Shown here: positions 1-64,000 of the stretch, piece by piece
Layout: the number at the start of each line of letters is the position of its first letter
Numbering within the stretch: position 1 is the first letter of the stretch
Origin: a virus
Length of the DNA stretch: 64,000 nt
IMG/VR virus record: IMGVR_UViG_3300033144_003384
Coordinates: 1-64,000 of that record
Direction: 5' to 3' (one strand)
The notes under the pieces: model-generated
Told to the model about the DNA's origin: nothing
Seen by the model: the letters and a program-made list of their open reading frames with translations, nothing else
Database searches by the model: none
Position numbers and translations under genes: made by a program

Positions 1-1
1 C

Positions 2-571
2 CACGGACAGACGTTGAATGACGGTTGGATTAATGAGAACGATTGCAACTTCTACCAGTTCGACAAGGTTGACGGCTTCCATTGCCACGACCTGAAGGGC
101 CGTTACGGCAACACCGAGGATGTGTTCAGCCATTACATGTCTAAGAATGGTGTCGTGGAGCGCCTGCATTTTGAGGGCGCAGTCTCTACTAGTCAGCCTA
201 CGACTGATGGCCGTCCGTCTACACCGTGGACATCGAATTCCGGTACTGGTATCATTTTGGGTGATGAGGGTGGAGAGAATGTGCGGGTGTCTGATTGTAC
301 GATGGTGAATGCCGGGCAGGTTCTGTTTCAGGGCATGGGCCGGGATCAGGGTTTCGATTCGTGTATCGGGTATGGTGAGGGTGGCACTAGTCAGCCGTGG
401 AACGTCGGTACTTCTACGTGGGGTAGTAATTGTGGCGGCTTGTATGTGACGAACACTCGCATCTGGTATGTGAACAATCATGCCTGGTGGGGTTGTATGG
501 TGCCGGATACTGCTGGCTCTGTGTTTGGTGATTCGTCGCTCGACATTGAGGACTTGAGGGTTGCTTTGTGA
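2..571 (+). CDS. Right-handed beta-helix (pectin lyase-like) protein, 5' end outside window
   Basis: Frame open from window start; G/N/S/T-rich beta-strand repeats (GTGIILGDEGGENVRVSDCTMVNAG). Confidence 0.5.
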   Translation, partial: HGQTLNDGWINENDCNFYQFDKVDGFHCHDLKGRYGNTEDVFSHYMSKNGVVERLHFEGAVSTSQPTTDGRPSTPWTSNSGTGIILGDEGGENVRVSDCTMVNAGQVLFQGMGRDQGFDSCIGYGEGGTSQPWNVGTSTWGSNCGGLYVTNTRIWYVNNHAWWGCMVPDTAGSVFGDSSLDIEDLRVAL

Positions 572-948
572 CGGAGTATGATTATGACCAGATTGCGTGG
601 GGTGCCGGAATCATTATCGCTACTTCACAAGACACAGAGGTTTACGGGAACCTCGTCGAAGACAACTACAACGGTATCACCGTTACGCAACAGGATCGCT
701 ATGAGCCTCCTGGCGGAACATACTTCATGCGGTACGGAGAGTGGCGCGCCTATAACAACGTGATCCACAACAACACGATTATCAACAGTGGCTCTAATGG
801 TGCTGTTGAAGACGATGGTGACGACACGCTTTTCGGCAACAACTCCTGGTATGGCAATACGTATGTTGGTCAAGGCGACTTTGCTTGGAACAACCAATGG
901 GGAGACCTTGCTTACTGGCAGGGATTCCACCCCCTAGATGGTGTATAG
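568..948 (+). CDS. Parallel beta-helix repeat protein (NosD/PbH1-like)
   Basis: GIIIATSQDTEVYGNLVEDNYNGI and NNVIHNNTI repeats; GTGA overlap with upstream stop. Confidence 0.55.
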   Translation: MTEYDYDQIAWGAGIIIATSQDTEVYGNLVEDNYNGITVTQQDRYEPPGGTYFMRYGEWRAYNNVIHNNTIINSGSNGAVEDDGDDTLFGNNSWYGNTYVGQGDFAWNNQWGDLAYWQGFHPLDGV

Positions 949-977
949 CGCTCGCCGAAATCGGTAAAAGTTGTATA

Positions 978-1466
978 TCAGGGCAGCTCCTGGGCCATCG
1001 TTTCGGTCAAAAACGGGTCAATCGTTGACATTTTGACGTCAGAAACGTCACTTACCTCTCTAATTGCCTCTAACTGATCTATTGCCAGAAGCAGCCGCCA
1101 AATATCGGGATGACCGAGCAAGTCCTCATACTCAACCCGATATTGGTTCCTCCGACCAACACGCGTACGCTGCACGATCCCGTGTCTGACGAGCGACGAA
1201 ACGGCACGCTGCACGTTCGACTCAACGGTGCCCAACCGAACGGCAATCTCCCGGATCGTGAGGTCCGGGTTCTCCACGATGACGACCAACGTTCGCCCAG
1301 CTACAGTTAGTAAGGGCAGTATGTCTTTACGCTGATAGGATATGAGCCTCACATCGGACAGAGCCAGCATGACATCGTTGGTTATAGACTCATCCTCTAT
1401 GCCGTGTTCCTTCAGTACGGCCGCAACTGCGTCCGCTACAATATGTGAGCGTTTTCCTTCAGTCAT
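978..1466 (-). CDS. Winged helix-turn-helix (MarR/ArsR-like) DNA-binding protein
   Basis: PDLTIREIAVRLGTVESNVQRAVSSLVRHGIVQRTRVGRRNQY. Confidence 0.8.
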   Translation of the reverse strand: MTEGKRSHIVADAVAAVLKEHGIEDESITNDVMLALSDVRLISYQRKDILPLLTVAGRTLVVIVENPDLTIREIAVRLGTVESNVQRAVSSLVRHGIVQRTRVGRRNQYRVEYEDLLGHPDIWRLLLAIDQLEAIREVSDVSDVKMSTIDPFLTETMAQELP

Positions 1467-1570
1467 GTTCGCGAAATCCTTGCTTAGTGGTTTGCATATG
1501 GTTAGCGTTCTGGTTAGCGTTCAGAGCCTACCGCAAATCGAAGCGGTATCCAAATGAGAGGTAGGGCTTC

Positions 1571-1837
1571 TTGAGTAACGAACTTCAACAGTTACGTGAT
1601 CGACTTGGCGTACTGTCTGGGAATAAAGAAGGTAGGTGTCCGATGGGCAGACTGCTCGACGAACTTGATGAAGAGACACGCGGATTGATACAAGCAGCTT
1701 TGGATAACCAGACAGTTGGCTACACACGCATACAGGCCGAACTTCGGGGTGCAGGAATCCCGATCAGCAAAGACAGCGTGAAGTGGCATCGCATGGGTGT
1801 CTGCTACTGCCCGAACCCTGTGGGGAACGATGCCTGA
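1571..1837 (+). CDS. Small phage protein with Cys/His motifs, coupled to the phosphoesterase
   Basis: RBS GAGAGG; C...HR.G.C.C pattern; overlaps next gene. Confidence 0.6.
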   Translation: MSNELQQLRDRLGVLSGNKEGRCPMGRLLDELDEETRGLIQAALDNQTVGYTRIQAELRGAGIPISKDSVKWHRMGVCYCPNPVGNDA

Positions 1838-3077
1838 TAAGAACGAAGAACTCAACTCACGCCTGAAGAGACTCAAAGAGGTAACGAGTTACCAGGAAAC
1901 GAAACCGCAAGCCTCTGTCCCTCAGGGGTGGTCACCTGGCGTTGAGTGGAAAGACGGCAAGGGCGTCATCACGTCCAGCACGTTGGACAAACTGCCAGAA
2001 AGCACCAGTGACTGGGAAGAGCTTTTCAAAGAACGCGGACTGAACCTAGACGTCTATGAGGTCGCTAGCGAAACCGTCAAATGGGCGTCCTACGATAGCT
2101 GGAAACGTGACGATCCCGACGAGCCCGCCTATTCAGCACTTGGCTTCACTATCAGGGCAGACATTCGGTTGAAACAACCCTTTGCCGAATCAGCCGACTA
2201 CACCGCCCTATACAAAGAGGCGAAGAAGGCTAAGCCACCGAAACCAGTAGAGGGCGACACCACATTCTTTGTCGGACTGTCAGACTGGCAGATTGGAAAC
2301 AGTGACGGCGGTGGAGTTGAAGCACAGGTGATAGCGCTCGCCAAACTCGCCCCACTACTGAAGCAACGACTTGCCGATTTACGCAAAACTGGTAGGGAAA
2401 TCGACACGATAGCTATTGCTGGTTTGGGTGACCTGTTCGAGAACTGTGAAGGCTTCTACGCCCACCAGCTATTCACTGTCGAGTTGAGCAAAAGAGAACA
2501 GGAAACGATTATCCGGCAAGCCCTGTTCGACCTCATCAAAGAACTCGCCCCACTGGCAGAGAAAGTCATCGTCATGGCTGTCGGAGGAAACCACGGAGAG
2601 AACCGCGGCTCCCGCAACCGATACGTCACCGATAAGGGCGACAATGCTGACGTAGCAGTGTTCGAGCAGGTACGCGACATCTGTGCAGCGAATCCGGAAG
2701 CGTTCGGGCACATCGACTGGCGACTCCCCAAGCATGAGCTTGCCATTTCAGCAGAGCTATCAGGTCAGTACGTTGCGATCACACATGGACACATTGCCAA
2801 CTTCCGCACCACTGCACTAAACACACTGTGGACCTGGTGGGAGAAACAGGCCATGGGTCGCTTTTACCCTGGTGTGGCAGAGTCAGATATTCTCATCGCC
2901 GGACATTTCCATCACTACAACGTGAAGGAGCAGTTGGGAAGGACCGTGTTTATAGCACCGTCACTGACCGATGTGTCCGACTACTTCGGAGATAAGAACG
3001 GCGTCATGACGTCACCGGGAACGTTGACTTTGACGATAGCGAATTCGGGATGGGCTGACGTCCAGATTGTGAGATGA
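1830..3077 (+). CDS. Calcineurin-like metallophosphoesterase (Mre11-like phage nuclease family)
   Basis: Motifs SDWQIG, GLGDLFE, GGNHGE, THGH, GHFHH. Confidence 0.85.
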   Translation: MPDKNEELNSRLKRLKEVTSYQETKPQASVPQGWSPGVEWKDGKGVITSSTLDKLPESTSDWEELFKERGLNLDVYEVASETVKWASYDSWKRDDPDEPAYSALGFTIRADIRLKQPFAESADYTALYKEAKKAKPPKPVEGDTTFFVGLSDWQIGNSDGGGVEAQVIALAKLAPLLKQRLADLRKTGREIDTIAIAGLGDLFENCEGFYAHQLFTVELSKREQETIIRQALFDLIKELAPLAEKVIVMAVGGNHGENRGSRNRYVTDKGDNADVAVFEQVRDICAANPEAFGHIDWRLPKHELAISAELSGQYVAITHGHIANFRTTALNTLWTWWEKQAMGRFYPGVAESDILIAGHFHHYNVKEQLGRTVFIAPSLTDVSDYFGDKNGVMTSPGTLTLTIANSGWADVQIVR

Positions 3078-3083
3078 TAACTA

Positions 3084-3548
3084 TTGGCTAAGGGAGTTTC
3101 ACCCAATCCCAACCCCCTAGCCACTATAGTTCAGAATACCAAACAAAAGCAACGCAACAGAACGAACAAACCCGAGCTACATGAATCAAGTCTTCCAAAT
3201 CCGTTACTTCAAACAAACGACTGGCAGGAGTTTGCTAACTGTCGTGGATCGGGCCACCACATGTTCCCGAGAGGGCACAAAGACATCAGCTACATCACGA
3301 AAGCCAGACAGATTTGCAGGGAGTGCGAGGTGCGGGAACCATGTCTCATTGATGCCCTCCAGTGGCCTGCAACAGACATGAACGGCGTATGGGCCGGGTT
3401 CACCCCAAGACAGTTAGCTCAGAAGCAGAAAGAGTTGGGCATCGTCCCGACGCGACCAACGATTGCGCAGATATGGAACGACCTGACAAAGAACAGACCG
3501 GAAGATCAGGGGTCCATTCCGATGCCGCCCCTCGAACCGCTCATTTAG
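3084..3548 (+). CDS. whiB: WhiB-family Fe-S transcription factor
   Basis: WQEFANCRG...MFP...ARQICRECEVREPCL...GVWAG: four Cys plus G(V)W(A)G turn. Confidence 0.9.
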   Translation: MAKGVSPNPNPLATIVQNTKQKQRNRTNKPELHESSLPNPLLQTNDWQEFANCRGSGHHMFPRGHKDISYITKARQICRECEVREPCLIDALQWPATDMNGVWAGFTPRQLAQKQKELGIVPTRPTIAQIWNDLTKNRPEDQGSIPMPPLEPLI

Positions 3549-3753
3549 GCGAGAGCGTGTGGGTCATCGGATATCACAACACCATCATCGAGCACGGCTA
3601 CGAAATAGCGGGCATCTTTTCGAATAGATCAATTGCGAAAGTGGCTGGCGATATGGTAAAGGAACACTTCGCAGGTGTTTTCGTTGCTCCCGCCGAGCTG
3701 GACACCTTCATCCCGGCAATAGCCGACGAGTATTGGGGCGGCCTCGAATGGTT

Positions 3754-4212
3754 ATGACCTACTACGAGTACCGTGCCAAGAAGCTTGAAGACCCCGAGTT
3801 CGCAAAGGAGTATTGGGCCAACGTCAAACAGTGGGAATACTGCGAAGAGCGGTACAAAACCGACGAGTGTCACCATGCGTATGGGAATCCATCCAAGCCG
3901 TGCAACAGCGAAGCGCATTCCTGGTGCAAACCCGACCATCCTCTCGATTCGTACTGCGCCTACGAAAGATTCCACGGACCATGTTTCTGCGGGTCGTGCT
4001 ACTGGTCTTGTGATCGTTGCGGCGGCACGTTCTACACTGACGGTGGGCTCCGATGGTTCAATGCAGACCAGTTCGTACCGCCGATCATCCCTGCCGAATG
4101 GGACTCTCACTATGTTGGGGACTCCAACGAAATCGGTCCCGATGGTATTTCTCTCTGCCATTGCTGCACCATCACCGCCAAAAAAGAGGAATTGATCAAA
4201 TATGGCCCCTAA
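3754..4212 (+). CDS. Cys/His-rich hypothetical protein
   Basis: Multiple CxxC motifs; ATGA overlap with upstream ORF. Confidence 0.55.
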   Translation: MTYYEYRAKKLEDPEFAKEYWANVKQWEYCEERYKTDECHHAYGNPSKPCNSEAHSWCKPDHPLDSYCAYERFHGPCFCGSCYWSCDRCGGTFYTDGGLRWFNADQFVPPIIPAEWDSHYVGDSNEIGPDGISLCHCCTITAKKEELIKYGP

Positions 4213-4903
4213 CAGCCTCTCCCGCGAATTCCTGCACGAGCGAGACACCCGCATCTACCAACTGCGCTCCACGGGAATGACACCCGAACAGATAGCCAAA
4301 CAGTTCGACATCACCCCCAGGACAGTGCACAGCGCCATCCGGCGACGCATCTCCGAAATAGGGAAGTCACAGCTCTCCACATACCCCGAGATTATCCTTA
4401 TGGAACTAGAGCGCTACGACAAACTCCAAGCAGCGATATGGCCATACACCCAGCCGCGACGAGTGACCCTGGATGACGACACGCAGATCACCGTAGACCC
4501 CGATCCCAAGTTCGTGCAACAAGTACTCGTCATCATGAAAGACCGCCAGAAGCTACTCGGATTAGATATTCAGCGTATGGACATCCAGTCGTCCCCAGAC
4601 CCCGCCGATGTGCGGCACGGGCTCCACGGCGACGAGGAAGCATTCACCACGAACTACGAAGACGAATCGAAGCAGATGATTGCCCTAGCAGCGAAAGCAG
4701 GAATCATAGACTCCGATACAGCGAACGCCCTACTCGGCAATCAGGTTACAATTGATGCAGACGTTGTGGAAGCAGAGGTAATTGATGAACCCACACGAAT
4801 ACAAGAAACAGAAGCCAGTGAAGAAGAGGGGCCTGTACAGAAAAGCCCGAAACGACACGGCCTATCCGCAGACATCGAAGATCAAGGGAAAGACGCCTCG
4901 TGA
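4202..4903 (+). CDS. HTH DNA-binding protein, possible terminase small subunit
   Basis: N-terminal HTH (LRSTGMTPEQIAKQFDITPRTVH), ELERYDKLQ and R.KLLGLD motifs typical of actinophage terS-like proteins. Confidence 0.55.
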   Translation: MAPNSLSREFLHERDTRIYQLRSTGMTPEQIAKQFDITPRTVHSAIRRRISEIGKSQLSTYPEIILMELERYDKLQAAIWPYTQPRRVTLDDDTQITVDPDPKFVQQVLVIMKDRQKLLGLDIQRMDIQSSPDPADVRHGLHGDEEAFTTNYEDESKQMIALAAKAGIIDSDTANALLGNQVTIDADVVEAEVIDEPTRIQETEASEEEGPVQKSPKRHGLSADIEDQGKDAS

Positions 4904-5878
4904 CATCGAAACCAAATAGCTTCTCCAACGACCGTCTCGACGACCACGAAGACCAGTTGAACGAACTAAGGGAACGGGTGGAAGGGCTCAACCAGATCGT
5001 TGCGGAGCTACATGACACAATGCAGACGGTACGTCATAGGTTGGGACTCATTCGAGAGGAATCCGAACCAGCGACTTGGGGCGGCAACAAGCAGTCAATC
5101 GGATACAACAACAGGATCGGACAATAACTATGGAAGAATTCAGCATCGCATTAGTGGTGGCTTGCACCGTGTGGGTCGCCACCATCTGGGTAGGGGCCAT
5201 GATCTTCTCAGACCGGGAACTATCCCGATGGGACTACAAGTGAAACCAGTCAACCAACTTAAAGTCGCGTTACTTGTCTACGCCGCTGCCGGTGCGACAC
5301 TCATCGTCATCATGACACTATGGAGTGTGTAGTGCCGCCGTTAGCACGGCGACAATCAACAAACCAATGATTCCAAGTCCCACGATCCCCCCTACAGACA
5401 GAACCATGAAACCGAACGCCTCAGACCCACAATTCATACCAAACCGACGAGCAGGCAAACCAGACCCCAACTGGCGCATAGGCGGATACTGCCCCAGGGA
5501 AGAATTCGACCCCCTACCACCAGACGACGCCTACAAAGACTGGGACTACATCGGCACCACCAACTACAAAGATCAACTAATTCGCTGGTATGCTAGACCC
5601 AGAACAGAAGAGGAGCAATAGATGCCTTACGGAGACTTCCCCCACCCATCTAACCCCCACTTCGTCTGCAACTGTAAAAGCTGCCAATGGAAAAAAACCA
5701 CAGTTGACCAAATCATTAAACACGCAGCCAAAGCCAAAGCAGCCGACATACACAAAGACCGCAAACAACCACCCCGCCCCAACCCACCCATCCACCCAGG
5801 CCCCCCAACAAACCCAACCCACACAACATGAACCCATTCACCCAACCAGCAAACCCACTGATAGCAAAAGGCAAAAAC

Positions 5879-6289
5879 ATGACCAAAAAAGGAAAGACCA
5901 CCGAAACACCCGCCGGAGCGCCCGCCAGCAACTCCGCCGAATTGAATGACAAATCGTCACCGTCTGACGAAGGGCTTGTTGACAAGTCTGTTGGGGGCGG
6001 TTCTGAGCTTGATCCTTCGGTGGTTGAGCGTGCGTCTGTGCAGGTGTTGGTGAGGGTGTCTGAGGGGGTTCGTTCTGAGTGGCAGAGGGTTGCTGCGTCT
6101 GTGGGTGAGTCGATGTCTGAGTTTGTTCGTGTGGCTGTTGGTGATCGGGTGCGGGTGTTGACTGAGTGTGAGCATCGTCGGGAGTGGTTGCAGGTGTATC
6201 GTTGGCAGACGACTTGTTTGAGGTGTGGGGTTCGTATTGTGGAGGAGGGGGCTGCTCCGATGTCTTCGACTGGGGATGTGGCCAGGTAG
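5879..6289 (+). CDS. Ribbon-helix-helix protein with C-terminal Zn motif
   Basis: VQVLVRVSEGVRSEWQRVAASVGESMSEFVR; CEH...CLRCG. Confidence 0.65.
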   Translation: MTKKGKTTETPAGAPASNSAELNDKSSPSDEGLVDKSVGGGSELDPSVVERASVQVLVRVSEGVRSEWQRVAASVGESMSEFVRVAVGDRVRVLTECEHRREWLQVYRWQTTCLRCGVRIVEEGAAPMSSTGDVAR

Positions 6290-6302
6290 CTTTATCGTTT
6301 GT

Positions 6303-6569
6303 TTATTCTGCCTGTGTGATGTTGTCTACCGTGGTGTGAATATTGTCGACCTGGTTTCCAATATCGTTGACCCTTACCCGTAGGGCTTTGACGTCTTCGG
6401 TCAGTTCGTGTCCGGCTTCGCCTAGCGCCGTCACGTTCGTTTTGGTGCTGTTGCGTATATCGTCGATAAGGCGGTTGGTTATGGAGAGGCCGTCTTCGAG
6501 GTTGCGGAGCCTTGCCAGGATATCGTCGATGGTGCCTTGTTTGATTGATCGGTGGATGTCTGTTGCCAT
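6303..6569 (-). CDS. Coiled-coil hypothetical protein
   Basis: RBS AAGGGAG; heptad pattern. Confidence 0.55.
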   Translation of the reverse strand: MATDIHRSIKQGTIDDILARLRNLEDGLSITNRLIDDIRNSTKTNVTALGEAGHELTEDVKALRVRVNDIGNQVDNIHTTVDNITQAE

Positions 6570-6982
6570 GTTGTCTCCCTTTATGCGTCTATGCGTATAT
6601 TTCGAAGTATGCGGCCACGATTGCTGCAACGGCTACCGTCAACATTATCGCTACGGTAACGCCTATCCAACTCCCACCGTAGGCGAATGCTGCCCAGGTC
6701 GCTGCGACCAATATCGTTATTGACGCTACGGCTGTCATCATGACGATAAAGATGGCTACGACAAGTTTGAAGAAGTTCATGCGGTCTTCCTGGTTGGTCA
6801 TCGTCGATTCCTTTCGCTAATATCGTTGTCGTAAGGTGTGGGCCCTGGCGGGGCTTCCCTGGTGGCACCGTTTAGTTTGGTGACACTGTTTCGTTTGGTG
6901 GCACTGATCCGCCAGGTGGCACCGTTGAAGGAGGCTCCTGGCAGCCGAGGAGGCCGTTCCCAAATATCGTTGATGATGTTCT

Positions 6983-7327
6983 TCAGTCCCATTTGATTCT
7001 TTCGTTCGTCACCGCTGTAATATCGCTGCGGTGTACTTCGATGGGGGGCCCGATGTACCGTCGGCTCCTGTTGTAGACAATCTGTTGCTGATGGTTTTGG
7101 GTCGATTTGCTGTATATCGGTTGCACGAGGGCCCGGTTGTGGTCGATCTTCTCGACGAAGACGACAGGTCGCCGCTTCTCACCGTGACCGTTCTCGTCGT
7201 CCCAGGCGACGTTGGCGAACAACACTTGGCCTTCTTCCATCCACTTCAGGGATGGGTTGTTGACGAATTTGCGTGTGACGACTTTGGCTTTGTTGTCGTG
7301 ATGTCGTGGTGCTTGCCGTTTCCCCAT
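6983..7327 (-). CDS. PemK/MazF-like fold protein
   Basis: GQVLFANVAW...KRRPVVFV...LVQPIYS matches the PemK G.V...K.RP.VV...V.P.TS pattern. Confidence 0.55.
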   Translation of the reverse strand: MGKRQAPRHHDNKAKVVTRKFVNNPSLKWMEEGQVLFANVAWDDENGHGEKRRPVVFVEKIDHNRALVQPIYSKSTQNHQQQIVYNRSRRYIGPPIEVHRSDITAVTNERIKWD

Positions 7328-7333
7328 ACGTTA

Positions 7334-7819
7334 CCTTCTCTTAAAATCGTTTGGACTTCTTGCAGTTGGTGCACACCTTGACACGCGGTCGGTCCTTCAC
7401 CTCATAGTGATCGTATAGCCATCCTTCACCGCACGCCGTCTCGTTGTCATATCGACGCACGTCTATGGGAGCCAATTTGTGACCGATTCCTGTCATCTTG
7501 TTGACCAGGTATTGCATTGTCACCTTTTCTTAAAATCGTTTCTTCGGGATGCGGAGGAACACGGTGTTGCCTTCTAACCGAACTTCGGCACCGCACGCTA
7601 TCCCCACTTTCCGATATATGCGTCCGTATACGTTGGGACTGGAGCTGGAGTTGTCGGTTTCGATCGACGCCCATTCGCCTCGGTTTTCGATCGCTGCGTC
7701 GACGAGGATATCGTCCTCTACGACCTTGGCTCTATTTCCTTGCTTGGCTAGGGGTCCGGTTCCGATTGTTGCTGTTTTCTTCGTCATGATAGCTCCTTTG
7801 CCTTTTCTTAAAATCGTTT
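7334..7819 (-). repeat. Three copies of 19-bp gene-junction repeat AAACGATTTTAAGA(A/G)AAGG
   Basis: Plus-strand ccttYtcttaaaatcgttt at 7334-7352, 7523-7541 and 7801-7819. Confidence 0.9.
7530..7787 (-). CDS. Hypothetical protein ending KRF* inside the junction repeat
   Basis: RBS AAAGGAG; stop lies in repeat copy 2. Confidence 0.6.
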   Translation of the reverse strand: MTKKTATIGTGPLAKQGNRAKVVEDDILVDAAIENRGEWASIETDNSSSSPNVYGRIYRKVGIACGAEVRLEGNTVFLRIPKKRF

Positions 7820-8102
7820 AGGGGACAGGTAGCCCCGTTGGCTCCTCGTCTCCTTGAAGGATCGACGCCTTCAGGAGGTTCCCGATGGGGTAGATGTCTG
7901 CCAGGTATCTTTGAGGCTGTGATCTGCTGACGAGGACGTATCCCGCCGTCAACCATTCCGCCCATTGATCTTGGACATAATCCTTTACCCTACCGTCGGA
8001 TATCCATACACCCTCTCCGAGGGGGATACTGAACTCGATGGTCGCAGTAGAAGATGGGCCCCTTGTGATGGAGCCCTCTAGAAAGTACTTGTGCTTTGGC
8101 AT
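7818..8102 (-). CDS. Hypothetical protein, probably leaderless
   Basis: TTGACT-17-TATACT promoter 8 nt before ATG. Confidence 0.6.
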   Translation of the reverse strand: MPKHKYFLEGSITRGPSSTATIEFSIPLGEGVWISDGRVKDYVQDQWAEWLTAGYVLVSRSQPQRYLADIYPIGNLLKASILQGDEEPTGLPVP

Positions 8103-8151
8103 GTCGTATTAGTATACTGGAGGACGTCCTCAAAGTCAAGGGATTTGTTCC

Positions 8152-8328
8152 ATGGACATGAAACCAAAAGTTGGTCGCCCTCCGAAACGTGCAATCGGAC
8201 CCGACTATACGACATTAACTATTCGCATACCTCCGGAGATCAAAAACCTGATGATTGATCAGGCAGACGCATACGACATGACGATCACGGAGTACCTGAT
8301 CGCTTTGGTAACCAGGGATGCCTCGTAA
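8152..8328 (+). CDS. Small ribbon-helix-helix protein with GRP (AT-hook-like) motif; below ORF-track cutoff
   Basis: Hand translation MDMKPKVGRPPKRAIGPDYTTLTIRIPPEIKNLMIDQADAYDMTITEYLIALVTRDAS. Confidence 0.75.
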   Translation: MDMKPKVGRPPKRAIGPDYTTLTIRIPPEIKNLMIDQADAYDMTITEYLIALVTRDAS

Positions 8329-8668
8329 GCCCCGACGCTATCCGGATGAGCAGGTGACGCATCTTCAGATTCGGATGCCCGGCTGGCTACACAACCAGAT
8401 AGCTGATGAGGCGTCCAGGCGGGGCTTGTCGATGAACAAGTACACAGCTCACGTATTGTTCGCAGCTCTCCTTGAGAAGAAATATCCGGACGCTCCTCCA
8501 GCTGCGGGCCCGAAACCAACTTCAGAAGATGTGGTGAGAGACTACATCATTGGGACTGAAACCCTTGAGCCTTGTGGTCGGGTGGCTCCTTGTGAGAGGG
8601 CAGAAAGCGGGACTTCCCTGGTTGATGGCGGCGAGTGGTGCAACTTTTGTGGGATTCGGGTCGAGTAG
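8318..8668 (+). CDS. Arc/HicB-like ribbon-helix-helix protein with C-terminal Zn ribbon
   Basis: LQIRMPGWLHNQIADEASRRGLSMNKY; PCG..C, WCNFCG. Confidence 0.75.
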   Translation: MPRKPRRYPDEQVTHLQIRMPGWLHNQIADEASRRGLSMNKYTAHVLFAALLEKKYPDAPPAAGPKPTSEDVVRDYIIGTETLEPCGRVAPCERAESGTSLVDGGEWCNFCGIRVE

Positions 8669-9457
8669 CCCCGTTTGGGTCGTTTTTTGGCGGGGCTCCC
8701 CCAGGGAACGTGCAAGTTGATCGTGGTGTGGAGGGACTCTGACAAGAGTGTGATCTGAAGTAGTTTAAAGATTAGGAAAGAGTTGGTTCAGAACCAAGAA
8801 CTCTAGTTGATTCTGAATTCACTTTGAGCCTTTGGACTTACTCTATAGAGAATGAGTAGTGGACTCTACAGGGCGTAAAGCCCCACAGCTCCGTCGGGTA
8901 TAGCAATGCTTGCCCTTGATGGGGTTGTGAGGCTTGGAAGATGCGCACTTCGTTTGTCCGTTTCGGACTGTAGTACGTGGGTGTTGCTAATGCAAGCAGG
9001 TCGACATCATTTGACGTCTGGGTTGCCCATTGCTTGGTTCATCATGGTGTCGAGCCTTTTGAGGAATGCCCGTTCTTCGTCAGTTTTGGATGCGAGCCAT
9101 TCTTCCTTTGTCGGCTCGACTACGATGCGTGTCAGTTTGGTGGTGCCGTCGTCGTATTCGATTTCGATGTAGCGAATCTTGCTCATGTCGTGATCCTGAC
9201 TTCGCCTTCGTGGCTTTGCGAGATGTAGTTGCAATTCAGGCTTGCGTCGGAGATGAACCGGAGCCCGCAACTGGAGTCCCAGCATTCCTTCAGTTCGTTG
9301 ATGGGGAAGAAGTCGTACCCGTAGCCTTCTAATTGGTCGCGGGATTCTTGGTCGGTCACGATGTAGAGCTTGTGGCACCCGTCCCAGGCGAACTCGTCTG
9401 CCCAAATCCTGGTGTCGTTTATCTCTACCGTCTGTCGCTTTTGGTGTTCCCTTACTT

Positions 9458-9916
9458 TCATATTTGTCCTTCCAGTTCTTTGAGTAGGCGTTCTTGCGCC
9501 CAGGCGTATTGCATGATGGCGTCCACGGAGAAACTCTCCAGGAATGCCTGCTCGTATTCTTCCTCGGTGATGGGGAGAAGAACGGAGATGTGGTTGTCGC
9601 CCAGTTCGCCCTCGGTGACCCACGCTGAGTACCAGTTTGCGAATCGGTAGCCTCGGTCGTAGGACGACTGGTAATGGTTGCGAACATCTTCGAGGTTTAC
9701 GTAGGGGTCGTTGAATTTGGCTTCTGCTGCGACGATCTCGTCGACCGTCATGACTTTGCCGAAAACGAGTAGTCCGCTTGCGGTGTCGAACGACATTGCG
9801 TAGGAGCCGCCGACAACTTTCTTGTTCTCGTCGGTTGCGCGACCGTTTGCAGCTGCTTCTGCTTCACGTAGGTGTGCGTGCATTTCTTCCATTGTGTTGA
9901 ATGCTTGAAATGTCAT
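9458..9916 (-). CDS. Hypothetical phage protein
   Basis: RBS GGAGGA; ATGA overlaps with neighbours. Confidence 0.6.
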   Translation of the reverse strand: MTFQAFNTMEEMHAHLREAEAAANGRATDENKKVVGGSYAMSFDTASGLLVFGKVMTVDEIVAAEAKFNDPYVNLEDVRNHYQSSYDRGYRFANWYSAWVTEGELGDNHISVLLPITEEEYEQAFLESFSVDAIMQYAWAQERLLKELEGQI

Positions 9917-10254
9917 GACGTCCTCCGTGACTCTTTCTCCATGATCTTCTTAATGCGTTCGCCTGCGTCGAGCACGGGAAATACCTTGTCCATTACTTCG
10001 GTTGCTGATCGTTCGTAGTTGGAGTTTTCGTCGGCAACAATGCGTGTGCATACGGAGCCGTCATCGACGTATTCGGTTACTTCTCCGGGGTTGCTTTCCA
10101 ATACGTCGATGCGAACCAGTGGTTCATCATCGGGGTTGGTTTCGTCGTATTCGCCTGACCAGCCTTCGCCGATCCACACGAACTCGACACGAACATCCCC
10201 GCCGTTCGTTTTTTCTCTAACGATTTGCGTTAGTACGGTGTCATTGTCCAACAT
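9913..10254 (-). CDS. Hypothetical phage protein
   Basis: RBS GAAAGGAAGGGA; upstream TTGACT-17-TACAAT promoter. Confidence 0.6.
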   Translation of the reverse strand: MLDNDTVLTQIVREKTNGGDVRVEFVWIGEGWSGEYDETNPDDEPLVRIDVLESNPGEVTEYVDDGSVCTRIVADENSNYERSATEVMDKVFPVLDAGERIKKIMEKESRRTS

Positions 10255-10540
10255 ATTGTCCCTTCCTTTCTTTATCTATTGTAACACGTAAGAGCCTGAA
10301 AGTCAAGCCCTATTTAGATGGTCTTGGACTGCTTCCAGATATCCCGTTGCCGCTGCGTCTGCGTTGTCCAACACCAAGGTGAGCCCAATTGAGGCCAAGG
10401 CGTCGAGGACGTCGGGGCCACTGATCTGCTCCATCTCCAAAATCTCGAAGTTGAAGTAGCTGGCAAATGCTTCTGCGTATTCCTTTGTCCCTAACATGTG
10501 TTCTCCTTTCAAGAAAACAAAGTGGGGGGAACCCCGGCTT

Positions 10541-12088
10541 TCACCGGAGTTCCTTTCCCACTCGGTGGCGATAGGCAGTGCGCCACGCTCTCGGGAAATG
10601 CCGCCTATTACGTCGGCCCTTCCCCAAGTCTTTCAAAACCGTTATCGCCTCATCTGCGTTGGATGCCAACAGTACGTTCTCCCGAAGGACCACCTTGATG
10701 CATTCCATCTGCGCCGATTCGTTCACGTAATAGCCACCCTGCTTATCGTGGGTTAGGCCGTCCGTTATCCAAATGACAGGAACCTTGGACGCTTCTTTAA
10801 GGTCGACAGCATATTGGATTGCTAGACGATCGTTGGCATTCGTCATGCCCCTAAACGACGGCAGGTCGGTGACCATGCGGTTGCCCTTGCCAAGGACGAA
10901 CATGTTGTCATCATTGATCTTGTGTCCATTTTCGCCGTGAGCTATCACGGTTGCGCCCGGTGACGCTTCCAAGATTGCCTTGACCTGATCTGCGGTGATG
11001 TGCATGGAACCCGACACGTCGATGAGGACAACGCCACCTGCGTGCTTGATGTTTCGATCAAACACTCGACGGTGCGGGTCGACCAGTAGTCGCTTGATGC
11101 GTCGGGGATTCTTGCCACGGTTCGTTGCTACACGCCTGCGTGCGATCGCACCAGGAACGTGCCTGTTCAGATCGGTGTCTGCGAATCGTAGCTCTTCCCA
11201 TTTGGATGGAGTCTCGTTCGGTCCGTCACCGTAACGTCCTTTGCGACCTTTACTTTCCCGATCCATTTTGATCTTGGCGATCTGTTCGACGTTCATTTTC
11301 GGTGCAGGCTTGTTGTCCTCTGCAACAGTATCGCCATTGCCCACGACAACGTGAACTACGACGACAGGCTCGGGTTCCCATGGCTGATCGGTGTCATCTT
11401 CTGGCGGTGCGGGAGGATTCGCGATACGGTCAAGGAACTCGGCAATATCTTCTGTGTACGTGTACCCAATCGTTCCGATAGGGTTCTTCTTGGGCCACGG
11501 CTTCGTGGACCGGAAGTCGCCGTTGGAGTTCTTGTCCATTTTGGCAACAGACTTTTGGAGCCTCTTTGCCAATGCCCGCAGGGAGTCGGCCCACTCGGGG
11601 TTTATCCTGCGAACACCGACGATGAACTTGTTGAGGCTTCCGGTGTATAGGCAGGCACCTACGTAGTAGACGCATTCTGCCCAATTTTCGGCCGTTGCAA
11701 GCTGTTCACCTACGGAAGTATCGTTTAGGTCAACGACGTTTTTCATGTTGAATCCTGCTTTGGATGCCAAGTAGTTCACTCGGATTTCCTCAGCCGACTG
11801 CATGCCTTCGTCTGTCGCACGTCCACGTAGCACCCATGGCTCGCGGTCTCCCGTCGATACCTTGGCGTGCATCATTTCGTGTGCCCGTATCGCTCGGGAG
11901 GTATCGTCGTCGCCTAATGGCACGTTCATTTCTCGACGGACAATGGCTGTGAACGGGGAACCCCGTTCTGCCGCGCATGCCGTCACGTCCCATTCGCCGT
12001 TTCCTTCACGGTAGAACTCGTGGTCCTTGTGAAGCTCGACGTCGTCTCGCCTGAGTAGTTCGGGTAGCGGTCTCATTTGTGCAACCAT
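10541..12088 (-). CDS. VWA-domain protein with N-terminal HExxH motif (CobT-like MoxR partner)
   Basis: MIDAS DVSGSM and WITDG; AHEMMH; translationally coupled to the AAA gene. Confidence 0.8.
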   Translation of the reverse strand: MVAQMRPLPELLRRDDVELHKDHEFYREGNGEWDVTACAAERGSPFTAIVRREMNVPLGDDDTSRAIRAHEMMHAKVSTGDREPWVLRGRATDEGMQSAEEIRVNYLASKAGFNMKNVVDLNDTSVGEQLATAENWAECVYYVGACLYTGSLNKFIVGVRRINPEWADSLRALAKRLQKSVAKMDKNSNGDFRSTKPWPKKNPIGTIGYTYTEDIAEFLDRIANPPAPPEDDTDQPWEPEPVVVVHVVVGNGDTVAEDNKPAPKMNVEQIAKIKMDRESKGRKGRYGDGPNETPSKWEELRFADTDLNRHVPGAIARRRVATNRGKNPRRIKRLLVDPHRRVFDRNIKHAGGVVLIDVSGSMHITADQVKAILEASPGATVIAHGENGHKINDDNMFVLGKGNRMVTDLPSFRGMTNANDRLAIQYAVDLKEASKVPVIWITDGLTHDKQGGYYVNESAQMECIKVVLRENVLLASNADEAITVLKDLGKGRRNRRHFPRAWRTAYRHRVGKELR

Positions 12089-12867
12089 CAGTTGACCTGG
12101 TCGACCGTGATTGCGTCCACGAAACCTTGGGCTTCCTTGCCAAGAAGTAGGCGCGATGCCTCTTCAAGGCCGATCTTGTCCATGAGCTTCGCAATATCGT
12201 AGAACTTGCGCAACGAAATGCGCTTGCTGCCTGCGTCTGCCATTTTGTCTGCGTAGTCACGGAACTCGCGGGGGAGTCGCCGTAGCGCGTCCGGATGTGG
12301 ACGGTCGACGCGAACGGTTGCGGGGAATCGGTCGATCAATGCTTCTGGCAAGTCGGCCGGATTTTCGACGTTTGTTGTCATGATCACGGTGAACCCGTCA
12401 CGTGGACGGTGGATGCGACTTGTCTTGGGGTGCTCCCATTGTGCTGACTCTGCTGAGTCGGTCATGGCTAGAAGTAGCGCAAGTACGTCTCCGGATGCGC
12501 GATCAATTTCGTCAATGACGAGACGTCCGCCTGCTAAGCCGTCGCCTTCCCATGCACGTATTGCTGCACCTTCGTGATATGCCCATTCCGCACCTGCTGG
12601 CATGAAGCCACCGATGATATCGAAGTCGGTCATATCTTCTGTGCAGATGAGGCGATGGGCACCGCGGTTGGTGTCGCCCATGTTGAGACCCGCGTGGGTC
12701 TTTCCTGTTCCTGGGGGGCCGTGTAGGATCATTCGATCAATGCCCGCGTTGAGCATTATGTCGACATCTTTCCAACATTGTGGCGCTGTTTCTGAAAGCA
12801 TGTTTTTCCTTTCTGCTTCCTCTTTGCCTATCCCTTTAACCTTACCACAGTCAATATCGTATGTCAA
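12088..12867 (-). CDS. MoxR/CobS-like AAA+ ATPase (AAA_5)
   Basis: Walker A GPPGTGKT, Walker B LVIDEIDRA, TTN sensor, LPEALIDRF. Confidence 0.9.
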   Translation of the reverse strand: MTYDIDCGKVKGIGKEEAERKNMLSETAPQCWKDVDIMLNAGIDRMILHGPPGTGKTHAGLNMGDTNRGAHRLICTEDMTDFDIIGGFMPAGAEWAYHEGAAIRAWEGDGLAGGRLVIDEIDRASGDVLALLLAMTDSAESAQWEHPKTSRIHRPRDGFTVIMTTNVENPADLPEALIDRFPATVRVDRPHPDALRRLPREFRDYADKMADAGSKRISLRKFYDIAKLMDKIGLEEASRLLLGKEAQGFVDAITVDQVN

Positions 12868-13566
12868 GGAATTGTTTCAAAGAGAAGGACCCCCCAACCG
12901 GGAGGCCCTTACTCAACTCGCCTTCGTCCTATTATCGTTGGACCACCAAGTCCGACAAACGATCTGCCTTCACCCATCGCTCTCCGTCTCCCTCCATTGG
13001 GGTCACCAATACGTCGAGGTTGCCGTACCTGTTGCGTACGTCATTGCAGAACACCGTCACCGTCAAGCCTTCGATCGGCAAGCTGGCCGTGTGCCCTACG
13101 TAGTCCCTTCTCACGTCGTCGCTTGGGGGCGGCGGTGCGGGGACAAACTTCTCCTTCTCGTTCTCTGGCATCTGTATCCTTTCTTGTGCTCGGATGCACT
13201 TGACACTATCTAAGATAACAGATATCCCTGTCCTTGTCAAGGGTTAAATTGGAGACTATCCTGTGAAGATGCTTCAGCTCATCAAAGACGCAACCTTCTG
13301 CCCAGCCTGCGGCGCAATAGCCCCGGTTCTGAGGAAGACACGCATTCCGATCCAGACTGCCAGGTGGGTGTGTGGGTCCCGCTGCTACTCGACCAAGTTT
13401 TTCGATCCGGGGCTCAACGAGGAGTTGGATGTCGAAGAGGTGTTGGATGTTGAGGCTCTGGAACAATCCGCCGGGGCTCTCCCGCCCGAACTCCGAAACC
13501 AACTGGACGCAAAGAAAGAGGGCTCCTCGGGGGAACCCTCTCTCGATCTCGATTCGTTGTTGTAGG

Positions 13567-13980
13567 TCAGGCAGCCTTTGCTTCCGTTCGGGCCAAAGCC
13601 TCCTTCAGCGCTTGTAGCTGGACGTCGAACGCCGTTCCCTCGGTGATCAGATTCTCCAATGTCATCACGGAGATGTTGGTGTACTCGTCGCCCTCGAATA
13701 GGTCGCCCCAGATGTTCGATGCGTCCACAGTCTCCATGTCGCCTGCTTCTGCGTAGTCGCCAACGATCACAACCCGATCGCCGTGCCAGCGTCCGGCAAC
13801 GTCGTTCTGTGCGAAGTCGCCACCGCCTCTCGGCTCCGGGCAGACCATCAGCATGAACATTCCCGCTGGCGTGGTGTACGAGTTTGCGGCCTGTTCCCAA
13901 GCCTTCGCACCCGAACCCATGTCCCACGGGGAAATGAACTCCTTCTTGTCTAAATTGACCACTGCGTGGTATTGTCCCAT
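13567..13980 (-). CDS. Conserved phage hypothetical protein
   Basis: MGQYHAVVNLDKKEFI...GRWHGDRVVIVGDY; own promoter and RBS GAAAGGAGG. Confidence 0.7.
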   Translation of the reverse strand: MGQYHAVVNLDKKEFISPWDMGSGAKAWEQAANSYTTPAGMFMLMVCPEPRGGGDFAQNDVAGRWHGDRVVIVGDYAEAGDMETVDASNIWGDLFEGDEYTNISVMTLENLITEGTAFDVQLQALKEALARTEAKAA

Positions 13981-14026
13981 TTGTGGCCTCCTTTCTCTTA
14001 CAGTATACAGTATCGCCTAGCGTTTG

Positions 14027-14161
14027 TCAAGCGATAAAAGAGGAAAGCCCCCGAAGGGGGATAGCTTCGTAGGCGTACTGGGAGCATGACGGTCGAAACC
14101 GACAGTGGCTCCCGATACGGGGGGAGACGATCTTTTGATACTTGCGGATCGACCAGAGCAT
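14027..14161 (-). CDS. yidD: Truncated YidD-like protein (membrane protein insertion efficiency factor), 44 aa
   Basis: [30 protein letters not shown]...G fits the YidD signature; TGATG coupling to upstream gene; lacks the C-terminal RC.P part. Confidence 0.7.
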
Positions 14162-14757
14162 CAGTGAACCCTGAAGCCGCCACGCTCGGTAGCAAGAATC
14201 AGCCACTTGATCCACTGACGCCAATGGTCGTTCCAACCATCGGCGTTCTCTTTGTCCATCGGCTCAGGCTTGTAGCCGTATTCCGAACCCACCTTGAACG
14301 GCAACTTGCCTTCGAAGGCGTCGTAGGCGTCCAAAGCAACGTTTATCTCTTCCGGCGTCACCAACCACCCGCTGTTATCACACAGCTTGTAAAGCTGGAT
14401 ACCGCCACCCTCGTAGCTCGCTAACGCCCTCTCTTGCGCTCTGCGGTACTCGGGCTGGTAGTCCTTGTCCTCGTGGTAGCGGTCGAAGTCCATGCTCTCT
14501 GGAGCCTCCGGGAATGCGGAATGGTCGGCCTCGGTGTTCACCATGCCGAACTCGTCCATAACCTCACGGACGATAGCCATACCCCAAATGTTCAATCTGA
14601 AGTACGTGTTGGCTTCCTCTTGCTTGGTGTTGAAGTCCTCCCACAATGCGTGGATTTCCTCCCTGGAAAGCTCTCCGGCCTGTTCCGCCGTCCACCAGAC
14701 GTCCGACGCCTTCTCAGTATCGGGGTCTCCTATTTCGTGGTTCATGTCGTAACCCAT
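14161..14757 (-). CDS. Conserved phage hypothetical protein
   Basis: YFRLNIWGM...[10 protein letters not shown]...GGFRV; RBS GAAAGGAGG. Confidence 0.7.
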
Positions 14758-14863
14758 TTACGACCTCCTTTCATGATTGATCTTATCACATATCTCTAAA
14801 CTTGTCAAGGGTAAAAGGGACAGGGCCCCCCGAAGGGGGCCCATTTATCGGACTGATATAGGA

Positions 14864-15286
14864 TCAGCCAAACTTCACTGTGCCTTCCTGGTTGGCAACC
14901 CTCTCGCCGCCCAGAACCCACCGCCACTGCTCCCCCTCTTCGCCCAACATTTGGACGTAGCCTTGCATGTACGGTGATAGGGCATTCCAAAACTGGTCGT
15001 CGTCGCCAAACTTCTCGCCATTGAAGCAGACTACAGAGTAGCCGCCCCGATCGTTACGTTCAAGCTCATATCGCCAAGCCTCAAACAGTTCCTCGATATC
15101 GTCGGTGTCTACCCAGTTCTCGGCCACCCATGCGAACCAATGCCGCTGTGGCTGATCTTCGCCGTAGTACCCGCCGCCAGATTTGTTCCCGGTCTTGTCA
15201 AGGAGTTTCAGGGCAGCGACAGCGCCCGGAATGTTCTCATCGGCTATGAAAGCCGTGGCCTCCACCATGCTCATGCAATAACCCAT
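14864..15286 (-). CDS. Conserved phage hypothetical protein
   Basis: GEKFGDD...GEEGEQWRW; followed by hairpin terminator. Confidence 0.65.
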   Translation of the reverse strand: MGYCMSMVEATAFIADENIPGAVAALKLLDKTGNKSGGGYYGEDQPQRHWFAWVAENWVDTDDIEELFEAWRYELERNDRGGYSVVCFNGEKFGDDDQFWNALSPYMQGYVQMLGEEGEQWRWVLGGERVANQEGTVKFG

Positions 15287-17171
15287 CAGAATACCAATGA
15301 GCTGACGAACACCGTCAGGGCAGCCACTACGCCCACTATGGGGAGTAGGCAGCCCGGTATGCCGCAGCCAACGAATGGCTCGATGCAGCCGCCGTTCTCT
15401 TCTAGCAGTAGTTGTTCTCTGATTCTCTGCTCTCTGTCCATGTCTTCCTTTCTGTCCATTACATCTTATCATGTGTAGGAGCGGGTGTCAAGCCTTCTCT
15501 GGATAATTGTTCATGCGCTCGGTAATCATCGTGTCGATGATCTCCCAGCCTCGCTCGGTGAGAATGTCTTGGACGCCTTTGTTCCAGTACCATGAATCGA
15601 GGATGTGTGTCTTGATTTCTTCAGACCATTCCGGCCAGCCCTCGTCTTCTTGGTACTGCTCGTAGAGGGATTCCACATCCCCCGGCGAGAAGACCGTGCC
15701 AGCCCCGTCGATTGCACGGATGATCGTATGGAGTTGGTCGTTCAGTGTGTTCATTTCGTTTTCACCTTTCCTTGGGCGATTGCCCGTCTAAGTTGGGGGC
15801 ACCTTCCGACGTGCTGTCCTAGTTGCGCTCCCCTGATTCGTTGCCCGCAGTAGCACTGGAACTCAGCCATCGTATCCGTCCTCCGCTTTGACCTCTTCAC
15901 GCTCGGTGACCATGATGGCCATTGCGTCCTCTGCGTTGATGACCCTGATGGGTTGGCGTGGGTAGTTGTGCCAGTCGGCATCGTTGTCCCAGACCTCCTG
16001 TGTCTCGGCTTCGTAGATGTCACGGAAGTCTTTGCCTTCGTTCTCGGTTGGGAACACGACCACCAGCGGTGCGTCCCCGCTTTGCTCGATGACCACGGCG
16101 TATTTGATGATGGGGATGTATGCCATCAGAATGATCCTTCCGCAATAGCGTTCCTCTTGTCTTTGAGCATTTCCACGAAGTCGTCCCATTCCCAGCCGAT
16201 GCTTTCCATGTGCATATCGTGACCATCGTGGTCAACGAGGTACAGGTCGATGATGACGCCTTCGCCGGTCACGGACATCGTGACGGACTCACCGCTCTCG
16301 ACGTTGTCGTACACATAGGAGATATCGCCGTCGTGATTGACCTCAAGCACCCGTTGCTCTAGGTTCTCTTCTGGTGTCAGTAGCGTTTGCTTCATGGTGT
16401 CCAGTCTCCTGACTTTGCTGCGTCAATCGTGACAATGACATCCTGAGCCTTGCGACGCTCATCGGCGCGGCTCCAATGTGTCTGGGTGTCCACGATCCAT
16501 TGCATCGCTGTCTCGATTGTCTCTAGGTCGTCGGAGTCAAGCCCAACGAATAGGATGTCGCTCATGGTGTCTCCAATACGATTCGGTCGGGGAGGATTAC
16601 TCGCGTGATGATGTTGACGTAGTGCCAACCTAGAAGGACGTCGCCGCCTTCGCCGTTGACGTACTCGCACGTTTCCTCGTCGTGCTGTCCATCGGTGTAC
16701 TCGGGGTCGTCCTCGTCCATGATGCATTCGCAATATCCTTCGTCCATGACGGACACTAGGCGATTGTTCTTACACAGGTCGTTGACTCTTGGGTCGTTGT
16801 GGAAGATTTCGTCGGCGTCGTACGGGTTGAATCCGTGCGTGTCGATAAATGCGTCCACCGTGAGAATATCGTAGGTCATTCTTCCACCCTTATGATTTGC
16901 GTGTCGTATCCCCAATGCTTGTCGCCAATGAAGATGGGGGCGTTGTTCTTGAAGTCGATTTCGGTGACGACCTCTGTTACGATCTGGCCACCGAATAGCG
17001 ACCATGTCACCGTGTCCCCAATTTCGTAGGGGCGTTGCGGTGCGGTGTAGTCGTATTCCCAAGTCGTTTCGTTGAGGGTGTGTCGTTCTGGTGCGTATGG
17101 GTCTTCTGCCATTTCGGCCTCCTTATGCTTATCAGTATATAGGATGGGGGAGGGTATGTCAAGGATTATCT

Positions 17172-17444
17172 TTACTGTTTGTGGCCGCTGACGAATATCG
17201 TAGGTATCGCACGGGACACGGGGTCAACGATCACCACAAGCCTCGTATCTTGACCGTGGTACTTCCATTGATGCGGATGCAGCTTGCTGGCGTAGGTCAT
17301 CGAGGGGTTCCGAAGAGCGTCCCTGATTATCCTTACCGCCTCATCGACGGTCTTAGCAAACCCGCGCTCGGGGTTAAGGGCAGCGTTCAAAGCGTGCCTC
17401 GTAATCCGATAGTTCTCGGGATGCCGAGGGGGGAGGTTGTTCAT
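17172..17444 (-). CDS. DUF4258-like small protein (possible RelE-like RNase fold)
   Basis: ITRHA...ALRNP...LVVIVD...IPTIF. Confidence 0.45.
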   Translation of the reverse strand: MNNLPPRHPENYRITRHALNAALNPERGFAKTVDEAVRIIRDALRNPSMTYASKLHPHQWKYHGQDTRLVVIVDPVSRAIPTIFVSGHKQ

Positions 17445-18353
17445 CCAATTATCCTTTCAGGTATGAAACGATGCGGATAACCACATATGCGATTCCGCAC
17501 CATAGGCCGAGGCCGACAATCACCTGACCGATTAGGTGGTGCCGCGGGATGCCGAGGTGTGATCGTTGTCGGTACTCGTGGCGTCCCGCCATCAGTATCC
17601 GATCCTTTCTCCGAGGTCGAAAACACGTTGCATTAACGCACCCCAACCGCAGTAGTAGTGGGCGGCGGTGAACCGCTTGGTTTTGGGGTAGTAGGTGATG
17701 GTGGCGTACGCTTCGTCGGTACGCATATCGCCCTCACCAGGATTCAGCTCATAGGGCTGGTCGAGGTTGATCCCGCACGAACCGCACGGAATATCGCCCG
17801 CCACGCTCAATGGCATGTGAATCATCAGGGACTTGCGGAACCGCTTGGTTCCCTCCCTGATGGCGTCGAAGCTGTCAGCCTCGTGGTATGCCTTGGCTCC
17901 ATGTTCCCATGGTCGCCGGAAGGCTGGTTTGGAAGTGGTAGTAGTCACTTTGCTCCTTTCAGGCTTGTTGACTTACTCCTTATAGTATGCCATACCCCCG
18001 ACAGCTTGTCAAGAGATATTTCGGATTGTTTTGTTCCGAACATACGTTCGACGAACACCCGTTCGATTACCGTCAGCCAATCACCCGAGGAGAGAACATG
18101 GCCTGCACTTACTGCGGCACAGACTTCGAAGAAGCGGGACTGGAGGAGTGTCCCAACTGCGATCCGCCGGAGGAAGCTCTTCCCCTCGTTGAGCCCCGAA
18201 TTTCTTCAGATTTGGCGGGGCTTGCCAGGTGGACTCGTGGTTGTTGAGCTGGGAACATGGCTCTTCCTCGGGTGGGTGTTTTATAGGGTCAGTAAGTCCC
18301 GGCAGTACAGGTAAACCCCCGCATCACTCGGATACGGGGGTTGCTCCTTCGGC

Positions 18354-18557
18354 TCACTTGATAACGGTGAATCCGTCGATTCCAACCAACATGATGAGGT
18401 TCGATCCGTCATCCCACTTGACTCCCACTTGCTGCGGGTCGCCATATCGGGATTCGGCTCCGACGTAGTTGACTACGCCTTCATCGCCGGATTTCAGGTG
18501 GGTGTAGGCATCGTCCGTGTAGTCCAGACGAACCCTTTGCTCTTTCCTGTAGGTCAT
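18354..18557 (-). CDS. DUF4314 protein
   Basis: RVRL..TDD.Y..L..G.EG.V..V...VKWDDGSNL....G.D.F. Confidence 0.75.
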   Translation of the reverse strand: MTYRKEQRVRLDYTDDAYTHLKSGDEGVVNYVGAESRYGDPQQVGVKWDDGSNLIMLVGIDGFTVIK

Positions 18558-18740
18558 TTATTCTCTCCTTCGCAATAGACGTATGCCCAATTGAAGTCGT
18601 AAAGCTCGTCAATGTCCTGCTGGTCAAGGAGGTCCGACATGGCTTCCTCAACCACGACTGCTGCCTTGTCCGCCCCTTCGTCGCATTCCATAACGACAGT
18701 TACCTTCACCGTCTTCATTTCGCTCTTTGTGGTCCTCATT

Positions 18741-19100
18741 TCACTCCTTGTAGTTGTCGTCGTCGGTGACACCGGAAGCTCCTATGAGGTTCAGGCTGTC
18801 GTATGCGTCGCTCGGGTCGTCGCCCCAAGTCATGCCGCCGGTCAGATAGTACCATCTGCCGTCGAAACGCATCTGCACAACGTCACGCCGATCGCCGGAA
18901 ACGATGTCCCAAGCTTCGACCAAGTATGCCCGTATCTCCGCAATGGCTCCTATGTCCGTGTCTTTGTCCTCCATCACCCACGGTGCGTAATCGTCCACTA
19001 GGTCCAAAAGCTTGTCTGAATCCAACGTGTCGATCCTGTCCGGTACCGTGGATGGGTCTTGGGGGACCGCTGCGGCAACGAGGATTAGGTCAGCGCCCAT
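18741..19100 (-). CDS. Hypothetical phage protein
   Basis: MGADLI...TGGMTWGDDPSD; RBS GGAG. Confidence 0.6.
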   Translation of the reverse strand: MGADLILVAAAVPQDPSTVPDRIDTLDSDKLLDLVDDYAPWVMEDKDTDIGAIAEIRAYLVEAWDIVSGDRRDVVQMRFDGRWYYLTGGMTWGDDPSDAYDSLNLIGASGVTDDDNYKE

Positions 19101-19816
19101 ACTGAATCTCCGCAATGATGTCGCCGTACAGTCGGTTGCTGTCGGCCCACGCCATTTCACCCTTGAAGGTCTTGGCGCGCCGGTATGACTGTCCGGTTGG
19201 GTTGTCGGTGGCGGTGACCTTGTAGGCACCGTTCGTCCATGCCCACGGCTTTCCGTCAGCATCGTTTAGTCCTATCTCTACTAGGTCGGCAACCTGCTCG
19301 GTGATTGTTACGTCACGTTGATCGGCTGCCCACCTATCAGAAACAACGCGCTGCTGTCGTGCAACGCGCCATTCCTGGATTTCGTATTTCGGCATCACTC
19401 TCCTTTGGTAATCCGTATCGCCGTGTATGGCGTGCGGGTGATCGCGGCTTCGACTTCGACTGCATCCTCGTGGATGAGTCCAACCTCTACGGCTGCGTCG
19501 AATGCTTTGTGGTTGACGGCGACCTTTGTCACTCTGTCAAAAACGTCTGCGGTGAGGAACACTCGTAGCCTGTCGGCGTTGATTGTCCGTCGGTCTGCGT
19601 CGATCCTTGTCACCAAGGTTCCGTCGGGAAGCTCTACGGATACGTCTAGCGCCTTGAAGGCGTCCTCGGCGTCCTTGAGCATTTCCTTGACGTTGGCCAA
19701 GGCGGTGCGTGCATCTAGTACACGCTGGGCAGCGACCAAGCCCTCTTGGGCTTCTCGGTCGATGTTTAGGGGTAGTGCCATTGGGTTCTCCTTTTGTTGC
19801 ACTCCTTATGCTTATC

Positions 19817-19897
19817 AGTGTATAAGGTCGGCGCTCTCTTGTCAAGTCATTTATCTGAAAAGAATCACTTGACATACTGTCCCCAATAGTGTATAAT
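19817..19897. promoter_or_regulatory. Back-to-back sigma-A-type promoters
   Basis: Minus TTGACA(19845-40)-17-TACACT; plus TTGACA(19869)-17-TATAAT(19892); ATG 6 nt later at 19904. Confidence 0.85.
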
Positions 19898-19903
19898 AGA
19901 GGT

Positions 19904-20254
19904 ATGAGAACAAGAACAGAAACGCCCCAAATTGGAGCGACCATCAAAGACAAACGGTGGCACTTCATCCCCGAAGGTAAGTGGCTCTGGTCTTACTGCG
20001 GCCTGCGCCTAACCGACGAACCGCACCTAAACAAGCTACTCGACCACCTAGCCCCAAGCTGGGACACCACGATGAACGCTTGTGATGAGTGCCTTCAGGC
20101 TCACAAAGACTGGCTGGAAAGCCCGACCGAATACGAACAAGAGAGAAAGTGGGCGAACAACCATATGGCATCCATCATGGGAACCCCAGCGCCAAGCTTC
20201 GATGACTTCGGGGATTGGCTTCAGTACGACGACGAGGACGAGGAAGCTGCGTGA
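19904..20254 (+). CDS. Hypothetical Zn-binding protein, leaderless
   Basis: H...YCG...CDEC; terminator hairpin follows. Confidence 0.6.
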   Translation: MRTRTETPQIGATIKDKRWHFIPEGKWLWSYCGLRLTDEPHLNKLLDHLAPSWDTTMNACDECLQAHKDWLESPTEYEQERKWANNHMASIMGTPAPSFDDFGDWLQYDDEDEEAA

Positions 20255-20573
20255 CAAAAGGAGATTTGGCCCCCTGCTCCGGCGGGGGGCTTTTCCTGTG
20301 CCGCCGGGACTGTTGGAGTACACTGAAGGCATGAAGTACAAGAAGTGCGACGACTGCACGAGATATGTCCCCGCCTCCCAGGTAGCCCCGATCGGGGCAC
20401 TCCTTCGGTGCGATGAATGCACTGATTTCGAGACGATGACAAGGCTTCTCCCCCGCCAACCGGAGGAAACGTGGGTCGAGATGTGGGACCACGAAAACCC
20501 TTTCAGCCCATACGATGATGGCCGTGGGTATTACGCTCCAGTATATGTGGCGTAGCCGGGGCTAATTGGGCAC

Positions 20574-20605
20574 AAAAGAAAGGCCGCCCGCTAAGGCGAC
20601 CCTTC
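20574..20605 (-). terminator. Intrinsic terminator closing the ncRNA operon
   Basis: Minus GAAGGGTCGCC-TTAGCG-GGCGGCCTTTC followed by TTTT. Confidence 0.7.
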
Positions 20606-20651
20606 TCGTTTTGCTCTGACCCGTTTTGCTCCAGTTGGAGTGGGTACTGGC

Positions 20652-20731
20652 TGGTGGAGCTGGCGGGAATCGAACCCGCTTCCAGACATTTGCACTTCGG
20701 CATTTCAGTCTGTCGAAACCATTACAGCCCC
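20652..20731 (-). ncRNA. ssrA: Mini-tmRNA: tRNA-like domain only, 80 nt, no tag ORF
   Basis: GGGGCTG TAATGGTTTCGA CAGAC [20 nt] GTCTG GAA GCGGG TTCGATT CCCGC CAGCTCC ACCA; G3-U70 pair, tmRNA-type D-loop, P2a, T-arm and encoded CCA. Confidence 0.85.
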
Positions 20732-20732
20732 T

Positions 20733-20812
20733 TGGTGCCAACCTGCGGAATTGAACCGCAGCCCCTTTCCCGATATCACTCGGGGGTTACCTTGGGTGTT
20801 TATCCCGTTGGC
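20733..20812 (-). ncRNA. Atypical tRNA-like RNA (acceptor stem, T-arm and ACCA; no canonical anticodon arm)
   Basis: GCCAAC...CTGCGG TTCAATT CCGCAG GTTGGC ACCA; internal CCCGA-GTGATA-TCGGG has a 6-nt loop. Confidence 0.7.
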
Positions 20813-20813
20813 A

Positions 20814-20986
20814 TGGTAGTTGCTCGATCCCCCTCCGGAGAGTGGGGGCAGTAGGGAGGCTATCCGCGTCTTACCTTTTCAGCAGGGCTCGTATTAGGTT
20901 TCCCCGCGCAGTCCCCGTTGGGGGCGATGCGGGTTTCGCTGCCGGAGGTTCACTCCCGTCCCCACACTCAGGGTGGGGATCGAACT
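20814..20986 (-). ncRNA. ~173-nt rod-shaped structured RNA (6S/Ms1-like candidate) ending in ACCA
   Basis: Nested pairings GTTCGATCCCC/GGGGATCGAGC, GAGTG-GGGG/CCCC-CACTC, GGGAG/CTCCC, GGCAG/CTGCT, CCCC/GGGG. Confidence 0.6.
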
Positions 20987-20990
20987 GTCA

Positions 20991-21051
20991 CTATTCAGTT
21001 GTCAAGGTGCTTTACTACCTATAGTGTCTCACATAACCACCCTCTTGTCAA
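20991..21051 (-). promoter_or_regulatory. Promoter plus rrn-type boxA-like antitermination sequence
   Basis: TTGACA-17-GACACT, then GCACCTTGACAACTGAATAG resembling Gram-positive rRNA-operon boxA. Confidence 0.6.
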
Positions 21052-21119
21052 GGGTTATCTCGGATTGTTTTATCTAATAAGCACTTGACACACTATGCTC
21101 AGTAGTATACAATGGATGT

Positions 21120-21347
21120 ATGCTACTAACTACTATGACACTCCGAGAGACATACGCCGCGCTCCCGTCTGCACAGACGGAACGGGTAACACGCTTCTGG
21201 TTCAAGTCGCCGTGCTACTTCGTAAGAGCAATCGACGTCGCCATTCACATCACGCTACCAGAGTTGATCGACGGCTTCATGCCGATATCGGCTGCGTGGC
21301 TCCGAAAGGAATCGCCACGCTGGGGTCGAAGCTGGAGAAGTTGGTGA
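21120..21347 (+). CDS. 75-aa hypothetical protein, paralog of 30101-30328, leaderless
   Basis: TTGACA-17-TACAAT-6nt-ATG; ends SPRWGRSWRSW. Confidence 0.8.
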   Translation: MLLTTMTLRETYAALPSAQTERVTRFWFKSPCYFVRAIDVAIHITLPELIDGFMPISAAWLRKESPRWGRSWRSW

Positions 21348-21867
21348 AAGTACCCAAAGTCGAGGGCCCCTCCGGGGGCCCTTTTCTCGTGGCCCGGTAA
21401 GCCCCGGCTTCGCCTCATCTTGGCGTGCAAGGGAGGTGCGATCCAGGTGATCCGGCGGGGCTCGACGAGGAGGGGAGGGCCATCCCTCCCCAGCCACTCG
21501 TTCTTCAGCTCCTCGCCAGCTCCCGCATGAAGTTGGCATACTGGTTGAGATAACGGTCGATCTCGGGGTTGCCCCCGACAAAGATGACCCTTTCCTCGGT
21601 GCCTTTCGAGTCCTGACCGCACGGGCAGTCATCCATCGCTGGCGGGCGATATGACGGTTGCTCCTGCCCGCAGGTAACGCAGAAGTCCTTTGTGATAGTG
21701 CTCATACCCTTCCTTTCCTATTCGGGCTTACTCCCCCATCATATCAGGGGGGTGCGACAGCTTCTCATCCTGAGCGCCTACTTCACGTTTCAAACAATTC
21801 GATATTGCCCCTAGTAATTGTCACACCCCCGTGATACACTAGTACTAACAAGAGCAAAGGAGGCAAA

Positions 21868-22092
21868 ATGATCAACATGTATCACGACCCAGAGGTACCG
21901 GCAGGGTATCAAGATGCGGACCTCGAAATGAGGGACTTGCGGGAAGCCGCAAACGAATCGTACGAACAAGCATTCAGGGGACGGTGCATTGACTGTCACG
22001 GCAGGGGCGGATATCAGGATTACAACAATCACGGTAGCCGCAGAAGCTACCAAATCTGTTCGACCTGCGGTGGTGCTGGCGAACTGTTCTGA
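21868..22092 (+). CDS. Small DnaJ-type zinc-finger protein
   Basis: CIDCHGRG and CSTCGGAG; RBS AAAGGAGG. Confidence 0.65.
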   Translation: MINMYHDPEVPAGYQDADLEMRDLREAANESYEQAFRGRCIDCHGRGGYQDYNNHGSRRSYQICSTCGGAGELF

Positions 22093-23012
22093 TCCACCAA
22101 ACTCGAAGCCCCCGCTCCGGCGGGGGTTTTCTTGTGGGCCCAGCACGCCCCGCCGATCCGCAGTTCGTCGAACGACACGAAGGTAATAGACATGGTTGTT
22201 TGAGTATGCTTACCTGGCGAAGGCGGGGCTCGCCCGGTGCAAAGGAGCCGAGTGCCCAGTTCGGATCGTTTTACCCGGTAAGCCCCGTTGACGCAAAGAA
22301 AAAGCCCCCCGACGGGGGCTCCTCCTTGTTCTTCAGCTCAGTTTGTTGTGTCGTAGTCCTTCTTGTCGAGTATTGCGTCGCAACTGATGCACTCGATCTC
22401 AAGCACTATCCGGTCAAGCGGCACAGCGTTTGCCTCGTCCATGTCGAGCCGTCCGTCCTTCGTGCTTGCTGGGACGTTATTCACATCCTCCACGAGAACG
22501 TAGACAAACTCGTGCTTGCATTCGCTCATGCTGCTACTTTCTGGCCGAGTACCAATCCGAGTACGACTGCGTCTAGGTAGTCGATGAAGTCTTGATATGT
22601 TCTCCGCCTGTCTCCGAACTTCGACGTTGATACACCTCCGTGGTCGGAGCCTTCCTCCAACCGCCAACCTCCGTAGGTGGAGTTGTAGTCGATGGTGAGT
22701 TCGAGTCCTGTCATGTTGGCGATGTTGCCAACCTTCAGGTTGATCGTCTCACGCTTGGCTTGCTTGCTCATATGCCTCTCCTGTCCATGCCACCAAGCTT
22801 TGGCTCGGTTGGCTTTCCTTGCAGGTGGCGGAGTGCCGTGAAGGTGTCCACGACGAACATGCAGTCTCGGGCAGCGTTAGCGTCGCCCTCTTCCTCGAAC
22901 ATGATGGCCATAGCCCGGAAACGCTCGATGCGTTCCAGCGATGGTGTGCGCTTCTCTATGAAGCGTCCGATCTGGTCGTGGTTTGTCATGTTGTCTCCTT
23001 TCCTTTGTTCTA

Positions 23013-23088
23013 AGTATACCAGTATTCAGGTTGGATGTCAAGTGAATAAACAAAAGGACTTGACAAAAGGGGTCCAATGCTGTATACT
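23013..23088. promoter_or_regulatory. Back-to-back sigma-A-type promoters
   Basis: TTGACA-17-TATACT on both strands. Confidence 0.85.
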
Positions 23089-23756
23089 GTAAGTAGGAAG
23101 GAGGCCACACTATGACAAAGTTTGACACACCGCTAGCAGAAAAGCTGTACGGAGAGATGCCAGACGACGAAAGCGGGTCCGTACAGGAACTCGGCTGGTA
23201 CGGACGCTACGACAGCGAGCTGGTCATCCTCAACGAAGACTCCGATGGGTTCGTCAACACATTCGAAGCAATCGACAAGGCAGACCTCGACCGATTCTGG
23301 AGCCTAGTAACCAAGGAATACGAGCTGTACTACAGCATCTCCTGACCATCAACCAAAAGGAGGAGCCTCCCTCACGGGAGGCTTTCCTTGTGTCCTCGGC
23401 AAGTCCCGCCCAGGTCAGAACAAGGGCTTCTCGGACCAGGCCACTTCGCCACGCTTCTTCGTGATGTCGATGCAGTTCCCGTGCGCCCACCCGGTTGGAC
23501 TCGAAGCCAAAGTGATCGAGTTTCCCCCGCCCTGCCTCCGGTTCTGCACCCACCCGACAACACGACGATAGTTCCCATTCGCCTTCGTGTCCACAGGCTC
23601 CTTACAGAACTCGCAATTGATGTTCGGTGTCATGTCGGTACCTTACTCTCATCAGATTTGTCCTACAACAACGACGCGGTTGCGCCATCGTTCTTGCAGA
23701 ATCCGATATCGCCGGGGCTCCAAGAGGAGGGGGCCCTTTCGGACCCCCAGCTCTCA

Positions 23757-24758
23757 TCAGACCAGATTCAGAATCGCCTGCTCGGCGACCATCTTCTTCT
23801 GCGACACCAGTGACGTTGAGTCCATGGATGCCATTGCACGGGCGATGCCCGAACCGCTGCGTCCGTGGTCTAGATACTCGGTGACAGCGTTGTACAGCCC
23901 CCATCCGTTGAACCCGACCAGACCAGCGTTGCGGTTGTTGTTGAAACGTACCCTGACGTCCGTCAAGATTTCGTCACGGTTTCGCTCTTTGCGATCCGTG
24001 TCGGCATCTGCGGCTGGCCATAAGGCGTTCAACACGACATCCACATTCTGCGATGCCTGCGGCACCGGGATGCGTAACAGCTCTTCGGCACGAGCCTTGA
24101 AGGCTTCCGCCCACTCGGTCGATATCTGCAACACCGCCTGTGCCTCTTGCAACGTGTCTTCGTAGTTCGGCGTGTGCCTTGCCTTGAAGGTCGATCGGGC
24201 CATCTGGTGGCCAAACCTGCACGTGTTGGCGCATACTGGGCGTATGTCCGTGTTTGAGTAAACGATCGGCATGGTTCCGTCGTGTGACGTTTGTACCAGC
24301 AAGAATCGGTCGATCTTGTCGTTGACACCGACGGGGTCGATGATCAGCGAGCCAAGGTCGATGGATGCGAAAAACTGGCGTCCGTCTTTCAGGACACCTA
24401 ACGTTTCGATCACAGCATCTCCGTTGGACGCGCCAACGACCGCTAGCGCCTTTTCAAGCACCACGGCGTTCTGTACTACCCGATAGCGCTTCTTCATAAC
24501 CTCGAAAGGCACCAGCGTTCCATCATGGTTGACCCGTGTCGTTGCGAAACGATCCGTGATCTCGATGAACTCACCAGCGTCATTCTGAACGAAGACAGGA
24601 CGTAGGTCGACGTGATAGTTGGCGTGTGCGATCTCAAGCATTTGCTCGGCTGATTGCAACCCAACGACTGGCGTCCCTAGTCCGTGCCATGGTGTACCAG
24701 ACTCGATGTTGTAGGCGAAGTTTGCCTTACCGTTTACGATCTCTAGTTCGTGTGACAT
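23757..24758 (-). CDS. DUF932 / TIGR03299 phage-plasmid protein
   Basis: PWHGLG, YRVVQN, SHDG, IRPVCANT, RHT, WGLYNAVTEYLDH. Confidence 0.9.
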   Translation of the reverse strand: MSHELEIVNGKANFAYNIESGTPWHGLGTPVVGLQSAEQMLEIAHANYHVDLRPVFVQNDAGEFIEITDRFATTRVNHDGTLVPFEVMKKRYRVVQNAVVLEKALAVVGASNGDAVIETLGVLKDGRQFFASIDLGSLIIDPVGVNDKIDRFLLVQTSHDGTMPIVYSNTDIRPVCANTCRFGHQMARSTFKARHTPNYEDTLQEAQAVLQISTEWAEAFKARAEELLRIPVPQASQNVDVVLNALWPAADADTDRKERNRDEILTDVRVRFNNNRNAGLVGFNGWGLYNAVTEYLDHGRSGSGIARAMASMDSTSLVSQKKMVAEQAILNLV

Positions 24759-24867
24759 GTGGTTTCTCCCCTCCTTTCCTTTTGTGTCTTGTTTAGATAA
24801 TATCACATTGAACAAACGATGTCAAGTACTTGTTGCACTCGAACACCTGTTCGGTTAGAGTTTCAGT

Positions 24868-26925
24868 ATGAAACCAGCCCAAGAGTCACAGGTTCTCCTC
24901 GCCCAAGACCACCTTGCACTCCTCTTCCCATATGTACCTGACCAGATCAAAGAACTGAAGGAGATACCCGGAGCCAAGTGGGACAAGCTCTCCCGAACTT
25001 GGCGAGTCCCGCTACGCCAGCTCGCTGATGTCAAGCGATTCGCCGAAAAACATGAGTTTTGGGTTGACCCAGATGTCCTTGCCATCCGAATGCCCGAAGA
25101 ACCCTTCGGCACAGCTCAGTTCTACCACGAGAACACCTCCTTCTACGTCGAGTTCTCCTATGACCCGGTCATGGTCCAGTCCATCAAAGAGATCACCGGA
25201 GTGAAATGGAACGGAAAAGAGATGCGCTGGTCCGCCCCCGCCTCGGCCCTCATCGAAGTCGTCAGTTGGGCCGATCGTTTCAAAGTTCCAGTCCCAGAAG
25301 ACATCCGACAACTCATCGAAGGAGAAGCCGGACTTCGAGAACAGCTCGTCGACCTGTCCCGATCAACGGGACTCGACGCCCCCATCGAGATCGCCGGGCT
25401 CGAAGGAGAGCTGATGGGGTTCCAACATGTCGGAGTGAAGTATGCCCTCGAAACCAAGAGATGCTTCATTGCGGACGAAATGGGCCTCGGAAAGACGCTG
25501 CAAGCCATCGCTGCCCTCCAAGTCGGCAAAGCGTGGCCTGCTGTCGTCGTTTGCCCACCCACACTGACCCTGAACTGGGTGTACGAGATACGAAAGTGGC
25601 TACCCGAACTCACCATCAGCCACATCCAAGGCATGGCGAAGGCTGCATACTGCTCCAGTGTCCTGGATGCCTGGGACAGTCCCGTGTCTCCGCCAGGTAA
25701 AGAAGGCTGGTTCGAGGTGTCGTCGAAGAAAGACGCCAAGGAAACTGCGGGGCTCCTCTCCTCCTCGGATGTCGTCGTCCTCGGATACTCAACCCTCGGA
25801 AGCTGGCTGCCCGTTCTCGCCCGATTCGCTACGTCAGTTGTGTTCGACGAGTCGCAATACATCAAAACGCCCACCGCCAAGCGCACCAAAGCCTCCATCA
25901 AGCTCGCCAAGGGGTGCCAGAGCGATTCTTCGATGGTGTTGTGCCTCACAGGTACCCCAATCACCAATCGGCCCGCTGAGTACGTCCCACAGCTTCAAGC
26001 CCTCGGACGCATAGACGACTTCGGTGGCGCATGGCCGTTCTACAAGAAGTTCTGCAACGCCTTCAAGGACAGGTGGGGGCAGTGGCATCTCGAAGGAGCG
26101 AACAACCTCGAAGAACTCAACTACCGCCTCCGGGCCACATGCTATGTGCGTAGGAAGAAGAACGAAGTCCTCAACGACCTCGACGAGATCAGGTACTCCG
26201 TCATTCACGTCGAAGGAGACCCGGCGGTCATGTCGGAGTACCACAAAGCGGAGCGGGACATAGCGACCTTCATGGCGAACCGGGCGGCGGAGATTGCGAG
26301 GGAACTCGGAACGAACCCTCGGTCTGCGGCTGTCCGTGCGAGAATTCGGGCGGAGTCTGCCGAACATCTCGTAAGGATTGCTGCCCTCCGTCGGCTAGCG
26401 GCAAAGGCGAAGATGAAGCCCATCATGGAGCTGGTCGATTCCCACATTGAGGACGGATCGAAGGTTGTGTTGGCAGCTCACCATCGTGATGTCGTGGATG
26501 AGTTGGCCAACAAGTACGGCGGGTACAAGATTCAGGGCGGGCAAGCCCCGGAGGAGGTTGAGCTGTTTAAGGATCGGTTCCAGAAGATGCCCGTGGATGA
26601 GGTTCCCGTGATGGTTCTTTCGATTCAGGCTGCTAAAGCGGGCCATACTTTGACGGCTGCCCAAGACATCGTGTTGGTCGAACTGCCTTGGACACCTGCG
26701 GACGTTGACCAAGTGATCGCTCGGCTTCACCGCATTGGACAGGAGGGGTCGGTGATGGCGACGTTCATGTTGACTGAAGGGACGATTGACGAGAAGCTGT
26801 ATGCCCTGTTGCGTGAGAAACGCCGCATCGTGGATGCTGCCACGGAGGGTGGCGAGCTTGTCACGGGCGACGTCCTCGGTGATTTGGTTATGTCGTTTGC
26901 TGAGATGGGCCTAGCTGATCTGTAG
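24868..26925 (+). CDS. SNF2-family helicase with two N-terminal HARP-like repeats
   Basis: IADEMGLGKT, FDESQ, LTGTP, Q..ARLHRIGQ; repeats FPY.P....LKEIPGAKW and FSYDP....IKEITGVKW. Confidence 0.9.
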   Translation: MKPAQESQVLLAQDHLALLFPYVPDQIKELKEIPGAKWDKLSRTWRVPLRQLADVKRFAEKHEFWVDPDVLAIRMPEEPFGTAQFYHENTSFYVEFSYDPVMVQSIKEITGVKWNGKEMRWSAPASALIEVVSWADRFKVPVPEDIRQLIEGEAGLREQLVDLSRSTGLDAPIEIAGLEGELMGFQHVGVKYALETKRCFIADEMGLGKTLQAIAALQVGKAWPAVVVCPPTLTLNWVYEIRKWLPELTISHIQGMAKAAYCSSVLDAWDSPVSPPGKEGWFEVSSKKDAKETAGLLSSSDVVVLGYSTLGSWLPVLARFATSVVFDESQYIKTPTAKRTKASIKLAKGCQSDSSMVLCLTGTPITNRPAEYVPQLQALGRIDDFGGAWPFYKKFCNAFKDRWGQWHLEGANNLEELNYRLRATCYVRRKKNEVLNDLDEIRYSVIHVEGDPAVMSEYHKAERDIATFMANRAAEIARELGTNPRSAAVRARIRAESAEHLVRIAALRRLAAKAKMKPIMELVDSHIEDGSKVVLAAHHRDVVDELANKYGGYKIQGGQAPEEVELFKDRFQKMPVDEVPVMVLSIQAAKAGHTLTAAQDIVLVELPWTPADVDQVIARLHRIGQEGSVMATFMLTEGTIDEKLYALLREKRRIVDAATEGGELVTGDVLGDLVMSFAEMGLADL

Positions 26926-27870
26926 CTCCTTGGCGTCTAGCCCGTCACCGCAGATGAGGCAGTACACCGCTTGGTCGATGCCTCCCTCTACGAACGTGCC
27001 TTTGTCCCAGTCCACGGTCACGGAGCTTCCGTACCTCTGGGCGTTGTATGCCATGCGCTCGGACTGCAAGACCTCCACGTACTTGTGCGGGCAGTCGGGG
27101 TCAACGGTAGGTGCGTCCTTGAACTGGTCTTCCCCGTAGTTGCCTGTGATGTACCTGTCCAGTGCGGGTCCGTCGATGGTCATGTTCGTGTCCTTGGGTT
27201 GACCATTGGGATCGGCGGGTCGATCTGTTCGTGGTCCATGATTTCGATGGCGTAACCCCCGTGCAAGTCCCGTTGGAATTGCTCGATGGCTTCGTCGATG
27301 TCGTCTGCTTCGATTGTGATTTCGACGACTAGTGCGTATGTTGCCATTTCAGCCCCTTATTTCCATCGTTCGATTGTCGGTGAAGTTGTCGAAGGCTCGG
27401 AACCCGCAGGGTTCGTATCCTCCCGACCATACGACTAGGTGTATCTGGTGGTGTTTCGGGTTGTATGTCATCCTGCGTCCTTTCCGCAGATGAGGTTGCC
27501 CATGGTTTCGCAGTTCCACCGCGGGTCGTCCTCTTGGATCGTTTGGCAGTTTGTTTCTTCGTAGCCCGTGATGCAGTTGTCTCCTTGCTCTGAGACGAGC
27601 CACAGTGCGGCCAGAAAGACCACAATAGCTAGTGCGGTTAGTGCCTTTGCCTTCACGACTTGCTCCTTGCGTCCATAGCGGCTAGGCAGAACCCTGCTAC
27701 TAGCTTGTCCCACTCATCAGCTATGTGGTTGGTGAATAGGAATTCGTTTGGCCCTTGTGTCTTTGCTGCTTCTCGGAGCCAGTCGCTTACTGTGTCTACT
27801 GGTACGGCTAGGTCGCCGTTGCGGTTGAAGTAGGGTGCTTGTGCCATGTGTCCTTTCCTTTACTCTCTAT

Positions 27871-27951
27871 AGGATATCAGGTTTCGCCCCTTTTGTCAAG
27901 GATTATTGGTTAGAACAATCACTTGACATCCCTCTCGCCATACTGTATACT
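27871..27951. promoter_or_regulatory. Back-to-back sigma-A-type promoters
   Basis: Minus TTGACA-17-TATCCT; plus TTGACA-17-TATACT. Confidence 0.8.
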
Positions 27952-28773
27952 ATGAAGTACAGAAAGAAGGGAGACAGAATGACCTACAAGATCGCAAGCA
28001 TCCTCATCATCGGAATGCGAATCGCATCCGTCACCGCACTCACGGTCGGCATGTACTTCGCAGGACAGGCAGGCTGAAACGAAGACTTCTCGTACAAGAG
28101 ATGGGTTGAACAAACAAAGCTGAAGGGGCCTTCGGGCCCCTCTTCTTTTTGGCCGCCGGGGCTCCAGGGGTTGACAACCAGCTTGTCCAGTGATATGTTG
28201 ACGACATGGAGAACAAACTCGAACGCACCCCCGACGGGTACTTCCTCATCTGGGACGGAAGAAAAGACGGCCACGATCGGGCCAACCAAAACGCTGCCCT
28301 CGTCCTCAACTGCAATCGGGACAACGGAGTCATCCCCTCGGACTACGAACTCCGCCAATATGACTCTCGCCTCGAAATCCGCACCCAATCTGAAGCCACA
28401 ATGGCCGCCATCATCCGGCTACTACTCAAGAAGCCCCGTGATCGGGGTGTTGCGTCAGCCACTGGCCAAGAACCGCAGCAGACCGCATGAACACTTCCTC
28501 CACCGCAGCAGCCCACGCTGCACGCACTGGCCGATTCATCTCAATGCTCGGCATCTCTGCGTAAGGGATCGCCACGATGACACGGCTTGGGTCTGCGGTC
28601 GTGATGATCTCGAACTCGGCTATGCCCGGAGAGGGAACAAGTATCCCGTAAACGTCGATTTGGTTTGCGAGTCCGGCGGGAGCTTGCACTACTCCGAGCA
28701 CATCTTCCCCGTCAATGTGTTCCATTGGTTCTACCATCGGCATGATCTTAGTACCGGGGCTCCTGGGGGCGGA

Positions 28774-29043
28774 TCACTCCTCGGCAGCTCGGCGTTCCCG
28801 TCGGAGCCGATCCGCTACTACACGCCGATATTTCCTGCGAGGGTCCGGCAACATCCCGCCCCACACACCTGCTTCTTGGTTGGTGTGCACCGCATACTCC
28901 AAGCATTCGTGCCGCACGCTGCACTCGGCGCAGTGCGCCATCAGCCGCTCCTGTCGTGCGGGTGAGCCAAGGTCGAAGAAGTCCAGTCCTGACTCGGCGC
29001 ATTCGCCTAAGTCTCTCCACGTGATATCGAGTTGGATAGCCAT
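28774..29043 (-). CDS. whiB: Second WhiB-family transcription factor
   Basis: WRDLGECA...FF...CAECSVRHECLEYA...GVWGG and basic tail. Confidence 0.9.
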   Translation of the reverse strand: MAIQLDITWRDLGECAESGLDFFDLGSPARQERLMAHCAECSVRHECLEYAVHTNQEAGVWGGMLPDPRRKYRRVVADRLRRERRAAEE

Positions 29044-30100
29044 GTCAAGCATTGTCGCAGCTCAACGAGGGGTTGTCAAGTCCCGTCGGCAAAGAGAAAG
29101 CCCCCGCCGGAGCGGGGGCCGTTGCTTACTTTCGGGGCCACTTTCTGCACTCGGTTGTCGGGTGCGGCTTCCCATTAGCGGGAACGTGGATTCCCATTGA
29201 TCATTCCTTTCTCTTGGCCAATCCTGCTTCGCAGTGCCTTCCCTGTCCTGTCTCTAGGCAAGTCCACTCGGCCTGCCTGTCGTCATTGCACCACCACGAC
29301 ACTGTTTCGTGTGTCTGGTTGCTTTCGTGTGATGTGACGGTGAACCTGCGTTCGGAGAGGCGGTTGGGGTTCGCGTGCTCAAGCTCGACGCCTTCGCCAC
29401 GGTGTCCGCATCCGCATCCCATGAAGTTTTTGGGTGGTGCGCCCATTGCGCCTCCTTTCTTTGTATGTTCTCATTGTACACTACGCCCTGTAGTGTGTCA
29501 AGCTTTTATTCTGAAAACCCGCCAGCGTTGTGCTCGTCGCAGCCTTCGCCATCGAAGCAGCGCTCTCCGCAATACTCGCACGGTGCCCTGTCGCACTTGG
29601 CGCATATCTCGCCGAACCTGTAGCCCAGTGTCTTGGGCAGCATCGGGAACTCGGTGCGTGTCGTCGCTCCGCATTCTTTGCATAGCGGTCCGCTCATCAG
29701 AAGTCCGCCCGATGTACCACTGGCACGCCATCGACCTCTGCCAGCATGACATGCACTAGATGACGCTTGGCCTTACTCGGCCTGAAGTGCTCCATAGCCT
29801 TCAGATGTGCGTGATAGGATGTGTCGCTCCATATCTCGACTTGCTTGCCGTCAAACATTGCGATATAGCCGTTCATACGTTGGCTCTTCCGAAGTCCCAC
29901 GTTCCGGCCTCGATCAGCTTGTCGCACACGCCGTCAAGCCTGCCGACGAAACGGCGCAGTAGCTCGGTGTGTCCGTTGTGCTTCTCAATGGAAGCGATGA
30001 GCTTGCGCGTGCGCTGTTGGTCGCTTGTGATGGCCTGTAGCACGGTCTGTGCCTCGGCGTCTGTCAGTGTTACTCGTACCATGTGTCTCCTTGTGTCTCC

Positions 30101-30328
30101 TTACCAGTTTCTCCAGCTTCGGCCCCATCGTGGTGATGTTGACCGTAGGTAGCGTGTGAGCTTCGGTGCTAGTGCCTCTGTTAGTTCGGGCAGTGCGATG
30201 TGTACTGCGATGTCGATTGACCTTACGAAGCGGCACGGTGAGCCGAATGCGAATCGGCTCTTGGGTGCTTGCTCAAAGTAGGGCAGTAGCTCAAGTGTTT
30301 CGGTGAGTGTGAATGTGCTTGTAAGCAT
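30101..30328 (-). CDS. 75-aa hypothetical protein, paralog of 21120-21347, leaderless
   Basis: TTGACA-17-TATAAT-7nt-ATG; 40/75 identical ungapped by hand count. Confidence 0.8.
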   Translation of the reverse strand: MLTSTFTLTETLELLPYFEQAPKSRFAFGSPCRFVRSIDIAVHIALPELTEALAPKLTRYLRSTSPRWGRSWRNW

Positions 30329-30335
30329 GAGTACA

Positions 30336-30427
30336 TTATAACCTGTAAAGGCTAGGGTTGTCAAGCGATTGTTTGGAATAAATAATCTGAGAAAACACTT
30401 GACAAACGCTCCCCCATAGTGCATACT
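30336..30427. promoter_or_regulatory. Back-to-back sigma-A-type promoters
   Basis: Minus TTGACA-17-TATAAT; plus TTGACA-17-CATACT. Confidence 0.8.
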
Positions 30428-33400
30428 GTCACTATAAGGCATAAGGGAAAGGAACCCAAATGACCACCACCCTCAACGCAATGACCACCACCGAAAACAT
30501 CAACGGTGTCGAAGTCAACATCGAAGGTGAATACGGATACGGATACGTCGTAACACTCTACAAGAACAACGGCGAACACCCCAACGGCCCATACTTCGAA
30601 GAAAAGGAATACGAAGTCGGAACCTTCTCCACAATCGACGAAGCCCGTGACGAAGCCCGAATGACAATCGGCTGAAACACTCAAGCGAAAGCCCCCCGTG
30701 AAAGCGGGGGGTTTCTTCGTGCGTCAGCTCACTCCAACAACCAGATGGCGGGACTTATCAGGGAACAGTCGCCCGGCGGAGTCGAACAGCTCGAACACTC
30801 GGTTACCCCCCTGGAAGAGCCCGGAGAGCCCCGACGAAGCGCAAAAAGTCTCGATCGTGCGCGCGCGGGGGCCCGTTTAGAAAAAATGGGATTCTCAGTT
30901 TTGTCAAGTGTTATTTGGCCAGGTGTAGTTGATTGGGGGTGTGGCGTCTGGGTTGAGTTGTAGGATTGTGTTTCGTGGGATGTGGGGGTTGAGTTCGGTT
31001 TCTATGCCCATGATTACGTCTAGGGGTGATGTTCGTGAGGGGTGGCTTGCGGCTTTGAGGTCTTCCCATGTTTGTGGGTGCATGTGTAGTGGTAGTGGTT
31101 TGTTGTTGTGGTCGCGGAGTAGGTTATTCATTGTCGTTTGTTGTGTCGTTTGATATGTAGGACAGGATTTCGTCGTAGATTAGGCTTTCGATTCTGTAGG
31201 TTGTTTCTGATGTCAGGTCGTTTGATGTGATGATCATTAGTGTGCCGTCGAAGTTGTTTTGCCACTCAGCCTCGGTCTTTAATCGTTCGCTTCCGTATTC
31301 ATGGGTGATGTGCTGAACAATTCTCCAATTTTCCAAAGACAGGATAAATCTATCGTTCTCAAATAGGGCATGAACATTCAGTGCATCTTTTCTTGTCGGT
31401 AGGTCACTCATCGTTGTTGTCCTCGGTGAGAGCATCCGGCGGTCTGAACGGCTTGTCGGCATCCATAACCCACGACGGCTCACGTTCCTCCTCGGTGATG
31501 AAGTCGTGCAGACGGTCCAACGCTGCAGTCCCTTCCACAAACTCACGATGCTCTTTCATGGACATCGGCGTGATCTCCAACCCTTCTGTCCACACAATCC
31601 ATTTCTCGTCACCTAATTGTCCGAAGCAAAACACACAAATGTCTGAGTTGCGCCACGTATGCCCCGCAACAGCATCGAAGATATGGTCTGGCGACCAGAA
31701 CCCCCAACCACGGCGATTACAGCGGGCGCATACTTGTCGCGTAGGATCAGTCATCGTCTGTCCCCTCCAACCATGCGCTCACTGCCTTGTCCAAGGCTGT
31801 TCTTGTCCAAGGCTGTGTTTCTTGTGTGATGCGGACCAGCTCAGCGTTGGCGGTGTAACGTCGTTCGTTCTCGTAGATGTCTCCACCAGCGAGACGGTCG
31901 AGAACCGATTTGAATCTGTTATTCATTCGTCTGTCCTGGTTGTCTCCCCATCGTTCTGTTGCTCCGCAGATTTTGCATTCGAATATGGTGGCGATGACTT
32001 CGTTGTTGTCGTTTTTTTCGAACCAGACGTCGTGTTTGGTGCTTGGGCAGTTTTTGCGTGGGCATTCGGTGGTGCCGTTGATGTTTGTGTATCGGATGAT
32101 TGGGTGGCTCATGGTTGGTATGTGATGATGTGGCAGGGTTGTTTGATCCAGTTGTTGCCGTTGCACATGATGGTGCCTTGTGCTTGTTGGTGGTGGGTGT
32201 GGCACCAGGATATTGTAGGAGGCATATGGGGTTCCGTTTGTTTAATCGCTAGTTGTTGATGGGCTTACAGGGTATGTCGCCACATCTGCTGCCAAAAGCT
32301 CATAATTGTCGTCGGCATCCTCCAGGTCACAGTCCCCACGATGACGATGATCGCCACAGAACGCACGCACAGGGATGCCATAGTCGCGCACCATTTTGTG
32401 GCCCCGCTCGGAATGGGTTGTCCACTCCTGCTTGATGCGGTAAAGGACGGTGGGTTCGTTCATGCATCGCGGCTGAAAGCACAGGGTGATATCTCCAAAC
32501 TTTTCAACTAAACCGAAATATGGGCGATGGTTCTCAGCAATGAATTTGCCCAAAATCGAGACAATGTCGAGGTCACGGTATTCTCTGACTGTTCGGTTGT
32601 TGGTGTTGTGGTTCAGAAATGTCTTGTTTGGGTTTCTTCGCACAACGGTGAGGATACGTGTGTATCGCCATTCGTCGCCAGATAGCTCCGATTCTTTCCA
32701 ACGTGGAAGCATTTCGTATTCCATGGATAGGATGCCGTCGTCTTCAGGTAGCGGCTTCAGGTAGTAGTTCATGTGGTTTCCTCCCAATCTACAGTTCCTG
32801 GTGCAGACGTGATGGTGGCTATGTAGTGTGTTGAGCAGAAATGTCCTTTGGGGTCTTTTATGGGTGTGAATGCTCCTTCTTGGTCGCATTTGTCGCATTT
32901 GGGGGTTGGTGTTGCGTTGCTGGTGCCTGTTATGCGTTGGTAGGGGAAGGGTATTATGTCTGGCATTGGCGTTATTGGCTTCGGGCCTCTTGCGCATCCT
33001 CTACGATGTGGTGATAGGCACCGTATTCGTAACCGAAGCAGTGGTTACAGAAATGAAACCAGGAGTAGTCGTCTTTCTTCTCTTCGGGGGCGTCGTTGAT
33101 TGTGTCTAGCCATTCTTGGGCGTTTCGTGCGTCGTGGACGCTTTGCCATTCCGGGGACGTTCCGTTGCATCGTGTCTTGTATCCGTCTTCTGTTGGCTTA
33201 ATGCGGTGCAGCGTTTGTAAGCCCAGGAAATATCCGTGATAGGTCATGCCCCATATGGGGGTTTCTGTGCCGTGAATGGTTAGTTCCATCATGGGTCAAT
33301 TTTCCATTCTCTGTCAGGGAGGATCATTCCTGTCTGTCGATACATCTGGAGGTCCATTCGTTGGATTGTGTTCCAGGGTGAAGTGGTGGAATACCATGTG

Positions 33401-33704
33401 GCTTGGACAGTAGCGGTTGAGCCCCGCCATGTTTGAGTGAGCGTTATTCGGGAAGGGTGACTCGGCACGTGACGGCGTTCCCTTTGATTGTCGTGATTTC
33501 GAAACTGAGTCCTTCGAGAATGATGTCAGTCACGTTCGCTAACCCTTCGCGGTCGTCCTCATAATCCGGGCTTTCTTTATCAATTTCTGCAAGGTCGACA
33601 AGGACGTCGGTGATGTAGTCGTGGATTCGGAGACGGATAATGTCATTTGATACTGTTGCCATAATGCTTGACATTGTAGCAGAAGTCGGGTACGGTGTCT
33701 ACAT

Positions 33705-34226
33705 ATGGATTACGTACAGATAACCGGATGGCAAAACGAAGTTACCGGCAAAATTCACGGAACCAAAGGTCCCCCCCATTCTACAATGGGATTATGCGGC
33801 AACGGCGGGTGGCTACTCGACGGTTTACGCAACAAAGACGTCGGGGACTTCTACGACACACCCCAGACGCAACGGTGCGAAAAGTGCAACGAAGCAGCAA
33901 AGAAACTCAACCCGTTCAGGATTACCAGGAAATTGGTCGAAGCGTTCAAAGAAGATGTCGCAAAGGAAGGGGCCACGGTGAGGGTGAATGTCGCCTTCAG
34001 GGACGTAAAGAATCTCCAAAAGTTTTACAGGACAGAGAAGTCGGTTGTGGTGTATAGAAAGCTGCCCGACAATCAGACAATGTCGTCCGACCATGGGCAC
34101 AGCTATCCGGCGACCATCTATCAGTGGGTGAGGGAAGACTGGAAAGGGAAGGTCAACACCTTGCATTCGTGGTCTGGGAGTCCCGAGAATGTGTGGGTTG
34201 ATCGTCGTGGGGATATTGATGATTGA
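33705..34226 (+). CDS. Hypothetical protein heading a rightward gene cluster
   Basis: TTGACA upstream; H...CG...CEKC motif. Confidence 0.6.
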   Translation: MDYVQITGWQNEVTGKIHGTKGPPHSTMGLCGNGGWLLDGLRNKDVGDFYDTPQTQRCEKCNEAAKKLNPFRITRKLVEAFKEDVAKEGATVRVNVAFRDVKNLQKFYRTEKSVVVYRKLPDNQTMSSDHGHSYPATIYQWVREDWKGKVNTLHSWSGSPENVWVDRRGDIDD

Positions 34227-34431
34227 CTACGAAGCCATGAAAGAAGTGCTTGCCATTCCTGATGAATCTGGAGCATTCTTCAAGTGGCACAGTACCGAAC
34301 AACTAGAAGATGCGCTGTATGTTGGGCTGCCCGACGGGCCGTTGTACCGACGCAAGTGTGGGTTCGGACATGACGAGGATTGTCACCCGTTCTATGTGCA
34401 GGTGTGGCCGGAGGTAGGCAACGATGATTGA
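34219..34431 (+). CDS. Small modular protein (MIDYEA...YVQVWPE family), copy 1
   Basis: Shares N- and C-terminal motifs with next gene. Confidence 0.65.
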   Translation: MIDYEAMKEVLAIPDESGAFFKWHSTEQLEDALYVGLPDGPLYRRKCGFGHDEDCHPFYVQVWPEVGNDD

Positions 34432-34696
34432 CTACGAAGCGGCGGCACTGATGATACATCAGCTTCGCAATTTGGGATCACCACCGAAGCGACTACCGGA
34501 CATTGATGCAGCGAAGCGCATAGTAGGTGCTGCGTTGGGTGACACCGTGCTGTACTGCTTAGAACAACACAAGACATATTGTGACGATTACGAGGGGGCA
34601 ACCGAGTTTGGTTGTCGCGGGGGTCATGTTGAGCGCCGTTACGTTCAGGTGTGGCCGGAAGGGGATGGCGAATGGGTGAACCAAAAGTATGGGTAG
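34424..34696 (+). CDS. Small modular protein (MIDYEA...YVQVWPE family), copy 2
   Basis: RBS GGAGG; shares terminal motifs with previous gene. Confidence 0.65.
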   Translation: MIDYEAAALMIHQLRNLGSPPKRLPDIDAAKRIVGAALGDTVLYCLEQHKTYCDDYEGATEFGCRGGHVERRYVQVWPEGDGEWVNQKYG

Positions 34697-35907
34697 GGGG
34701 CGCAGTTTGATGAAAACGGAGTACCGCCTTTGTGTCACCAGGGGAACTAGCAAGCGTCCAATGCGCTACGGGAAACGCGACAGGAACCACGCTGAAACCG
34801 ATGCAGCGAAATACGCTACACCTTTGGAGCGTGGGCTAGCGGAGCGGGTTTGGATCGAATCGAGGCAGGTAAGTGAATGGAAAGAAGGGAACAACGATGA
34901 CGGTTGAAGAACCGTGGGAGTGTGCTTGCGGAGAGACAGACATCACGAAGCACGATCTTGGCATGGTGATTTCACACACGTTCGACATGTCGATGCAGGA
35001 AGGTCGGGATATGCTGGTTCGTATTCGTAATCGTGCTGGTGTCGAAACTGCCGATGAGGACAGGATATTTCCGGATGCTCTCACGAAGGAGAACACAGAT
35101 GGGTGACCTGTATGAATTGCGATGGCATGACGGTCTCCTGCCTCGTCCCATTCAGCAGCAAATTGATGACGGCATTTGGGTACTTGTTGAGCTATGTGAA
35201 CACGATCGGTCGAAAGGCCATTGGGTTACAATGATATGTCGTTGTAGTAATTGGCTCGGTAAAGCGTTTGGGCGGTGGGTTGATTCTGGGGAAGAATATG
35301 TGCCTGGCGAATGGGTGGAGTGTGATCATGTTTGGTGTGAGGGTGCAGAGTTGAGGAACGGGTAGACCCCATAGAATAATGCTTGACATTCGGTAGGTTT
35401 CCTGTACGATGTCAATATGACGTTAGATACTAAAATCATCATCTCCGGAGTAGACCTCGACCCCGAGTCTGTGTTCCTATACGCGGCAAGCCTTCTTGGG
35501 GCAGACGACAACTACCAATACGATATTGACCCCGAAACGTGGATGACGAGTGGCTACTACGCGTCCGTCATCTCCGCAAAGCCAGGACAGGGACTCCCCG
35601 CATGGCTCATCGTATCCGTCGAACCTGCCGGACTCATCCGAATCTCATACGACACCGCATACGGTTACAAGATGGACAACGGGGCTGGGTGTGGCGACTT
35701 GCACGCATGGCTCATCGCCCAACTCGCCCTGAAATACGCACCCAATGCCACCATGCTGTGGCAAAACGAATTCAACGGCAACTGGCAAGAAATCATTTAC
35801 GACTATTTACAAAACGAACAAGACTGGGAATGGTTCCTCGACAGTTTTGAAGGCTTCGGCAATCCTCGCAAAGGGGCCCTGGAATTTGGGAAACGACTGG
35901 AAGTAGC

Positions 35908-36501
35908 ATGACTTTTTACGAACTATGCAGAAACGCAACAGACCTAGACCTGGAACTGATCAAACAAGTCTGTTCAACTGGCGGACTAACCCCAATTACC
36001 TTGGAAGATATTGTTCTTGGCCCAATAGCAGGTTTGGTTGGTAGCGGGCTAACCGCCGACGACCTCGAAATAACCTACGACGAAGGGTACGACGCCGGAA
36101 TTCTTGATGCCGCCTACGTAGGAAATGACATAGAAGTCGCCCTAGCTCCTTTGTTTAAACGGGTAAAGGACGGAAACTACATAGGGATAGGGACCGGACC
36201 CGGCTGGTGGCCACTGCTACTCAAGCTCGACTCGCGCCTAGCCATTACAGACCCCGACTACACCATCGGGCAAGTCAAAGAGAAGTTCGGCACCCTACGG
36301 TTTTACACCGGGCCACTGACCGAAGCAGGTCGGGCCCTAGTTCAGGCAGCCGAAGCCGCAACAGCGACCACCTGTGAAGAATGCGGCAAACCAGGCACGC
36401 TAGACGCTAGCGATTACTGGATGAAAACGCTGTGCGAAGCACATCAGCAATTGCGGGCGGAGAAGCGGAATGCGCAGCGGGCGGAAGAAGCTAATGACTG
36501 A
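35908..36501 (+). CDS. Conserved phage protein (QVKEKFG.LRFY family)
   Basis: GPGW...QVKEKFGTLRFY...TCEECGKPG...KTLC. Confidence 0.75.
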   Translation: MTFYELCRNATDLDLELIKQVCSTGGLTPITLEDIVLGPIAGLVGSGLTADDLEITYDEGYDAGILDAAYVGNDIEVALAPLFKRVKDGNYIGIGTGPGWWPLLLKLDSRLAITDPDYTIGQVKEKFGTLRFYTGPLTEAGRALVQAAEAATATTCEECGKPGTLDASDYWMKTLCEAHQQLRAEKRNAQRAEEAND

Positions 36502-36704
36502 CAGGCTCACAAAAAGGCAAGCACAAATCGTTGGTGCCTTCACCGGAATTGTTGCCGGTCCCTTCCCGGAACTCCACGAATACATTCAAGAGATTCTGGG
36601 TCGACCAGTATTTACAATTGAGCTAGGAAACGAAGAGATGGCAGACAGAATCAGTGCCGCAGCGAAGGAAGATTTCCTCAATCTCGTAAGAACCGTAGAC
36701 GACG

Positions 36705-37277
36705 ATGGGTAGGGAAATCAGGCGAGTGCCGATCGGGTGGGAACACCCCAAAGAGAACAATTACAACCCGTACACCGACACCGTCACGTCTGATTACGTC
36801 GCCCTGTACGACGGGTCATTCGAGGCCGAAGCTCAAGAATGGCTTGACGGGTGTGTTGAGTGGGTGGCCGGGAAGCACAAAGATTTCGCTGAAGATTCTT
36901 GGGCTCGCGGATATCATGCGAAGAAGTTCGAAGAGACGGGCGACGAATATCATCTGCCGGAGAATTTTCTTGCCAAAACATACGTACGGTTTTGTGAGTT
37001 TCGTGGCAATTTCCCCAATCCCGACGATTACCGACCGGACTGGCCCGAAAGGGACATGGTGGCATACCAAATTTACGAGACGGTGTCTGAGGGGACTCCA
37101 GTGTCTCCCGTATTCCTAACGCACGCCGAAATGAAACGGTGGCTGTTCAGTCAGGGGCATTCGGAAGTTGCTGTATCGAAATTCATCGAATATGGGTCAG
37201 CGCCGTCGATGATCATGTTCGGCGGCCCAGGTGGCGTATCGTTGAAGTCAAACATCGACGCATTGGAAGACTTGTGA
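36705..37277 (+). CDS. Conserved phage hypothetical protein
   Basis: MGREIRRVP..WEHP...YQIYETVSEGTPVSPVF. Confidence 0.7.
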   Translation: MGREIRRVPIGWEHPKENNYNPYTDTVTSDYVALYDGSFEAEAQEWLDGCVEWVAGKHKDFAEDSWARGYHAKKFEETGDEYHLPENFLAKTYVRFCEFRGNFPNPDDYRPDWPERDMVAYQIYETVSEGTPVSPVFLTHAEMKRWLFSQGHSEVAVSKFIEYGSAPSMIMFGGPGGVSLKSNIDALEDL

Positions 37278-37690
37278 CGAAGAGATGTCATGTCAAGATT
37301 CCTGACGGCGGGCGTGGTAGATACAAGACGTTCATAGGTAAGTCGTGTCGGAACAGGGCGTGGCGTAACGGTTATTGCAAAACTTGTTACGAACATCACG
37401 TATCTCAAGTGCTTGCTGACTATGAAGAGATGTATGACGCATTTAAATATGCTTTGGAGAACGATATTGAGCCATTTAAATTGAAGTGGGAAACATGAAG
37501 AAGCCGAAACCAGAGCACACGATCCAGCACACCATCACCACGCCAAGGGGCGAGTTCAACATTCCGTTGGAGTTTCAGCTTTGGAAGGACGGCACGGTGA
37601 CCTGGAAACGCAAGCCGGTCAAATTGACTAGCTGACGTTTCTGTATTCCTAACACTTGACAAACCTATGTGAATATGGAATACTGAAACC

Positions 37691-38095
37691 ATGCCCGTGA
37701 ACCGATACAAGAAACTCCAAGTCGTCGTGAGCGCCATCGAATGGCTAGGCGACGATAAAGTCAACCACGAAGAGACCATGAAGTTTTGTGAAGGCAACGC
37801 ACGCCTCAAGGGAGACTTCCTCATCATCGACACACTGGAAGGCGGAATGCAAGCCTCCTGGGGCGACTTTATCGTCAAAGGAATTGAGGGAGAGTTCTAT
37901 CCCGTCAAGCCGAGCATCTTCTGGAAAACATACCGAGAGCTTGGCGATGCCTGCGAAGAGGGCGTCGTCTATCTCGACGCAGAATCCTATGACGCCCTAA
38001 TGGCTGACCTTGATGTGCCACCCCAAGAGTTACCCGGACTCAAAAGACTGTTCGAAGCCGACGTGTTCTCGGACGAAACAACACAGGGAAGCTAA
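37691..38095 (+). CDS. Conserved phage protein with DUF1778-like C-terminal tail
   Basis: IDTLEG.M.A..GDFIVKG.EGEFYP.KP.IF.KTY followed by LDAESYDALMADLD.PP...PGLKRLF. Confidence 0.7.
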   Translation: MPVNRYKKLQVVVSAIEWLGDDKVNHEETMKFCEGNARLKGDFLIIDTLEGGMQASWGDFIVKGIEGEFYPVKPSIFWKTYRELGDACEEGVVYLDAESYDALMADLDVPPQELPGLKRLFEADVFSDETTQGS

Positions 38096-39981
38096 TGGGA
38101 CATGATAGGCCATCTAAGCGGTACAACTATCAAGGCACATTCATCACTGGCGGAACACGGCGTTACAACTATGTGTGCTTCGACTGTCGCTACACGTCAC
38201 GGGAAGGATCAAATTGCCCAACTTGCGGCAACAGACTTTGGTTTGCCAGAGACAGATGGCGAGTACCGCCCAAAAAGGACAATAAGGCTTGGACCGAATA
38301 CAAAAGACAAACCATCGCCATCAGAGACAACTGGAACGATAGGTACACACCGGAGGGGCACGCCCTGTGGCGAGGCCGTCGACTATTAGCGAAATGGAAA
38401 CGGAAATGACTATTACGGAAGCACCAGTTACATGGAAAGAACTTGCTGCACTCGGAGGCGACTTCACCCAATTCGTCCAGTGGATAGTTCAAACCCACGG
38501 GCCGCTCCCTGACGGCAACATCCAGCAAGCCGACTACGAACGATACAAACAACTCTACGAGGCAAAAACATGACTTGGCCATCAGAAAAATTTGTTGCCA
38601 ACTTCGAAATTGGCGACCACGTTGGAGACCTTCCCACCATGAGAGCTGTCGTTGCCGCAATGGAATCTGCCGAAACTATGCAGAAAAACATGATGGAAGC
38701 TGCCGGAGACACTCACGCCGAAAATCTGTGGCTGGGAGCAATCCCCATCCTTTACGACGTAGAGGTTATGGGGTACATTGTGTTTGAGGACTTCGGGTCC
38801 ACGTATTATAAGGCCAAAGAGAAGGAGGGAAAATCGTGAACATAAAGGACACGACATGGGGTGGCAACATCATTCAAGACAACTGGATACAAGGAGACCA
38901 AGTGGGACTTAACAACCTGTCATTTGCCGTAGGGACGGTCAAAAGGGTCGTCGTAGAGAACAAAGAGAAACACGCCGCCGAATTCCATGCCGCGTATGTG
39001 GGTTGGGTAGAGACGTGTAGACAATCAGCCACGACCATGATGGAACGTTTCGATGCTAGTGCTGAACCAGACGAGATGTTCCGTTTCCCTACCGCACCCG
39101 TTTCCCATGAAGACGACTACAGCCGCGTAGTCGACATGCTCGAATACACGACGGACAGCACCGTAGCGTTGACAGAGTCCGAGTTCGAACAATACATGCG
39201 CGACCAATGGTCGTGGTCCGCAGGACATCAGGCTTCGTTCATGGCTTACACGCAGTAATGAAAGAGTTCAACTGGGTAGCAGCTTGCGGGTTTGCTTTCT
39301 GGACATTGCTGGTGTTTCTCCTGGGCTACATGGTTGGCATGTCGTGAGCCACAAGCACCACTTCAAGTGGAGTGTTAATCTGGACGGCTGGCTTTGTCTG
39401 TGCGGCAGTTTGTATCAGCGGAGCGAGCGGTTCAGTGGCGTGTGGATCGAGACGATGCAGTTCGACGAGAACTTTGTTGGGTCAGACGATGAGTAGGACT
39501 CGACGCAGGAAAATGTGGTACAAGGGGCCGGGCTTTGAGTTTTGGTCCAGGCGTCCGTACTTCGGGGAAGGCAAAGAGGGGAAGCGGGGGACTCATCGTC
39601 AGGAGCGTCACGTTGAGGCAAAGAAGGAAATTAAGGATCAATTGAATGAGTGACTGCAACATGTTTCCGATACCGCCGCCGCCAACAGATTCGGGGAAAT
39701 TCTGGTTGGTGATTGGGGTGTCTGTTACGTTGTTCATCATAAGCATATACGCCATTATCTCATATTTCGGTGGCTCTACTTCGGTAGTCCTTGACTGCGT
39801 CATCGTTGATAGCATCCAATATTGCCGATGAACAACCGAGTATTCTGGCTCATCTGCTTCGCCGTTGTCTTGGGCCTTGTCCTTCTCTACTTCGTGCAAG
39901 TCTTATCACCCTACTGATTTGACACCGCCATCTTCTTGGCGTACACTCCCTACGTCGGCTAGCGCCACGAAAGGAGCGCCC

Positions 39982-40311
39982 ATGCCAGATGTCTTACATC
40001 TCTTCCCCGTCCCCGAAGAAGAAGCCTCCCCGGTGGACACCATCTTCGACCATTGGGTTGAAATCACGTGGCCCAAACGTGGCCCGCGTCCCCGCCTCAC
40101 CGACCAACGCCGTCGCGCCATCAAGCGTGCCTTGAAGGACTACAAGCCTCAAGACTGTCTCGACGCAATCGACGGCATCATGCTGTCCGACTTCCACACG
40201 GGCCACAACAGCAGCGGAAAGAGGTACCTTGACATCGGGCTGATTTTGAGAGACGCAGAACACATCGAACGATTTGCCATGATGAAACACGAAGAAGGGG
40301 ACCTTTGGTGA
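39982..40311 (+). CDS. Replication-associated helical protein (initiator C-terminal-like)
   Basis: LTDQRRRAIKRALK...AIDG...S.FH.G.N; first gene of replication operon. Confidence 0.55.
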   Translation: MPDVLHLFPVPEEEASPVDTIFDHWVEITWPKRGPRPRLTDQRRRAIKRALKDYKPQDCLDAIDGIMLSDFHTGHNSSGKRYLDIGLILRDAEHIERFAMMKHEEGDLW

Positions 40312-40736
40312 CGAAGGAAGAGCTACAAGCGATCGTCGACCGCGTATCAATCAACTGGAATGTCTACGAGATGCCAACACGACGCAAAGGTGCTTACAAG
40401 GTTTGGTGGCATTTTCTTAGCGACCTCGACTTTGACCTTGTGTCAAAGTATGTTGACGAACGCGCCCTGGCGGGCGACTACCCACCACGACCCGGAGACG
40501 TACGCGGCGAATTGATTTATCGCAAGACAGGTATCGCGCCGCCAACGAAACAAGCGTGGGTTGAGTTTCAAAAAGCTCGCAGCGACCTTGAGTCCGGGGT
40601 TGATCCCGGCAACCTCGACCCTATCGTAGCCAAAACGATGAAGGAGATGGGGCGGAACAATCAGAGGGACGTGTTTTTTCGCCTGTACGACGACAACCGC
40701 GGGGAATATTTTGCCAATGAATTGGACAGCCGATGA
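40308..40736 (+). CDS. Putative helicase loader/inhibitor (G39P-like)
   Basis: W...L.DLDF.LV...V......YPP.PGD...QAW; located before primase-helicase. Confidence 0.5.
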   Translation: MTKEELQAIVDRVSINWNVYEMPTRRKGAYKVWWHFLSDLDFDLVSKYVDERALAGDYPPRPGDVRGELIYRKTGIAPPTKQAWVEFQKARSDLESGVDPGNLDPIVAKTMKEMGRNNQRDVFFRLYDDNRGEYFANELDSR

Positions 40737-42415
40737 AAGGCATTCCTCCGTGGGCTGACGGAGTTTTCGATCGCTTCAAGGGTGTTAAGACTTCCGGCAA
40801 CGGCTGGTCGGTCATATGTCCTGCTCACCCAGATTCACACCCGTCTATGTCGATCTCTATTGGTACCGATGGTGACAAGCTGATTTTCAATTGTCATCGT
40901 GGCTGCGCTGTTGACGATATTGTGAAGTCTGCCGGACTTGAAATGAAGGACTTGTGGAAGCCGGGCTCGTCTCGCGACCGGAAGAAAAAAGAGTGGATAG
41001 CCAATTACGACTATACCGACGCTGAGGGCAATTTGATCTTTCAGGTAACCCGCTGGATCGAGGGCGACGGTCGTAAAACGTTCACGCAACGCAAGCCGAC
41101 GAAGGCTGGTGGCTGGGAATATTCGACTACGGGTTTGAAGAAGCCGATTTACAGGTATCCGCAGATCAAGTCCGCTATTGAGCAAGGTCTCCCGATCTAT
41201 GTTGCCGAGGGTGAGAAGGACGTTGCAACGTTGGTGACTGCTGGGGTACAGGCAACTTGCAACCCAGGCGGTGCCGGGTCGTGGCAAGCAAATCACACGA
41301 AAGCTTTAGCTAAGGCGTCTCAGGTGTTTATTGTGCCTGACCGTGATGCTGTAGGCATGTCTCACGCAGCTCACATCAAGGGCGAATTAGAAGACCTAGA
41401 TGTTGAGGTTCACGTTGTTGGTCCCCCTGAGGGTAACAAGGATGTGACGTGGTTCTTTGAGAACGCTGGCGGTTCGCTGGCTGGTCTTGTGAGCATTGAG
41501 CTGTCGGCAGAGAATCAGGACCCGTTTGTTGACATCTTGACAGAGCTTCGCAGCTTGTCTAAACAGAACATGGCGTTTGAGAAGAAGCTGCACCGTGCCC
41601 GCTCAATGCTTGATATTGCAGAGTTCGACCCTACGGATTATGGGCGGCTGGTGAAGTGGGAAGATTTCCTAAAAGAGGGAGTCGATGATTACGATTGGGT
41701 AATTCCGGGGTTGTTGGAACGGCAGGAACGCGTTATTGTGGTTGCTGCGGAGGGTGTCGGCAAGACGATGCTTGCGCGGCAAGTTGCACTAATGTCGTCT
41801 GCTGGCATTTCCCCGTTTCGTAAGGATTCGATGCCGAAGGTTGCGACGCTGTTTGTTGATTTGGAAAACCCTGAGCGGATCATTAAGCGTACGTCTGCGA
41901 AGATTTTGGAGCGCATTCGTTGGGTCAAGCCTGACGTTGGTCCGCTGGATGCTCACCTTCTGGTGAAGCCAGATGGCTTGGATTTGCTAAAGTCTGAGGA
42001 TCGTGTCCTGTTGGAGCGCATTGTTGCCCAAACTGAGCCCGACATTATCTTCCTCGGTCCGCTGTATAAGGCAATGGTTGATCCGGGTGGCCGTACTGCT
42101 GAGGCTGTGACGACTGAGGTTGCAAAGTTCTTCGACTATATCAGGGATCAGTACAACTGTGCTTGGTGGTTAGAGCATCACGCTCCTTTGGGTTCGTCGG
42201 ATTCTGGTCGTCCGCTTCGTCCGTTTGGTTCGTCGGTGTGGTCTCGTTGGTCGGAGTTTGGTATCGCGCTGGCTCCCGATCCGATGATTCACCATAGGTT
42301 TGAAGTGAAGCACTATCGTGGCCAACGTGATGAGCGAGAGTGGCCTGCTGCGTTGGTGCGTGGCGATATTTGGCCGTTTGAGGCTGAATGGGTTGACAGT
42401 CACGGCACGATTTAG
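40733..42415 (+). CDS. DNA primase-helicase (Zn finger, TOPRIM, AAA_25/RepA-like)
   Basis: CPAH.D..PS...CHRGC; AEGEKD; PDRDAVG; AAEGVGKT; LEHH; RPFGSS. Confidence 0.9.
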   Translation: MKGIPPWADGVFDRFKGVKTSGNGWSVICPAHPDSHPSMSISIGTDGDKLIFNCHRGCAVDDIVKSAGLEMKDLWKPGSSRDRKKKEWIANYDYTDAEGNLIFQVTRWIEGDGRKTFTQRKPTKAGGWEYSTTGLKKPIYRYPQIKSAIEQGLPIYVAEGEKDVATLVTAGVQATCNPGGAGSWQANHTKALAKASQVFIVPDRDAVGMSHAAHIKGELEDLDVEVHVVGPPEGNKDVTWFFENAGGSLAGLVSIELSAENQDPFVDILTELRSLSKQNMAFEKKLHRARSMLDIAEFDPTDYGRLVKWEDFLKEGVDDYDWVIPGLLERQERVIVVAAEGVGKTMLARQVALMSSAGISPFRKDSMPKVATLFVDLENPERIIKRTSAKILERIRWVKPDVGPLDAHLLVKPDGLDLLKSEDRVLLERIVAQTEPDIIFLGPLYKAMVDPGGRTAEAVTTEVAKFFDYIRDQYNCAWWLEHHAPLGSSDSGRPLRPFGSSVWSRWSEFGIALAPDPMIHHRFEVKHYRGQRDEREWPAALVRGDIWPFEAEWVDSHGTI

Positions 42416-42427
42416 TATCCTTGCAGC

Positions 42428-42524
42428 AGGAGAGGCTCCTGACAAAGCCCAAGGCCCCGGATGCGTGTCCCCCCCGCAGGCATTCTGCGGCCGCCCCTTC
42501 TATCCTGTCAGGGGTCTCTTCTTC
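42428..42524 (+). ncRNA. Candidate ~97-nt sRNA: multibranch fold with C-rich linkers
   Basis: TTGACA(42393)-17-TATCCT(42416); closing stem AGGAGAGGCTCCTGACA/TGTCAGGGGTCTCTTCT with G-U pairs on the plus strand. Confidence 0.65.
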
Positions 42525-42594
42525 TGTCTTGACTTGTCTTGCCGAGTTGCTATAATGAACTCCTGTAAGGCTCTAGACGATTAGGAGTTAGCCG

Positions 42595-43005
42595 ATGAAT
42601 TTGAGCCCAATTACGCTCGTAGGTAATGCAACTGCCGACCCCGAGGTCACTACGACCCCAGCCGGACACAAGAAGGTCACCTTCTCCGTCGCTGTTGAGC
42701 ACCGTTACAAGCAAGGGGAAGAGTGGGTATCGAAGCCTTCCTTCTTCAATGTTGTGACGTGGCGTCAGACTGCCGACCGTGTCGAAATGCTGCTTGAGAA
42801 AGGTATGGGCGTCATCGTGACGGGCCGCCTTGATCAAAGATCGTGGGAGAATGACGAGGGCCAGAAGAGGTCATTCGTTGAGGTTGTTGCAGACAACGTT
42901 GCGATCAACGTGTGGACGGTTGATTCCGTTACGCGTCGTCAGCGTCAGTCTGCTCCTGCTGGTGCTTCCGCTCCCAGTGGTGCGCCCGCGGATTCGCCCT
43001 GGTAA
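42595..43005 (+). CDS. ssb: Single-stranded DNA-binding protein
   Basis: ITLVGNATADPE, FFNVVTWR, KGM.VIV.GRL.QRSWE, acidic DSPW tail. Confidence 0.95.
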   Translation: MNLSPITLVGNATADPEVTTTPAGHKKVTFSVAVEHRYKQGEEWVSKPSFFNVVTWRQTADRVEMLLEKGMGVIVTGRLDQRSWENDEGQKRSFVEVVADNVAINVWTVDSVTRRQRQSAPAGASAPSGAPADSPW

Positions 43006-43137
43006 CGAGTCAGCTCGAATAGGGAATAAGGGGCCCCGTGAGGGCCCCTTCTCTTTGCCCTCAGGGCACACTTGACTTTTCTGTAAATTTGGGCTACAAT
43101 ACGTAGCAAGGACGCCACAGAAAGTAGGGAGAGACAC

Positions 43138-43857
43138 ATGAGAAGGTATTTGCTATTAGGGGCAGCGATCTTGGCGATAGTCGTATCGACTTTGCCCGTG
43201 TTGGCTGCGACCACGGAAGAATGCCGGGGATACAGCAACCACAGTGGGGAAATTCCCGGTCGTTATGACGTTGCTTACTTCTTTGAAAATGGTCACAACA
43301 ACAATGAGTGGATCGGCCCTATCGTCGTTCCGGATGGTGGGCTGAGCTATCCGCCACCTACCGGACGTAGGTCGTGGGACACAGTCAAAAAGTGCTACGT
43401 CACGGTGACAACCACGACCACCACCGAACCGCCAACTACGACGACGACGGTGTCGGACACGACCACCACCGAACCGCCAACCACTACGACGACAGAACCA
43501 CCGACAACCACAACAACAGTGCCGAACACAACAACTACAACGGTGCCGGACACAACAACAACAACAACAACAGTGCCGAACACAACTACGACGACGGAAT
43601 CGCCAACGACCACAACAGTTCCCGATACGACCACAACGACAGACCCGCCAGCGACTACCACAACGATTCTTCCCGAGAAATGTGATGACGGTCTTGTTGT
43701 GAACGCCAACGGGGAGTGCGAACTCCCGGCAACAGGTTCGCCAGACATGAGCCTTTGGGCAGGGGTCGGCATGGTTGCCCTTTTGGTTGGAATATTGCTT
43801 CTAGCCTTGGGACGCAACAGGAGACTCAGCGAACAAGAACGGGTTGACATTACGTAA
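43138..43857 (+). CDS. Thr-rich sortase-anchored (LPXTG) surface protein
   Basis: Signal peptide (VLA-AT), Thr/Pro stalk, LPATG, hydrophobic helix, RNRR tail. Confidence 0.85.
   Translation: MRRYLLLGAAILAIVVSTLPVLAATTEECRGYSNHSGEIPGRYDVAYFFENGHNNNEWIGPIVVPDGGLSYPPPTGRRSWDTVKKCYVTVTTTTTTEPPTTTTTVSDTTTTEPPTTTTTEPPTTTTTVPNTTTTTVPDTTTTTTTVPNTTTTTESPTTTTVPDTTTTTDPPATTTTILPEKCDDGLVVNANGECELPATGSPDMSLWAGVGMVALLVGILLLALGRNRRLSEQERVDIT
43400..43665 (+). repeat. Coding Thr-rich tandem repeats (TTTTEPP / TTTTVP[DN])
   Basis: ACN codon runs within the LPXTG gene. Confidence 0.9.
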
Positions 43858-43878
43858 CTTGCTTGCTATGCTAGAGAC

Positions 43879-43968
43879 AAGCACCTAACGGTGTGGGTGA
43901 GTCCCAGTGACTGATCCTCCTTTCTCGGAAGCGGAGGGGCCTTAGCGGGCCCCTTCTTCCGTTCCGGG
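43879..43968 (+). ncRNA. Candidate ~90-nt sRNA with exposed anti-SD GATCCTCCTTTCT
   Basis: TTGACA(43844)-17-TATGCT(43867); hairpins GCACC/GGTGT and TGGG/CCA-type, long 3' hairpin; no convincing ORF. Confidence 0.65.
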
Positions 43969-43993
43969 GTATTTACGGCTAGACTGCACGATT

Positions 43994-44953
43994 ATGCAAT
44001 CCTGGCTAACACACGCAGAATCATGGCCTGCCGTAAACGCTCGCGGCGGTGCTATCAATGGAACTCCATTTCAAGAAGGCCCTACTCGCGTTGCCGTAGA
44101 CACTTCGAACGCCGTCTCCGTACGGATAGCCGCACTGTCTTATGGCGAGAGCGGACGAGTACCGCACTTCACACTTGACGCAACCACGGAAACCGTGGCA
44201 CAACATCTCGACATTCAGCTTGCTCCCGTGAGTGTTACTGATTTTCCGGTTGAGCCCCACAGGTTCGGTCACAACATTTGGGTTACTGTCCTTACTCCCG
44301 CAGGGGAAACGCCTACAGCGAAAGAGTCAATGTGGCTGGGTGGCGAAGTCGCGAAAATCGCAGCCGCCGCAGGCTCGCTCACCGAGCTGTATAGTGGCGA
44401 TCCGATGGGTGTCGGCGAATGGTTGCGATTCGAAGGAGTTGCGTTTACTTCCGAAGTTCCACTCACGCATGCAAGCGATACGCGTGTCGACAAGGACATG
44501 TTCCTCCTCGGTCTTTATGGCAGTCCCGTTGCCTCGGGATTTGAGATTTCAGACGAAGACATTTCGCCTACTGTCGCCCAAACTTTGGAAGAAATCGAAA
44601 ACGGTGACGTTACTACTGTTACGTCGATCGAAGAGTTCAGGGCTGCGCTCGATGATGTTGATACGATCGAGACGGAGACGATCATGGTCACCCCGGTAGT
44701 CAACGAACCAACTGCTGTTGCGACAAACGAAGAGACTGTTCTCGGCAAATTCCCTGGTCGCAAAGTCCAAGTTGGGTCCGGCGGCAAAGCGGTTGCCACC
44801 ATGAAAGAAGCATTCGGCTTAGGCAAAGGCAAGTTCGATGAAGAGCTTGAAGATCACGTAAAGATGATTCAGGAACTGGCTGATCTTCACGTGGACGGCG
44901 TGGTAGATTCTGACACCTGGGCAGCAATTGACACACACCTCCTGGAGGAGTAA
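43994..44953 (+). CDS. Degenerate amidase-like protein with C-terminal peptidoglycan-binding domain
   Basis: VPHFTLD...VAQH; C-terminal VK.IQ....L.VDGVV...TWAAI; expected Zn-binding His absent. Confidence 0.6.
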   Translation: MQSWLTHAESWPAVNARGGAINGTPFQEGPTRVAVDTSNAVSVRIAALSYGESGRVPHFTLDATTETVAQHLDIQLAPVSVTDFPVEPHRFGHNIWVTVLTPAGETPTAKESMWLGGEVAKIAAAAGSLTELYSGDPMGVGEWLRFEGVAFTSEVPLTHASDTRVDKDMFLLGLYGSPVASGFEISDEDISPTVAQTLEEIENGDVTTVTSIEEFRAALDDVDTIETETIMVTPVVNEPTAVATNEETVLGKFPGRKVQVGSGGKAVATMKEAFGLGKGKFDEELEDHVKMIQELADLHVDGVVDSDTWAAIDTHLLEE

Positions 44954-45107
44954 TCGTGGAAAAGGAATACGACTATTTGAACCCTCCCCCCGAGGGCATT
45001 CCTGCTGATCCTCTGCCTGCCTGGAAGCAGGAGGGAGAAGCAGATGACACGGAGAAATGGGACTGGTCGGACACGCCGCCTAACCCAACAGAAGGGAGGG
45101 CCGAGTA

Positions 45108-46112
45108 ATGGGTTACGAACACTCTTCACTTCTTTGGCTTCCCGACGCAATGCGTGCCGAGGGTCTGAACGTAATTGAACTCGATGGCTGGAAAGAGAAC
45201 GAGCAGGGCTACTACTGGTCACGCCTTCGCGAGAGTGACGGCAGGCAGGTTCACGACGGCTACATCGGCGATCCTCGTGGCTGGGTTTGGCACCACACGG
45301 CCACAAACGGATACACCCCATTTGTGAAAAACGGCCTGGGCCAGACGAAGGCAAATATTTTCATGGGCATGTGGCAGGGTGGATCGAACTACAGGCTGTA
45401 CAACAGTGATGCCGGGCAGCCGACCGCTGTCATTGTCTCGGCTGGCCCCTCTGATTACAGCAACGGATCGGGATATAAGCCAGTGCTTATAGATCACGTT
45501 GAAGCCGACATAAGGTTCTACGGTCCCCAGAAGAATTCAGACTCGTATCCGAAGTTCTACGGAAACCGCTTTATGGGTGGCACCGAAATCGTTCACCCCG
45601 GTAACGGAAGTCCCGTAAACCAAGGCGTGTTCCGTATGGCCTACATTACGGCGTCGCTTCTTTCAGAACATTACGAGTGGTCGATTTATCGAAACATCGG
45701 CCACCTGGACTGGAGTCGCAGAAAAATTGATCCAAGATTTGAACAGGGTTCGCCCTACACGATGGGCCTATTCCAAGACGCGGCAGAAGGCTTCACAGCC
45801 GGAACAGTTACACCGCCACCAACAGAACCAATTCCACCCCCGACAGGAGACTACGAGATGCATACAGTCGTGAGAGGCGACGGGTACAACAGCAAGGGCA
45901 CGGCAGAGAAGCGCCCTACGGTGAAGGCAGCACAGCTGATGCTTGCCCACTGGGGCTTCGCTGACAAGAGGTCCGAAGACGGTACTTGCGCAGCAGATGG
46001 CATTTTCGGTTCTGGTACGGAGTCCGCAGCCAAGAACTTCCAGGTCGCCAAGGGCCTCGTTGTTGACGGCAAGGTCGGTCCGGTTACCTGGGCACAACTA
46101 GAAAGCTGGTAA
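45108..46112 (+). CDS. Endolysin: N-acetylmuramoyl-L-alanine amidase with PG-binding domain
   Basis: VWHHTA, GTE, IGHLDWSRRKIDP; DGIFG.GT......FQ..KGLVVDGKVGPVTW. Confidence 0.9.
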   Translation: MGYEHSSLLWLPDAMRAEGLNVIELDGWKENEQGYYWSRLRESDGRQVHDGYIGDPRGWVWHHTATNGYTPFVKNGLGQTKANIFMGMWQGGSNYRLYNSDAGQPTAVIVSAGPSDYSNGSGYKPVLIDHVEADIRFYGPQKNSDSYPKFYGNRFMGGTEIVHPGNGSPVNQGVFRMAYITASLLSEHYEWSIYRNIGHLDWSRRKIDPRFEQGSPYTMGLFQDAAEGFTAGTVTPPPTEPIPPPTGDYEMHTVVRGDGYNSKGTAEKRPTVKAAQLMLAHWGFADKRSEDGTCAADGIFGSGTESAAKNFQVAKGLVVDGKVGPVTWAQLESW

Positions 46113-46119
46113 TCCCGAC

Positions 46120-46452
46120 ATGTGGGGAACTGGGCTCAGGCTGGTAGTTGCCTTTGCGTGGCTGACGGCTGGCTTTGTTTATTGGCGCGCCTATCGGTTC
46201 GAAACCACCACGGTATTCCGTCCCATGCGAATATATGCAGTTGGGGTGTCCTTTGCGTGGGGAATCTGGGAAGGGTACATCGGGATATATGGCGGGCTCT
46301 TGGGGCACGACCTTCCCGAAGCGGTGAAAAATGGGTCGATTACTCTCGGCTTACTGGTCTCTACGGTGGCATACTTCTTGTTGGCTGGGTACATTACCCA
46401 CAGGGTCGTACAGGCTTACTTCCCTCCCGACATGGAGGACGATGATAGCTAG
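46120..46452 (+). CDS. Three-TM membrane protein in lysis cassette
   Basis: Three hydrophobic segments; follows endolysin. Confidence 0.65.
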   Translation: MWGTGLRLVVAFAWLTAGFVYWRAYRFETTTVFRPMRIYAVGVSFAWGIWEGYIGIYGGLLGHDLPEAVKNGSITLGLLVSTVAYFLLAGYITHRVVQAYFPPDMEDDDS

Positions 46453-46892
46453 TGTTGGAACAATTTGGCGATCAGCTAATAGCCGTAGTTGTCGCACTCG
46501 TCGGTCTTGGCGGTGCGGCTTTTGTCGGACGTTCTACCAATCGCAAACTCGATCGTGAGGGTGCCGACGCAATCTCGCGTGCCGCGGTGCAGCTTGTCGA
46601 TCCACTAGAGCAACGCCTCGACAGGTCGGACAGCGAGAACGAGGGGCTTCGCATGAGGATTACCGCCCTTGAGGCAGAGGCCAGAGACCTCGAAACATTC
46701 CGATTTGAGAATCAGCACTTGCGTGAACGCGTGAAGTATTTGGAGATGCAAGTTGATCTCTTGAGGGAGCGCGCCGACTATCGTGAGGAGTTGGAAAGGG
46801 CAATGGCTTCCGCCAAGGAAGAGATTGTTCTGCTCAGGGATCAGATTAGGTCTTTGGGCCATGACCCGGTAACCGAACAAGGGACTGATTGA
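46452..46892 (+). CDS. Membrane-anchored coiled-coil lysis-cassette protein
   Basis: N-terminal TM followed by long heptad region. Confidence 0.7.
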   Translation: MLEQFGDQLIAVVVALVGLGGAAFVGRSTNRKLDREGADAISRAAVQLVDPLEQRLDRSDSENEGLRMRITALEAEARDLETFRFENQHLRERVKYLEMQVDLLRERADYREELERAMASAKEEIVLLRDQIRSLGHDPVTEQGTD

Positions 46893-47143
46893 TGTCAGAC
46901 TTCGTAATTGCTCAGATTCGGACATATGTTCCGATGGGCGTTGGGATGCTTTTGTCTTGGTTGGTCGCCCAAGGAATGCTCGATGAGGCAACTTCTATGG
47001 AAGCTGTCGCAGCGATTTCCGCTGGCTTGACTGCCGTTCTCGGTGGTCTCTACTACTTTGTTGTCAGGATGGCAGCGAAGAGGTGGCCAGGCGTGGGTGT
47101 CCTTCTTGGATATAACAAAGCTCCTGCATACACAGAAGAGTAA
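46892..47143 (+). CDS. Holin
   Basis: IRTYVP..VG..L.WL...YY.VVR...KRWP..GVLLG...P.Y, typical actinophage holin. Confidence 0.85.
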   Translation: MSDFVIAQIRTYVPMGVGMLLSWLVAQGMLDEATSMEAVAAISAGLTAVLGGLYYFVVRMAAKRWPGVGVLLGYNKAPAYTEE

Positions 47144-48850
47144 CGCTAGGAGGTGGCGGATTTGTTGGGGCTTCGGCCTCAGCTTTTCCGTCTCCTTTTC
47201 CGTTTCGGGATAGCTGGCTTGAGGTCTTCGTGACGGTAGAACCTGCTGCGTCCGTCGTTGTCTAGTAATTGGTATCCAGTTAGCGCACCGTCTTTTTCGA
47301 TGAAGCGCATGATGGTCATGATGCGATTGCTTCCGTCTTTTGCTTTGACCTTGTCCCCCGGTACGAACGTGTTCATGAACACCACCCTACCATAGTGTCA
47401 AGGAATTGTCAAGCCGTTCGGTTCTTCGGGAACATCAGCGGGTTCGTAATTGAGGACGAATCCGGCACGCTCCATCGTCTCCATAGCTTCGGCCAGTTCT
47501 TCCTCTGTTGGGGGGCTCCCGAGTTCCAGAAGCTCGTCCATGGTTTTCAGTACGTCATCGACCTTGTCGCTGACTTCTTCAAGTAAGCCTTTCACATCTG
47601 CTGGCGTTGTGGTGATCCTCAGCCAGTTCAAGATTGGGCTCCTTGCGAACTTCAGGATTATGGCGAGGGCAGCAAGCAGGGCGGCTACGGTGACGAGCCC
47701 GCTTGATAGCGAGTTTAGGAGTTCCATTTGCGCAAGCCTTTCCAGTGGGTTATCAAGCTTCTTGGCCGAATTCGGTGAGGGCTCCGCCGAGCCCATGGGC
47801 TGAATCAAGGTGCAGGATGTACAGGTCTGCGACAATCTCCCACATAGCCGCTACGTCTTCCCTGACTTCGTGTTTCGATACGATTTCTCCGCATCCGATG
47901 TATTCCTCGATGGAGCCGTTTGTTCTTTCGATTGCTATGCGTTCGCCTGCTTCGCATCGCAAGGTAACCGTGCTGCCTGCCGTGACCGGAAAGGAACTTT
48001 CGTACTCCTTGGCCATTGTGTCGCGGATGTAATTGATCTCTTCTCTGGTCAAACTCATCGTATTAACAGGCTAGCCGCAGGGATTGCAACCGAGGCTTAC
48101 TTGCCTGCGAGTTTCCTAACTTGAGTTCCGCCAAGCACAACCATCGCTGATTGAACTTTCGGTCGCCCCCCAACCATGCGCGCTTCGATGGTTACACTTT
48201 CTTGAGTAATCTCAAGGGCGGATGCGAGACGAGCCCTTACATCGGACGTATAGGACATGAGAGTAGCCTCTTCGTTGATTTCCACGGTGTTGTCCCTGTC
48301 ATAGGAACATAGGCCACAGCCAATCTTCTTGCCTGGAGCTTTTCTCTTACGCAATTCCAGATGACCGCACTCCATCCAGTGCTCCCACCAGACATCGGGA
48401 TAGCCGCCAGTTCTGACGATATCGACGACTCTACGCTTTGGCGCGTGTCTTCGTGTCAAGATATTCCTCCGCGCTTTCGATGGCGTCGTAGAGGTTTTGT
48501 GACCATGGCGACATCAAGGTTTCCGACCAAGGCGTTCCGATCCAATCCGGGTATTCGACCGGGTTGCCAGAAAGGATTTGCTTTGTCGTAGGGGGAGGCG
48601 CTGCGACAACCATCTCTTGGTAGAGGGCGAGAGCTTTTTTCTGAAGTTCGTGCTGTTCGTCGACCCATTCGAAATCTCGGTCATGCGGTTCGCCTTCGAC
48701 CTTCAACATGGCACGCAACCCTGGCGAACCTTGTGGGGGAAGCCAACTTGGGTCGTCTTGATATGCCAGGAGAGCAATCATTAGTTCATCTGGCAGATGT
48801 CGGTCGGTCATAGTTTCTTTCCGGCTGAGTTCATGCTATTACCATAGCTC

Positions 48851-48963
48851 GGGTGAGGCCGCTTCGGAAGGGTTTCCCTTCCTCTTCCCTGTCCAGCCGG
48901 GGTGGCCAGAGCGAAGGGTCTGGGGTGTAGCGTTTCCTCCTTTCCGCTGCATCCCAGGCTCTT
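48851..48963 (+). ncRNA. Candidate two-hairpin sRNA (6C/cuckoo-like) with anti-SD loops
   Basis: Hairpin 1 48857-48907 loop TTTCCCTTCCTCTT; hairpin 2 48914-48963, 19 bp, loop TTTCCTCCTTTC; -10 TACCAT at 48840. Confidence 0.75.
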
Positions 48964-49483
48964 ACTTATCGGGAGTCTTGGGGCGCTCAATCTGGATGCG
49001 CTCAACCTCCCCCTTCGTTTCCACAGGAACCCATGCTTGACTATATTTGTGTTCTTTCATCTTTTTGCGCTTCAGCAAGTCGCCTTCAGCTAGCACCTGG
49101 AATTCGTCCACAGTCATATTGAGGATCATGCGCAGTTCGTCTGTGCTGTACTTTTTGCTGCGCACTACACGCTTGATGAGTCGGGATAGGTCTTTCGCCA
49201 CTATCTGTCCTCGTCCGCGGTTGAGCTGTACGTGCTTCAACATGGCATTGATCTCTGGGCCACACAGCCACACAACAGGTATAGGAAGGATCGACGGTTC
49301 GTCTTGCGCTATAAGCCACCGCGCATATCCGTCAATGATGTAGCCGTCCTCATGGGCCACGATTGGCGCAAGCCATCCGGCTTTTAGCGAGGCCGTCAAT
49401 ACCTTCAAGTCTGGTCGAAGAATATGGGTAGTTCTCCAGGGGGCTGGTTTTAGGTTCTCTGGCTGCACATATTCAATGTTCAT
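48962..49483 (-). CDS. IbrB-like ParB/Srx-domain protein
   Basis: LKPAPW...GWLAPIV...IIDGYARW...HVQLNRGRG. Confidence 0.8.
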   Translation of the reverse strand: MNIEYVQPENLKPAPWRTTHILRPDLKVLTASLKAGWLAPIVAHEDGYIIDGYARWLIAQDEPSILPIPVVWLCGPEINAMLKHVQLNRGRGQIVAKDLSRLIKRVVRSKKYSTDELRMILNMTVDEFQVLAEGDLLKRKKMKEHKYSQAWVPVETKGEVERIQIERPKTPDK

Positions 49484-49804
49484 TCCGATTCCTTCAACCA
49501 TCCGCAGTTCTTGCAATACTCGCCACCTGAGACGAGTTCGTTCGACATGTCAATCCATTCGTGTTCTGAGCAATCATCGAGGACGAGGTGACGTTTAGTG
49601 GAGTCGATTGCTGCCCACAGTTCGTATGACTTTTTGCACACAAGGTGAGTACACAGCTCATACACGTCACAGACCATTCCAACGGAATACTGGCCTAGCT
49701 CGATCACGTTCAGTAAGGCTGTGATGGACTCGTTATTGGGGTCGATTCCTTCTTTGTCCCATAGCGGATCGTCGTAGGTTGCCGAAAAGCGAACGGGTTT
49801 CTTT

Positions 49805-50200
49805 TTACTTCTCTTGAAGCCCATAGGTTCCTTCATAATCTACATAAACGAGATGCGGGATGCGTTTCGTTGCGAGCAGCTTGATCATGCCTTTTGTGCC
49901 GTGGCTTTCTCCGTCCCACAGGACGAACGCGAAGTCGGGCGGGACGTTCACCATTTCGTTGTTGCGAATATGTCCTGCCTTTTTGCCGTACTTATTCCAG
50001 TCGGCTGGCATGTACAAAATCTCATGCTTGTGGGAAAGGGCCCAGTGCTCGCCCGAAGTGTCTACGCCCCCGGCTGTGCCGGAGATGATTACGTGTTGCG
50101 TGTAGAGACGCTGTTCGGAGTCTAACGACCCGAGGGCGTGGTCGATTAGGCGCACTGGTGCGTATCGGTTTCGGCTGCCTGCGATAAGGAATCTTGCCAT
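49805..50200 (-). CDS. SLOG / YspA-like (DUF2493) protein
   Basis: IAGSR, IISG.A.GVD, PADW.KYGKKAG.IRN.EM, WDGES.GT..MI. Confidence 0.9.
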   Translation of the reverse strand: MARFLIAGSRNRYAPVRLIDHALGSLDSEQRLYTQHVIISGTAGGVDTSGEHWALSHKHEILYMPADWNKYGKKAGHIRNNEMVNVPPDFAFVLWDGESHGTKGMIKLLATKRIPHLVYVDYEGTYGLQEK

Positions 50201-50251
50201 AGCCAAACCCTACCCGATCGTCAAGGAAATGTCAACACGTACGGTAGTGTT

Positions 50252-51415
50252 CTATACGGTATCGTCGAGGAGGTCCATGTTGTTGGCATCCATGACCTCC
50301 TGGTGAGCGACACGCATTGTGTTCGCCCTTGTCTTGGGGCCGACCGGGGTAGGGGATGACACGAAAAACTCATTCAGCAACAGTGTTCGAATCAAATGAT
50401 CCAGTGGGTACGAATACGGGTCTGTGACGTGTTTCTTGCGGTACTTCGACACGAATACCTTCGCCCCTTTCTGTAGGCCAGGGGTCAACATATTCTCTTC
50501 AATGCACATCTTCACGCCATCCCATCCGAATGATCCGTACGTTTCGATGAGGGCCTGGACGTCAAACTCCCCCCACAGTCTGCGCTGTGCGTCGATCTGG
50601 GGGAACGCCGTAACGAGCCTGTCGTAGAACTCCGGTTCCGTAACAACAACGTCGTTGAGCCTGCGCGCAGCGATTGAGTGCAACGGAATTCCGACCCTTG
50701 GATTTGCTGTCGTCATATCGGCGTAGTCGTAGAAGGCACAGTAGTCGGCACCGTGTTCGTCAATGATGAATTTCATGACGTCATCCGACGTCCAGTCGTA
50801 GATGATTTTGGCAAACCTGAGCGGTACGGCTTTCGACATCCGATATGGGCGATTGATGTAGTTCTCGTGGAGCTTCTGTGTCACGGACCTGTATCGGATC
50901 ATCGACTCGTTGGCGCGTACCCCCGTGATGAAGGCGGTCATGCCCTCTTTGCCCTGCATCGTGTAGTAGTCCACGGATTTCGGAACAGGCTTGTTGCGAT
51001 CAAGCCCAAAGTCGGATGCCATGATGGCCCCCTCTGGGATTGGCCGGACAAGGCGGCCTTCGGCTTCTCTCTGCGCTGACCACAGCAGAACGTACTCTCG
51101 CCTGCCAAGCACCCAAACTTCTTGCCCCATTGGGAGGCAATACCATTCGAGGTCGATCCAGCTATAATCACGTACACGTTCAATGAAGTCGATTACGGAA
51201 GGCGAAACCATTTCTTCGTCTCGGAAGATGACCTTGACTGGCCCCAGCCCGCGTTCTTCGTGTATCTCTTTGGCAAGATAGATAACAGCAGTGGAGTCTT
51301 TGCCGCCAGAGAATTGGACAGCAACGGTGTCGAATGTGTCGTAGACGTGCCGGATGCGTTCCCGAGCAGCCTTTAGGACGTTTGTGTGGTCCAGGAATAG
51401 CCGTTTCCGAGCCAT
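50252..51415 (-). CDS. IbrA-like PAPS-reductase-family protein
   Basis: NV..AARERI...FD...V.FSGGKDS, F.DEE, GVRANES..R, IYDW...DV. Confidence 0.88.
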   Translation of the reverse strand: MARKRLFLDHTNVLKAARERIRHVYDTFDTVAVQFSGGKDSTAVIYLAKEIHEERGLGPVKVIFRDEEMVSPSVIDFIERVRDYSWIDLEWYCLPMGQEVWVLGRREYVLLWSAQREAEGRLVRPIPEGAIMASDFGLDRNKPVPKSVDYYTMQGKEGMTAFITGVRANESMIRYRSVTQKLHENYINRPYRMSKAVPLRFAKIIYDWTSDDVMKFIIDEHGADYCAFYDYADMTTANPRVGIPLHSIAARRLNDVVVTEPEFYDRLVTAFPQIDAQRRLWGEFDVQALIETYGSFGWDGVKMCIEENMLTPGLQKGAKVFVSKYRKKHVTDPYSYPLDHLIRTLLLNEFFVSSPTPVGPKTRANTMRVAHQEVMDANNMDLLDDTV

Positions 51416-51927
51416 TCTTTACCGTCCTTGACATATACCACGGGTTGTTCGTGGTCCTTTAGGTCTATGGCAATATCCCTCAAGATGGTTTCCCAGAACT
51501 TTTCGTGATCCCCAAAGTCGGGGTCGTCGGGGATATAACTGATCCCGATGCTGCACGGTTCTTTAGTCCAACCCAAAATCTTATCATCGTCGTCGACGTA
51601 GATTTCGTGAAGGTTGTCGTCGTGCCAGGTGCTGCTTTCGGTTTCCGTGATGTTGCGAACGATTCCGTAACGCCAACGCATCAGAGTCCTTCCGGTACGT
51701 GCATGATGGACGGGGTGCCCTCTCCTGCCCATAAGCATTCGATGTTATGTCCGTAATAGTCCAAGGCTTCCTCGTAGGACTGGCCTTCGTTGATCAAGAT
51801 AGTAATGATCTTCTCGTAAGAGTATACCACACGAGTTGGCTGCGTATGGGTGTGCGCAATTCCAAGAATAGCGTCGTCGAGCCCGTCGAAAACGATTAGC
51901 TCTTCTTCGGATATGTTTGCGTATTCG

Positions 51928-52680
51928 TCAATCTGTTCGCGAATTCCCACCGAATATCTCCTTTTCCAGATACGCAACAAGTTGCGCTCCTGTTGTGTTG
52001 CCCGGATAGTCGTCGCTTCTTGCCTTTAGCCACCGAATAAAGTCGTACCAGCGTGCCTGGTGGTTTTGGGATTCAAAGACGAGCGTGTATTGTACGAGGT
52101 GTCTCTTCGATCCGGACAGTCCAGCGGCAGTAGAGCCAGACGTGACTAGGTCTTTCTCCATGTCTTTGTCTCCGGTAAAGTGGAGCTGTTCGTCATCTTC
52201 GCTGATGAGTTCGGGCGGTTGCCATCCGACGTTCGCTGGCGAAGGCTCCGGGTTGAGGACTGGCTCCATGGCCGCCATCTCATATTCGTCCCAAGCTAAT
52301 GCCTCGAATACGTCTCCGTATTCTTCAAAATGCTGTTCTAGCATCTCGTACACAATGTTGGTGTCGATGGTTCCGAGTTCTGATGTACGGTTGTCGGCTA
52401 AGGCATATGCGGCGGCTTTGCTGTCGTCGAAAGGAACCCTGGTGGCTGCTATGTGCGTCCAGCCTAGTTTGATTGCACCCTTCAAAGAGGTATTTCCGGC
52501 AATGACGGTGAGGCCCCCGTCGGTGTCCTCGACCACCACGACGGGTTTGGTCTGTCCGAATCTGTCATAGGATGCGGCAACCGCGTCAACGTCACCATGC
52601 CTGGGGTTGATCGGCAACAGCTTGATTGTGTTGATTGGCGTGATTAGCGATAGCAGGTCTTCGTGGATTTTGTGCTTCAT
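51928..52680 (-). CDS. ParB N-terminal domain protein
   Basis: NPRHGDV..VA.S..RFGQ.KP.VV...VIAGN...LGW...A.ALADNRTSEL. Confidence 0.88.
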   Translation of the reverse strand: MKHKIHEDLLSLITPINTIKLLPINPRHGDVDAVAASYDRFGQTKPVVVVEDTDGGLTVIAGNTSLKGAIKLGWTHIAATRVPFDDSKAAAYALADNRTSELGTIDTNIVYEMLEQHFEEYGDVFEALAWDEYEMAAMEPVLNPEPSPANVGWQPPELISEDDEQLHFTGDKDMEKDLVTSGSTAAGLSGSKRHLVQYTLVFESQNHQARWYDFIRWLKARSDDYPGNTTGAQLVAYLEKEIFGGNSRTD

Positions 52681-53043
52681 AGCTTTTTCGTTATGCATGT
52701 GCAGCAGCGCCATTCGATAAGCTTTCTACCCGCTGGAGCGTAGTCAAAGACAACTTCAACCCATTCGCCACAGCTAAAGCACTGAAACTCGCCGTTCTCG
52801 TTCATACTGTGCTCGACCAGCCTTCGTCTTCGATGAGGCCCGGACACCAACTACCAACATAGTCTTCCTGAAAGTGGCCCAAAGCTTCTGTGTCAGAATG
52901 TTCGCAAAGCCAGTACATTTTCTCTGGTTCGCCGAGTGCTATGAGGACAGCTTCTTTGAAGTCTTCGCCAGCAATTGTCTCACCGTTTTTCCACCGTTCG
53001 AAGTCTTTTCCAAACAGATGCCTAGCACCTCTGTTGTAATTGA

Positions 53044-53388
53044 TCACGTTTGTGCCCTTACGTTTGCCGAAAGCGTCCGGAGGGCATCAATGGAAGTCCG
53101 GAGACCGTGCATCTTTTCGCGCTTTGCTCGCATAAGAGCATCGGCGACCTTCATGTCAAACATCTCGTCGGCGTTCTCATAATCGGCCCACGCCTCTTTC
53201 TCCTTGACTGACCCTTCCTTCTTTGCCAAAAACGTCATGGCCCACTGTTTCTTGAAGCGTGCCTGTTTCTTTGCTTCATCTTCTGCCGCAATAGCAAAGT
53301 CGTCGGTTTCTTGTTCAAGTAAGGCTACGAGCCTTACAAGTTCTTCTTCGATCTCAATTTGGCTAATCGGCCTATGGTTGGTCGTCAT
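53044..53388 (-). CDS. Helical hypothetical protein
   Basis: GSVKEKEA...IDALRTLSANVR; coupled to ruvC-like gene. Confidence 0.6.
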   Translation of the reverse strand: MTTNHRPISQIEIEEELVRLVALLEQETDDFAIAAEDEAKKQARFKKQWAMTFLAKKEGSVKEKEAWADYENADEMFDMKVADALMRAKREKMHGLRTSIDALRTLSANVRAQT

Positions 53389-53923
53389 CTTGTCCAGTAT
53401 TGTCGATTTCGATGCCCCAGTCAACTGCCTCCAACGCAGAGAGGTTCACTTTCGGCCACGTTCTGTCTGATTGCCCATATGCAACCATTCCCATTTCTTG
53501 CAAAATCCATGCGTCACACTGATCGTCGGCACCCTTGCCGCTGAACGTCATGCCCGTACGTGCAGAGATGGCAGACACAACTTCGGACTTGTTGGCATTG
53601 CCCTTTCCGGTTGCGAATTTGGCGCGGTTCGTTGGCGGCACGATAATAACTTGCCAATCGTTTTCGTACCAAGACAACTTCATCACCCCGCCAAGTTCTC
53701 CGATGGAATGTGCTTGGCTGTGCCTGGCTGCGAAAGAATATCCCTCGACAACGATGACGGGGTTTTCATATCTTGCGATAAAGTCGTTCACCTCGCGTCG
53801 GATAGCGAATAGGCGGACAGCACCTTTCTGCTTGGGTTGTATGACTTCGAGCTTTCCGTCAGGTAACGCAAGGCCCGTAGAGGTAAGGGATAGGTCTACC
53901 CCGATGATTGTTGGGGGGGTCAT
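53372..53923 (-). CDS. ruvC: RuvC-like Holliday junction resolvase
   Basis: IIGVDLSLTSTG, VVEGY, ELGGV, KFATGKGNANK, DDQCDA. Confidence 0.9.
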   Translation of the reverse strand: MTPPTIIGVDLSLTSTGLALPDGKLEVIQPKQKGAVRLFAIRREVNDFIARYENPVIVVEGYSFAARHSQAHSIGELGGVMKLSWYENDWQVIIVPPTNRAKFATGKGNANKSEVVSAISARTGMTFSGKGADDQCDAWILQEMGMVAYGQSDRTWPKVNLSALEAVDWGIEIDNTGQDDDQP

Positions 53924-54309
53924 GTTTCGCCTTTCAGCCACTCGGGAGTAGCTGGCTCGCCGCTTGTCCATGACAGACGAACGTGGTATGCCTCATCATA
54001 CATCCAGTCGTGTGCCCAACCGGGGAGGGCGAGCCCGAGGGATTCCGATAGTGCCGGGTTGTTGCCGATGTTCGTATGGCACTGTCGGCAGATTGACAAA
54101 AGGTTGCGCTCTTCGAGAATGGAGCCACCTTGCGACCGTCGCTTTAGTTCGTGGATATCGGATGATGGCCGCCGGTTGTACACCACGGCACCATCGTAGG
54201 CGGCAAACACGGGGCAGGCTTCACATGCCGGTCGCTCTCGTAGGAGTCGCTCAACGAGGGGTCGCCTTTGCCTGTAGATGGTTTCCTGCTTTTTGGATCG
54301 GTACCTCAT
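53920..54309 (-). CDS. HNH endonuclease
   Basis: CEAC...DIHELKRRSQGG.....NLLSICRQCH. Confidence 0.85.
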   Translation of the reverse strand: MRYRSKKQETIYRQRRPLVERLLRERPACEACPVFAAYDGAVVYNRRPSSDIHELKRRSQGGSILEERNLLSICRQCHTNIGNNPALSESLGLALPGWAHDWMYDEAYHVRLSWTSGEPATPEWLKGET

Positions 54310-55385
54310 GCGAGCGAAGCTATCAGTCCGTCCCATTTCGCTGCGCCCCATTTGGCGTCGAGCGGCTCTAGGGCGACACGTTGGCGGTCTGCCTCTTCTT
54401 GTCTGACTGCTGGATCACGAAGTTCTTTGAAGTGCTTAACCCACTGGGCGTTGTTTTTGGCTGTGCGGCCAATCTTGTATTCTTTCTTCAGTCGCTTGTA
54501 TTCGCCAGAGTCGGAGGCTACGAACGGGATTCCTGCAGCTGCGTACTCGATACCTTTGATCCAGCTTTTCGATTCATTGAATGGTGATTTGCGAATCGGG
54601 ACGACCCCGATGTCGAACCGCATGAGGTCGTCGAGTCGTTCGGGTGGTACGGGGAGGAGGATGGTGACGTCGTCTTTCCCGAGCCCGACGACGTCGTAAA
54701 AGTGTGGGTGATATCCGACGTGGCCTGAATGGTGGTATCTCCACCCTTCGGTGCCGATCGTTCGGTATAGGCTTTTCAATATGTCGAGGTCTCCGGATGT
54801 GCGGTGTGCTGTTGATCCGATCCATCCGACAGTTGGCCGGTCTTCTTCTTCGTGTACATGTGGCGTGAATTTGTCGAGTTCTACATGGTTCTCCATGATG
54901 TGAATTTTGTCGGATGCAACGAATTGACTTAGTCTTTTCGCTAAGTAGGGGGTGGATGTGATGACGGCGTCCGACACGGCGAGCGTCTTGCGATAGTGGT
55001 CGGTGTTTTCGTTTGGGTGGGCTCTTGGGTGTGAGGCGTAGTAGGCGAGATTGCCCGGTCCGAGGCCCCAATACCAGTCGTCGATGTCGTTAACGATTAC
55101 GACACCTTTCTTCCTAACTGTTTTGATCTGTTCGGGAATCGAGGCATGCATCCATCGCTGCATTACGATCATGTCAAGCCCGTAAGTGAGGTCTTCCGAA
55201 TCGAATTTACGGATGGCGAATTCTTGAACAGCCGGGTCCCAGGCGAGTTCGCCGAGCACGTAGTTGTGGTTCGTGTATCGGAGGTACTGACCGAGACGGA
55301 TATGTCCGGCTCCGCCAAGGATTTGCGATCCGTCTAGGCGAACTGCTTCTGTTACGAAGTCGCCGGTCGCAATCCCGACTTTCAT
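54306..55385 (-). CDS. Glycosyltransferase (GT-B, GT4-like)
   Basis: DIDD, VGWIGS..H, FDIGVVP....FN.SKS.IK.IEYAAAGIP.VAS. Confidence 0.9.
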   Translation of the reverse strand: MKVGIATGDFVTEAVRLDGSQILGGAGHIRLGQYLRYTNHNYVLGELAWDPAVQEFAIRKFDSEDLTYGLDMIVMQRWMHASIPEQIKTVRKKGVVIVNDIDDWYWGLGPGNLAYYASHPRAHPNENTDHYRKTLAVSDAVITSTPYLAKRLSQFVASDKIHIMENHVELDKFTPHVHEEEDRPTVGWIGSTAHRTSGDLDILKSLYRTIGTEGWRYHHSGHVGYHPHFYDVVGLGKDDVTILLPVPPERLDDLMRFDIGVVPIRKSPFNESKSWIKGIEYAAAGIPFVASDSGEYKRLKKEYKIGRTAKNNAQWVKHFKELRDPAVRQEEADRQRVALEPLDAKWGAAKWDGLIASLA

Positions 55386-55888
55386 TCCAAGTCGGCTTCT
55401 GTGATTTCGTCGAACACCCACGTACCACCAAGTGATGCCCATAGCGCTTCATCTATGACGTTGTAGTCAACGTCGTATTGCTCAATGAGTGCCTTGTGCT
55501 TTTCGATGGACTTTTGAAGGAACGCAGTCATGGACATGTCCTGTTCGGATGTTTCTCCGAGGGCAATGAGGCGGTCTGCTTCGGTGAGGCGTTGCTCTAC
55601 GTAAAAGCGAAACCGTTCAATTTTCTTCTTGCGTTCACTGAAGTTGTGACGCGCTTCGAAGAGAAGAGTTTTCCCGGCTTCGCCCATAGCGTTGTATCGC
55701 TCTCCGGCGACTTTCTCTTCCTTCTCGATTTCATACACTTGCGAGTCGAGGCTGTTGAGAAGCCGCTTGGCTTCTTTCCTCCAGCGTCCTCGCACGTCGG
55801 GAGAACGGAGGTAATCTTTCTGTTCGTCAGTAGCTCTGTTCTTTACGTCTTCAGCTACGAGACGAGCAAATGCGTCGTCGTTTAGCAC
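55382..55888 (-). CDS. Coiled-coil hypothetical protein
   Basis: RBS AAGGA before GTG; helical composition. Confidence 0.6.
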   Translation of the reverse strand: MLNDDAFARLVAEDVKNRATDEQKDYLRSPDVRGRWRKEAKRLLNSLDSQVYEIEKEEKVAGERYNAMGEAGKTLLFEARHNFSERKKKIERFRFYVEQRLTEADRLIALGETSEQDMSMTAFLQKSIEKHKALIEQYDVDYNVIDEALWASLGGTWVFDEITEADLE

Positions 55889-55901
55889 TGTTAGTTCCTT
55901 G

Positions 55902-56681
55902 TTAGTTCCAAGCTGGGCAACGGCTCTTGTAGGCGCACCAGTCACATAGCTTTGATGTTATTGCTGGGAAGTCGCCAGTCTGGCATGACTCCGTCAGATT
56001 TGCTTGCGTGTCCCGCACGAGTCCGTACATGTATTCGCGCGCATCCTTGGTCGGTTCATATGTGACGATTTTCTCACCCGAAATGTACCACAGTTCCATC
56101 CGGTCCACTTCTTGTCCGGTGTCGGTTTCGGTGAGGTCGGCGTACACCATCAGCGGGAATTCTTTGTCCCGATCCCATGGTGACCCTCGGTCGTACGCCT
56201 TGCCAGTCTTGTAGTCCTGGATGACAAGCTTGCCGTCCTCTTCAACGATACGGTCGATGATGCCACGGACTCGGATGCCGGAGATGACCGTTCCGTCTAC
56301 CCACGTTTCCAGGGCAACTGGTTCGGTCTCGTTCGGGTCTTCCATTTTGAGGTAACTCTCTATGAGCCACCATGCTTGCCATCGGAAGTCTCGCTGAGCG
56401 TTTTCTCCCTGTACGATGCCGGTGAGTCTGCCCTTCCATTTCTTTTCCCACAAGTCGCGTGAGATAGTTTTTAGGACGTCTTCGTTCCGGTCGCCTTTAT
56501 CTATTGTCTTGAACAGAACTTCCAGGATTTCGTGGACGAAGGAGCCTTTCAGGGATTCCTGCGTTCCGGGGTCTTTGATCTTGTCGATTTTTGCAAATTT
56601 CACTTTCAGCGGGCATTGGTTGTAGGACAAGATCGTGGATGGGGAAAGGATGGGTGTTGGTACGGGGGTCCAGTCAGTCAT
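55902..56681 (-). CDS. PD-(D/E)XK RecB/Cas4-like exonuclease
   Basis: LSPS...QCP, GSFVHE.LE, RGIIDR, DYKTG, CDWC.Y...C. Confidence 0.9.
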   Translation of the reverse strand: MTDWTPVPTPILSPSTILSYNQCPLKVKFAKIDKIKDPGTQESLKGSFVHEILEVLFKTIDKGDRNEDVLKTISRDLWEKKWKGRLTGIVQGENAQRDFRWQAWWLIESYLKMEDPNETEPVALETWVDGTVISGIRVRGIIDRIVEEDGKLVIQDYKTGKAYDRGSPWDRDKEFPLMVYADLTETDTGQEVDRMELWYISGEKIVTYEPTKDAREYMYGLVRDTQANLTESCQTGDFPAITSKLCDWCAYKSRCPAWN

Positions 56682-57339
56682 CTGTTTCTCTTCTCGGTGC
56701 CGTAAACGCATCTACTTTGCCAGCAGCTTTCTTGCGATGCTCTTCGTTGTCGCAGTAGTAGCTGTATGTCGTCTTGTTTGTGGTCCGGTTGAACGGACAT
56801 GTGCATTTAGGCAAGGTGGTCAATTGGGCAATCCCCTCCGTTGTAGCAAACGTGCCTGATCTTGTTTCCGTACCCGTCGCCCTCCGTCCATTCCACCGCT
56901 GCGCCCGGCTTGTGTTCGCGTGAGGTTCCGCACGACCCTGTATCTGTGGCGCACCACGTGTTTCCGAGGTCCGGCATCGGGTCGCCCGTGTTGGGTTGCG
57001 CGTATGGCGTATATGGTGGTTGTGGAACTGACGGATAAGGATGAGGAGTCCACGGATATGGATTCGGGTCAATAGGTGCGGGCGTGTACGGTGGCGTGTA
57101 TGGACGCGGGAATGGGCCCGTCGCTTCCTCGACCTCAGCCTCATCTTCGTCACGGCCTACGGTTCGATTGTGGCCGACCTTGATGTCGAATATCCCCGAC
57201 ATGGTCAGTTCTGACCACGTATTGAAATCAACAGTAGCGAGGTGGTAGTAGACGCCGCACTCGTCATTCCAGTAGTCGATGTGGTATTCGTCCAGCTCTT
57301 CCCCGTTGTGGTCTTGCCTGGCAATTAGAATAGTCGGCA

Positions 57340-58014
57340 CTAGAACGGCTCCCCGTTGACAACCTCTGCCCCGAGAGCGGTGGCTACAGTCTCGGCGCTC
57401 GTGTCGAGTTTGGTTTGGTCACCGTTCTCCGTTAGCGACTTCACGTAAGTTCCGAACGCTTTGAACAAATCCAACGTCATGGATGCGTACTCCGGCTTCG
57501 GGGCATTCCCGTTCTCAGCCCACCAATCCTGCGCAACCTGAACCTTCTCCGGAGGAAGTCCCTTCAACACGTCAAGCATCTTCTGCCAGCTATCCCCACC
57601 AATGGCCGGGTTCGGATCGACAGGCTCAACCTCTTCGTGAATAGCGAGATGAAGGCCGACACCAAGACGCTGACACGCTTTCTTCAACGCATCCGAATAG
57701 GCGGATTTGTAGTCCTTCCCCAAGTCAAGAATCTCGTTGGAATCTCTGCGAGTCGTGATTTGCGACCCGCCGACAGCTTCGGCAATGCACACATTTCCAT
57801 CAATGTTTGCTGTGATCGAAATGTGGGCGACAACGTAACCATTCGATTCGAACACGTTCGAGATGCGTGACGACCAGTTCCCCGTGCCGAGCACAGAATT
57901 CATACGGTTCACGACCTCGCCGACAGGCACATAGTCCATGCCCTGAATTTGTCTGATCAGGTCATCCGTATATGCCTCTTCAAGTTGCTGTTGTTGTTTT
58001 CTCTCGTCAGTCAT
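57340..58014 (-). CDS. Rad52/Rad22-family single-strand annealing protein (Sak-like)
   Basis: YV....V.NRMN.VLG..NWS, KSA.SDALKKA...LGVGL.L. Confidence 0.88.
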   Translation of the reverse strand: MTDERKQQQQLEEAYTDDLIRQIQGMDYVPVGEVVNRMNSVLGTGNWSSRISNVFESNGYVVAHISITANIDGNVCIAEAVGGSQITTRRDSNEILDLGKDYKSAYSDALKKACQRLGVGLHLAIHEEVEPVDPNPAIGGDSWQKMLDVLKGLPPEKVQVAQDWWAENGNAPKPEYASMTLDLFKAFGTYVKSLTENGDQTKLDTSAETVATALGAEVVNGEPF

Positions 58015-58024
58015 GGGTCCCCTT

Positions 58025-58543
58025 TCAGACCTTGGGTTTCCTGATTGAAACCGATACGGTGCCTTCACCTAATTCGCAGTAGTTGTTTGCATCAACCCCA
58101 AGCTTTTTCAACTGTGTCACACGCCAATAAGACGGTGCAGCGTACTGAAGCATCGAAGTCATCATTTCCTCGGCAGACATCAAAATCTCGCCAGTGTCCA
58201 TGTCTATGGACCTGTCGTGGATTCTGTGCGCCACCTCTCTACCCAATTTCTTGTGGTTCCACTTTTTCCTCGGCCTGCCCTCTTTGCGTTCCACGATGAA
58301 GCCGCCAGGCATCTCGACGAACGGTTTGCGTTCCATGTCGTGAGCGACCACTGTCTCGTACTGTTTGTAGGCGGTGGTGAAGGTTGCCTTTGCAAGATTG
58401 AGGTCGATTAGGCGATTGATAGATCGTTCCGGATCGGATTCGTCTTCGGCAGAAAGCAACGTCAGTCGCTCTAGGTGGTTGACTAGCCGACCTATTTCGG
58501 AAACGGTTTCGTCAAGAGTTAGGTTTAGTGGATCAGTAGGCAT
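58025..58543 (-). CDS. Hypothetical protein heading the recombination operon
   Basis: PRKKWNH...SYWRVTQLKKLG.D...YCE. Confidence 0.65.
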   Translation of the reverse strand: MPTDPLNLTLDETVSEIGRLVNHLERLTLLSAEDESDPERSINRLIDLNLAKATFTTAYKQYETVVAHDMERKPFVEMPGGFIVERKEGRPRKKWNHKKLGREVAHRIHDRSIDMDTGEILMSAEEMMTSMLQYAAPSYWRVTQLKKLGVDANNYCELGEGTVSVSIRKPKV

Positions 58544-58646
58544 AGCCTACATGATAGTCGAACCCTGTGACAGAATCAAGGGTTGTATCTCTTTCATCGA
58601 GTTGCCCGCTTCGTACATCTTGTCGACCATCTGAACTTCTTGCGTT

Positions 58647-59711
58647 CTATCCGTCCAGCCATTCTAAGTTGTTCATCGTCCACTCGACTATTTGTTTCAA
58701 AGATTCGTGGATGTCCATAGGCGGAGCCCAGCCTGCGTTCCTCAAACGAGAACCATCGAGGCTATATCGAAGGTCATGTCCAGGACGCGACGAGTGGAAG
58801 TCAACCATCTCATACTTGAGAGGCTTCCCAATGTAGCCAGCGATTTCCTGAGCGATTTCAAGATTGCTCAGCTCCTCGTCACCAGCGATGTTCCACCAGT
58901 TGGGATGGTCGGAGTAGTCGCCGTCCATATACATGGAAGGCTCATCGTTTTGGAGAATCCACATCAGAGCATCAGCGTGATTCCGAGCATGTAGCCAAAC
59001 CCGAGAGCCAATCTCCCAATGCGTGATGTCTGTGTACCCCTCATCTTCCAGGCTCTTCATCTCTGCTGGATGGGGCTTACCGTGAACCTCAACCGTTTCT
59101 CCGTTGAGGACCTTCTTCATGACCATGGGCACATATTTCTCCGTGTCCTGCCTCTCGCCCACGTTATTCATCGTCCGTGTCAAAATCACGGGAACATCGT
59201 AGGTTCTCCAGTATGCGAAGGCAATTTGTTCTTGCGCTGCCTTCGATGCGGAGTATGGGTTAGAAGGACGAAGGGGGTCGTCTTCTTTGTGCGACACTCC
59301 GGCTGGTGCTGGTCCAAATATCTCATCGGTCCCGATCTGAATGAACTTTTCGGGTTCGGCGAACCTTGCGTAATCGAGCATGGTCGTCGCCAAGTTGACG
59401 TTGTTGCGGATGAATGGCCCAGGGTTCACGATTGACCTATCGACGTGAGAGTCTGCGGCCATGTTCACGATGTAGTCAAAGTCGCCCATGCGGCTTAAGG
59501 TCAGGGGAGTGAATTGCACGTTCAGGTCGTGCCAATGAACAGTCACCCTATCGGGGTCGTATTCTTCGATGTCTGTGAGGCGTTCGATTCTTCCGGCGTG
59601 CCGCAAGGAATCTATTACCACGATTTCCCAGTCAGTGTTTTTGAGCCAATGCTCAACCGCGTGACTCGCTATGAACCCGAGCCCGCCCGTAAGCAGTACG
59701 CGTGTACTCAA
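58647..59711 (-). CDS. rmlB: dTDP-glucose 4,6-dehydratase (RmlB-like)
   Basis: TGGLGFIASH, AADSHVDRSI, TDEIFG, PYSASKA, RPGHDLRY. Confidence 0.92.
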   Translation of the reverse strand: MSTRVLLTGGLGFIASHAVEHWLKNTDWEIVVIDSLRHAGRIERLTDIEEYDPDRVTVHWHDLNVQFTPLTLSRMGDFDYIVNMAADSHVDRSIVNPGPFIRNNVNLATTMLDYARFAEPEKFIQIGTDEIFGPAPAGVSHKEDDPLRPSNPYSASKAAQEQIAFAYWRTYDVPVILTRTMNNVGERQDTEKYVPMVMKKVLNGETVEVHGKPHPAEMKSLEDEGYTDITHWEIGSRVWLHARNHADALMWILQNDEPSMYMDGDYSDHPNWWNIAGDEELSNLEIAQEIAGYIGKPLKYEMVDFHSSRPGHDLRYSLDGSRLRNAGWAPPMDIHESLKQIVEWTMNNLEWLDG

Positions 59712-60164
59712 TCTGTAATCCTCTCAACGGTTGTTCCCTCAGGTGCATTGATAGCCAACATCGTGGAGTAGTCCTTGGAGTAGTGCGGGCGTTTAATTCT
59801 AATGTCCCACTCAGGGATAGGGAACCCGTCCTCCAGTGGCTCAACTCTTACTCCCCACAGGCCATCCTTGCTGTACGCGACCTCGACACGCAAACCATCA
59901 ACCGCCCCAGCAGGGTCTTGGTACTTGACGTCGAACAGTTCCGGCTCGTCGTAGTTGGTGTTGATCTCGTCCAAGTTGTCGACGCCACCGACTTCAACGA
60001 GGTCGTCACTGGTTCCATAGAATGTTATTTCAGTAGTCATGGCCACATTCTATGTGATTTGCATTGTCTCGTCAAGTCGTGTATGGTCGCGCGATGTTTG
60101 CAAAGATTTCATAACGCTGACGAGCTTCAGTTAGATGTTGCGGCGGTGGGTTCACTCGCTAAAT

Positions 60165-60364
60165 CTGGCAGTAGAAGAAGCTCCGGTACGGCTAGAAGGC
60201 AGTCTTAATGACCGACCTCCCGAGACCACATGGAGCGCCAGCGCAGTTCCCAGCGATATGGGGGAGAGTGACAGGACCGAACTCATACAGTCCTGTTGGG
60301 CCAAGATACATTTAACATCCGGATCAACCACATAGCTACCGGAAGCATTTTACCCCATTGCCAG
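60165..60364 (-). ncRNA. Candidate ~200-nt rod-like structured RNA
   Basis: Minus pairings CTGGCAATGGGG/TTCTACTGCCAG, GCTTCCGGTAGCTA/TAGCCGTACCGGAGC, hairpin ACAGGACTG/CGGTCCTGT; -10 TACACT at 60383-60378. Confidence 0.5.
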
Positions 60365-60728
60365 CAAATGGGTGGGTAGTGTATGGCTTACGCTACGAAG
60401 TGGAAGGTTCCTTGGAGTAGGTATGGCGACAGAAGAAATCCTTGAAGAAGTTCCCTGCGACGAGTGCGGCAAGAGCCTCCGCATCATGTTCGCTGGAAAT
60501 GGGCTCGGCCCGCCAGATACGGCCTACAAGCAAGTCGACGGCGGCCTGTGCCTTAACATGGTCGGGCATTACGGCGGCTACACAGACGCACGGTTTTATG
60601 TAGACGATCCGTGGATGGTTCTATGTGACGACTGCTGTGACTGTCTGGTTGAGATGTTCCCGAAGGCGATGGGGCCGTTTGTGTGTTTCACCCGGTTCGG
60701 TGTTGACATCGTTTGACTTTTGGGGTAC

Positions 60729-61442
60729 CTACTCCGTAAGCCGCCGATCGTAGAGAGCCCGTTCTTCCCACAGGATGAGCGGACGGCCAAAATCGGACTT
60801 GGAATGAACCGCCTGCCCCCGGCGGTTCTTCCATTTGGTGGCATAAGGCTCAGGCCATTCGGCATAGTAGTCGCAAGTCTTCTCCCACTCTTCAACAGAG
60901 ATCGCCTTGCCGTAGTGCTTCACATATCCGTCACGCAAGACGTTCTGGCTGCCGCGCACCGTCATCTCTCGTTGGTCGTAGTGCTGATACCGCATCTGCG
61001 GTTGTAGACGGTACATCATTAGGATTTCCCGATACTCCGGCCCTATCCACTTGCGCTCATGCCACGGCTTGTCGACGTCCTCTTCCGTGATGTAGAAATC
61101 GAAGAACCTCATCTTGACGCCGTCGTATTTCCACCAGTTGTCCGGTAGTCCGTCGATGCGTTCATCGGCATCGAAGCAGATCACCCAAGTGGGGTTGTCA
61201 ACACGGGCAGCAGTCAGGGCGACCTGCCTGTTGCGTGCCTCCGCACGTGGACGGTTCGGGTCTAGGTTTGTGCCACGAATAACCGTCTTCACGGCAGGAT
61301 GTGCTTCACAGATATCTGGCGTGTCGTCTGTTGAGAAATCGTCGTACACGTAGATGCCGTCACACCACTGTGCATAATGGTTCAGTGTGTCTTTGATAAT
61401 GTGCGATTCGTTCCGGACTTTGGTGATGCCTGCAACAAACAT
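60729..61442 (-). CDS. Glycosyltransferase family 2 (GT-A)
   Basis: VRNE..I, VYDDFSTDDT, WVICFDADE, VKHYG. Confidence 0.9.
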   Translation of the reverse strand: MFVAGITKVRNESHIIKDTLNHYAQWCDGIYVYDDFSTDDTPDICEAHPAVKTVIRGTNLDPNRPRAEARNRQVALTAARVDNPTWVICFDADERIDGLPDNWWKYDGVKMRFFDFYITEEDVDKPWHERKWIGPEYREILMMYRLQPQMRYQHYDQREMTVRGSQNVLRDGYVKHYGKAISVEEWEKTCDYYAEWPEPYATKWKNRRGQAVHSKSDFGRPLILWEERALYDRRLTE

Positions 61443-61457
61443 ATGTATGCTTTCGTG

Positions 61458-62150
61458 ATGGCCTATTCGAACAAAGATTATCAGTCAGATTTATCCAACC
61501 CGGACATGTTACACCTCAAAACCAGAAAGAGATTTCAGGCATTCTACGATCAATGTGCCTTAGGGTTAGCGAAGCACATTAAGTATGAGGCTGAACGCAT
61601 GAACTGGATATCGTTTCGGCCCAATTCTAGGCTCATCGAGCTGGGGTGCTGCTCTGGTCAAAATGTCGTTGAATGGTTATCCCGTTACCCGACGCTGAGA
61701 TACACGGCAGTTGACGTTTCTCAAGGTTTTGTTGACGAAACGAAACGCAGAGTTGAAGAGGCGGGTTTCGGAGATCGGGTCGTATATCACGTGGGTTTCA
61801 TAGAAGACCTTCCTGGCGGTAACGTTTCTGGGACCTATACGGATGTTGTTCTTACGGAAACACTTGAACACGTTCAAAACCCACTGCCTGTTCTAAAGGT
61901 AGCTTGGTCTCTCGTATCGGATGGTGGAAATCTTTGGATTACGGTGCCGTCACGCAGGGTTGGGACTTATTCTCATGTGCGCGGAATAGCCCCTAAGGAG
62001 CTAAGGGTGCTGTTAACGAAGGCAGGTATAGGTGAAGTTCTATTGTTGGATAAAGTTTCCGACAGAAGCACCGGATTGGCAACCAGGTGTCACGTCACAA
62101 AGACAGGCACTGCCCTACGCCCTTCCCAACGAGTCAGGTCTTCGGGGTAG
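61458..62150 (+). CDS. Class I SAM-dependent methyltransferase
   Basis: LIELGCCSG, AVDVS, DVVLTETLEHVQNP, GG.L.ITVP. Confidence 0.9.
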   Translation: MAYSNKDYQSDLSNPDMLHLKTRKRFQAFYDQCALGLAKHIKYEAERMNWISFRPNSRLIELGCCSGQNVVEWLSRYPTLRYTAVDVSQGFVDETKRRVEEAGFGDRVVYHVGFIEDLPGGNVSGTYTDVVLTETLEHVQNPLPVLKVAWSLVSDGGNLWITVPSRRVGTYSHVRGIAPKELRVLLTKAGIGEVLLLDKVSDRSTGLATRCHVTKTGTALRPSQRVRSSG

Positions 62151-62806
62151 TCGAAGTCGTCCGTCCAGTCATCTATGTTGACAAACCTGCGAACCTCATC
62201 GAAGCATTCGAGCGTGTGGGGTTCCTTTGGCTCACCGTGGTTTACGCATTCCCCGAGGGCGTGTTGTTTGAGGGGGATACCGTTCATCTGCCGGTAGTGT
62301 TCCCATCCGCCGCAGCGCGACAGCTTCTTTTCGCTGCGGTACTTTGCTATTTGGAGCAGAGCGGTTAGGTGTTCTTGGATGTGTTCAGACCAGAAAGATT
62401 GGGCGAAACATTCGCTGCCGCCGCCCGTGACTGCTGAGAGGCCGAATCTGGCGAACAACACCCAGTCTTTCGATTCGTAGTTGGCGATAGTGTTGATGGC
62501 GTCGTCGGAGAACCACACGTCTCCGTAGGCCACGACGGTTCTGCCATCTCGGCTCCAAAGAGTTTGTGTGTCTAGAAACTTAGAGGCTTCCCTCCATGCC
62601 GAATTTCGCCGTGGGCGAAGGAATCGAGCGCCGTCGACTTTGTATCGTTCGTCGTGTCCAGCAACGATGACCTCGCCGTGTTTGAGGAATTGTCGGACGG
62701 TACGGTCAAGGAGTCGTTCGCCTTCTACTTCGACTAGGTGCTTGGGGGTGTTTCGGAAGTTTTCCCAGCGGGTGCCACCCCCAGCGGCGATGATAATTGT
62801 TCTCAT
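62090..62806 (-). CDS. Sugar-phosphate/choline-phosphate nucleotidyltransferase (LicC-like NTP transferase)
   Basis: IIIAAGGGTRW...PKHLVEV.GE.LL.RT, YGDVWF, DFDYPED. Confidence 0.85.
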   Translation of the reverse strand: MRTIIIAAGGGTRWENFRNTPKHLVEVEGERLLDRTVRQFLKHGEVIVAGHDERYKVDGARFLRPRRNSAWREASKFLDTQTLWSRDGRTVVAYGDVWFSDDAINTIANYESKDWVLFARFGLSAVTGGGSECFAQSFWSEHIQEHLTALLQIAKYRSEKKLSRCGGWEHYRQMNGIPLKQHALGECVNHGEPKEPHTLECFDEVRRFVNIDDWTDDFDYPEDLTRWEGRRAVPVFVT

Positions 62807-63612
62807 AGTGCGAGGTACCTTTGGGCGACGTCAACGACGTTGTTGTTCTCAATAATGTACTCACGAAGCTTCGGACCCAGTGTTGGATCGTACTCCATGA
62901 TCGCCCGTTGCAAATCTTGCTCACTCCAGTTAAGGCCATATCGCCGACCGGAGCAGTTGTTCTTTCGAAACTCCAACATTGACTCCGGTGTAATGATTCC
63001 GTCTGCCCCGTTGTAATCCATTACGATAACGTTTCGCTCCATCGACATGGCCTCATAGCATCCACGCCCCAACGAAATCACGTGACTAGCTCCGTCCAGC
63101 TCTTGAATCAAATGAGGTTGTGAGGTTTGTGAGGCACCGCCGTAGCGTTGATAAGGAAGTTTCAGTCCCTTGATAGCGCGGGCGATTCTGTGCGTTACCC
63201 TTGGCGGATTGTTTGAGAGAACCAACACCTTGGCGGGAGCTGTGGGTATGGGTCGGGTTCTAACGAACAGATTTGTGTCAATTGGGTTTCGTATCACAAC
63301 AGACCCATAACCCTTCGCTGCGAGACTTGCCTGCACTTCTTCAGAAACAGACACGTAAACGATTCCGTGAGACGTGCAGATAAGCCGACCTATGTTTGCC
63401 TTACGAAATTTGATGAGGTTCACTGCGTGATTAATGATTCCAAGGTCGTAGTGCTCTCCGTCATAGTGCGGCATTTCGGGCCACACCTTATTTGGTTTGA
63501 TCGAAAAGACGTGGACTTCATGAGTTTTCGACAGCTCATCAAACATTGTTTTCGTCCAAGTTTCTGATCCGCCCAACCTTTCGAGCGCAATATTTGCTAG
63601 TAGGATTCGCAC
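62803..63612 (-). CDS. Glycosyltransferase (GT-B)
   Basis: MRILLAN.....GGSETW, YVSVSEEV, IRNPID, GRGCYEAM. Confidence 0.85.
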   Translation of the reverse strand: MRILLANIALERLGGSETWTKTMFDELSKTHEVHVFSIKPNKVWPEMPHYDGEHYDLGIINHAVNLIKFRKANIGRLICTSHGIVYVSVSEEVQASLAAKGYGSVVIRNPIDTNLFVRTRPIPTAPAKVLVLSNNPPRVTHRIARAIKGLKLPYQRYGGASQTSQPHLIQELDGASHVISLGRGCYEAMSMERNVIVMDYNGADGIITPESMLEFRKNNCSGRRYGLNWSEQDLQRAIMEYDPTLGPKLREYIIENNNVVDVAQRYLAL

Positions 63613-63622
63613 AGGCACCACC

Positions 63623-64000
63623 ATGAGCTACGTTTACACAGATGAAGAATACCAGAACGATCTTCAAAATCCAGAAATGCCACACCTGGATAGCGCCGAT
63701 CGGTTCAAAGCGTTCTACGAGAAGTTAGCCGAAGGCTCGGCGAAAGACATCCAATATCCGGCAAGTCGCATGAATTGGGTCAAGATCGAACCGGAAGCTT
63801 CCATCATCGAACTCGGATGTCAGTCCGGCTATAACGTCGTTCGCTGGCTACAACAACATCCTTCTTGCACAGTTGTGGCAGTTGACGTATCGGGCAGAAT
63901 GTTGACGAACACGATGGCGCGAGTTAAGGCTGAACTACCGAGCTACATACAAGACAACGTGTCCTACGTTGAGTCGTTTATCGAAGAACTGCCGAAACTT
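63623..64000 (+). CDS. SAM-dependent methyltransferase, paralog of 61458-62150; runs off window and is absent from the ORF track
   Basis: Hand translation MSYVYTDEEYQNDLQNPEMPHL...RMNW...IIELGCQSGYNVV.WL...AVDVS. Confidence 0.88.
   Translation, partial: MSYVYTDEEYQNDLQNPEMPHLDSADRFKAFYEKLAEGSAKDIQYPASRMNWVKIEPEASIIELGCQSGYNVVRWLQQHPSCTVVAVDVSGRMLTNTMARVKAELPSYIQDNVSYVESFIEELPKL

Follow-up and report, generated by a model that had tools for sequence, protein, structure and literature searches.

The window analysed here, a stretch of 64,000 nucleotides (nt) of viral DNA (positions 1 to 64,000 of IMG/VR record IMGVR_UViG_3300033144_003384), carries on its minus strand a stable-RNA operon encoded by the phage, in which a promoter and a boxA-type leader precede three noncoding RNAs (ncRNAs) and an intrinsic terminator. 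The three RNAs, designated RNA1 (~173 nt, 20986-20814), RNA2 (80 nt, 20812-20733) and RNA3 (80 nt, 20731-20652), end in ACCA at 20817-20814, 20736-20733 and 20655-20652, respectively, and are separated from each other by single nucleotides (T20813 and A20732). They are followed by a 3' trailer (20651-20608) in which sequence and folding revealed a small hairpin, and where two copies of GAGCAAAACG were found (20631-20622 and 20616-20607). An earlier reading of this DNA, made from the letters only, had claimed a dedicated ncRNA operon with three ACCA-ended RNAs 1 nt apart and an intrinsic terminator. Our analysis confirmed this organization, since all of these elements can be read directly on the minus strand and none of the six ORFs overlapping the unit had a Pfam or PHROG match.

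The promoter (21051-21023) consists of the −35 box TTGACA (21051-21046) and, after a 17-nt spacer, the −10 hexamer GACACT (21028-21023), which is weak (3/6) and TG-extended (TG at 21031-21030). Given the weakness of this −10, the promoter was absent from the list produced by the promoter scanner. A plus-strand promoter located back to back with it, at 21085-21113, was listed. TTGACA occurred 75 times in the phage contig versus ~41 expected, and in the region from 12.8 to 30.4 kb a −10-like hexamer, defined by an A at position 2 and a T at position 6, was present 16-18 nt downstream in 21 of the 29 sites. By its sequence, the promoter of the unit fits membership of a class of promoters belonging to the phage itself. 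In addition, it is plausible, given the many promoters and small ORFan genes, that the unit sits in an 'early takeover region'. At the opposite end, folding revealed a GC-rich 14-bp hairpin (20607-20576) followed by a U-tract reaching 20574, UUUCUUUUGU, as claimed for the terminator (20607-20574). The consensus terminator scanner did not list it, and the region gave a weak, hairpin-type Rfam match to ctRNA_p42d (24.6 bits). An A-tract on the 5' side of the hairpin suggests that transcription of the converging plus-strand gene, whose end is at 20555, may be stopped here as well.

The leader motif, GCACCTTGACAACTGAATAG, is located at 21010-20991 on the minus strand, within a 23-mer (21010-20988) that begins 12 nt past the −10 and was found only once in the phage contig, in this unit. 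In the MFE as well as the centroid fold predicted for the transcript, most of the 23-mer was unpaired. Its comparison with bacterial rrn leaders, proposed together with the earlier claim that it is an rrn-type boxA, revealed that an Anaerolineales MAG (L195/L265) has the identical sequence, 23 of 23 positions, in its 16S leader. Allowing up to three mismatches, it was present in 57 of 201 Chloroflexota genomes, while a control with the reversed pattern gave 1/201 and a Bacillota sample 4/201; in all 12 loci of 12, the match preceded the 5' end of 16S by 67-110 nt. An exact 17-mer of the leader also precedes 23S in a Terriglobia MAG and, at a distance of ~90 nt, the tmRNA gene of Paenibacillus alvei. 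Furthermore, the same boxA is located just after promoters in 15 viral contigs, so phages do use boxA. Thus, the rrn-type assignment held against the 16S leaders of Chloroflexota and failed against the gamma-proteobacterial (E. coli-type) boxA consensus, from which three of the ten specified positions differ, which is a chance-level score. The bacterial rRNA-leader sequence, together with the promoter-proximal and predicted single-stranded placement, supports the identification of the leader as an rrn-type boxA of the Chloroflexota kind and a predicted Nus site. Neither a boxB hairpin nor an N-like protein was identified for the unit. A leader-trailer helix was also considered and rejected, as no reverse complement of the leader is present in the unit.

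Each of the three RNAs folds closed with its ACCA tail free, and these folds persist in the 447-nt transcript. The z-scores of the folds were −3.66 for RNA1, −2.90 for RNA2, −1.52 for RNA3 and −3.14 for the whole transcript. CCA is encoded in all three RNAs of the unit versus 2 of 14 canonical tRNA genes of the same phage. The spacing of 1 nt is also present in the ordinary tRNA array of the phage (at least 14 tRNA genes, ~60 kb from the unit), and it is therefore a style of this phage and not something special to the unit. In one DNA run, a single identical contig of 243 nt and low depth spanned 20677-20919, with no variation.

RNA1 is a structured RNA whose 5' end (20986) must be taken as tentative. 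An 11-bp helix closes it, leaving a single-stranded 3' tail in which the terminal ACCA is, in the predicted fold, 4 nt away from that helix. The fold had an energy of −77.4 kcal/mol, and none of 200 shuffled sequences was equally stable. Folding of this single sequence predicted an asymmetric internal loop of 5/17 nt near the apex. The proposal that RNA1 is an RNA polymerase-binding, 6S-like RNA did not prosper: no Rfam family, 6S and Ms1 included, matched at E values up to 10, and no homologues were found. Other ideas about RNA1 were also discarded. Descent from 16S was rejected because 100 of 100 shuffles scored at least equally high, and among its reading frames, read by eye, none resembled a tmRNA-like tag frame. 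That the closing helix copies the leader-trailer helix of rrn operons was likewise rejected, since in those operons it is boxA itself that pairs with the trailer.

RNA2 has, in its predicted fold, a 6-bp acceptor stem, a 6-bp T stem with the T loop UUCAAUU, and a discriminator A followed by CCA, as well as a 3-bp hairpin resembling a D stem, an insertion of 7 nt, and a 5-bp hairpin capped by the 6-nt loop GUGAUA. Both a 7-nt anticodon loop and a standard D arm are missing. ARAGORN found no tRNA genes in the window and, in bacterial mode, did not report RNA2 even at the 80% threshold, in agreement with the assertion that none of the three RNAs is a normal tRNA, and RNA2 had no match to RF00005 at E values up to 10. 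As modelled, RNA2 is a distorted tRNA-shaped RNA and not a decoding tRNA. Its suggested nature as a tRNA mimic is thus maintained as regards the shape of the single-sequence fold, and finds no backing in homologues or in the tRNA family model. The predicted stack of 6+6 bp between acceptor and T stems, followed by ACCA, has the shape of an RNase P substrate. Descent of RNA2 from a host-type tRNA-Ile was rejected, as 299 of 300 shuffles scored at least equally high.

RNA3 matched the tmRNA model of Rfam (RF00023) with 71.9 bits versus a cut-off of 47. The alignment reached both ends of the model (1-374), and 312 of its 374 positions were replaced by 18 nt. The sequence and the Rfam alignment revealed the alanine-identity elements of tmRNA, namely an acceptor stem with G3-U70 and a discriminator A plus CCA, as well as a stemless tmRNA-type D loop (GG.UUCGAC), a P2 helix capped by ~20 nt and a T arm. 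The mRNA-like domain, with its resume codon, tag frame and pseudoknots, was absent from RNA3 in the RF00023 alignment. Therefore, RNA3 is not a full tmRNA and must be grouped with CDS-less forms, among them that of mycobacteriophage DS6A. Judged from its sequence, RNA3 is a tmRNA of which the tRNA-like domain alone is left; its former description as a tmRNA mimic is upheld by the RF00023 score and by the covariation of its family. Its fold is predicted to stack 7+5 bp of acceptor and T stems before the ACCA, again the shape of an RNase P substrate. An exact 32-mer of RNA3 had no matches in viral contigs.

Genes for such mini-tmRNAs were found in ~20 uncultured phages. In an alignment of 20 sequences, with DS6A among the rows, pairing was observed in 99.1% of the cells versus 78.2% in shuffles (0 of 500 reached it), and the covariation score was 0.577 versus at most 0.127 when the partners were slid. 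Compensatory changes were present in 8 of the 16 pairs, and the P2 and T stems covary. The mini-tmRNA family is thus real. The G-U pair was present in all 20 rows, although it must be noted that 16 of them were retrieved with a search pattern that prescribed those positions, and that only L032, L033, L039 and DS6A are independent tests of the U in G3-U70. At 9 of 20 other loci the mini-tmRNAs were located within phage tRNA clusters, which fits tRNA-type processing. A pattern for the RNA2/RNA3 junction retrieved 26 loci on metagenome contigs, mostly bacterial two-piece tmRNA or a tRNA beside a full tmRNA; three were mini-tmRNAs in tRNA arrays, and none of the 26 had an RNA2-like partner. In a literature search that covered subscription journals thinly, no description of a phage family of mini-tmRNAs was found, and DS6A appeared to be the only published phage case.

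Relatives of the region were sought through the neighbouring DUF932 protein. As a single query it had no viral relative. Its nearest homologues were P0002, at 82%, and P0003-P0012, at 65-72%, and an alignment of 21 homologues led to 80 viral loci at 45-58% identity. Conservation of the three RNAs in related phages had been put forward as a check of the operon, and for RNA1 and RNA2 the outcome was negative, since blastn and nhmmer found neither in these 80 loci. The mini-tmRNA model detected there only ordinary tRNAs and one 177-nt RNA in the viral locus L051. Among GenBank phages, the DNA search gave only one 48-nt match to a T arm, and the DUF932 relatives had at most 32% identity and were mostly from actinobacteriophages. 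In 401 Chloroflexota genomes, RNA1 and RNA2 had only chance-level matches of 24-46 nt, and the DUF932 protein had none at an E value of 1e-30. The boxA match, which is the sole basis for a host assignment, points to a Chloroflexota host. Genes for SmpB, a CCA-adding enzyme, RtcB and Ro were all absent from the contig, which is 56% complete, so no phage gene on it ties the RNAs to a pathway. Likewise, no RNase P RNA was detected in the genome, either with RF00010 at E values up to 10 or in the all-family Rfam scan at E values up to 1, models that a broken or minimal form could evade.

In attention to the above, we favour, as on balance somewhat probable, a phage stable-RNA operon with a boxA-led transcript in which RNA3 competes with host tmRNA while RNA1 and RNA2 act as further decoys or scaffolds. 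The phage promoter would drive an untranslated transcript of ~440 nt with a copy of the host-type boxA in its first 30 nt. Host NusB/NusE and the Nus complex would load on this boxA, giving processive, rRNA-like synthesis that escapes Rho. Host RNase P would then cleave at the 5' side of RNA2 and of RNA3, 3' exonucleases would trim to the encoded CCA, and three stable CCA-ended RNAs would result. RNA3, which retains the base pair for alanine identity and the regions through which SmpB and EF-Tu would bind but has no tag frame, probably interferes with or bypasses the ribosome-rescue system of the host. Its most likely role would be to compete with host tmRNA for SmpB and stalled ribosomes, so that tagging by trans-translation would be blocked or short-circuited. 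RNA1 and RNA2 would be co-products, acting on tRNA- or RNA-binding factors of the host as additional decoys or scaffolds.

Other explanations must be considered. RNA3 could be a helper that rescues ribosomes on broken mRNAs via alanine, leaving the products untagged and thereby sparing phage proteins. All of the tRNA-like features for ribosome entry are kept in RNA3, and both its encoded CCA and its expression in the manner of rRNA suggest that the RNA is required in large amounts. According to a 2025 database paper (PMC11915505), CDS-less tmRNAs persist together with SmpB in jakobid mitochondria and two plastids, where they are thought to be still helpful with incomplete mRNAs. However, this explanation does not account for the release of the ribosome once transfer to a frame-less tmRNA has taken place, and the only experiment on a phage form, that of DS6A in E. 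coli, reported inhibition (PMC11915505); a helper role is thus somewhat unlikely.

Going beyond competition with host tmRNA, the whole unit might imitate the front half of the host rRNA operon, delivering at rRNA level Nus-chaperoned decoys that disable translation quality control, with RNA1 and RNA2 as new decoy classes. This extension arises from the order of the elements: boxA, a structured RNA, a tRNA-shaped RNA with the loop U-GAU-A and an RNA of alanine identity echo the host-type order of boxA, 16S, tRNA-Ile(GAU) and tRNA-Ala, which was present in four of four Chloroflexota operons. We regard it as unlikely.

The three RNAs could instead mimic a 6S-type RNA, a tRNA and tmRNA and constitute an RNA-only takeover kit, as the sequence-only reading had it. 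RNA3 is a tmRNA mimic, RNA2 is tRNA-shaped, and promoter, boxA and terminator are common to all three. RNA1 is stable, and it approaches 6S RNA (RF00013) in its 173 nt and in a predicted fold that forms a rod interrupted by an asymmetric internal loop. Nevertheless, the 6S bubble is large and central, whereas the largest loop of RNA1 (5 versus 17 nt), in a fold predicted from one sequence, is apical and off-centre. With no 6S, Ms1 or other family match at E values up to 10, and no homologues with which the structures of RNA1 and RNA2 could be tested, the kit is doubtful.

Phage tRNA genes are often taken as compensation for attacks on tRNA. In this regard, the RNAs might be decoys that soak up the damage caused by host defence nucleases or toxins acting on the tRNA acceptor and T-arm or on tmRNA: two or three of them have CCA-ended, tRNA-like ends with no decoding function, and the phage also carries its tRNA array. 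Such a role is nonetheless quite unlikely, since the neighbours of the unit are ORFans, with no defence or counter-defence gene identified beside it, and the mini-tmRNA family keeps features of the SmpB/AlaRS type and not those of a generic tRNA. Finally, although phages that use tRNA or tmRNA genes for integration carry 3' fragments of those genes and RNA1 and RNA2 had no relatives in the sets searched, it is very improbable that the unit consists of decayed tRNA/tmRNA remnants or an attP with gene fragments, functionless as RNA, given that both halves of the acceptor stems are present and paired, that promoter, boxA and terminator are all provided within the unit, that the RNA3 family covaries and that no integrase or resolvase was found on the contig (56% complete).

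With these results, the frame-less phage tmRNA passes from a one-line curiosity in DS6A to a covarying family in ~20 uncultured phages. In the phage studied here, a mini-tmRNA is joined to a host-type rRNA antitermination signal and to two further CCA-ended RNAs. The unit makes testable the shutdown or hijack of ribosome rescue by phages, their use of boxA for stable RNAs, as for cellular rRNA and apparently for the tmRNA of P. alvei, and the role of tRNA-shaped phage RNAs that do not decode. Moreover, the boxA match is a cheap host-prediction signal for uncultured phages, in this case for Chloroflexota, a phylum with few known phages.

Antitermination by boxA and the Nus factors is known from rrn and lambda-type operons (Baniulyte et al., 2017, PMC5725501). 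The unit resembles them in that a short single-stranded leader follows the promoter of an operon that is untranslated or belongs to a phage, and differs in that its boxA precedes small RNAs and not rRNA or phage protein genes. The stable RNAs of T4, as described in PMC9697503, are likewise phage stable RNAs of obscure role made with tRNA-type genes. They are the nearest analogy for RNA1 and RNA2, by description and not by sequence or structure; the T4 RNAs are located inside a tRNA cluster, in contrast to the distance between this unit and the tRNA array of its phage.

A multi-RNA unit with a mini-tmRNA (76.7 bits) is also present in the viral contig G001 (L019/L132/L133), where a non-canonical T-arm RNA abuts the mini-tmRNA and lies 1 nt downstream of it. 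The unit of G001 is led by a Pistol ribozyme and has only this ribozyme and a conserved 'RNA X' in common with that of L051. In both, the self-cleaving ribozyme makes the 5' end and there is no boxA, and their RNA X is absent from the genome of the phage studied here.

The tmRNAs of jakobid mitochondria and Mallomonadaceae plastids resemble RNA3 in consisting of the tRNA-like part only, retained by selection (PMC11915505). These organellar forms work with SmpB that is imported and presumably benefit their genome, whereas RNA3 would come from a virus and act against or together with a host that possesses a full tmRNA of its own. The closest case is the CDS-less ('TLD only') tmRNA of DS6A (JN698994, 28478-28560), reported by Hudson, Lau and Williams (2014, PMC4131195) and in the 2025 database paper of the Williams group (PMC11915505). 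Both RNAs have ~80 nt, an acceptor stem, a tmRNA-type D loop, a P2 helix and a T arm, and no tag frame. The DS6A copy, which scored 43.2 bits, below the Rfam cut-off and versus 71.9 bits for RNA3, lies alone between two protein genes and has no encoded CCA, whereas in RNA3 the CCA is encoded, and the RNA comes third and last in its boxA-led operon.

The viral contig (IMG/VR) of which the window forms the first 64 kb is 83.8 kb long and 56% complete (CheckV), and its phage genes include an exonuclease, a helicase, a primase, an endolysin and a PAPS-reductase-like gene; its nearest relatives showed 82–65% identity at the DUF932 protein. The sequence-only reading had placed on the minus strand a promoter, an rrn-type boxA, three ACCA-ended RNAs mimicking an RNA polymerase-binding RNA, a tRNA and a tmRNA, and a terminator. 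Re-reading of that strand from 21051 to 20574 confirmed this observation and all its coordinates, while the interpretation attached to it was supported in part only. The promoter starts at 21051 and consists of TTGACA, a 17-nt spacer and GACACT preceded by TG. The leader motif, GCACCTTGACAACTGAATAGTGA (in a 23-nt element, 21010–20988), lies 12 nt past GACACT and is followed by RNA1 (20986–20814, 173 nt with a putative 5' end), RNA2 (20812–20733, 80 nt) and RNA3 (20731–20652, 80 nt), each ending in ACCA and the first two followed by 1 nt. A 44-nt trailer then leads to a GC-rich hairpin and U-tract, ending at 20574. Past a small hairpin in the trailer, GAGCAAAACG occurs twice at a distance of 15 nt (20607–20631, minus strand).

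The three RNAs each folded closed with the ACCA tail free (z of −3.66, −2.90 and −1.52 for RNA1, RNA2 and RNA3, respectively), and the fold of the full predicted transcript of 447 nt (z −3.14) reproduced these three folds with the leader motif essentially unpaired, so the folds are modular. The prior chance of an ACCA exactly 1 nt ahead of RNA2 was about 1 in 256 by a post hoc count, and CCA is encoded in just 2 of 14 phage tRNA genes (Trp and Ile); the CCA ends of the unit therefore look deliberate. Those tRNA genes, at least 14 and all canonical, form a plus-strand array beyond the window (contig 80637–83605; L020:16637–19605), where some are spaced 0–1 nt and where Rfam gave no RNase P match in the 760-nt gap between tRNA-Leu and tRNA-Lys.

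TTGACA occurred 75 times in the contig against about 41 expected, and in the 12.8–30.4 kb interval a −10-like hexamer stood 16–18 nt on at 21 of 29 TTGACA sites, often with an upstream TG. The promoter of the unit belongs to this TTGACA class of the phage, despite its weak −10. The 21 promoter-like sites at 12800–30400, all of a single class (CTTGACA, 17 nt, TAnnnT), lie on both strands amid small ORFan genes, and their density is compatible with an early region. Back-to-back divergent pairs were seen at 19845/19869, 21051/21085, 23041/23060, 27899/27923 and 30364/30399, the plus-strand promoter at 21085 diverging from that of the unit. On the other side, the unit's terminator is faced by a convergent plus-strand gene whose end is at 20555. 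None of the six ORFs overlapping the unit had a match in Pfam or PHROGs. About 800 nt from the unit, a 74-aa ORF (21868–22092, plus strand) has a CXXCXGXG-type zinc finger, with a sub-threshold match to Pfam DnaJ_CXXCXGXG (21.8 bits) and weak PHROG matches to 'anti-termination protein Q-like' (E about 1e-3).

RNA3 is a mini-tmRNA. The Rfam tmRNA model matched 20731–20652 end to end with 71.9 bits (cut-off 47), 18 nt standing in place of 312 of the 374 model positions; RNA3 is therefore a tmRNA cut down to its tRNA-like domain (TLD). It retains the acceptor stem and its G3-U70, the discriminator A and CCA, a D loop with no stem, the P2 helix and the T arm; a reading frame is lacking, and ARAGORN did not call it. 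A degenerate pattern search revealed similar genes of 78–90 nt in 18 viral contigs, and a junction pattern search of metagenome contigs gave three more. Twenty distinct sequences were aligned, including those of the window and of mycobacteriophage DS6A (whose copy scored 43.2 bits) and leaving out L004, L007 (same as L002) and L016 (same as L013). Compensatory changes were found in 8 of the 16 consensus pairs; paired cells reached 99.1%, a level that none of 500 shuffles attained (78.2% in shuffles), and the covariation score was 0.577, whereas sliding the partners gave 0.127 at most. Because the first four G and the 3' CTCCACCA were set in the search pattern, their invariance is in part built in; the covarying positions had been left free. 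The tmRNA mimicry proposed for RNA3 thus holds, by the end-to-end match and the covarying family. Same-strand tRNA genes lay within 600 nt at 9 of 20 other mini-tmRNA loci.

The leader has 3 mismatches to the published gamma-proteobacterial boxA consensus, and such 3-mismatch sites were at chance level in the window (504 vs. 542 ± 22 expected). The phage's own −35 hexamer sits inside the motif, without a −10, and the contig has no second copy at up to 4 mismatches. When species-representative bacterial genomes were scanned with the 17-nt core, two positions relaxed, at least 120 matches were obtained, and 80 loci were examined. Among the matches listed, 75 of 81 had the actinobacterial rrn-leader form (differing from the window at 7 of 23 positions by hand count) and 33 of 81 had a 16S 5' end within 600 nt downstream, whereas 37 loci ended too early to judge 16S and 11 showed neither. 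The exact 17-mer was present in at least four bacterial matches: in an Anaerolineales MAG (Chloroflexota by record name and NCBI taxonomy) 86–87 nt upstream of the 16S 5' end, with 23 nt identical to the window; in a Terriglobia MAG about 250 nt upstream of 23S; in a Lachnospiraceae MAG before a protein gene; and in Paenibacillus alvei (L155:5240–5809) between a good promoter and a tmRNA gene about 90 nt on, an arrangement that suggests Nus-type antitermination of ssrA there.

At up to 3 mismatches, the 23-mer was found in 57 of 201 sampled Chloroflexota genomes, against 1 of 201 for a reversed-pattern control and 4 of 201 in a Bacillota sample, and it lay 67–110 nt upstream of the 16S 5' end at all 12 Chloroflexota loci. 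By this distribution and placement, the leader is, as had been proposed, an rrn-type boxA, in its Chloroflexota form, which hints at a Chloroflexota host; NusB/NusE would bind to it. In four Chloroflexota rrn operons (L276–L279) the boxA region forms one strand of a long leader-trailer helix around 16S, with its reverse complement about 90–110 nt past the 16S 3' end. The same boxA stands shortly past recognisable promoters in 15 viral contigs (L280–L294; about nine distinct sequences), where inspection revealed Shine-Dalgarno sequences and protein genes downstream and, in at least five groups, a near reverse-complement of boxA past the first gene, a layout reminiscent of an rrn leader-trailer helix, here enclosing a protein gene.

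In RNA2, an acceptor stem and a T stem of 6 bp each are stacked, the T loop is canonical, and the 3' end is A plus CCA. The 5' part is unusual, with a D-like hairpin of 3 bp, 7 inserted nucleotides and a 5-bp hairpin whose 6-nt loop reads GUGAUA. As had been proposed, it is no normal tRNA: ARAGORN, also at an 80% threshold, and Rfam (E up to 10) both rejected it, and it cannot decode. Searches found no homologue, so this fold is based on a single sequence. RNA1 folds into an 11-bp closing helix and then an irregular rod, whose 5/17-nt internal loop lies close to the apex; its 3' tail is AACUACCA. No homologue was found in searches for it, and its proposed role as a 6S-like RNA binding RNA polymerase is an unsupported possibility, no Rfam family, 6S included, matching at E up to 10.

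We propose that Nus factors would load on the leader and take RNA polymerase across the untranslated unit. RNase P, which makes the 5' cut of tRNA and tmRNA, would cut 5' of RNA2 and of RNA3, and exonucleases would trim the 3' ends back to CCA. RNA3 would be alanylated and, with SmpB and EF-Tu, would occupy stalled ribosomes or titrate SmpB, RNA1 and RNA2 being presumed co-products. SmpB, a CCA-adding enzyme, RtcB and Ro are not encoded on the contig at its 56% completeness, so host factors must serve. In the relevant passages of the tmRNA database papers, the DS6A tmRNA is classed as 'TLD only', and such a molecule is described as inhibiting endogenous tmRNA in E. coli, perhaps via SmpB titration (PMC4131195, PMC11915505). 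On this precedent, inhibition of trans-translation is the function we favour for RNA3, its main rival being tag-less rescue of ribosomes by the same RNA.

All four Chloroflexota rrn operons examined have the order boxA, 16S, tRNA-Ile(GAU), tRNA-Ala, and the phage unit has boxA, RNA1, RNA2 with its U-GAU-A loop, and RNA3 with its alanine identity. This is a parallel and not a proof. Descent of the unit from an rrn operon finds no support in sequence comparison, RNA2 against tRNA-Ile and RNA1 against 16S both being at chance level; in sequence only RNA3 resembles tRNA-Ala, like any tmRNA. The unit as an attP fragment is without support, the 56%-complete contig encoding neither integrase nor resolvase.

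Other phages carry comparable units. In the terminally redundant viral contig G001 (100% complete, CheckV), a minus-strand unit (L132:144–206 and L133:700–1430) has a terminator, opens with a Pistol self-cleaving ribozyme (53.5 bits; cut-off 34.5), and continues with a conserved RNA of about 115 nt ('RNA X'), a further structured stretch, a mini-tmRNA (76.7 bits), 1 nt, a non-canonical T-arm RNA and a terminator. In the plus-strand unit of a second contig (L051:3774–4166), a promoter precedes a Pistol ribozyme (56.7 bits), which is followed, as in G001, by RNA X and then by a 177-nt acceptor/T-arm RNA with a GCCA 3' end. RNA X was searched for in the window's genome and is absent. Multi-RNA units with mini-tmRNAs thus recur in phages, differently built. 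Our literature search turned up no publication that treats such RNAs as a phage family, and the passages of the 2025 paper dealing with CDS-less tmRNA name, besides DS6A, only jakobid mitochondria and two plastids (PMC11915505). The DS6A mini-tmRNA stands alone and its CCA is not encoded, whereas RNA3 has an encoded CCA and lies in a unit of three RNAs.

What the first reader, a model, noticed from the sequence alone, without database searches (positions are those of the whole stretch)
20652..20731. Phage-encoded mini-tmRNA consisting only of the tRNA-like domain
Seen: the minus strand reads GGGGCTG-TAATGGTTTCGA-CAGAC-(20 nt capped by a TGC/GCA hairpin)-GTCTG-GAA-GCGGG-TTCGATT-CCCGC-CAGCTCC-ACCA. 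Established: this is the ssrA 5' and 3' architecture, with a G3-U70 alanine identity pair, stemless D-loop ending UCGA, P2a, a 3-nt connector bound by SmpB and a T-arm. Normal tmRNA has several hundred nt of pseudoknots and tag ORF between the P2 strands. Tag-less tmRNAs are known from some protist mitochondria, and full-length ones from some phages. Here P2 is neatly closed and CCA is encoded, so it looks maintained rather than decayed. Inference: an alanylatable SmpB/EF-Tu decoy that blocks host trans-translation, a tag-free ribosome-rescue RNA, or a decoy for tRNA/tmRNA-cleaving defence nucleases. I know of no described phage TLD-only tmRNA.
Basis: partly seen in the sequence, partly recalled or inferred. 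Interest (0 to 1): 0.92.

Follow-up and report, generated by a model that had tools for sequence, protein, structure and literature searches.

The report
Phage mini-tmRNA lacking the tag part
This uncultured phage carries a real 80-base gene for only the alanine-accepting, tRNA-like end of the bacterial ribosome-rescue RNA (tmRNA); one such RNA was already described in mycobacteriophage DS6A, so this is a new member of a known but little-studied kind that probably interferes with the host's rescue-and-tagging system.

Summary
Window 20652-20731 (-) matches Rfam tmRNA end to end at 71.9 bits (cut-off 47), with 312 model positions replaced by 18 nt. ARAGORN finds nothing there.

It is not a one-off. 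91 distinct copies aligned to a covariance model are 98.5% paired. 13 of 18 pairs change on both sides.

The novelty claim fails. A "TLD only" tmRNA of mycobacteriophage DS6A is in print (PMC4131195; PMC11915505), said there to inhibit tmRNA in E. coli. The DS6A element matches my family model at 57.3 bits. Earlier notes of this scan report the same kind on other DNA.

Most likely mechanism, inferred: host AlaRS charges it, host SmpB binds it, and it competes with host tmRNA.

Local context: it is the last of three abutting ACCA-ended RNAs (a 173-nt rod, an 80-nt non-decoding tRNA mimic, the mini), followed by a terminator. No relatives of the first two were found.

The host is unknown. The "actinobacterium" assumption is not shown.

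Verdict: real, a new member of a known kind, moderate interest.

The parts
20652..20731 (-). Mini-tmRNA gene (TLD only), 80 nt. Acceptor 5' strand 20731-20725. Stemless D-loop with UUCGA 20724-20713. P2 5' strand 20712-20708. 20-nt loop with a 3-bp inner hairpin 20707-20688. P2 3' strand 20687-20683. Connector GAA 20682-20680. T arm 20679-20663. Acceptor 3' strand 20662-20656. Encoded ACCA 20655-20652.
   Evidence: Rfam RF00023 71.9 bits over model 1-374; fold; R1 87.4 bits; family covariation
20733..20812 (-). Second ACCA-ended RNA, 80 nt, a non-canonical tRNA mimic. It has a 6-bp acceptor GCCAAC/GUUGGC, a 6-bp T arm with loop UUCAAUU, a 3-bp D-like hairpin and an anticodon-like arm with a 6-nt loop GUGAUA. 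One nucleotide separates it from the mini-tmRNA.
   Evidence: Sequence. Fold z -2.90, 1 of 200 shuffles as good. Not called by ARAGORN. No Rfam tRNA match at E<=5 in a 328-nt search. R1 16.7 bits, E 0.085. One of only 2 GGTTCRANYCC motifs in the window. No relatives found.
20814..20986 (-). First RNA of the unit, a 173-nt rod-like structured RNA closed by an 11-bp terminal helix. It ends in AACUACCA, 1 nt before the tRNA mimic. Unclassified.
   Evidence: Fold z -3.66, 0 of 200 shuffles as good; same helix in the 466-nt fold. No Rfam match at E<=5. No phage match.
20572..20606 (-). Intrinsic-terminator-like hairpin (GGGUCGCC-UUAGCG-GGCGGCCU) followed by UUCUUUUGU, 45 nt after the mini-tmRNA. 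Between them lie a 5-bp hairpin and two copies of AGCAAAACG.
   Evidence: Sequence. Weak ctRNA_p42d-type hairpin-plus-U-run match, 24.6 bits. Same hairpin in the fold. The simple terminator scan did not list it.
21023..21051 (-). Candidate promoter of the RNA unit: TTGACA (21051-21046), 17 nt, GACACT (21028-21023). It faces away from a plus-strand TTGACA-17-TACAAT at 21085-21113.
   Evidence: Read from the sequence. The minus-strand site is below the threshold of the scan, which lists only the plus-strand one. Inference only.

Best explanation
It is a functional phage gene for a tag-less mini-tmRNA of the same kind as the 'TLD only' tmRNA of mycobacteriophage DS6A. It appears to be transcribed as the last RNA of a small non-coding unit. 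RNase P and 3' trimming would release it; the CCA end is encoded. Inferred steps follow. Host alanyl-tRNA synthetase charges it through G3-U70 and A73. Host SmpB binds the elbow, that is the D-loop GG..UUCGAC and the GGA(A/C) connector. EF-Tu can carry it. Because it has no resume codon, tag frame or stop codon, it cannot complete trans-translation. Its net effect is then to compete with host tmRNA for SmpB, and perhaps for stalled ribosomes. That would suppress ssrA tagging and tmRNA-dependent rescue during infection. Shown here: the anatomy, family membership and purifying selection on the helices. Not shown here: charging, SmpB binding, inhibition and expression.
For: Rfam tmRNA matches both ends in one hit of 71.9 bits, cut-off 47. 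That gave 91 distinct sequences, and 117 of 120 loci (window copy included) have 7 of 7 acceptor pairs. On 91 aligned copies 98.5% of cells pair, 13 of 18 pairs change on both sides, and the covariation score is 0.719 against at most 0.098 for slid partners; 0 of 500 shuffles reach it. All 6 P2 pairs covary. G12 of the D-loop and the connector G49 G50 A51 C52 were not fixed by the search pattern, yet they are 90-100% conserved in 63 aligned copies. A relaxed scan that left the acceptor free returned 120 stretches: 22 already held and 98 new. The only clean new mini (L293) again has G3-U70 and A73, and no TLD-like element has another 3:70 pair. The DS6A element (JN698994 28478-28560) fits the same model at 57.3 bits, E 4.5e-13. 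Published statements on DS6A-type molecules say that such a molecule inhibits tmRNA, perhaps by titrating SmpB (PMC4131195 passages; PMC11915505 passages). No conserved protein neighbour exists across the family: the largest ORF cluster occurs in 11 of 88 loci. The 83.7-kb record has no SmpB gene. Both fit reliance on host factors.
Against: No experiment or RNA read bears on this copy. The experimental basis (Mao et al. 2009) was not readable here, and I rely on two citing papers. The two citing papers differ on what was tested: the 2014 paper says 'a similar molecule' inhibited tmRNA, the 2025 paper reads as if the DS6A form itself was expressed. Two of 49 mini-carrying phage records also hold a full-length tmRNA of 376 and 392 nt. 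That is odd if the mini only blocks trans-translation, unless the two are timed differently. Five of the 18 pairs are invariant only because the search pattern fixed them. The alignment was fitted to the model, which favours pairing. Fold energy of this copy is unremarkable, z -1.52. The record is only 56% complete by CheckV, so absence of SmpB or other partners is weak evidence.
Confidence: 0.55

Rival explanations
1. Tag-free ribosome rescue. The alanyl-mini-tmRNA with SmpB enters stalled ribosomes and accepts the nascent chain. The peptide is then released by another factor (ArfB-type, or drop-off plus peptidyl-tRNA hydrolase). Ribosomes are freed without proteolysis tagging, as is supposed for the tag-less mitochondrial tmRNAs.
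For: Strict retention of G3-U70, A73 and an encoded CCA suggests that charging matters, not only SmpB binding. CDS-less tmRNAs in jakobid and oomycete mitochondria and in two plastids are judged functional from conservation and co-occurrence with SmpB (PMC11915505 passages). Mini and full-length tmRNA co-occur in 2 of 49 phage records, which fits complementary rather than antagonistic roles.
Against: There is no resume codon or stop codon, so no known route to termination. The record has no RF-1/ArfB-type gene or peptidyl-tRNA hydrolase gene, though it is 56% complete. [quoted passage not shown]
Confidence: 0.2
2. Decoy or sponge for host RNA-targeting proteins other than SmpB. Candidates are nucleases that cut tRNA or tmRNA during defence, or RNase R, which tmRNA-SmpB normally recruits.
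For: It sits beside another non-decoding tRNA mimic and a rod RNA in one unit, which looks like a set of mimics. tRNA and tmRNA fragments bound to the anti-CRISPR AcrIIIA1 bind RNase R (PMC11662646 passages).
Against: The conserved positions are the tmRNA-specific SmpB and AlaRS elements, not a nuclease target loop. The P2 loop, the most exposed part, varies from 2 to 33 nt across the family. No defence or anti-defence gene is linked to it across loci.
Confidence: 0.13
3. Non-functional remnant: a decayed phage tmRNA, an attP-type fragment of host ssrA, or an assembly artefact.
For: Phages often carry ssrA 3' fragments as attachment sites (PMC9004378 and PMC10865867 passages). This copy has no close relatives with which to test its own conservation.
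Against: Both halves of the TLD are present and P2 is closed. attP fragments hold only the 3' part. The record has no integrase. Family covariation is strong. A second assembly has the same junction. It has its own terminator and encoded CCA, whereas only 2 of 15 tRNAs in the same record's tRNA array encode CCA.
Confidence: 0.05

Closest known systems
'TLD only' (CDS-less) tmRNA of Mycobacterium phage DS6A (tmRNA Website tmID 11587; Hudson, Lau and Williams 2014; Mao et al. 2009 as cited)
   Same: Phage-encoded, about 80 nt (DS6A 83 nt). G3-U70 acceptor, stemless D-loop, closed P2 with a short loop, T arm, no pseudoknots and no tag frame. It matches my family model at 57.3 bits. It lies between small early genes next to replication genes, as this one does.
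   Different: DS6A ends CACUA, so CCA is not encoded. It has GUCGAC rather than UUCGAC and scores below the Rfam cut-off (43.2 against 47), while this copy scores 71.9. DS6A stands alone; this copy is the third RNA of a three-RNA unit. The DS6A host is known and this one is not.
Standard one-piece bacterial and phage tmRNA (Rfam RF00023; for example mycobacteriophage PegLeg, 403 nt)
   Same: Identical TLD architecture and near-identical 3' 31 nt.
   Different: It lacks helix 2b-d, all four pseudoknots, the resume codon, the tag reading frame and the stop codon: 312 model positions are replaced by 18 nt.
Tag-less organellar tmRNAs (jakobid and oomycete mitochondria, Rfam RF02544; about 65-bp plastid forms in Mallomonadaceae)
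   Same: tmRNA reduced to the tRNA-like domain with no tag frame, and thought to act with SmpB (PMC11915505 passages).
   Different: Those are the cell's only tmRNA and evolved by reduction in organelles. This one is an extra copy brought by a virus into a cell that has its own full tmRNA.
Permuted two-piece tmRNAs of phages (Melnitz-like marine phages; Stenotrophomonas and Xanthomonas phages Ps15, JGB6, Rb1)
   Same: Phage-borne tmRNA derivatives whose 3' TLD halves give the BLAST hits to this element.
   Different: They keep the tag frame and are circularly permuted: RF04321 scores 103-119 bits. They are not minis; R1 scores at most 32.8 bits on them.

Membership tests
tmRNA (Rfam RF00023, full trans-translation RNA) | tRNA-like domain: 7-bp acceptor with G3-U70, A73-CCA, stemless D-loop with GG..UUCGAC, T arm | tested here: met
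   (71.9 bits, both ends in one hit)
tmRNA (Rfam RF00023, full trans-translation RNA) | mRNA-like domain: resume codon, tag reading frame ending in a stop codon | tested here: not met
   Only 20 nt lie between the P2 strands. ARAGORN tmRNA search finds nothing at default thresholds. At 50% thresholds it finds only a spurious call on the opposite strand with 'Tag not identified'.
tmRNA (Rfam RF00023, full trans-translation RNA) | Long helix 2 and pseudoknots PK1-PK4 | tested here: not met
   312 model positions are absent.
TLD-only (CDS-less) phage tmRNA, DS6A type | Complete TLD closed by a short P2 hairpin, total length about 60-90 nt, phage-encoded | tested here: met
   The same covariance model matches DS6A at 57.3 bits and this copy at 87.4 bits.
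TLD-only (CDS-less) phage tmRNA, DS6A type | Helices kept by compensatory change across members | tested here: met
   13 of 18 pairs with changes on both sides, 98.5% of cells paired. The alignment was fitted to the model and 5 pairs were fixed by the search pattern.
TLD-only (CDS-less) phage tmRNA, DS6A type | Binds SmpB and inhibits host trans-translation | not testable with these tools
   Known only from citing papers. Mao et al. 2009 is not held.
TLD-only (CDS-less) phage tmRNA, DS6A type | Chargeable with alanine | not testable with these tools
   The identity elements G3-U70 and A73 are present. Charging itself was not tested.
Mitochondrial tmRNA (Rfam RF02544) | Best match to the mt-tmRNA model | tested here: inconclusive
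   cmscan keeps only the best hit of a clan, and RF00023 won. The RF02544 score was not shown.
Canonical tRNA-Ala | D stem and a 7-nt anticodon loop with a GCN-reading anticodon | tested here: not met

The most novel reading that the evidence does not exclude
The mini-tmRNA is one arm of a dedicated phage non-coding RNA unit. Three abutting, ACCA-ended, RNase P-type substrates (a 173-nt rod RNA, a non-decoding tRNA mimic and the TLD-only tmRNA) would be made together. Together they would occupy host tRNA-handling and ribosome-rescue factors (AlaRS, EF-Tu, SmpB, perhaps RNase R or tRNA-directed defence nucleases). That would be an RNA-only translation-takeover or counter-defence module with no described counterpart. 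Alternatively, the mini performs tag-free rescue rather than inhibition.
Probability: 0.15. Interest if true: 0.75.

Novelty: new member of a known kind. Interest (0 to 1): 0.4.

Why it matters
Trans-translation is the main ribosome-rescue path of bacteria and a drug target. A natural, virus-made RNA that carries only the SmpB- and AlaRS-binding half of tmRNA is a ready-made probe and a possible inhibitor of that path.

The literature I could search names a single phage example, DS6A. Searches found no paper on a wider family. Here one capped scan gave at least 119 viral contigs with such genes. 47 of the 49 minis that I checked already score above the Rfam tmRNA cut-off. Many database 'tmRNA' calls in phages may therefore be tag-less minis that ARAGORN cannot see.

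For this window the added point is its setting: a three-RNA unit with two unclassified partners.

Tried and rejected
Expression. The look-up of sequencing runs listed no RNA holder. The one DNA holder gave a single 243-nt contig. Nothing can be said about transcription or RNA ends.

Close relatives of this phage.
- The 352-aa neighbour protein gave no relative in viral contigs.
- Helicase relatives are at most 54% identical over part of the protein and about 50% over its full length.
- I searched 50 of those 80 loci, mostly the longer ones. 49 were held. None had a tmRNA over the cut-off.
- The 11 records with weak matches hold ordinary tRNAs: 26 tRNA genes and 0 tmRNA genes in 12 loci.
- So relatives show neither a mini nor a full ssrA at this place. 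Conservation of this very copy could not be tested.
- Two metagenome pattern scans for near relatives of the mini and of the mimic-mini junction found 0 stretches.

Host.
- BLAST hits of the 3' half to Stenotrophomonas, Xanthomonas and Mycobacterium phages are to the conserved 3' end of permuted or full-length tmRNAs. They give no host clue.
- The genome-contig scan gave 51 stretches, 23 of them with 7 of 7 acceptor pairs, in diverse phyla. The nearest is 79% identical to this copy.

Partner genes in the record. No SmpB, RF-1/ArfB, peptidyl-tRNA hydrolase, integrase or CCA-adding enzyme was found. The record is 56% complete.

Neighbouring ORFs. 10 candidate ORFs beside the RNA unit have no PHROG match. 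GC by codon position did not settle which are genes. 10 representatives of ORF clusters that recur near minis gave only SSB, DnaB-type helicase and unknown families.

tRNA directly before a mini. Of 100 places (99 loci plus the window) with a CCA-ended T arm followed within 8 nt by GGGG..TTCGAC, 95 have no mini closure. Most of those are permuted two-piece tmRNAs; ARAGORN calls a tmRNA at 68 of them. Only 5 are minis, 3 of them behind a canonical tRNA. None resembles the mimic at 20733-20812.

Other checks.
- (ACCA-N-G) showed the motif is common by chance, 165 found against 142 expected. The ACCA end of the 173-nt RNA is therefore not significant on its own.
- A resemblance of the P2-loop consensus (UAAaaCc.AAaggga) to the start of helix 2b in the Rfam consensus (GAacacccc..agggCA) is only an impression, and I make no claim from it.

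Rows dropped.
- Alignment A1 used 63 of 91 distinct sequences. I left out 28: most copies under 74 nt, four of 88-90 nt (L018, L093, L094, L104), the three with imperfect acceptors, and a few of 72-75 nt (for example L004, L026, L047, L095).
- A3 used 17 sequences with the same D-loop length.
- A2 contained two mis-set starts and was not used.
- A5 holds 91 matches from 92 sources; L041, at 39.9 bits, fell below the E limit.

Supplementary files of papers were closed. Table S1 of PMC9004378, which lists phage tmRNAs, may include minis.

Full report
WHAT IS THERE

The window is the first 64 kb of an 83,756-bp IMG/VR virus record, linear, with CheckV completeness 56%. On the minus strand, 20731 to 20652 reads as follows:
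- GGGGCUG, the acceptor 5' strand
- UAAUGGUUUCGA, a stemless D-loop
- CAGAC, then a 20-nt loop, then GUCUG: this is P2
- GAA, the connector
- GCGGG-UUCGAUU-CCCGC, the T arm
- CAGCUCC, the acceptor 3' strand
- ACCA

The minimum-free-energy fold has these helices plus a 3-bp hairpin inside the loop.

Rfam cmscan of the whole window gives one match above a gathering score. It is RF00023 tmRNA at 20652-20731, at 71.9 bits against a cut-off of 47, E 5.3e-26. It covers model positions 1-374, with 312 positions replaced by 18 nt. ARAGORN calls no tRNA or tmRNA in the window and none in the RNA unit at default thresholds.

The fold energy is not unusual: z -1.52, and 13 of 200 shuffles fold as well.

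A 243-nt contig of an independent Logan assembly of a public DNA run covers 20677-20919 without a difference. It crosses the short P2 loop. The run may be the source sample, so this argues only against a scaffolding error.

IT BELONGS TO A LARGE PHAGE FAMILY

The motif was GGGG, 8-14 nt, TTCGA, 20-50 nt, GGTTCRANTCC, 7 nt, TCCACCA. With the window copy this gives 120 loci and 91 distinct sequences of 63-90 nt. 117 of the 120 have 7 of 7 acceptor pairs.

I built a covariance model (R1) from 17 copies with the same D-loop length (A3). I then realigned 91 matches from 92 sources (A5). On A5:
- 98.5% of 1631 cells form standard pairs, against 69.9% in shuffles and 48-56% with slid partners.
- 13 of 18 pairs show changes on both sides.
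- The covariation score is 0.719 against at most 0.098 for slid partners.
- All six P2 pairs and three of five T-stem pairs covary.

Two caveats apply. The five invariant pairs were fixed by my pattern, and the alignment was fitted to the model.

Several positions that the pattern did not fix are conserved anyway (63 copies). G12 in the D-loop and G49, G50 and C52 of the GGAC connector are at 90% or more, and A51 is invariant. These are the tmRNA-specific elbow elements, not general tRNA features.

A relaxed scan left the acceptor free: TTCGAC, 20-50 nt, GGTTCRANTCC, 11 nt, CCA. It returned 120 stretches, 22 already held and 98 new. Among the 98 new ones only one (L293) is a clean mini, and it has G3-U70 and A73. 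The rest are ordinary tRNAs or 3' ends of tmRNAs. No TLD-like element with another 3:70 pair turned up.

The P2 loop comes in two size classes. 69 of 91 copies have 14 nt or more, with a mode of 18-19 nt; 48 of those 69 form an inner hairpin of at least 3 bp. 22 of 91 have 2-12 nt. This copy, with 18 nt by the model's borders, is in the main class.

In 185,579 species genomes the same motif gives only 51 stretches. 23 of them have 7 of 7 acceptor pairs, in Nostoc, Christensenella and other lineages. The element is thus mainly viral or prophage-borne.

WHAT IS ALREADY KNOWN

There is one.

Hudson, Lau and Williams 2014 (PMC4131195, passages seen) list 'Mycobacterium phage DS6A (TLD only)'. [quoted passage not shown] 2009.

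The 2025 tmRNA database paper (PMC11915505, passages seen) repeats this. It sets DS6A beside the tag-less mitochondrial tmRNAs and two plastid forms of about 65 bp. Mao et al. 2009 is not held, so I did not see the experiment.

I fetched DS6A. An 83-nt element at 28478-28560, unannotated and lying between gp33 and the DNA polymerase III gene, matches R1 at 57.3 bits. It matches Rfam tmRNA at 43.2 bits, just under the cut-off. This window's RNA and DS6A's are therefore the same kind.

Searches found no paper that describes the wider family. PMC9004378 (passages) counts tmRNAs in 402 of 18,146 phage genomes by ARAGORN, which cannot see minis.

Earlier notes of this scan report the same kind many times on other DNA, with the same DS6A comparison. 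I tested that reading here rather than adopting it.

CONTEXT IN THIS PHAGE

The mini is the last of three abutting RNAs on the minus strand:
- 20986-20814: a 173-nt rod closed by an 11-bp helix and ending AACUACCA. Fold z -3.66, and 0 of 200 shuffles are as good.
- One nucleotide.
- 20812-20733: an 80-nt tRNA mimic. It has a 6-bp acceptor, a 6-bp T arm with loop UUCAAUU, a 3-bp D-like hairpin, a 6-nt 'anticodon' loop and ACCA. Fold z -2.90.
- One nucleotide.
- 20731-20652: the mini.

After the mini come a small hairpin, two copies of AGCAAAACG, and a terminator-like hairpin with a U run at 20606-20572.

A TTGACA-17-GACACT lies upstream at 21051-21023. It is too weak for the promoter scan. That scan does list a divergent plus-strand TTGACA-17-TACAAT at 21085-21113.

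The tRNA mimic is not a tRNA by ARAGORN or by Rfam at E<=5. The two T-loop motifs of this unit are the only GGTTCRANYCC matches in the window. By chance 0.78 are expected, and 18 of 100 shuffles have two.

I confirm the layout and the fold statistics. I found no relatives of the first two RNAs, so whether they are genes remains open.

The record also has a separate array of 14-15 ordinary tRNAs at 80.6-83.7 kb. Only 2 of those 15 encode CCA, whereas all three RNAs of the unit end in ACCA.

The record has no SmpB, RF-1/ArfB-type, peptidyl-tRNA hydrolase, integrase or CCA-adding gene, with the completeness caveat.

The surrounding genes are small and unknown. A helicase, a primase and an exonuclease lie nearby. 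The unit thus sits in an early or replication region, as in DS6A and in some other mini loci next to SSB and DnaB genes.

Across 88 mini loci no protein family is a regular neighbour; the largest cluster occurs in 11 of 88.

HOW IT MOST LIKELY WORKS

Shown: a complete, selected tmRNA tRNA-like domain with alanine identity and the SmpB-side motifs, no message part, and no phage partner gene.

Inferred from established knowledge of tmRNA: RNase P and exonucleases mature it, AlaRS charges it through G3-U70, SmpB binds the elbow, and EF-Tu can deliver it.

Without a resume codon and a stop codon it cannot finish trans-translation. The simplest outcome is competition with host tmRNA for SmpB and possibly for stalled ribosomes. 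That is what the citing papers say was seen in E. coli. I put this at about 0.55.

The main rival is tag-free rescue, at 0.2. It would explain why alanine identity and CCA are kept so strictly. It would also explain why 2 of 49 mini-carrying records hold a full-length tmRNA as well.

A decoy role for other RNA-binding proteins (0.13) fits the company of a second mimic. It does not fit which positions are conserved.

Remnant or artefact (0.05) and decoding tRNA-Ala (0.02) are contradicted by the anatomy and the covariation.

HOST AND RELATIVES

The host is unknown. GC is about 55%. The helicase's best isolate match is 31.9% identity, to Arthrobacter phages. The 3' half of the mini matches the conserved end of many bacterial and phage tmRNAs, which tells nothing.

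Helicase relatives in IMG/VR, about 50% identical at best over the full length, carry neither a mini nor a full tmRNA in the 49 records searched.

VERDICT

It is a new member of a known kind (DS6A type). That kind is much more common in phages than the literature I could search says. 47 of the 49 minis that I checked already score above the Rfam tmRNA cut-off, so it is easy to mistake for a full tmRNA.

The three-RNA unit is the only feature particular to this window, and it is unsupported by comparison. Interest 0.4.

Noticed in passing
window 20733-20812 (-): An 80-nt ACCA-ended tRNA mimic sits directly (1 nt) upstream of the mini-tmRNA. It has canonical T-loop and acceptor/T stacking, but a 3-bp D-like hairpin without GG and a 6-nt 'anticodon' loop GUGAUA. 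It is invisible to ARAGORN and Rfam tRNA. No relatives were found.
   Followed up: partly
window 20814-20986 (-): A 173-nt rod-like structured RNA (fold z -3.66) heads the same unit. It ends in AACUACCA, 1 nt before the tRNA mimic. It has no Rfam match and no match in phage isolates.
   Followed up: partly
window 20607-20651 (-): Between the mini-tmRNA and the terminator lie a 5-bp hairpin (CCAGU..ACUGG) and two direct copies of AGCAAAACG. Their meaning is unknown.
   Followed up: no
L466 16637-19717 (record 80.6-83.7 kb, +): An array of 14 ARAGORN tRNAs plus one Rfam-only tRNA lies 60 kb from the RNA unit. Only 2 of the 15 encode CCA.
   Followed up: partly
L213 (record of L145, G015:C1:36222-36299, -): A helicase relative carries a 78-nt non-canonical tRNA-like element just upstream of a tRNA-Met(CAT). 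It has acceptor GCCCCUG/CAGGGGC, T-loop UUCAAUU and loop CUUAUAA. ARAGORN does not call it.
   Followed up: no
records of L004 (G052) and L009 (G056): Two phage records hold both a mini-tmRNA and a full-length tmRNA (376 nt at 128 bits, 392 nt at 94 bits) tens of kb apart. This bears on whether minis antagonise or complement tmRNA.
   Followed up: no
L315 571-637 (Stenotrophomonas phage Ps15) and L314 545-919 (phage Marzo): The same permuted two-piece tmRNA (RF04321 119 bits on Ps15; the Marzo locus itself was not scanned with Rfam) is annotated as 'tRNA-Undet pseudo' in one isolate and as a 375-nt tmRNA overlapping two tRNAs in another. This shows inconsistent annotation of phage tmRNA forms.
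   Followed up: partly
L247, L307, L309 (viral contigs): Three contigs share a 96-nt element that starts GCCGGGG and has a TTTCGAC motif near the 5' end, a CCCAUAA loop and an ACCA end. It has 6 of 7 acceptor pairs and C3-G70, and it is neither a mini-tmRNA nor an obvious tRNA.
   Followed up: no

Follow-up and report, generated by a model that had tools for sequence, protein, structure and literature searches.

The DNA analysed here, referred to as the window, comprises positions 1-64,000 of the 83,756-base IMG/VR record IMGVR_UViG_3300033144_003384, which has an estimated completeness of 56%. Genes for a helicase, a primase, exonucleases, ParB, RuvC, Rad52 and an endolysin, identified using PHROGs and Pfam, define a phage region devoted to replication and metabolism. 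A 565-nt intergenic gap in this region is occupied by three putative RNA genes, all located on the minus strand. The first of these, a 173-nt stretch here called the rod because it folds into a long irregular helix, is followed by a gene that looks like that of a tRNA (the look-alike) and by a tag-less mini-tmRNA gene. The features referred to in the text are the following (positions in the window, except for the last entry):

21051-21023, minus strand: promoter of the RNA operon, with the -35 hexamer TTGACA at 21051-21046, a 17-nt spacer and the -10 hexamer GACACT at 21028-21023; transcription is predicted to start at A21016
21016-20987, minus strand: predicted leader of 30 nt, placed from the promoter geometry
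20986-20814, minus strand: rod RNA (173 nt), described by its fold (z -3.66) and pair probabilities, with no Rfam match; an open-reading-frame (ORF) scan of the region found no minus-strand ORF of at least 30 amino acids overlapping it
20813, minus strand: spacer U, seen in the sequence between the ACCA of the rod and G+1 of the look-alike; proposed RNase P cleavage junction
20812-20733, minus strand: tRNA look-alike, with a cloverleaf as its minimum-free-energy (MFE) structure
20731-20652, minus strand: tag-less mini-tmRNA, matching Rfam family RF00023
20606-20572, minus strand: intrinsic terminator, composed of a hairpin and a U run
3084-3548, plus strand: gene for a WhiB-family transcription factor (Pfam, E 6.5e-12)
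80637-83605 of the record (L098 16637-19605), plus strand: cluster of 14 tRNA genes (ARAGORN, 14; Rfam, 12 at gathering score)

The WhiB family is a marker for actinobacteria and actinobacterial phages. Because the window contains a gene of this family as well as a gene with a leaderless start (see below), an actinobacterial host is pointed to, i.e., judged from its gene content, the record probably belongs to an uncultured phage with a host among the actinobacteria. Neither SmpB, a CCA-adding enzyme nor a peptidyl-tRNA hydrolase is encoded in the 83.7 kb of the phage record. The true tRNA cluster is located about 60 kb from the rod, and two gaps in this cluster contain ORFs of 201 and 111 amino acids, respectively.

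The junctions within the array are regular, with one spacer base each: the ACCA of the rod is followed by U and the first G of the look-alike, and the ACCA of the look-alike is followed by A and the GGGG with which the mini-tmRNA begins. All three RNAs of the array encode ACCA; CCA is encoded by 2 of the 14 true tRNAs of the phage and by none of the eight other phage mini-tmRNAs described below. A 243-nt contig from a public sequencing run, which may derive from the source sample, is identical to 20677-20919 without variants; it crosses the junctions without difference, and these are thus not an assembly seam. Three sequencing runs are listed for the region, all from one sample, and no RNA run is found among them.

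The promoter of the array belongs to a family with the pattern CTTGACA-N17-TATACT. In the window, a TATACT-like -10 element is found at a distance of 16-18 nt in 17 of the 38 CTTGACA sites, compared to 2.6% of 20,000 random positions; members of the family are spread across the window (first base of TTGACA at, e.g., 14030, 17162, 19869, 21085, 23041, 23060 and 27923). The operon promoter was missed by a generic sigma-70 scan because its -10 hexamer matches TATAAT at only three of six positions. A divergent twin promoter at 21085-21113 drives the gene at 21120-21347, which starts 7 nt after its -10 hexamer and is therefore leaderless. By analogy with this gene, transcription of the RNA operon would start near A21016, which would give the 30-nt leader. 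In the region between the two transcription units (20987-21148) short inverted repeats are found, pairing 21021-21031 with 21086-21096 and 21058-21068 with 21138-21148; they set each -10 region opposite the other promoter and, judged by this arrangement, may serve as an operator. The 162-nt fold of this divergent promoter region is unremarkable (z -1.91), although, of the 173-nt stretches scanned on the minus strand, the one starting at 20976 has the largest folding residual after correction for GC.

At the downstream end, a strong hairpin followed by a U run is found at 20606-20572 in the fold of the entire 456-nt unit. A terminator-type Rfam match is found at the same position (ctRNA_p42d, 24.6 bits), and a simple terminator scan did not list this terminator. 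The array shares it, head to head, with a converging gene on the plus strand whose end lies at 20555. The interval separating the mini-tmRNA from the terminator contains two exact copies of a 10-nt motif, CGTTTTGCTC as read on the plus strand, spaced 15 nt apart (20607-20631).

The mini-tmRNA is the only Rfam family found in the window at gathering score (RF00023, 71.9 bits at a gathering score of 47, E 5e-26, model positions 1-374). It consists of the tRNA-like domain (TLD) only, with 18 nt in place of the 312-nt inner part. A weak permuted-tmRNA match extending to 20495 (24.2 bits, cut-off 47) was rejected, as it lies inside the converging protein gene. Using a single pattern, eight further tag-less mini-tmRNA genes (L003-L010) were found in IMG/VR; their inner loops have in common a small hairpin preceded by an A-rich stretch. 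A rod is found upstream in none of ten other mini-tmRNA loci, i.e., these eight and two arrays of tRNA plus mini-tmRNA genes, and is therefore not a regular companion of the mini-tmRNA. According to those passages of PMC4131195 that cite Mao et al. 2009, a TLD-only RNA strongly inhibits tmRNA, perhaps via titration of SmpB. At least one neighbour of the rod is thus plausibly a decoy.

The look-alike is composed of a 6-bp acceptor stem and a 6-bp T stem, which together give 12 stacked pairs, as do the 7 and 5 pairs of a normal tRNA, as well as a T loop with the sequence UUCAAUU and the 3' ACCA. In addition, it has a 3-bp D-like hairpin and a hairpin with a 6-nt loop at the position of the anticodon arm. 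The cloverleaf has a free energy of -31.9 kcal/mol (z -2.48). Neither ARAGORN (noise only at relaxed settings) nor the Rfam tRNA model calls this gene. The 24-mer at its 3' end has no exact match in 185,579 species genomes, so that the look-alike neither copies the end of a known host tRNA nor represents an attP-type fragment. With the look-alike alone as query, blastn against phage records returned five records, all at E 8.

In the RNA sense, i.e., along the minus strand from 20986 to 20814, the rod has an MFE of -77.4 kcal/mol (ViennaRNA). An initial, sequence-only reading had delimited it at exactly these positions, with an 11-bp terminal stem, further nested helices and a single-stranded ACCA end, all of which the fold confirms. 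The closing stem pairs nt 2-12 with 155-165, including one G-U pair, at a pair probability (P) of 1.0, the next three helices have values of 0.88-0.99 and the inner helices 0.6-0.7; for the outer 22 pairs, P is at least 0.88. In the MFE structure an 8-nt 3' tail, AACUACCA, is left single-stranded, so that the ACCA does not abut the helix, unlike that of a tRNA. The fold is retained within the 456-nt context. An alternative structure with a 12-bp stem beside the ACCA is 5.3 kcal/mol worse and a forced cloverleaf-like form 13.4 kcal/mol worse.

The rod was rejected as a tRNA: ARAGORN finds no gene in the window, and at thresholds of 70-80% only noise in the form of implausible intron models, there is no match to RF00005, and a cloverleaf is disfavoured by the energy difference given above. 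A T arm is lacking, as is any known identity element. A pairing of GGUAGU in the leader with ACUACC in the tail was also considered; it is probably irrelevant, as the predicted start at 21016 falls inside GGUAGU. On the 5' strand of the rod, GUUCGAUCCCCACC (20972-20985) matches the T-loop and 3' T-stem of the mini-tmRNA, GUUCGAUUCCCGCC (20662-20675), at 12 of 14 bases; from the sequences, this likeness could be the trace of a T-arm duplication or due to chance.

The rod folds better than any of 200 dinucleotide-shuffled controls (mean -60.9 kcal/mol, standard deviation (SD) 4.5, z -3.66). The shuffle test overstates how unusual this is: 122 stretches of 173 nt from the same phage, matched to within 3 GC points, have a mean MFE of -61.6 kcal/mol (SD 7.6), and the rod exceeds them in stability by only about 2 SD. 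A free energy of -77.4 kcal/mol is reached by 2 of 2554 minus-strand windows on a 25-nt grid, on which the exact frame of the rod does not fall. The plus strand of the same stretch has an MFE of -84.3 kcal/mol (z -3.32), with 1 of 200 shuffles folding as well; its structure contains 10 G-U pairs among 61, that of the minus strand 3 among 52. Thermodynamics alone establishes neither an RNA gene nor its strand.

It might therefore be considered that the object of interest is on the other strand or in the DNA itself, i.e., a plus-strand transcript, a small protein gene, a palindromic binding site or a mobile hairpin. The equally good fold of the plus strand would fit such a view, as would plus-strand ORFs of 56-66 amino acids that overlap the region and a 34-nt imperfect inverted repeat found there. 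However, transcripts entering on the plus strand from the gene with its end at 20555 run into the terminator at 20572-20606, and a promoter for this strand was not found in the interval 20606-20986. Furthermore, the products of the plus-strand ORFs are of low complexity and gave no tblastn match in 89 loci, except for parts that overlap the mini-tmRNA gene. With one copy in the 83.7-kb record, the rod was also rejected as a repeated element. Taken together, an explanation of this type is highly implausible.

The sequence-only reading had also described a central asymmetric bubble and, from it, a candidate RNA of the 6S/Ms1 type. An asymmetric unpaired region is indeed present, but it is made up of two loops on the 3' side (RNA nt 85-99 and 115-128) rather than one large central bubble: in one, UGA faces 14 nt, and in the other about 5 nt face 15 nt. 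Between them, weak helices of 4 and 6 bp (P about 0.6) are formed, and MFE and centroid structures agree that the loops are one-sided. In 6S RNA, a large central bubble that is unpaired on both strands is found between the closing stem and the terminal stem. A search of Rfam 15 (E up to 10, on 801 nt and on a 216-nt stretch) yielded no family on the rod at gathering score or at E of at most 1, an absence that would include any model of Ms1; the best chance matches are at 11-15 bits. The models of 6S (RF00013), SRP/4.5S, RNase P RNA, Y RNA/YrlA and the forms of tmRNA do not match the rod at E up to 10.

An RNA that, like 6S or Ms1, takes the host RNA polymerase holoenzyme or core from host promoters would nevertheless agree with a length of 173 nt, a mostly helical structure and unpaired internal stretches, all of which fall in the 6S range. 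In addition, the -35 element is perfect in all 17 phage promoters, and promoters with a strong -35 are reportedly, in work by Cavanagh et al. from 2008, the least sensitive to 6S; the phage could thus afford a 6S mimic because its own promoters have strong -35 elements. These same promoters, at least 17 of the sigma-70/SigA type, need the host holoenzyme, and this requirement, together with the missing 6S match (even at E 10 on the 216-nt stretch) and the absence of a central bubble with strands of comparable length (3 vs 14 nt and about 5 vs 15 nt in the loops), argues against a polymerase sponge. The tRNA-type end and the neighbouring genes point instead to the translation or tRNA machinery. 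A 6S/Ms1-like function is consequently very unlikely, and this half of the original interpretation is not supported, while the possibility that the rod is an unrecognised RNA class still stands, i.e., it may represent one.

The same reading judged a detached mRNA-like domain to be improbable, which agrees with the data. The alternative, that the rod supplies the mRNA-like or coding part of a tmRNA made up of several pieces and works with the neighbouring tRNA-like domain, draws on the fact that it adjoins a TLD-only tmRNA and that two-piece tmRNAs occur in phages, e.g., in Xanthomonas phage JGB6. In the latter, the two-piece permuted tmRNA (OQ436456, about 52.67-53.08 kb; L002 2452-2865) carries the tag VTANDSYFEVALAA (Rfam 113.9 and 94.7 bits; also found by ARAGORN), and the only annotation of the JGB6 record at this locus is a hypothetical protein on the opposite strand. 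Among the nine stop-terminated frames in the leader and rod, none finishes with Ala-Ala or with residues resembling a tag end (the ends are SKAP, GLRGET, YEPC, VKHLDN, TVRSPP, VWGRE, EKVRRG, STLTTE and RALLKR), and tmRNA models match 20652-20731 and its flanks only, not the rod. For a duplex of the rod with the mini-tmRNA TLD, the energy is matched or bettered by 94 of 300 shuffled partners (z -0.45), and the order of the genes is the reverse of that in permuted tmRNA genes. The tmRNA-piece reading is largely refuted and, as a description of the rod, scarcely credible. A duplex between the rod and the look-alike is likewise no better than shuffles (z -0.51).

The two long unpaired stretches on a stable scaffold would also suit a regulatory RNA, in which the 3'-side loops (15 and 14 nt) pair with host or phage mRNA. 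Within the 64-kb window, however, the 15-nt loop has one other match at up to three mismatches, compared to 1.17 expected, and the 14-nt loop has none at up to two mismatches. We regard a base-pairing role as improbable.

Relatives of the rod were sought in several ways. A blastn search (word size 11) of 50,697 phage records, with the 501-nt array as query, returned a single record, that of Xanthomonas phage JGB6, in which only the T arm of the mini-tmRNA is matched. When the query was restricted to the rod (E up to 10), two phage records were returned, with one 22-nt chance match at E 7. In IMG/VR, no exact match was found for the 20-mer at the 3' end of the rod or an 18-mer from loop 1. An 18-mer from loop 2 was found at four loci, which represent one unrelated AT-rich virus sampled four times; the identity stops after 20 nt and the match was dismissed as chance. 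Blastn (word size 7) and nhmmer searches against 89 loci gave a best E of 1.7, and blastn over 177 loci a best E of 0.78. A covariance model (R1) was built from the rod as its single sequence; such a model is weak, so that distant relatives are compatible with its empty results. In 97 sources (1.15 Mb) it recovered only the rod itself and its reverse strand, in 80 metagenome loci of helicase relatives (0.65 Mb) nine matches, all at E of at least 2.4 and at most 11.1 bits, in 42 whole viral records nothing, and in 14 further loci, including those of T4, DS6A and JGB6, three matches of at most 8.7 bits.

The surroundings of the array were followed in the same manner. Relatives of the helicase were found in IMG/VR (86, of which 80 were used), in metagenomes (213, of which 80 were used) and in genomes (four); all are at most 54% identical (about 35-54% in the nearest phages), with no synteny around the array. 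For a DUF932 protein and its 75-amino acid neighbour, no relatives were found in IMG/VR. Whole records of 49 relatives contain no RF00023 match over the cut-off, and in 12 of these records tRNA-sized sub-threshold matches are seen. Because no homologue was found in anything searched, not one base pair of the rod is backed by covariation.

These results bear on the simplest alternative, i.e., that the structure is incidental and the rod is a GC-rich 5' leader of an operon of look-alike and mini-tmRNA, which would be degraded after the RNase P cut and at most protect the 5' end. This view is consistent with a fold only about 2 SD better than that of GC-matched phage DNA, with the lack of relatives and of covariation, and with the observation that other mini-tmRNA genes manage without a rod. 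On the other hand, 22 outer pairs with P of at least 0.88, together with an exact ACCA and a one-base junction as in both of the following genes, represent more order than a spacer needs, and the GC content is raised to 63% at the rod, compared to 51-58% across the window. An incidental leader is, on balance, unlikely, and we consider the rod to be probably a real, discrete RNA.

The strongest clue to what this RNA would be is its operon context, with a look-alike and a mini-tmRNA directly downstream. We tentatively propose a minus-strand operon of three RNAs with the rod as its first cistron; the rod would be a stable RNA that originates from tRNA processing and acts as a protein-binding decoy. 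According to this proposal, a primary transcript consisting of the 30-nt leader, the rod, the tRNA look-alike and the mini-tmRNA would run from the phage promoter to the terminator and would be cut by the tRNA-processing enzymes of the host. Bacterial RNase P prefers U-1/G+1 and an RCCA tail. It would cut before G+1 of the look-alike, where U is found at -1, after which the lone extra U would be trimmed to leave ACCA; we lean, if only slightly, towards an RNase P-defined 3' end. The product would be a stable RNA, for the most part double-stranded, with a length of about 173 nt, or about 203 nt if it retained the leader, and with a ready-made tRNA-type ACCA 3' end. The rod and its two neighbours could then each present a tRNA-like acceptor end, that of the rod being carried on a long helix, to a host factor that acts on tRNA ends or tRNA-like RNAs, although a decoy function, taken by itself, is doubtful.

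A wider version of this proposal is a three-part tRNA-end decoy cassette, in which the rod would represent a new class of phage RNA and the trio would titrate host factors that recognise or modify tRNA 3' ends. Toxins of the MenT/AbiEii and CapRel types act on CCA ends, by extension or pyrophosphorylation. Candidate targets of the cassette are thus CCA-end extending or pyrophosphorylating abortive-infection toxins, SmpB and RNase P itself. This wider version is rather improbable; if it were true, the 14 real tRNAs of the phage and the ribosomes would be kept working. The mini-tmRNA is thought to block the host ribosome-rescue system, and the cassette is compact (about 450 nt) and clonable. Because the rod is a singleton without comparative support, it is of value as a lead rather than as a result.

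With 6S (RF00013) and Ms1 the rod has in common the size class and a rod shape with internal unpaired regions; it differs in the absence of an Rfam match and of a two-sided central bubble as well as in its tRNA-type 3' end, and we know of no 6S gene with such an end and tRNA-like neighbours. Precursor 4.5S RNA and other RNase P hairpin substrates offer a parallel in form and in the proposed maturation, as they are long irregular hairpins with a short single-stranded C-rich 3' end that are matured by tRNA enzymes. The difference here is that the rod has no match to the SRP model and that no conserved SRP domain IV motifs are seen.

A second comparison is with mycobacteriophage DS6A, for which a TLD-only tmRNA is listed (tmID 11587, tmRNA Website; Hudson, Lau and Williams 2014, PMC4131195). 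As far as these entries describe it, the TLD-only type is the family of the downstream neighbour of the rod, not of the rod itself, and suggests a decoy logic for the operon. In DS6A neither a rod nor a look-alike is found upstream and CCA is not encoded; the rod, in turn, has no tRNA-like domain.

The closest comparison is with phage T4, where the small RNAs RNAC and RNAD, also named species 1 and 2 stable RNAs, originate from the tRNA region; the portions of PMC3014915 and PMC9697503 that concern them give their roles as unknown, and in 2022 they were still described as "of yet unknown functions" (PMC9697503). In what these sources say of them, the products of rnaC and rnaD resemble the rod in being small non-coding RNAs (139 and 119 nt, respectively) transcribed with tRNA genes. 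In the T4 record, the two genes abut tRNA genes (tRNA-Arg) by a few bases, as the rod abuts the look-alike with a 1-nt spacer. Most of rnaD is helical, and the A that comes after it completes a CACCA end; rnaC folds better than its shuffles (z -4.57). At the gene level, the rod shows the traits that define the RNAC/RNAD kind, i.e., it is located on the same strand as the tRNA-like genes that it abuts, is non-coding, and has a promoter and terminator jointly with them. The systems also differ: rnaC has a canonical T arm, which the rod lacks, and the R1 model finds nothing in the T4 locus, so that the likeness is one of kind and not of sequence family. Furthermore, the T4 RNAs are located at the end of a true tRNA cluster, while the rod is about 60 kb from the cluster of its phage and ahead of two tRNA mimics, and the hosts are unrelated.

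To our knowledge, no function is known, half a century on, for any T4-type stable non-tRNA phage RNA. By analogy, the best reading is that the rod would be a phage stable RNA that rides on tRNA processing, so far as a single example. What is unusual is its company, i.e., a mini-tmRNA and a stunted tRNA, with an encoded ACCA in all three. Small stable non-tRNA RNAs alongside tRNAs have been known in phages since T4; the unit described here adds a mini-tmRNA to this company and, with its common tRNA-type end, restricts the hypotheses to the machinery of tRNAs and of quality control in translation.

What the first reader, a model, noticed from the sequence alone, without database searches (positions are those of the whole stretch)
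43844..43968. Promoter-driven sRNA carrying a near copy of the 16S rRNA 3' tail
Seen: TTGACA-17-TATGCT with an extended TG starts a ~90-nt unit without a convincing ORF. It has two small hairpins, then GTGACTGATCCTCCTTTCT, then a long hairpin. The downstream gene has its own -10 (TAGACT). Established: actinobacterial 16S rRNA ends GATCACCTCCTTTCT. Seen: CCTCCTTTCTC is an 11-nt complement of the RBS at 13987-13997. Inference: a second anti-SD RNA.
Basis: partly seen in the sequence, partly recalled or inferred. Interest (0 to 1): 0.7.

Follow-up and report, generated by a model that had tools for sequence, protein, structure and literature searches.

The report
Phage small RNA with ribosome-tail-like stretch
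An uncultured phage has a strong promoter that appears to make only a short, folded, non-coding RNA carrying ten letters identical to the ribosome's mRNA-docking tail, but only half of that stretch is predicted open, no relative carries it and no transcript has been seen.

Summary
The window is part of an 83.7-kb virus record. At 43844-43872 sits TTGACA-17-TGcTATGCT. It belongs to a promoter class far above chance in this phage: 26 sites against 1.75 expected, and 12 with TG against 0.1. Of 38 promoter-like sites, only this one and 42393 have no ORF behind them.

The predicted RNA (about 43879-43972) folds into two small hairpins, a short open linker and a -30 kcal/mol hairpin. CCUCCUUUCU matches the widely conserved 16S tail. 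Only UCCUU(U) is predicted open.

Two related metagenome loci share only the hairpin and the downstream gene's leaderless -10. They lack the surface-protein gene, the promoter, the small hairpins and the C/U stretch. I found no RNA data, no Rfam family and no target signal above shuffled controls.

My best reading (0.33) is a 3'-UTR-type small RNA with a C/U-rich seed that pairs with Shine-Dalgarno sites. Nearly as likely, it is a by-product whose C/U stretch is a terminator tail.

The scan has noted similar "anti-SD mimic" phage RNAs on other DNA (unchecked AI notes). None shares sequence with this one.

The parts
43138..43857 (+). Upstream gene: secreted Thr-rich protein ending in LPATG, a hydrophobic helix and RNRR (sortase-substrate look). 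It has its own promoter at 43072-43100 and is absent from relatives, so it looks like an inserted 'moron'. Its last codons hold the -35 of the unit.
   Evidence: Translation. No Pfam or PHROG hit. Promoter. Absent between ssb and the lysis gene in L004 and L005.
43844..43872 (+). Sigma-70-type promoter: TTGACA (43844-49), 17 nt, TG (43864-65), TATGCT (43867-72). It overlaps the stop codon TAA at 43855-57.
   Evidence: The class is enriched: 26 sites against 1.75 expected, and 12 with TG against 0.1.
43879..43972 (+). Predicted non-coding transcript of about 91-97 nt. The start is placed 7 nt after the -10, as in the phage's 10 leaderless genes. The end is inferred from the hairpin.
   Evidence: spacing rule; no ORF; -45.6 kcal/mol, z -3.3, 1 of 200 shuffles as good. 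Both ends are inferred, not mapped.
43881..43894 (+). Hairpin 1 (5 bp, loop UAAC).
43895..43917 (+). Hairpin 2 (4+4 bp with a 1x1 internal loop). Its 3' arm GACUGAUCC holds the GAUCC of the 16S-like stretch.
43913..43925 (+). GAUCCUCCUUUCU: 10 nt (43916-25) identical to the CCUCCUUUCU of the conserved 16S 3' tail. Only 43918-43923 (UCCUUU) is predicted single-stranded.
   Evidence: 16S tails from PMC6288834.
43923..43975 (+). Long GC-rich hairpin (43923-43969) plus the tail UAUUUA. Probable shared terminator of the surface-protein mRNA and of the short RNA. Its GC top is positionally conserved in relatives.
   Evidence: -29.8 kcal/mol, z -2.9; alignment A2. The U-tract is weak and the site was not listed by the terminator scan.
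43980..43996 (+). The downstream gene's own -10 (TAGACT), 8 nt, then ATG 43994, with no SD. This is the leaderless start of the PG-binding protein that opens the lysis cassette.
   Evidence: start MQSWL shared with P0002; the -10 aligns with L004 and L005.

Best explanation
A real host-type (sigma-70-like) promoter lies in the last codons of an inserted surface-protein gene. It starts a non-coding RNA of roughly 91-97 nt (about 43879-43972) that stops at the same hairpin that ends the surface-protein mRNA. This makes it a '3'-UTR-type' small RNA with an ORF-overlapping promoter.

Its body is two small 5' hairpins, a 5-6 nt open linker UCCUU(U), and a strong 3' hairpin. The linker is the middle of CCUCCUUUCU, the exact complement of the AGAAAGGAGG-type ribosome-binding sites used by this phage's SD-led genes.

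The most likely action is base-pairing. The open UCCUU nucleates on the purine-rich SD of an mRNA. The weak lower stem of hairpin 2 then opens, the duplex extends to CCUCC, and the ribosome is kept off. Targets could be phage genes (13980 and 29446 have perfect 10-11 nt matches) or host genes.

Shown: the promoter class, the absence of an ORF, the fold, the strand preference and the complementarity.

Inferred: that the RNA is made, where it ends, that it pairs, and any effect on translation.
For: - Promoter. TTGACA-17-TGnTATGCT belongs to a class with 26 sites against 1.75 +/- 1.3 in 200 dinucleotide shuffles, and 12 with TG against 0.1.
- What the promoters drive. 29 of the 38 promoter-like sites sit directly on a leaderless ATG (10) or an SD-led ORF (19). 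Only 42393 and 43844 have no candidate ORF.
- Fold. -45.6 kcal/mol, z -3.3 on the + strand against -37.3, z -2.4 on the - strand. The 5' domain is significant on its own.
- Open linker. UCCUU is unpaired with P about 0.8.
- The 10-mer appears in 0.11% of 20,000 shuffles of the unit.
- It is an exact complement of the RBS at 13987-13997 and at 29451-60.
- A second + strand element (48915-48962) shows UUUCCUCCUUUC in a fully open loop.
- The downstream gene has its own conserved leaderless -10, so the unit is not needed as its leader.
Against: - No transcript data: 0 of the 4 listed runs is RNA.
- No conservation. The only two informative relatives (L004, L005) lack everything to the left of the hairpin. 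No other relative was found.
- Half of the 16S-like stretch is predicted paired.
- Duplex energies to 152 crude start regions are no better than for shuffled seeds: 49 at -14 kcal/mol or below against 63.5 +/- 9.5, and 92 of 100 shuffles reach the observed count.
- Non-RBS copies of the 8-mer in the contig (3) match expectation (2.5).
- This phage's terminator tails are C/U mixtures (UUCUCUUU, CUUCUUCC, UCUUCUUCUGUCUU). The stretch could simply be the tail of hairpin 2.
- The 3' hairpin has a weak U-tract (UAUUUA), so termination is not assured.
Confidence: 0.33

Rival explanations
1. By-product or insulation. The promoter fires, or is a relic that arrived with the inserted gene. The hairpin exists to stop transcription from the two strong promoters (43072, 43844) before the lysis genes. 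The short RNA has no trans function. The C/U stretch is the pyrimidine-rich tail of hairpin 2 (a weak first terminator in tandem with the strong one), and its identity to the 16S tail is a compositional coincidence.
For: - The terminator tails of this phage are C/U mixtures.
- Contig-wide counts of the 8-mer outside RBSs equal expectation.
- There is no target signal above shuffles.
- Relatives do without the left part.
- The GC hairpin is positionally conserved as the barrier before the lysis gene.
Against: - A perfect -35, a 17-nt spacer and a TG-extended -10 are not expected by chance (0.1 such sites expected per contig), so the promoter looks selected.
- The 5' hairpins fold better than 196 of 200 shuffles.
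- The exact 10-mer is rare even in shuffles of the unit's own composition (0.11%).
- Hairpin 2 is a weak stem for a terminator.
Confidence: 0.3
2. Long 5' leader or attenuator of the lysis cassette. The promoter at 43844 is the (or a) promoter of 43994-47143, and the hairpin is a regulated barrier. The layout recalls lambda PR' - 6S RNA - tR', which stands before the lysis genes and is read through only after antitermination. The two 5' hairpins would be a cis-acting antitermination RNA.
For: - The layout: a strong promoter, about 90 nt, a hairpin, then the lysis cassette (PG-binding protein, endolysin phrog_880, holin-like genes).
- The hairpin has a weak U-tract.
- The downstream -10 (TAGACT) lacks a TG extension and a -35, so it is weaker than in L004 and L005.
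Against: - The ATG at 43994 has no SD, and its homologues in L004 and L005 are set up as leaderless (7 nt after an extended -10). A 115-nt leader would therefore serve translation poorly.
- No alternative fold removes the GC top of the hairpin. The three-hairpin fold dominates the 162 structures found within 3 kcal/mol of the minimum.
- No antiterminator gene was identified (not searched systematically).
- Relatives lack the promoter.
Confidence: 0.13
3. Control in cis, icaR-like. The C/U stretch acts within the 3' UTR of the surface-protein mRNA (made from 43072) and pairs with that mRNA's own SD region (AGAAAGUAGGGAGAG), limiting its translation or triggering cleavage.
For: - The stretch lies in the 3' UTR of that mRNA.
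- A duplex with its start region of -16.8 kcal/mol is possible (6 bp, one mismatch, 4 bp).
- There is a precedent in S. aureus icaR (PMC3868564, abstract read).
Against: - The match to its own SD is imperfect, and weaker than to other start regions. It is not among the 15 best of 152.
- This reading does not explain the separate promoter at 43844.
Confidence: 0.08
4. The act of transcription matters, not the RNA. Two short promoter-to-hairpin units (42393 and 43844) flank ssb next to the primase-helicase. They could activate or prime a replication origin.
For: The two ORF-less promoter units lie 1.4 kb apart, directly after the primase-helicase and one gene after ssb.
Against: No origin features were sought or seen, and relatives lack the 43844 unit. 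This is an inference from position only.
Confidence: 0.06
5. The minus strand reading: AGAAAGGAGG is the ribosome-binding site of a small minus-strand peptide.
For: AGAAAGGAGG is this phage's best SD, used at 13980 and 29446.
Against: - No ATG, GTG or TTG lies 3-14 nt downstream.
- The only readings by eye are a 13-codon CTG frame or a 14-codon ATC frame.
- All the surrounding called genes (the crude list, 40305-47143) are on the + strand, and no minus-strand promoter was found in 42000-46000 at 10 of 12 or better.
- The minus strand folds worse.
Confidence: 0.02

Closest known systems
6C / B11 small RNA of Actinobacteria (PMC6486639, abstract read); RoxS/RsaE-type C-rich-seed sRNAs of Firmicutes (recalled, not checked here)
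   Same: A short structured RNA with a C-rich single-stranded patch that can pair with G-rich or SD regions of mRNAs without a chaperone. It is promoter-driven and ends in a terminator hairpin.
   Different: - No Rfam match.
- The patch here is a linker between hairpins, not apical loops, and reads UCCUU rather than a run of C.
- It is phage-borne and an orphan, with no conservation and no transcript seen.
sRNAs from mRNA 3' ends with an ORF-internal promoter, such as MicX (PMC9438474, passage read); DapZ and MicL are recalled
   Same: The promoter lies inside or overlaps the end of the upstream coding sequence. The RNA corresponds to the 3' UTR and shares the mRNA's terminator.
   Different: Those are Hfq-dependent sRNAs of Gammaproteobacteria with mapped ends and proven targets. 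Here everything beyond the DNA layout is inferred.
icaR mRNA 3'-UTR anti-SD motif, Staphylococcus aureus (PMC3868564, abstract read)
   Same: A C/U-rich anti-SD motif in a 3' UTR of more than 100 nt that could pair with an SD region.
   Different: In icaR the target is the same mRNA's SD and the pairing is proven. Here the match to the parental SD is imperfect and a separate promoter exists.
Lambda PR' - 6S RNA - tR' unit before the lysis genes (recalled from general knowledge, no call)
   Same: A constitutive-looking promoter makes a short terminated RNA directly upstream of the lysis cassette.
   Different: No Q-like factor or binding element was identified. The downstream gene keeps its own leaderless promoter, and relatives lack the unit.
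3' tail of 16S rRNA, GAUCACCUCCUUUCU (PMC6288834, Table 1 passages read)
   Same: CCUCCUUUCU is identical. GAUC is present 2 nt closer, and a hairpin stands directly 5' of the stretch, as helix 45 does in 16S (helix 45 is recalled).
   Different: The stretch is not at a free 3' end. The two letters AC are missing, CC is paired in hairpin 2 and CU in the terminator base.

Membership tests
6C RNA (Rfam) and any other Rfam family | A match to the covariance model at or near the gathering score | tested here: not met
   Whole window at gathering threshold: only a tmRNA hit elsewhere. 42300-44100 at E up to 10: the only hit on the element is mir-1292, 17.9 bits against a gathering score of 90, E 9.8.
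3'-end-derived sRNA with ORF-internal promoter (MicX/DapZ/MicL type) | A promoter inside or overlapping the 3' end of the upstream coding sequence | tested here: met
   The -35 at 43844-49 lies in the codons GTT GAC ATT before TAA 43855-57. The class is enriched: 12 sites against 0.1 expected. This is a sequence-level test only.
3'-end-derived sRNA with ORF-internal promoter (MicX/DapZ/MicL type) | It shares the Rho-independent terminator of the parental mRNA | tested here: inconclusive
   Only one strong hairpin (43923-43969, -29.8 kcal/mol) lies between the stop codon and the next gene. Its tail UAUUUA is weak, and the scan did not list it as a terminator.
3'-end-derived sRNA with ORF-internal promoter (MicX/DapZ/MicL type) | A stable RNA species is detected and it regulates targets in trans | not testable with these tools
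   No RNA run is listed. The laid DNA contigs do not cover 43872-44264.
Copy of the 16S rRNA 3' tail | The sequence GAUCACCUCCUUUCU, single-stranded | tested here: inconclusive
   13 of 15 letters with one 2-nt gap, 10 of them contiguous. Only 43918-43923 is predicted open. The host 16S is unknown.
Intrinsic (Rho-independent) terminator | A GC-rich hairpin followed at once by a U-tract | tested here: inconclusive
   The hairpin criterion is met. The tail has 4 U in 6, which is below the scan's rule. Similar hairpins stand at the same place in L004 and L005.
icaR-like 3'-UTR/5'-UTR pairing | A 3'-UTR motif complementary to the SD of the same mRNA | tested here: inconclusive
   A duplex of -16.8 kcal/mol with an internal mismatch. 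It is not among the 15 best of 152 start regions.
Lambda-type late antitermination unit (PR'-6S-tR') | An antiterminator protein or cis RNA that lets RNA polymerase pass the terminator | not tested
   Only the layout was compared. No search for Q-like genes was run. No alternative fold removes the GC top of the hairpin.

The most novel reading that the evidence does not exclude
The RNA is a molecular decoy of the ribosome's 16S 3' tail. It would be made in bulk from a strong promoter on a replicating phage genome, and its one open stretch is UCCUU. That is the recognition sequence U^CCUU by which the actinobacterial toxin MazF-mt3 cuts the anti-SD off 16S rRNA (PMC5408214, passages). Other toxins, MazF-mt11 and RelE1, also cut there (PMC12274833, abstract; PMC12620021, listing only).

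The RNA would soak up such abortive-infection nucleases, or host factors that bind the tail, and so protect ribosomes. This would be an RNA-mimicry counter-defence in the spirit of the pseudo-ToxI of phage PhiTE (PMC3475682, listing and start of abstract).

A sister reading is bulk masking of SD sites to favour the phage's 10 leaderless messages.
Probability: 0.04. Interest if true: 0.85.

Novelty: new member of a known kind. Interest (0 to 1): 0.38.

Why it matters
If real, this would be a phage-borne regulatory RNA that arrived together with an inserted surface-protein gene. It would use the most generic seed possible, the ribosome's own docking sequence, in a phage whose transcripts split into SD-led and leaderless classes (19 and 10 of 38 promoter-like sites). 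That would give a handle on how such a phage balances the two translation modes, or times its early genes.

The phage holds a second, better-exposed copy of the motif at 48915-48962. It also has a second ORF-less promoter unit at 42393. The three together are worth a single transcript-mapping experiment.

On present evidence the element is an orphan with no expression data, so it matters only as a candidate.

Tried and rejected
- Rfam: no family at gathering threshold or at E up to 10.
- tRNA/tmRNA finder: nothing in the window.
- Relatives by DNA: INPHARED phages with 43138-45108 in distant mode gave no match.
- Relatives by protein in IMG/VR: the PG-binding protein, the endolysin, the primase-helicase (5 pattern hits, none confirmed), alignment A1 (36 pattern hits, none confirmed) and the surface protein (11 pattern hits, none confirmed).
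- Genome contigs with A1: 18 pattern hits, none confirmed.
- Metagenome contigs with A1: 3 loci. L006 holds only the 3' end of the gene and was not informative for the upstream region.
- Pattern 'anti-SD followed by a GGGGCC hairpin' in IMG/VR: 0 hits.
- Host clue from the tmRNA-like 3' end in genome contigs: 0 hits. The host, and so its 16S tail, stay unknown. The record itself has no 16S.
- Paralogues of the element in the contig or in L004-L006 by blastn-short: none beyond 9-15 nt words. The best match is the terminator top in L004.
- RNA evidence: no RNA holder listed. Laying X1 and X2 gave 10 short DNA pieces, 9 of them identical to the window and one matching over only 36 nt with 5 differences; none covers 43872-44264. 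This says nothing on expression.
- Target prediction by duplex energy was no better than for shuffled seeds. The test is crude: gene starts come from a greedy longest-ORF model of 152 ORFs that certainly includes false ones, and the shuffles keep the C/U content.
- The best-matching phage genes (13980, 29446) have no Pfam or PHROG annotation.
- Attenuator idea: alternative folds were examined. None removes the GC top of the hairpin, so I rejected it as the main reading.
- Intergenic enrichment of the 8-mer: the crude gene model labels true RBS sites as 'coding', so I do not rely on that split.
- Supplements of papers are closed and were not asked for. They might hold 16S tail tables for Actinobacteria.
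Full report
**Context**

The window is bases 1-64000 of an 83,756-base virus record that holds no 16S rRNA. GC content is about 52-58%.

Around the finding, all on the + strand, lie:
- a primase-helicase (40733-42415) and ssb (42595-43005);
- an unannotated 239-aa protein (43138-43857) with a signal-peptide-like start, a Thr-rich stalk and LPATG, a hydrophobic helix and RNRR at its end (by eye);
- a PG_binding_1 protein (43994-44953);
- an endolysin (45108-46112, phrog_880) and small holin-like genes.

The element fills the 136-nt gap between the surface-protein gene and the first gene of the lysis cassette.

**Observation**

- TTGACA 43844-49, 17 nt, TG 43864-65 and TATGCT 43867-72. The -35 lies in the last codons of the upstream gene, whose stop is at 43855-57.
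- No + strand ORF of 20 aa or more in 43873-43975.
- Two small hairpins and a long one.
- GATCCTCCTTTCT at 43913-25, unique in the window.
- TAGACT 8 nt before the ATG at 43994.
- An 11-nt identity with 13987-13997. On the other strand that site is the RBS of the ORF starting at 13980.

**Is the promoter real?**

The contig has 38 sites with at least 10 of 12 consensus matches. Fifty block shuffles gave 7.8 +/- 2.4. For the stricter class (perfect TTGACA, 16-18 nt, TAnnnT-like -10), the contig has 26 sites against 1.75 +/- 1.3 in 200 dinucleotide-preserving shuffles. With a TG extension it has 12 against 0.1. The site at 43844 belongs to that last class, so it is very probably a functional promoter.

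**What do these promoters drive?**

Of the 38 sites:
- 10 place an ATG 6-9 nt after the -10 (8 of them exactly 7 nt), which makes the genes leaderless;
- 19 have an SD and a start codon 8-34 nt from the predicted transcription start;
- 5 have an ORF without an SD;
- 4 have no ORF of 40 aa or more within 60 nt.

Of those last four, 27923 has an SD and a 32-aa ORF, and 30358 stands 41 nt before another promoter. That leaves 42393 and 43844 as the only promoter units with nothing to translate. Both overlap the end of the preceding gene, and both run into a strong hairpin just before the next promoter.

**Fold**

From the predicted start (43879, by the 7-nt rule) to 43975, the RNA folds at -45.6 kcal/mol (z -3.3; 1 of 200 shuffles as good). 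The complementary strand gives -37.3 (z -2.4).

- The 5' domain alone: -15.8, z -2.8.
- The 3' hairpin alone: -29.8, z -2.9.
- The three-hairpin fold dominates the 162 structures found within 3 kcal/mol, and it forms in order during transcription.

Unpaired probabilities across the 16S-like stretch are C16 0.00, C17 0.00, U18 0.93, C19 0.88, C20 0.88, U21 0.84, U22 0.97, U23 0.51, C24 0.12 and U25 0.12. Opening CCUCC costs 5.2 kcal/mol and opening the 10-mer costs 9.0, while UCCUU is open with P 0.81. The motif is therefore half exposed, not displayed.

**The 16S likeness and chance**

PMC6288834 lists GAUCACCUCCUUUCU as the mapped or genomic 16S tail in several phyla (passages).

The element has CCUCCUUUCU exactly, with GAUC shifted by a missing AC. 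The phage's own SD-led genes use AGAAAGGAGG-like sites, which fits a host with that tail.

- The 10-mer occurs 3 times in the window against 0.14 expected. Two of the three are RBS complements (13987, 29451).
- The 8-mer AAAGGAGG/CCTCCTTT occurs 8 times in the contig. Five are true RBSs and three are not (23356, 43916, 48936). About 2.5 are expected from composition.
- At contig level, then, the non-RBS copies are not enriched.
- Given the unit itself, the 10-mer turns up in 0.11% of 20,000 shuffles and any of its 8-mers in 2.5%.
- A second non-RBS copy sits in the fully open 12-nt loop of an 18-bp + strand hairpin at 48915-48962. There the + strand again folds better than the - strand (-59.1 against -46.2).

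**Minus strand**

AGAAAGGAGG on the minus strand has no ATG, GTG or TTG 3-14 nt downstream. I reject the peptide reading.

**Relatives**

The downstream protein has 13 homologues at 34-55% identity.

A metagenome scan with the alignment gave three loci, and two of them reach upstream. In both L004 and L005, ssb is followed by a GC hairpin. Then comes TGTTATGCT or TGTTAGGCT, then 7 nt, then the ATG.

In L004 an in-frame ATG inside the -10 makes the true start ambiguous. The L004/L005 conservation of the -10-to-ATG segment favours the leaderless reading.

These loci have no surface-protein gene, no second promoter, no small hairpins and no C/U stretch. The GC top of the hairpin and the -10 (our TAGACT) align across the three phages.

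I infer that the ancestral junction was ssb, terminator, leaderless lysis gene. This phage then gained about 900 nt carrying a promoter, the surface-protein gene, the second promoter, the two hairpins and the C/U stretch. An 11-nt repeat, GGGCCCCTTCT, sits at both terminators.

No other relative was found, so conservation of the new part cannot be tested.

**Targets**

Perfect 10-11 nt complements are the RBSs of two unannotated genes, 13980 and 29446. The endolysin RBS (AGAAGGGAGGG) can pair with 11 contiguous pairs including two G-U (and by eye).

The duplex test over 152 crude start regions gave no excess over shuffled seeds. It is an insensitive test, and it offers no support.

**Reading**

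The DNA says that a strong promoter fires into roughly 90 nt of structured, untranslated sequence closed by the hairpin that also ends the surface-protein mRNA. The next gene starts from its own conserved leaderless -10.

I judge a discrete short RNA likely (about 0.65). What it does is open.

- I commit, at 0.33, to a base-pairing small RNA that nucleates through UCCUU on SD regions.
- A by-product whose C/U stretch is a terminator tail is nearly as likely (0.30). This phage's tails read UUCUCUUU, CUUCUUCC and UCUUCUUCUGUCUU.
- The other readings are a leader or attenuator of the lysis cassette (0.13), control of the parental mRNA in cis (0.08), transcription for replication (0.06), and a minus-strand RBS (0.02).

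**Known things**

In kind, the element resembles C-rich-seed sRNAs such as 6C (PMC6486639, abstract). It also resembles sRNAs from mRNA 3' ends with ORF-internal promoters such as MicX (PMC9438474, passage), and in one reading the icaR 3' UTR (PMC3868564, abstract). It is a member of no Rfam family.

The boldest reading not excluded is a decoy of the 16S tail for toxins that cut the anti-SD. MazF-mt3 recognises U^CCUU (PMC5408214, passages) and MazF-mt11 cuts just before the anti-SD (PMC12274833, abstract). A 5-mer is no evidence, so I put this at 0.04.

**Earlier notes of this scan**

Other readers flagged the same stretch and proposed a 'system' of anti-SD RNAs in this phage. A word search lists 68 AI notes on anti-SD-mimic phage RNAs in at least 66 genomes (8 shown). 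None shares sequence with this element. These notes are leads, not support.

**Limits**

- No transcript data.
- The host is unknown.
- Only two informative relatives.
- The gene starts used in my scripts come from a crude ORF model.
- Paper supplements were closed.

Noticed in passing
window 20652-20731 (-): An 80-nt gene matches both ends of the tmRNA model (71.9 bits, E 5e-26), with only 18 nt where the 312-position messenger part should be. It keeps the acceptor stem with G3:U70, the T-arm and an encoded CCA. It therefore looks like a tRNA-like domain of tmRNA without a tag reading frame. ARAGORN does not call it. Its 32-nt 3' end has no exact match in the genome collection.
   Followed up: partly
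window 42393-42530 (+): The second ORF-less promoter unit. TTGACA-17-TATCCT lies in the last codons of the primase-helicase. A 95-nt hairpin then starts exactly at the predicted transcription start (-47 kcal/mol, z -4.2, 0 of 200 shuffles as good), with an apical C7 loop and a U/C tail. It ends just before the ssb promoter at 42529.
   Followed up: partly
window 48845-48962 (+): In a gap among minus-strand genes, the + strand folds much better (-59.1, z -3.1) than the - strand (-46.2, z -1.5). An 18-bp hairpin (48915-48962) shows UUUCCUCCUUUC in a fully open 12-nt loop. No promoter was checked. A 65-aa minus-strand ORF from my crude model overlaps it and may be spurious.
   Followed up: partly
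whole contig (G000:C1): Uniform promoter set: 26 perfect TTGACA sites, 16-18 nt spacer (17 nt in most), TAnnnT-like -10. Among all 38 promoter-like sites, 10 place an ATG 6-9 nt after the -10 (8 of them exactly 7 nt; leaderless) and 19 use short leaders of 8-34 nt with AAAGGAGG-type SDs.
   Followed up: yes
window 43138-43857 (+): A phage-borne Thr-rich secreted protein with LPATG, a hydrophobic helix and RNRR (sortase-substrate look) and its own promoter. It has no Pfam or PHROG hit and is absent from the two related loci, so it was probably inserted.
   Followed up: partly
window 23356 (+) and 22327 (-): SD-like AAGGAGG words without a start codon that form the rising arm of GC hairpins (GGAGGAGCCTCC..., GGAGGAGCCCCCGTCGGGGG...). 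Several hairpins of this phage thus pair a GGAGG arm with a CCUCC arm.
   Followed up: no
L004 2871-2967; L005 2125-2211: Related metagenome phages have ssb, a GC tetraloop hairpin, TGTTAKGCT, 7 nt and ATG of the PG-binding gene. This is a conserved leaderless start for the first lysis-cassette gene.
   Followed up: yes
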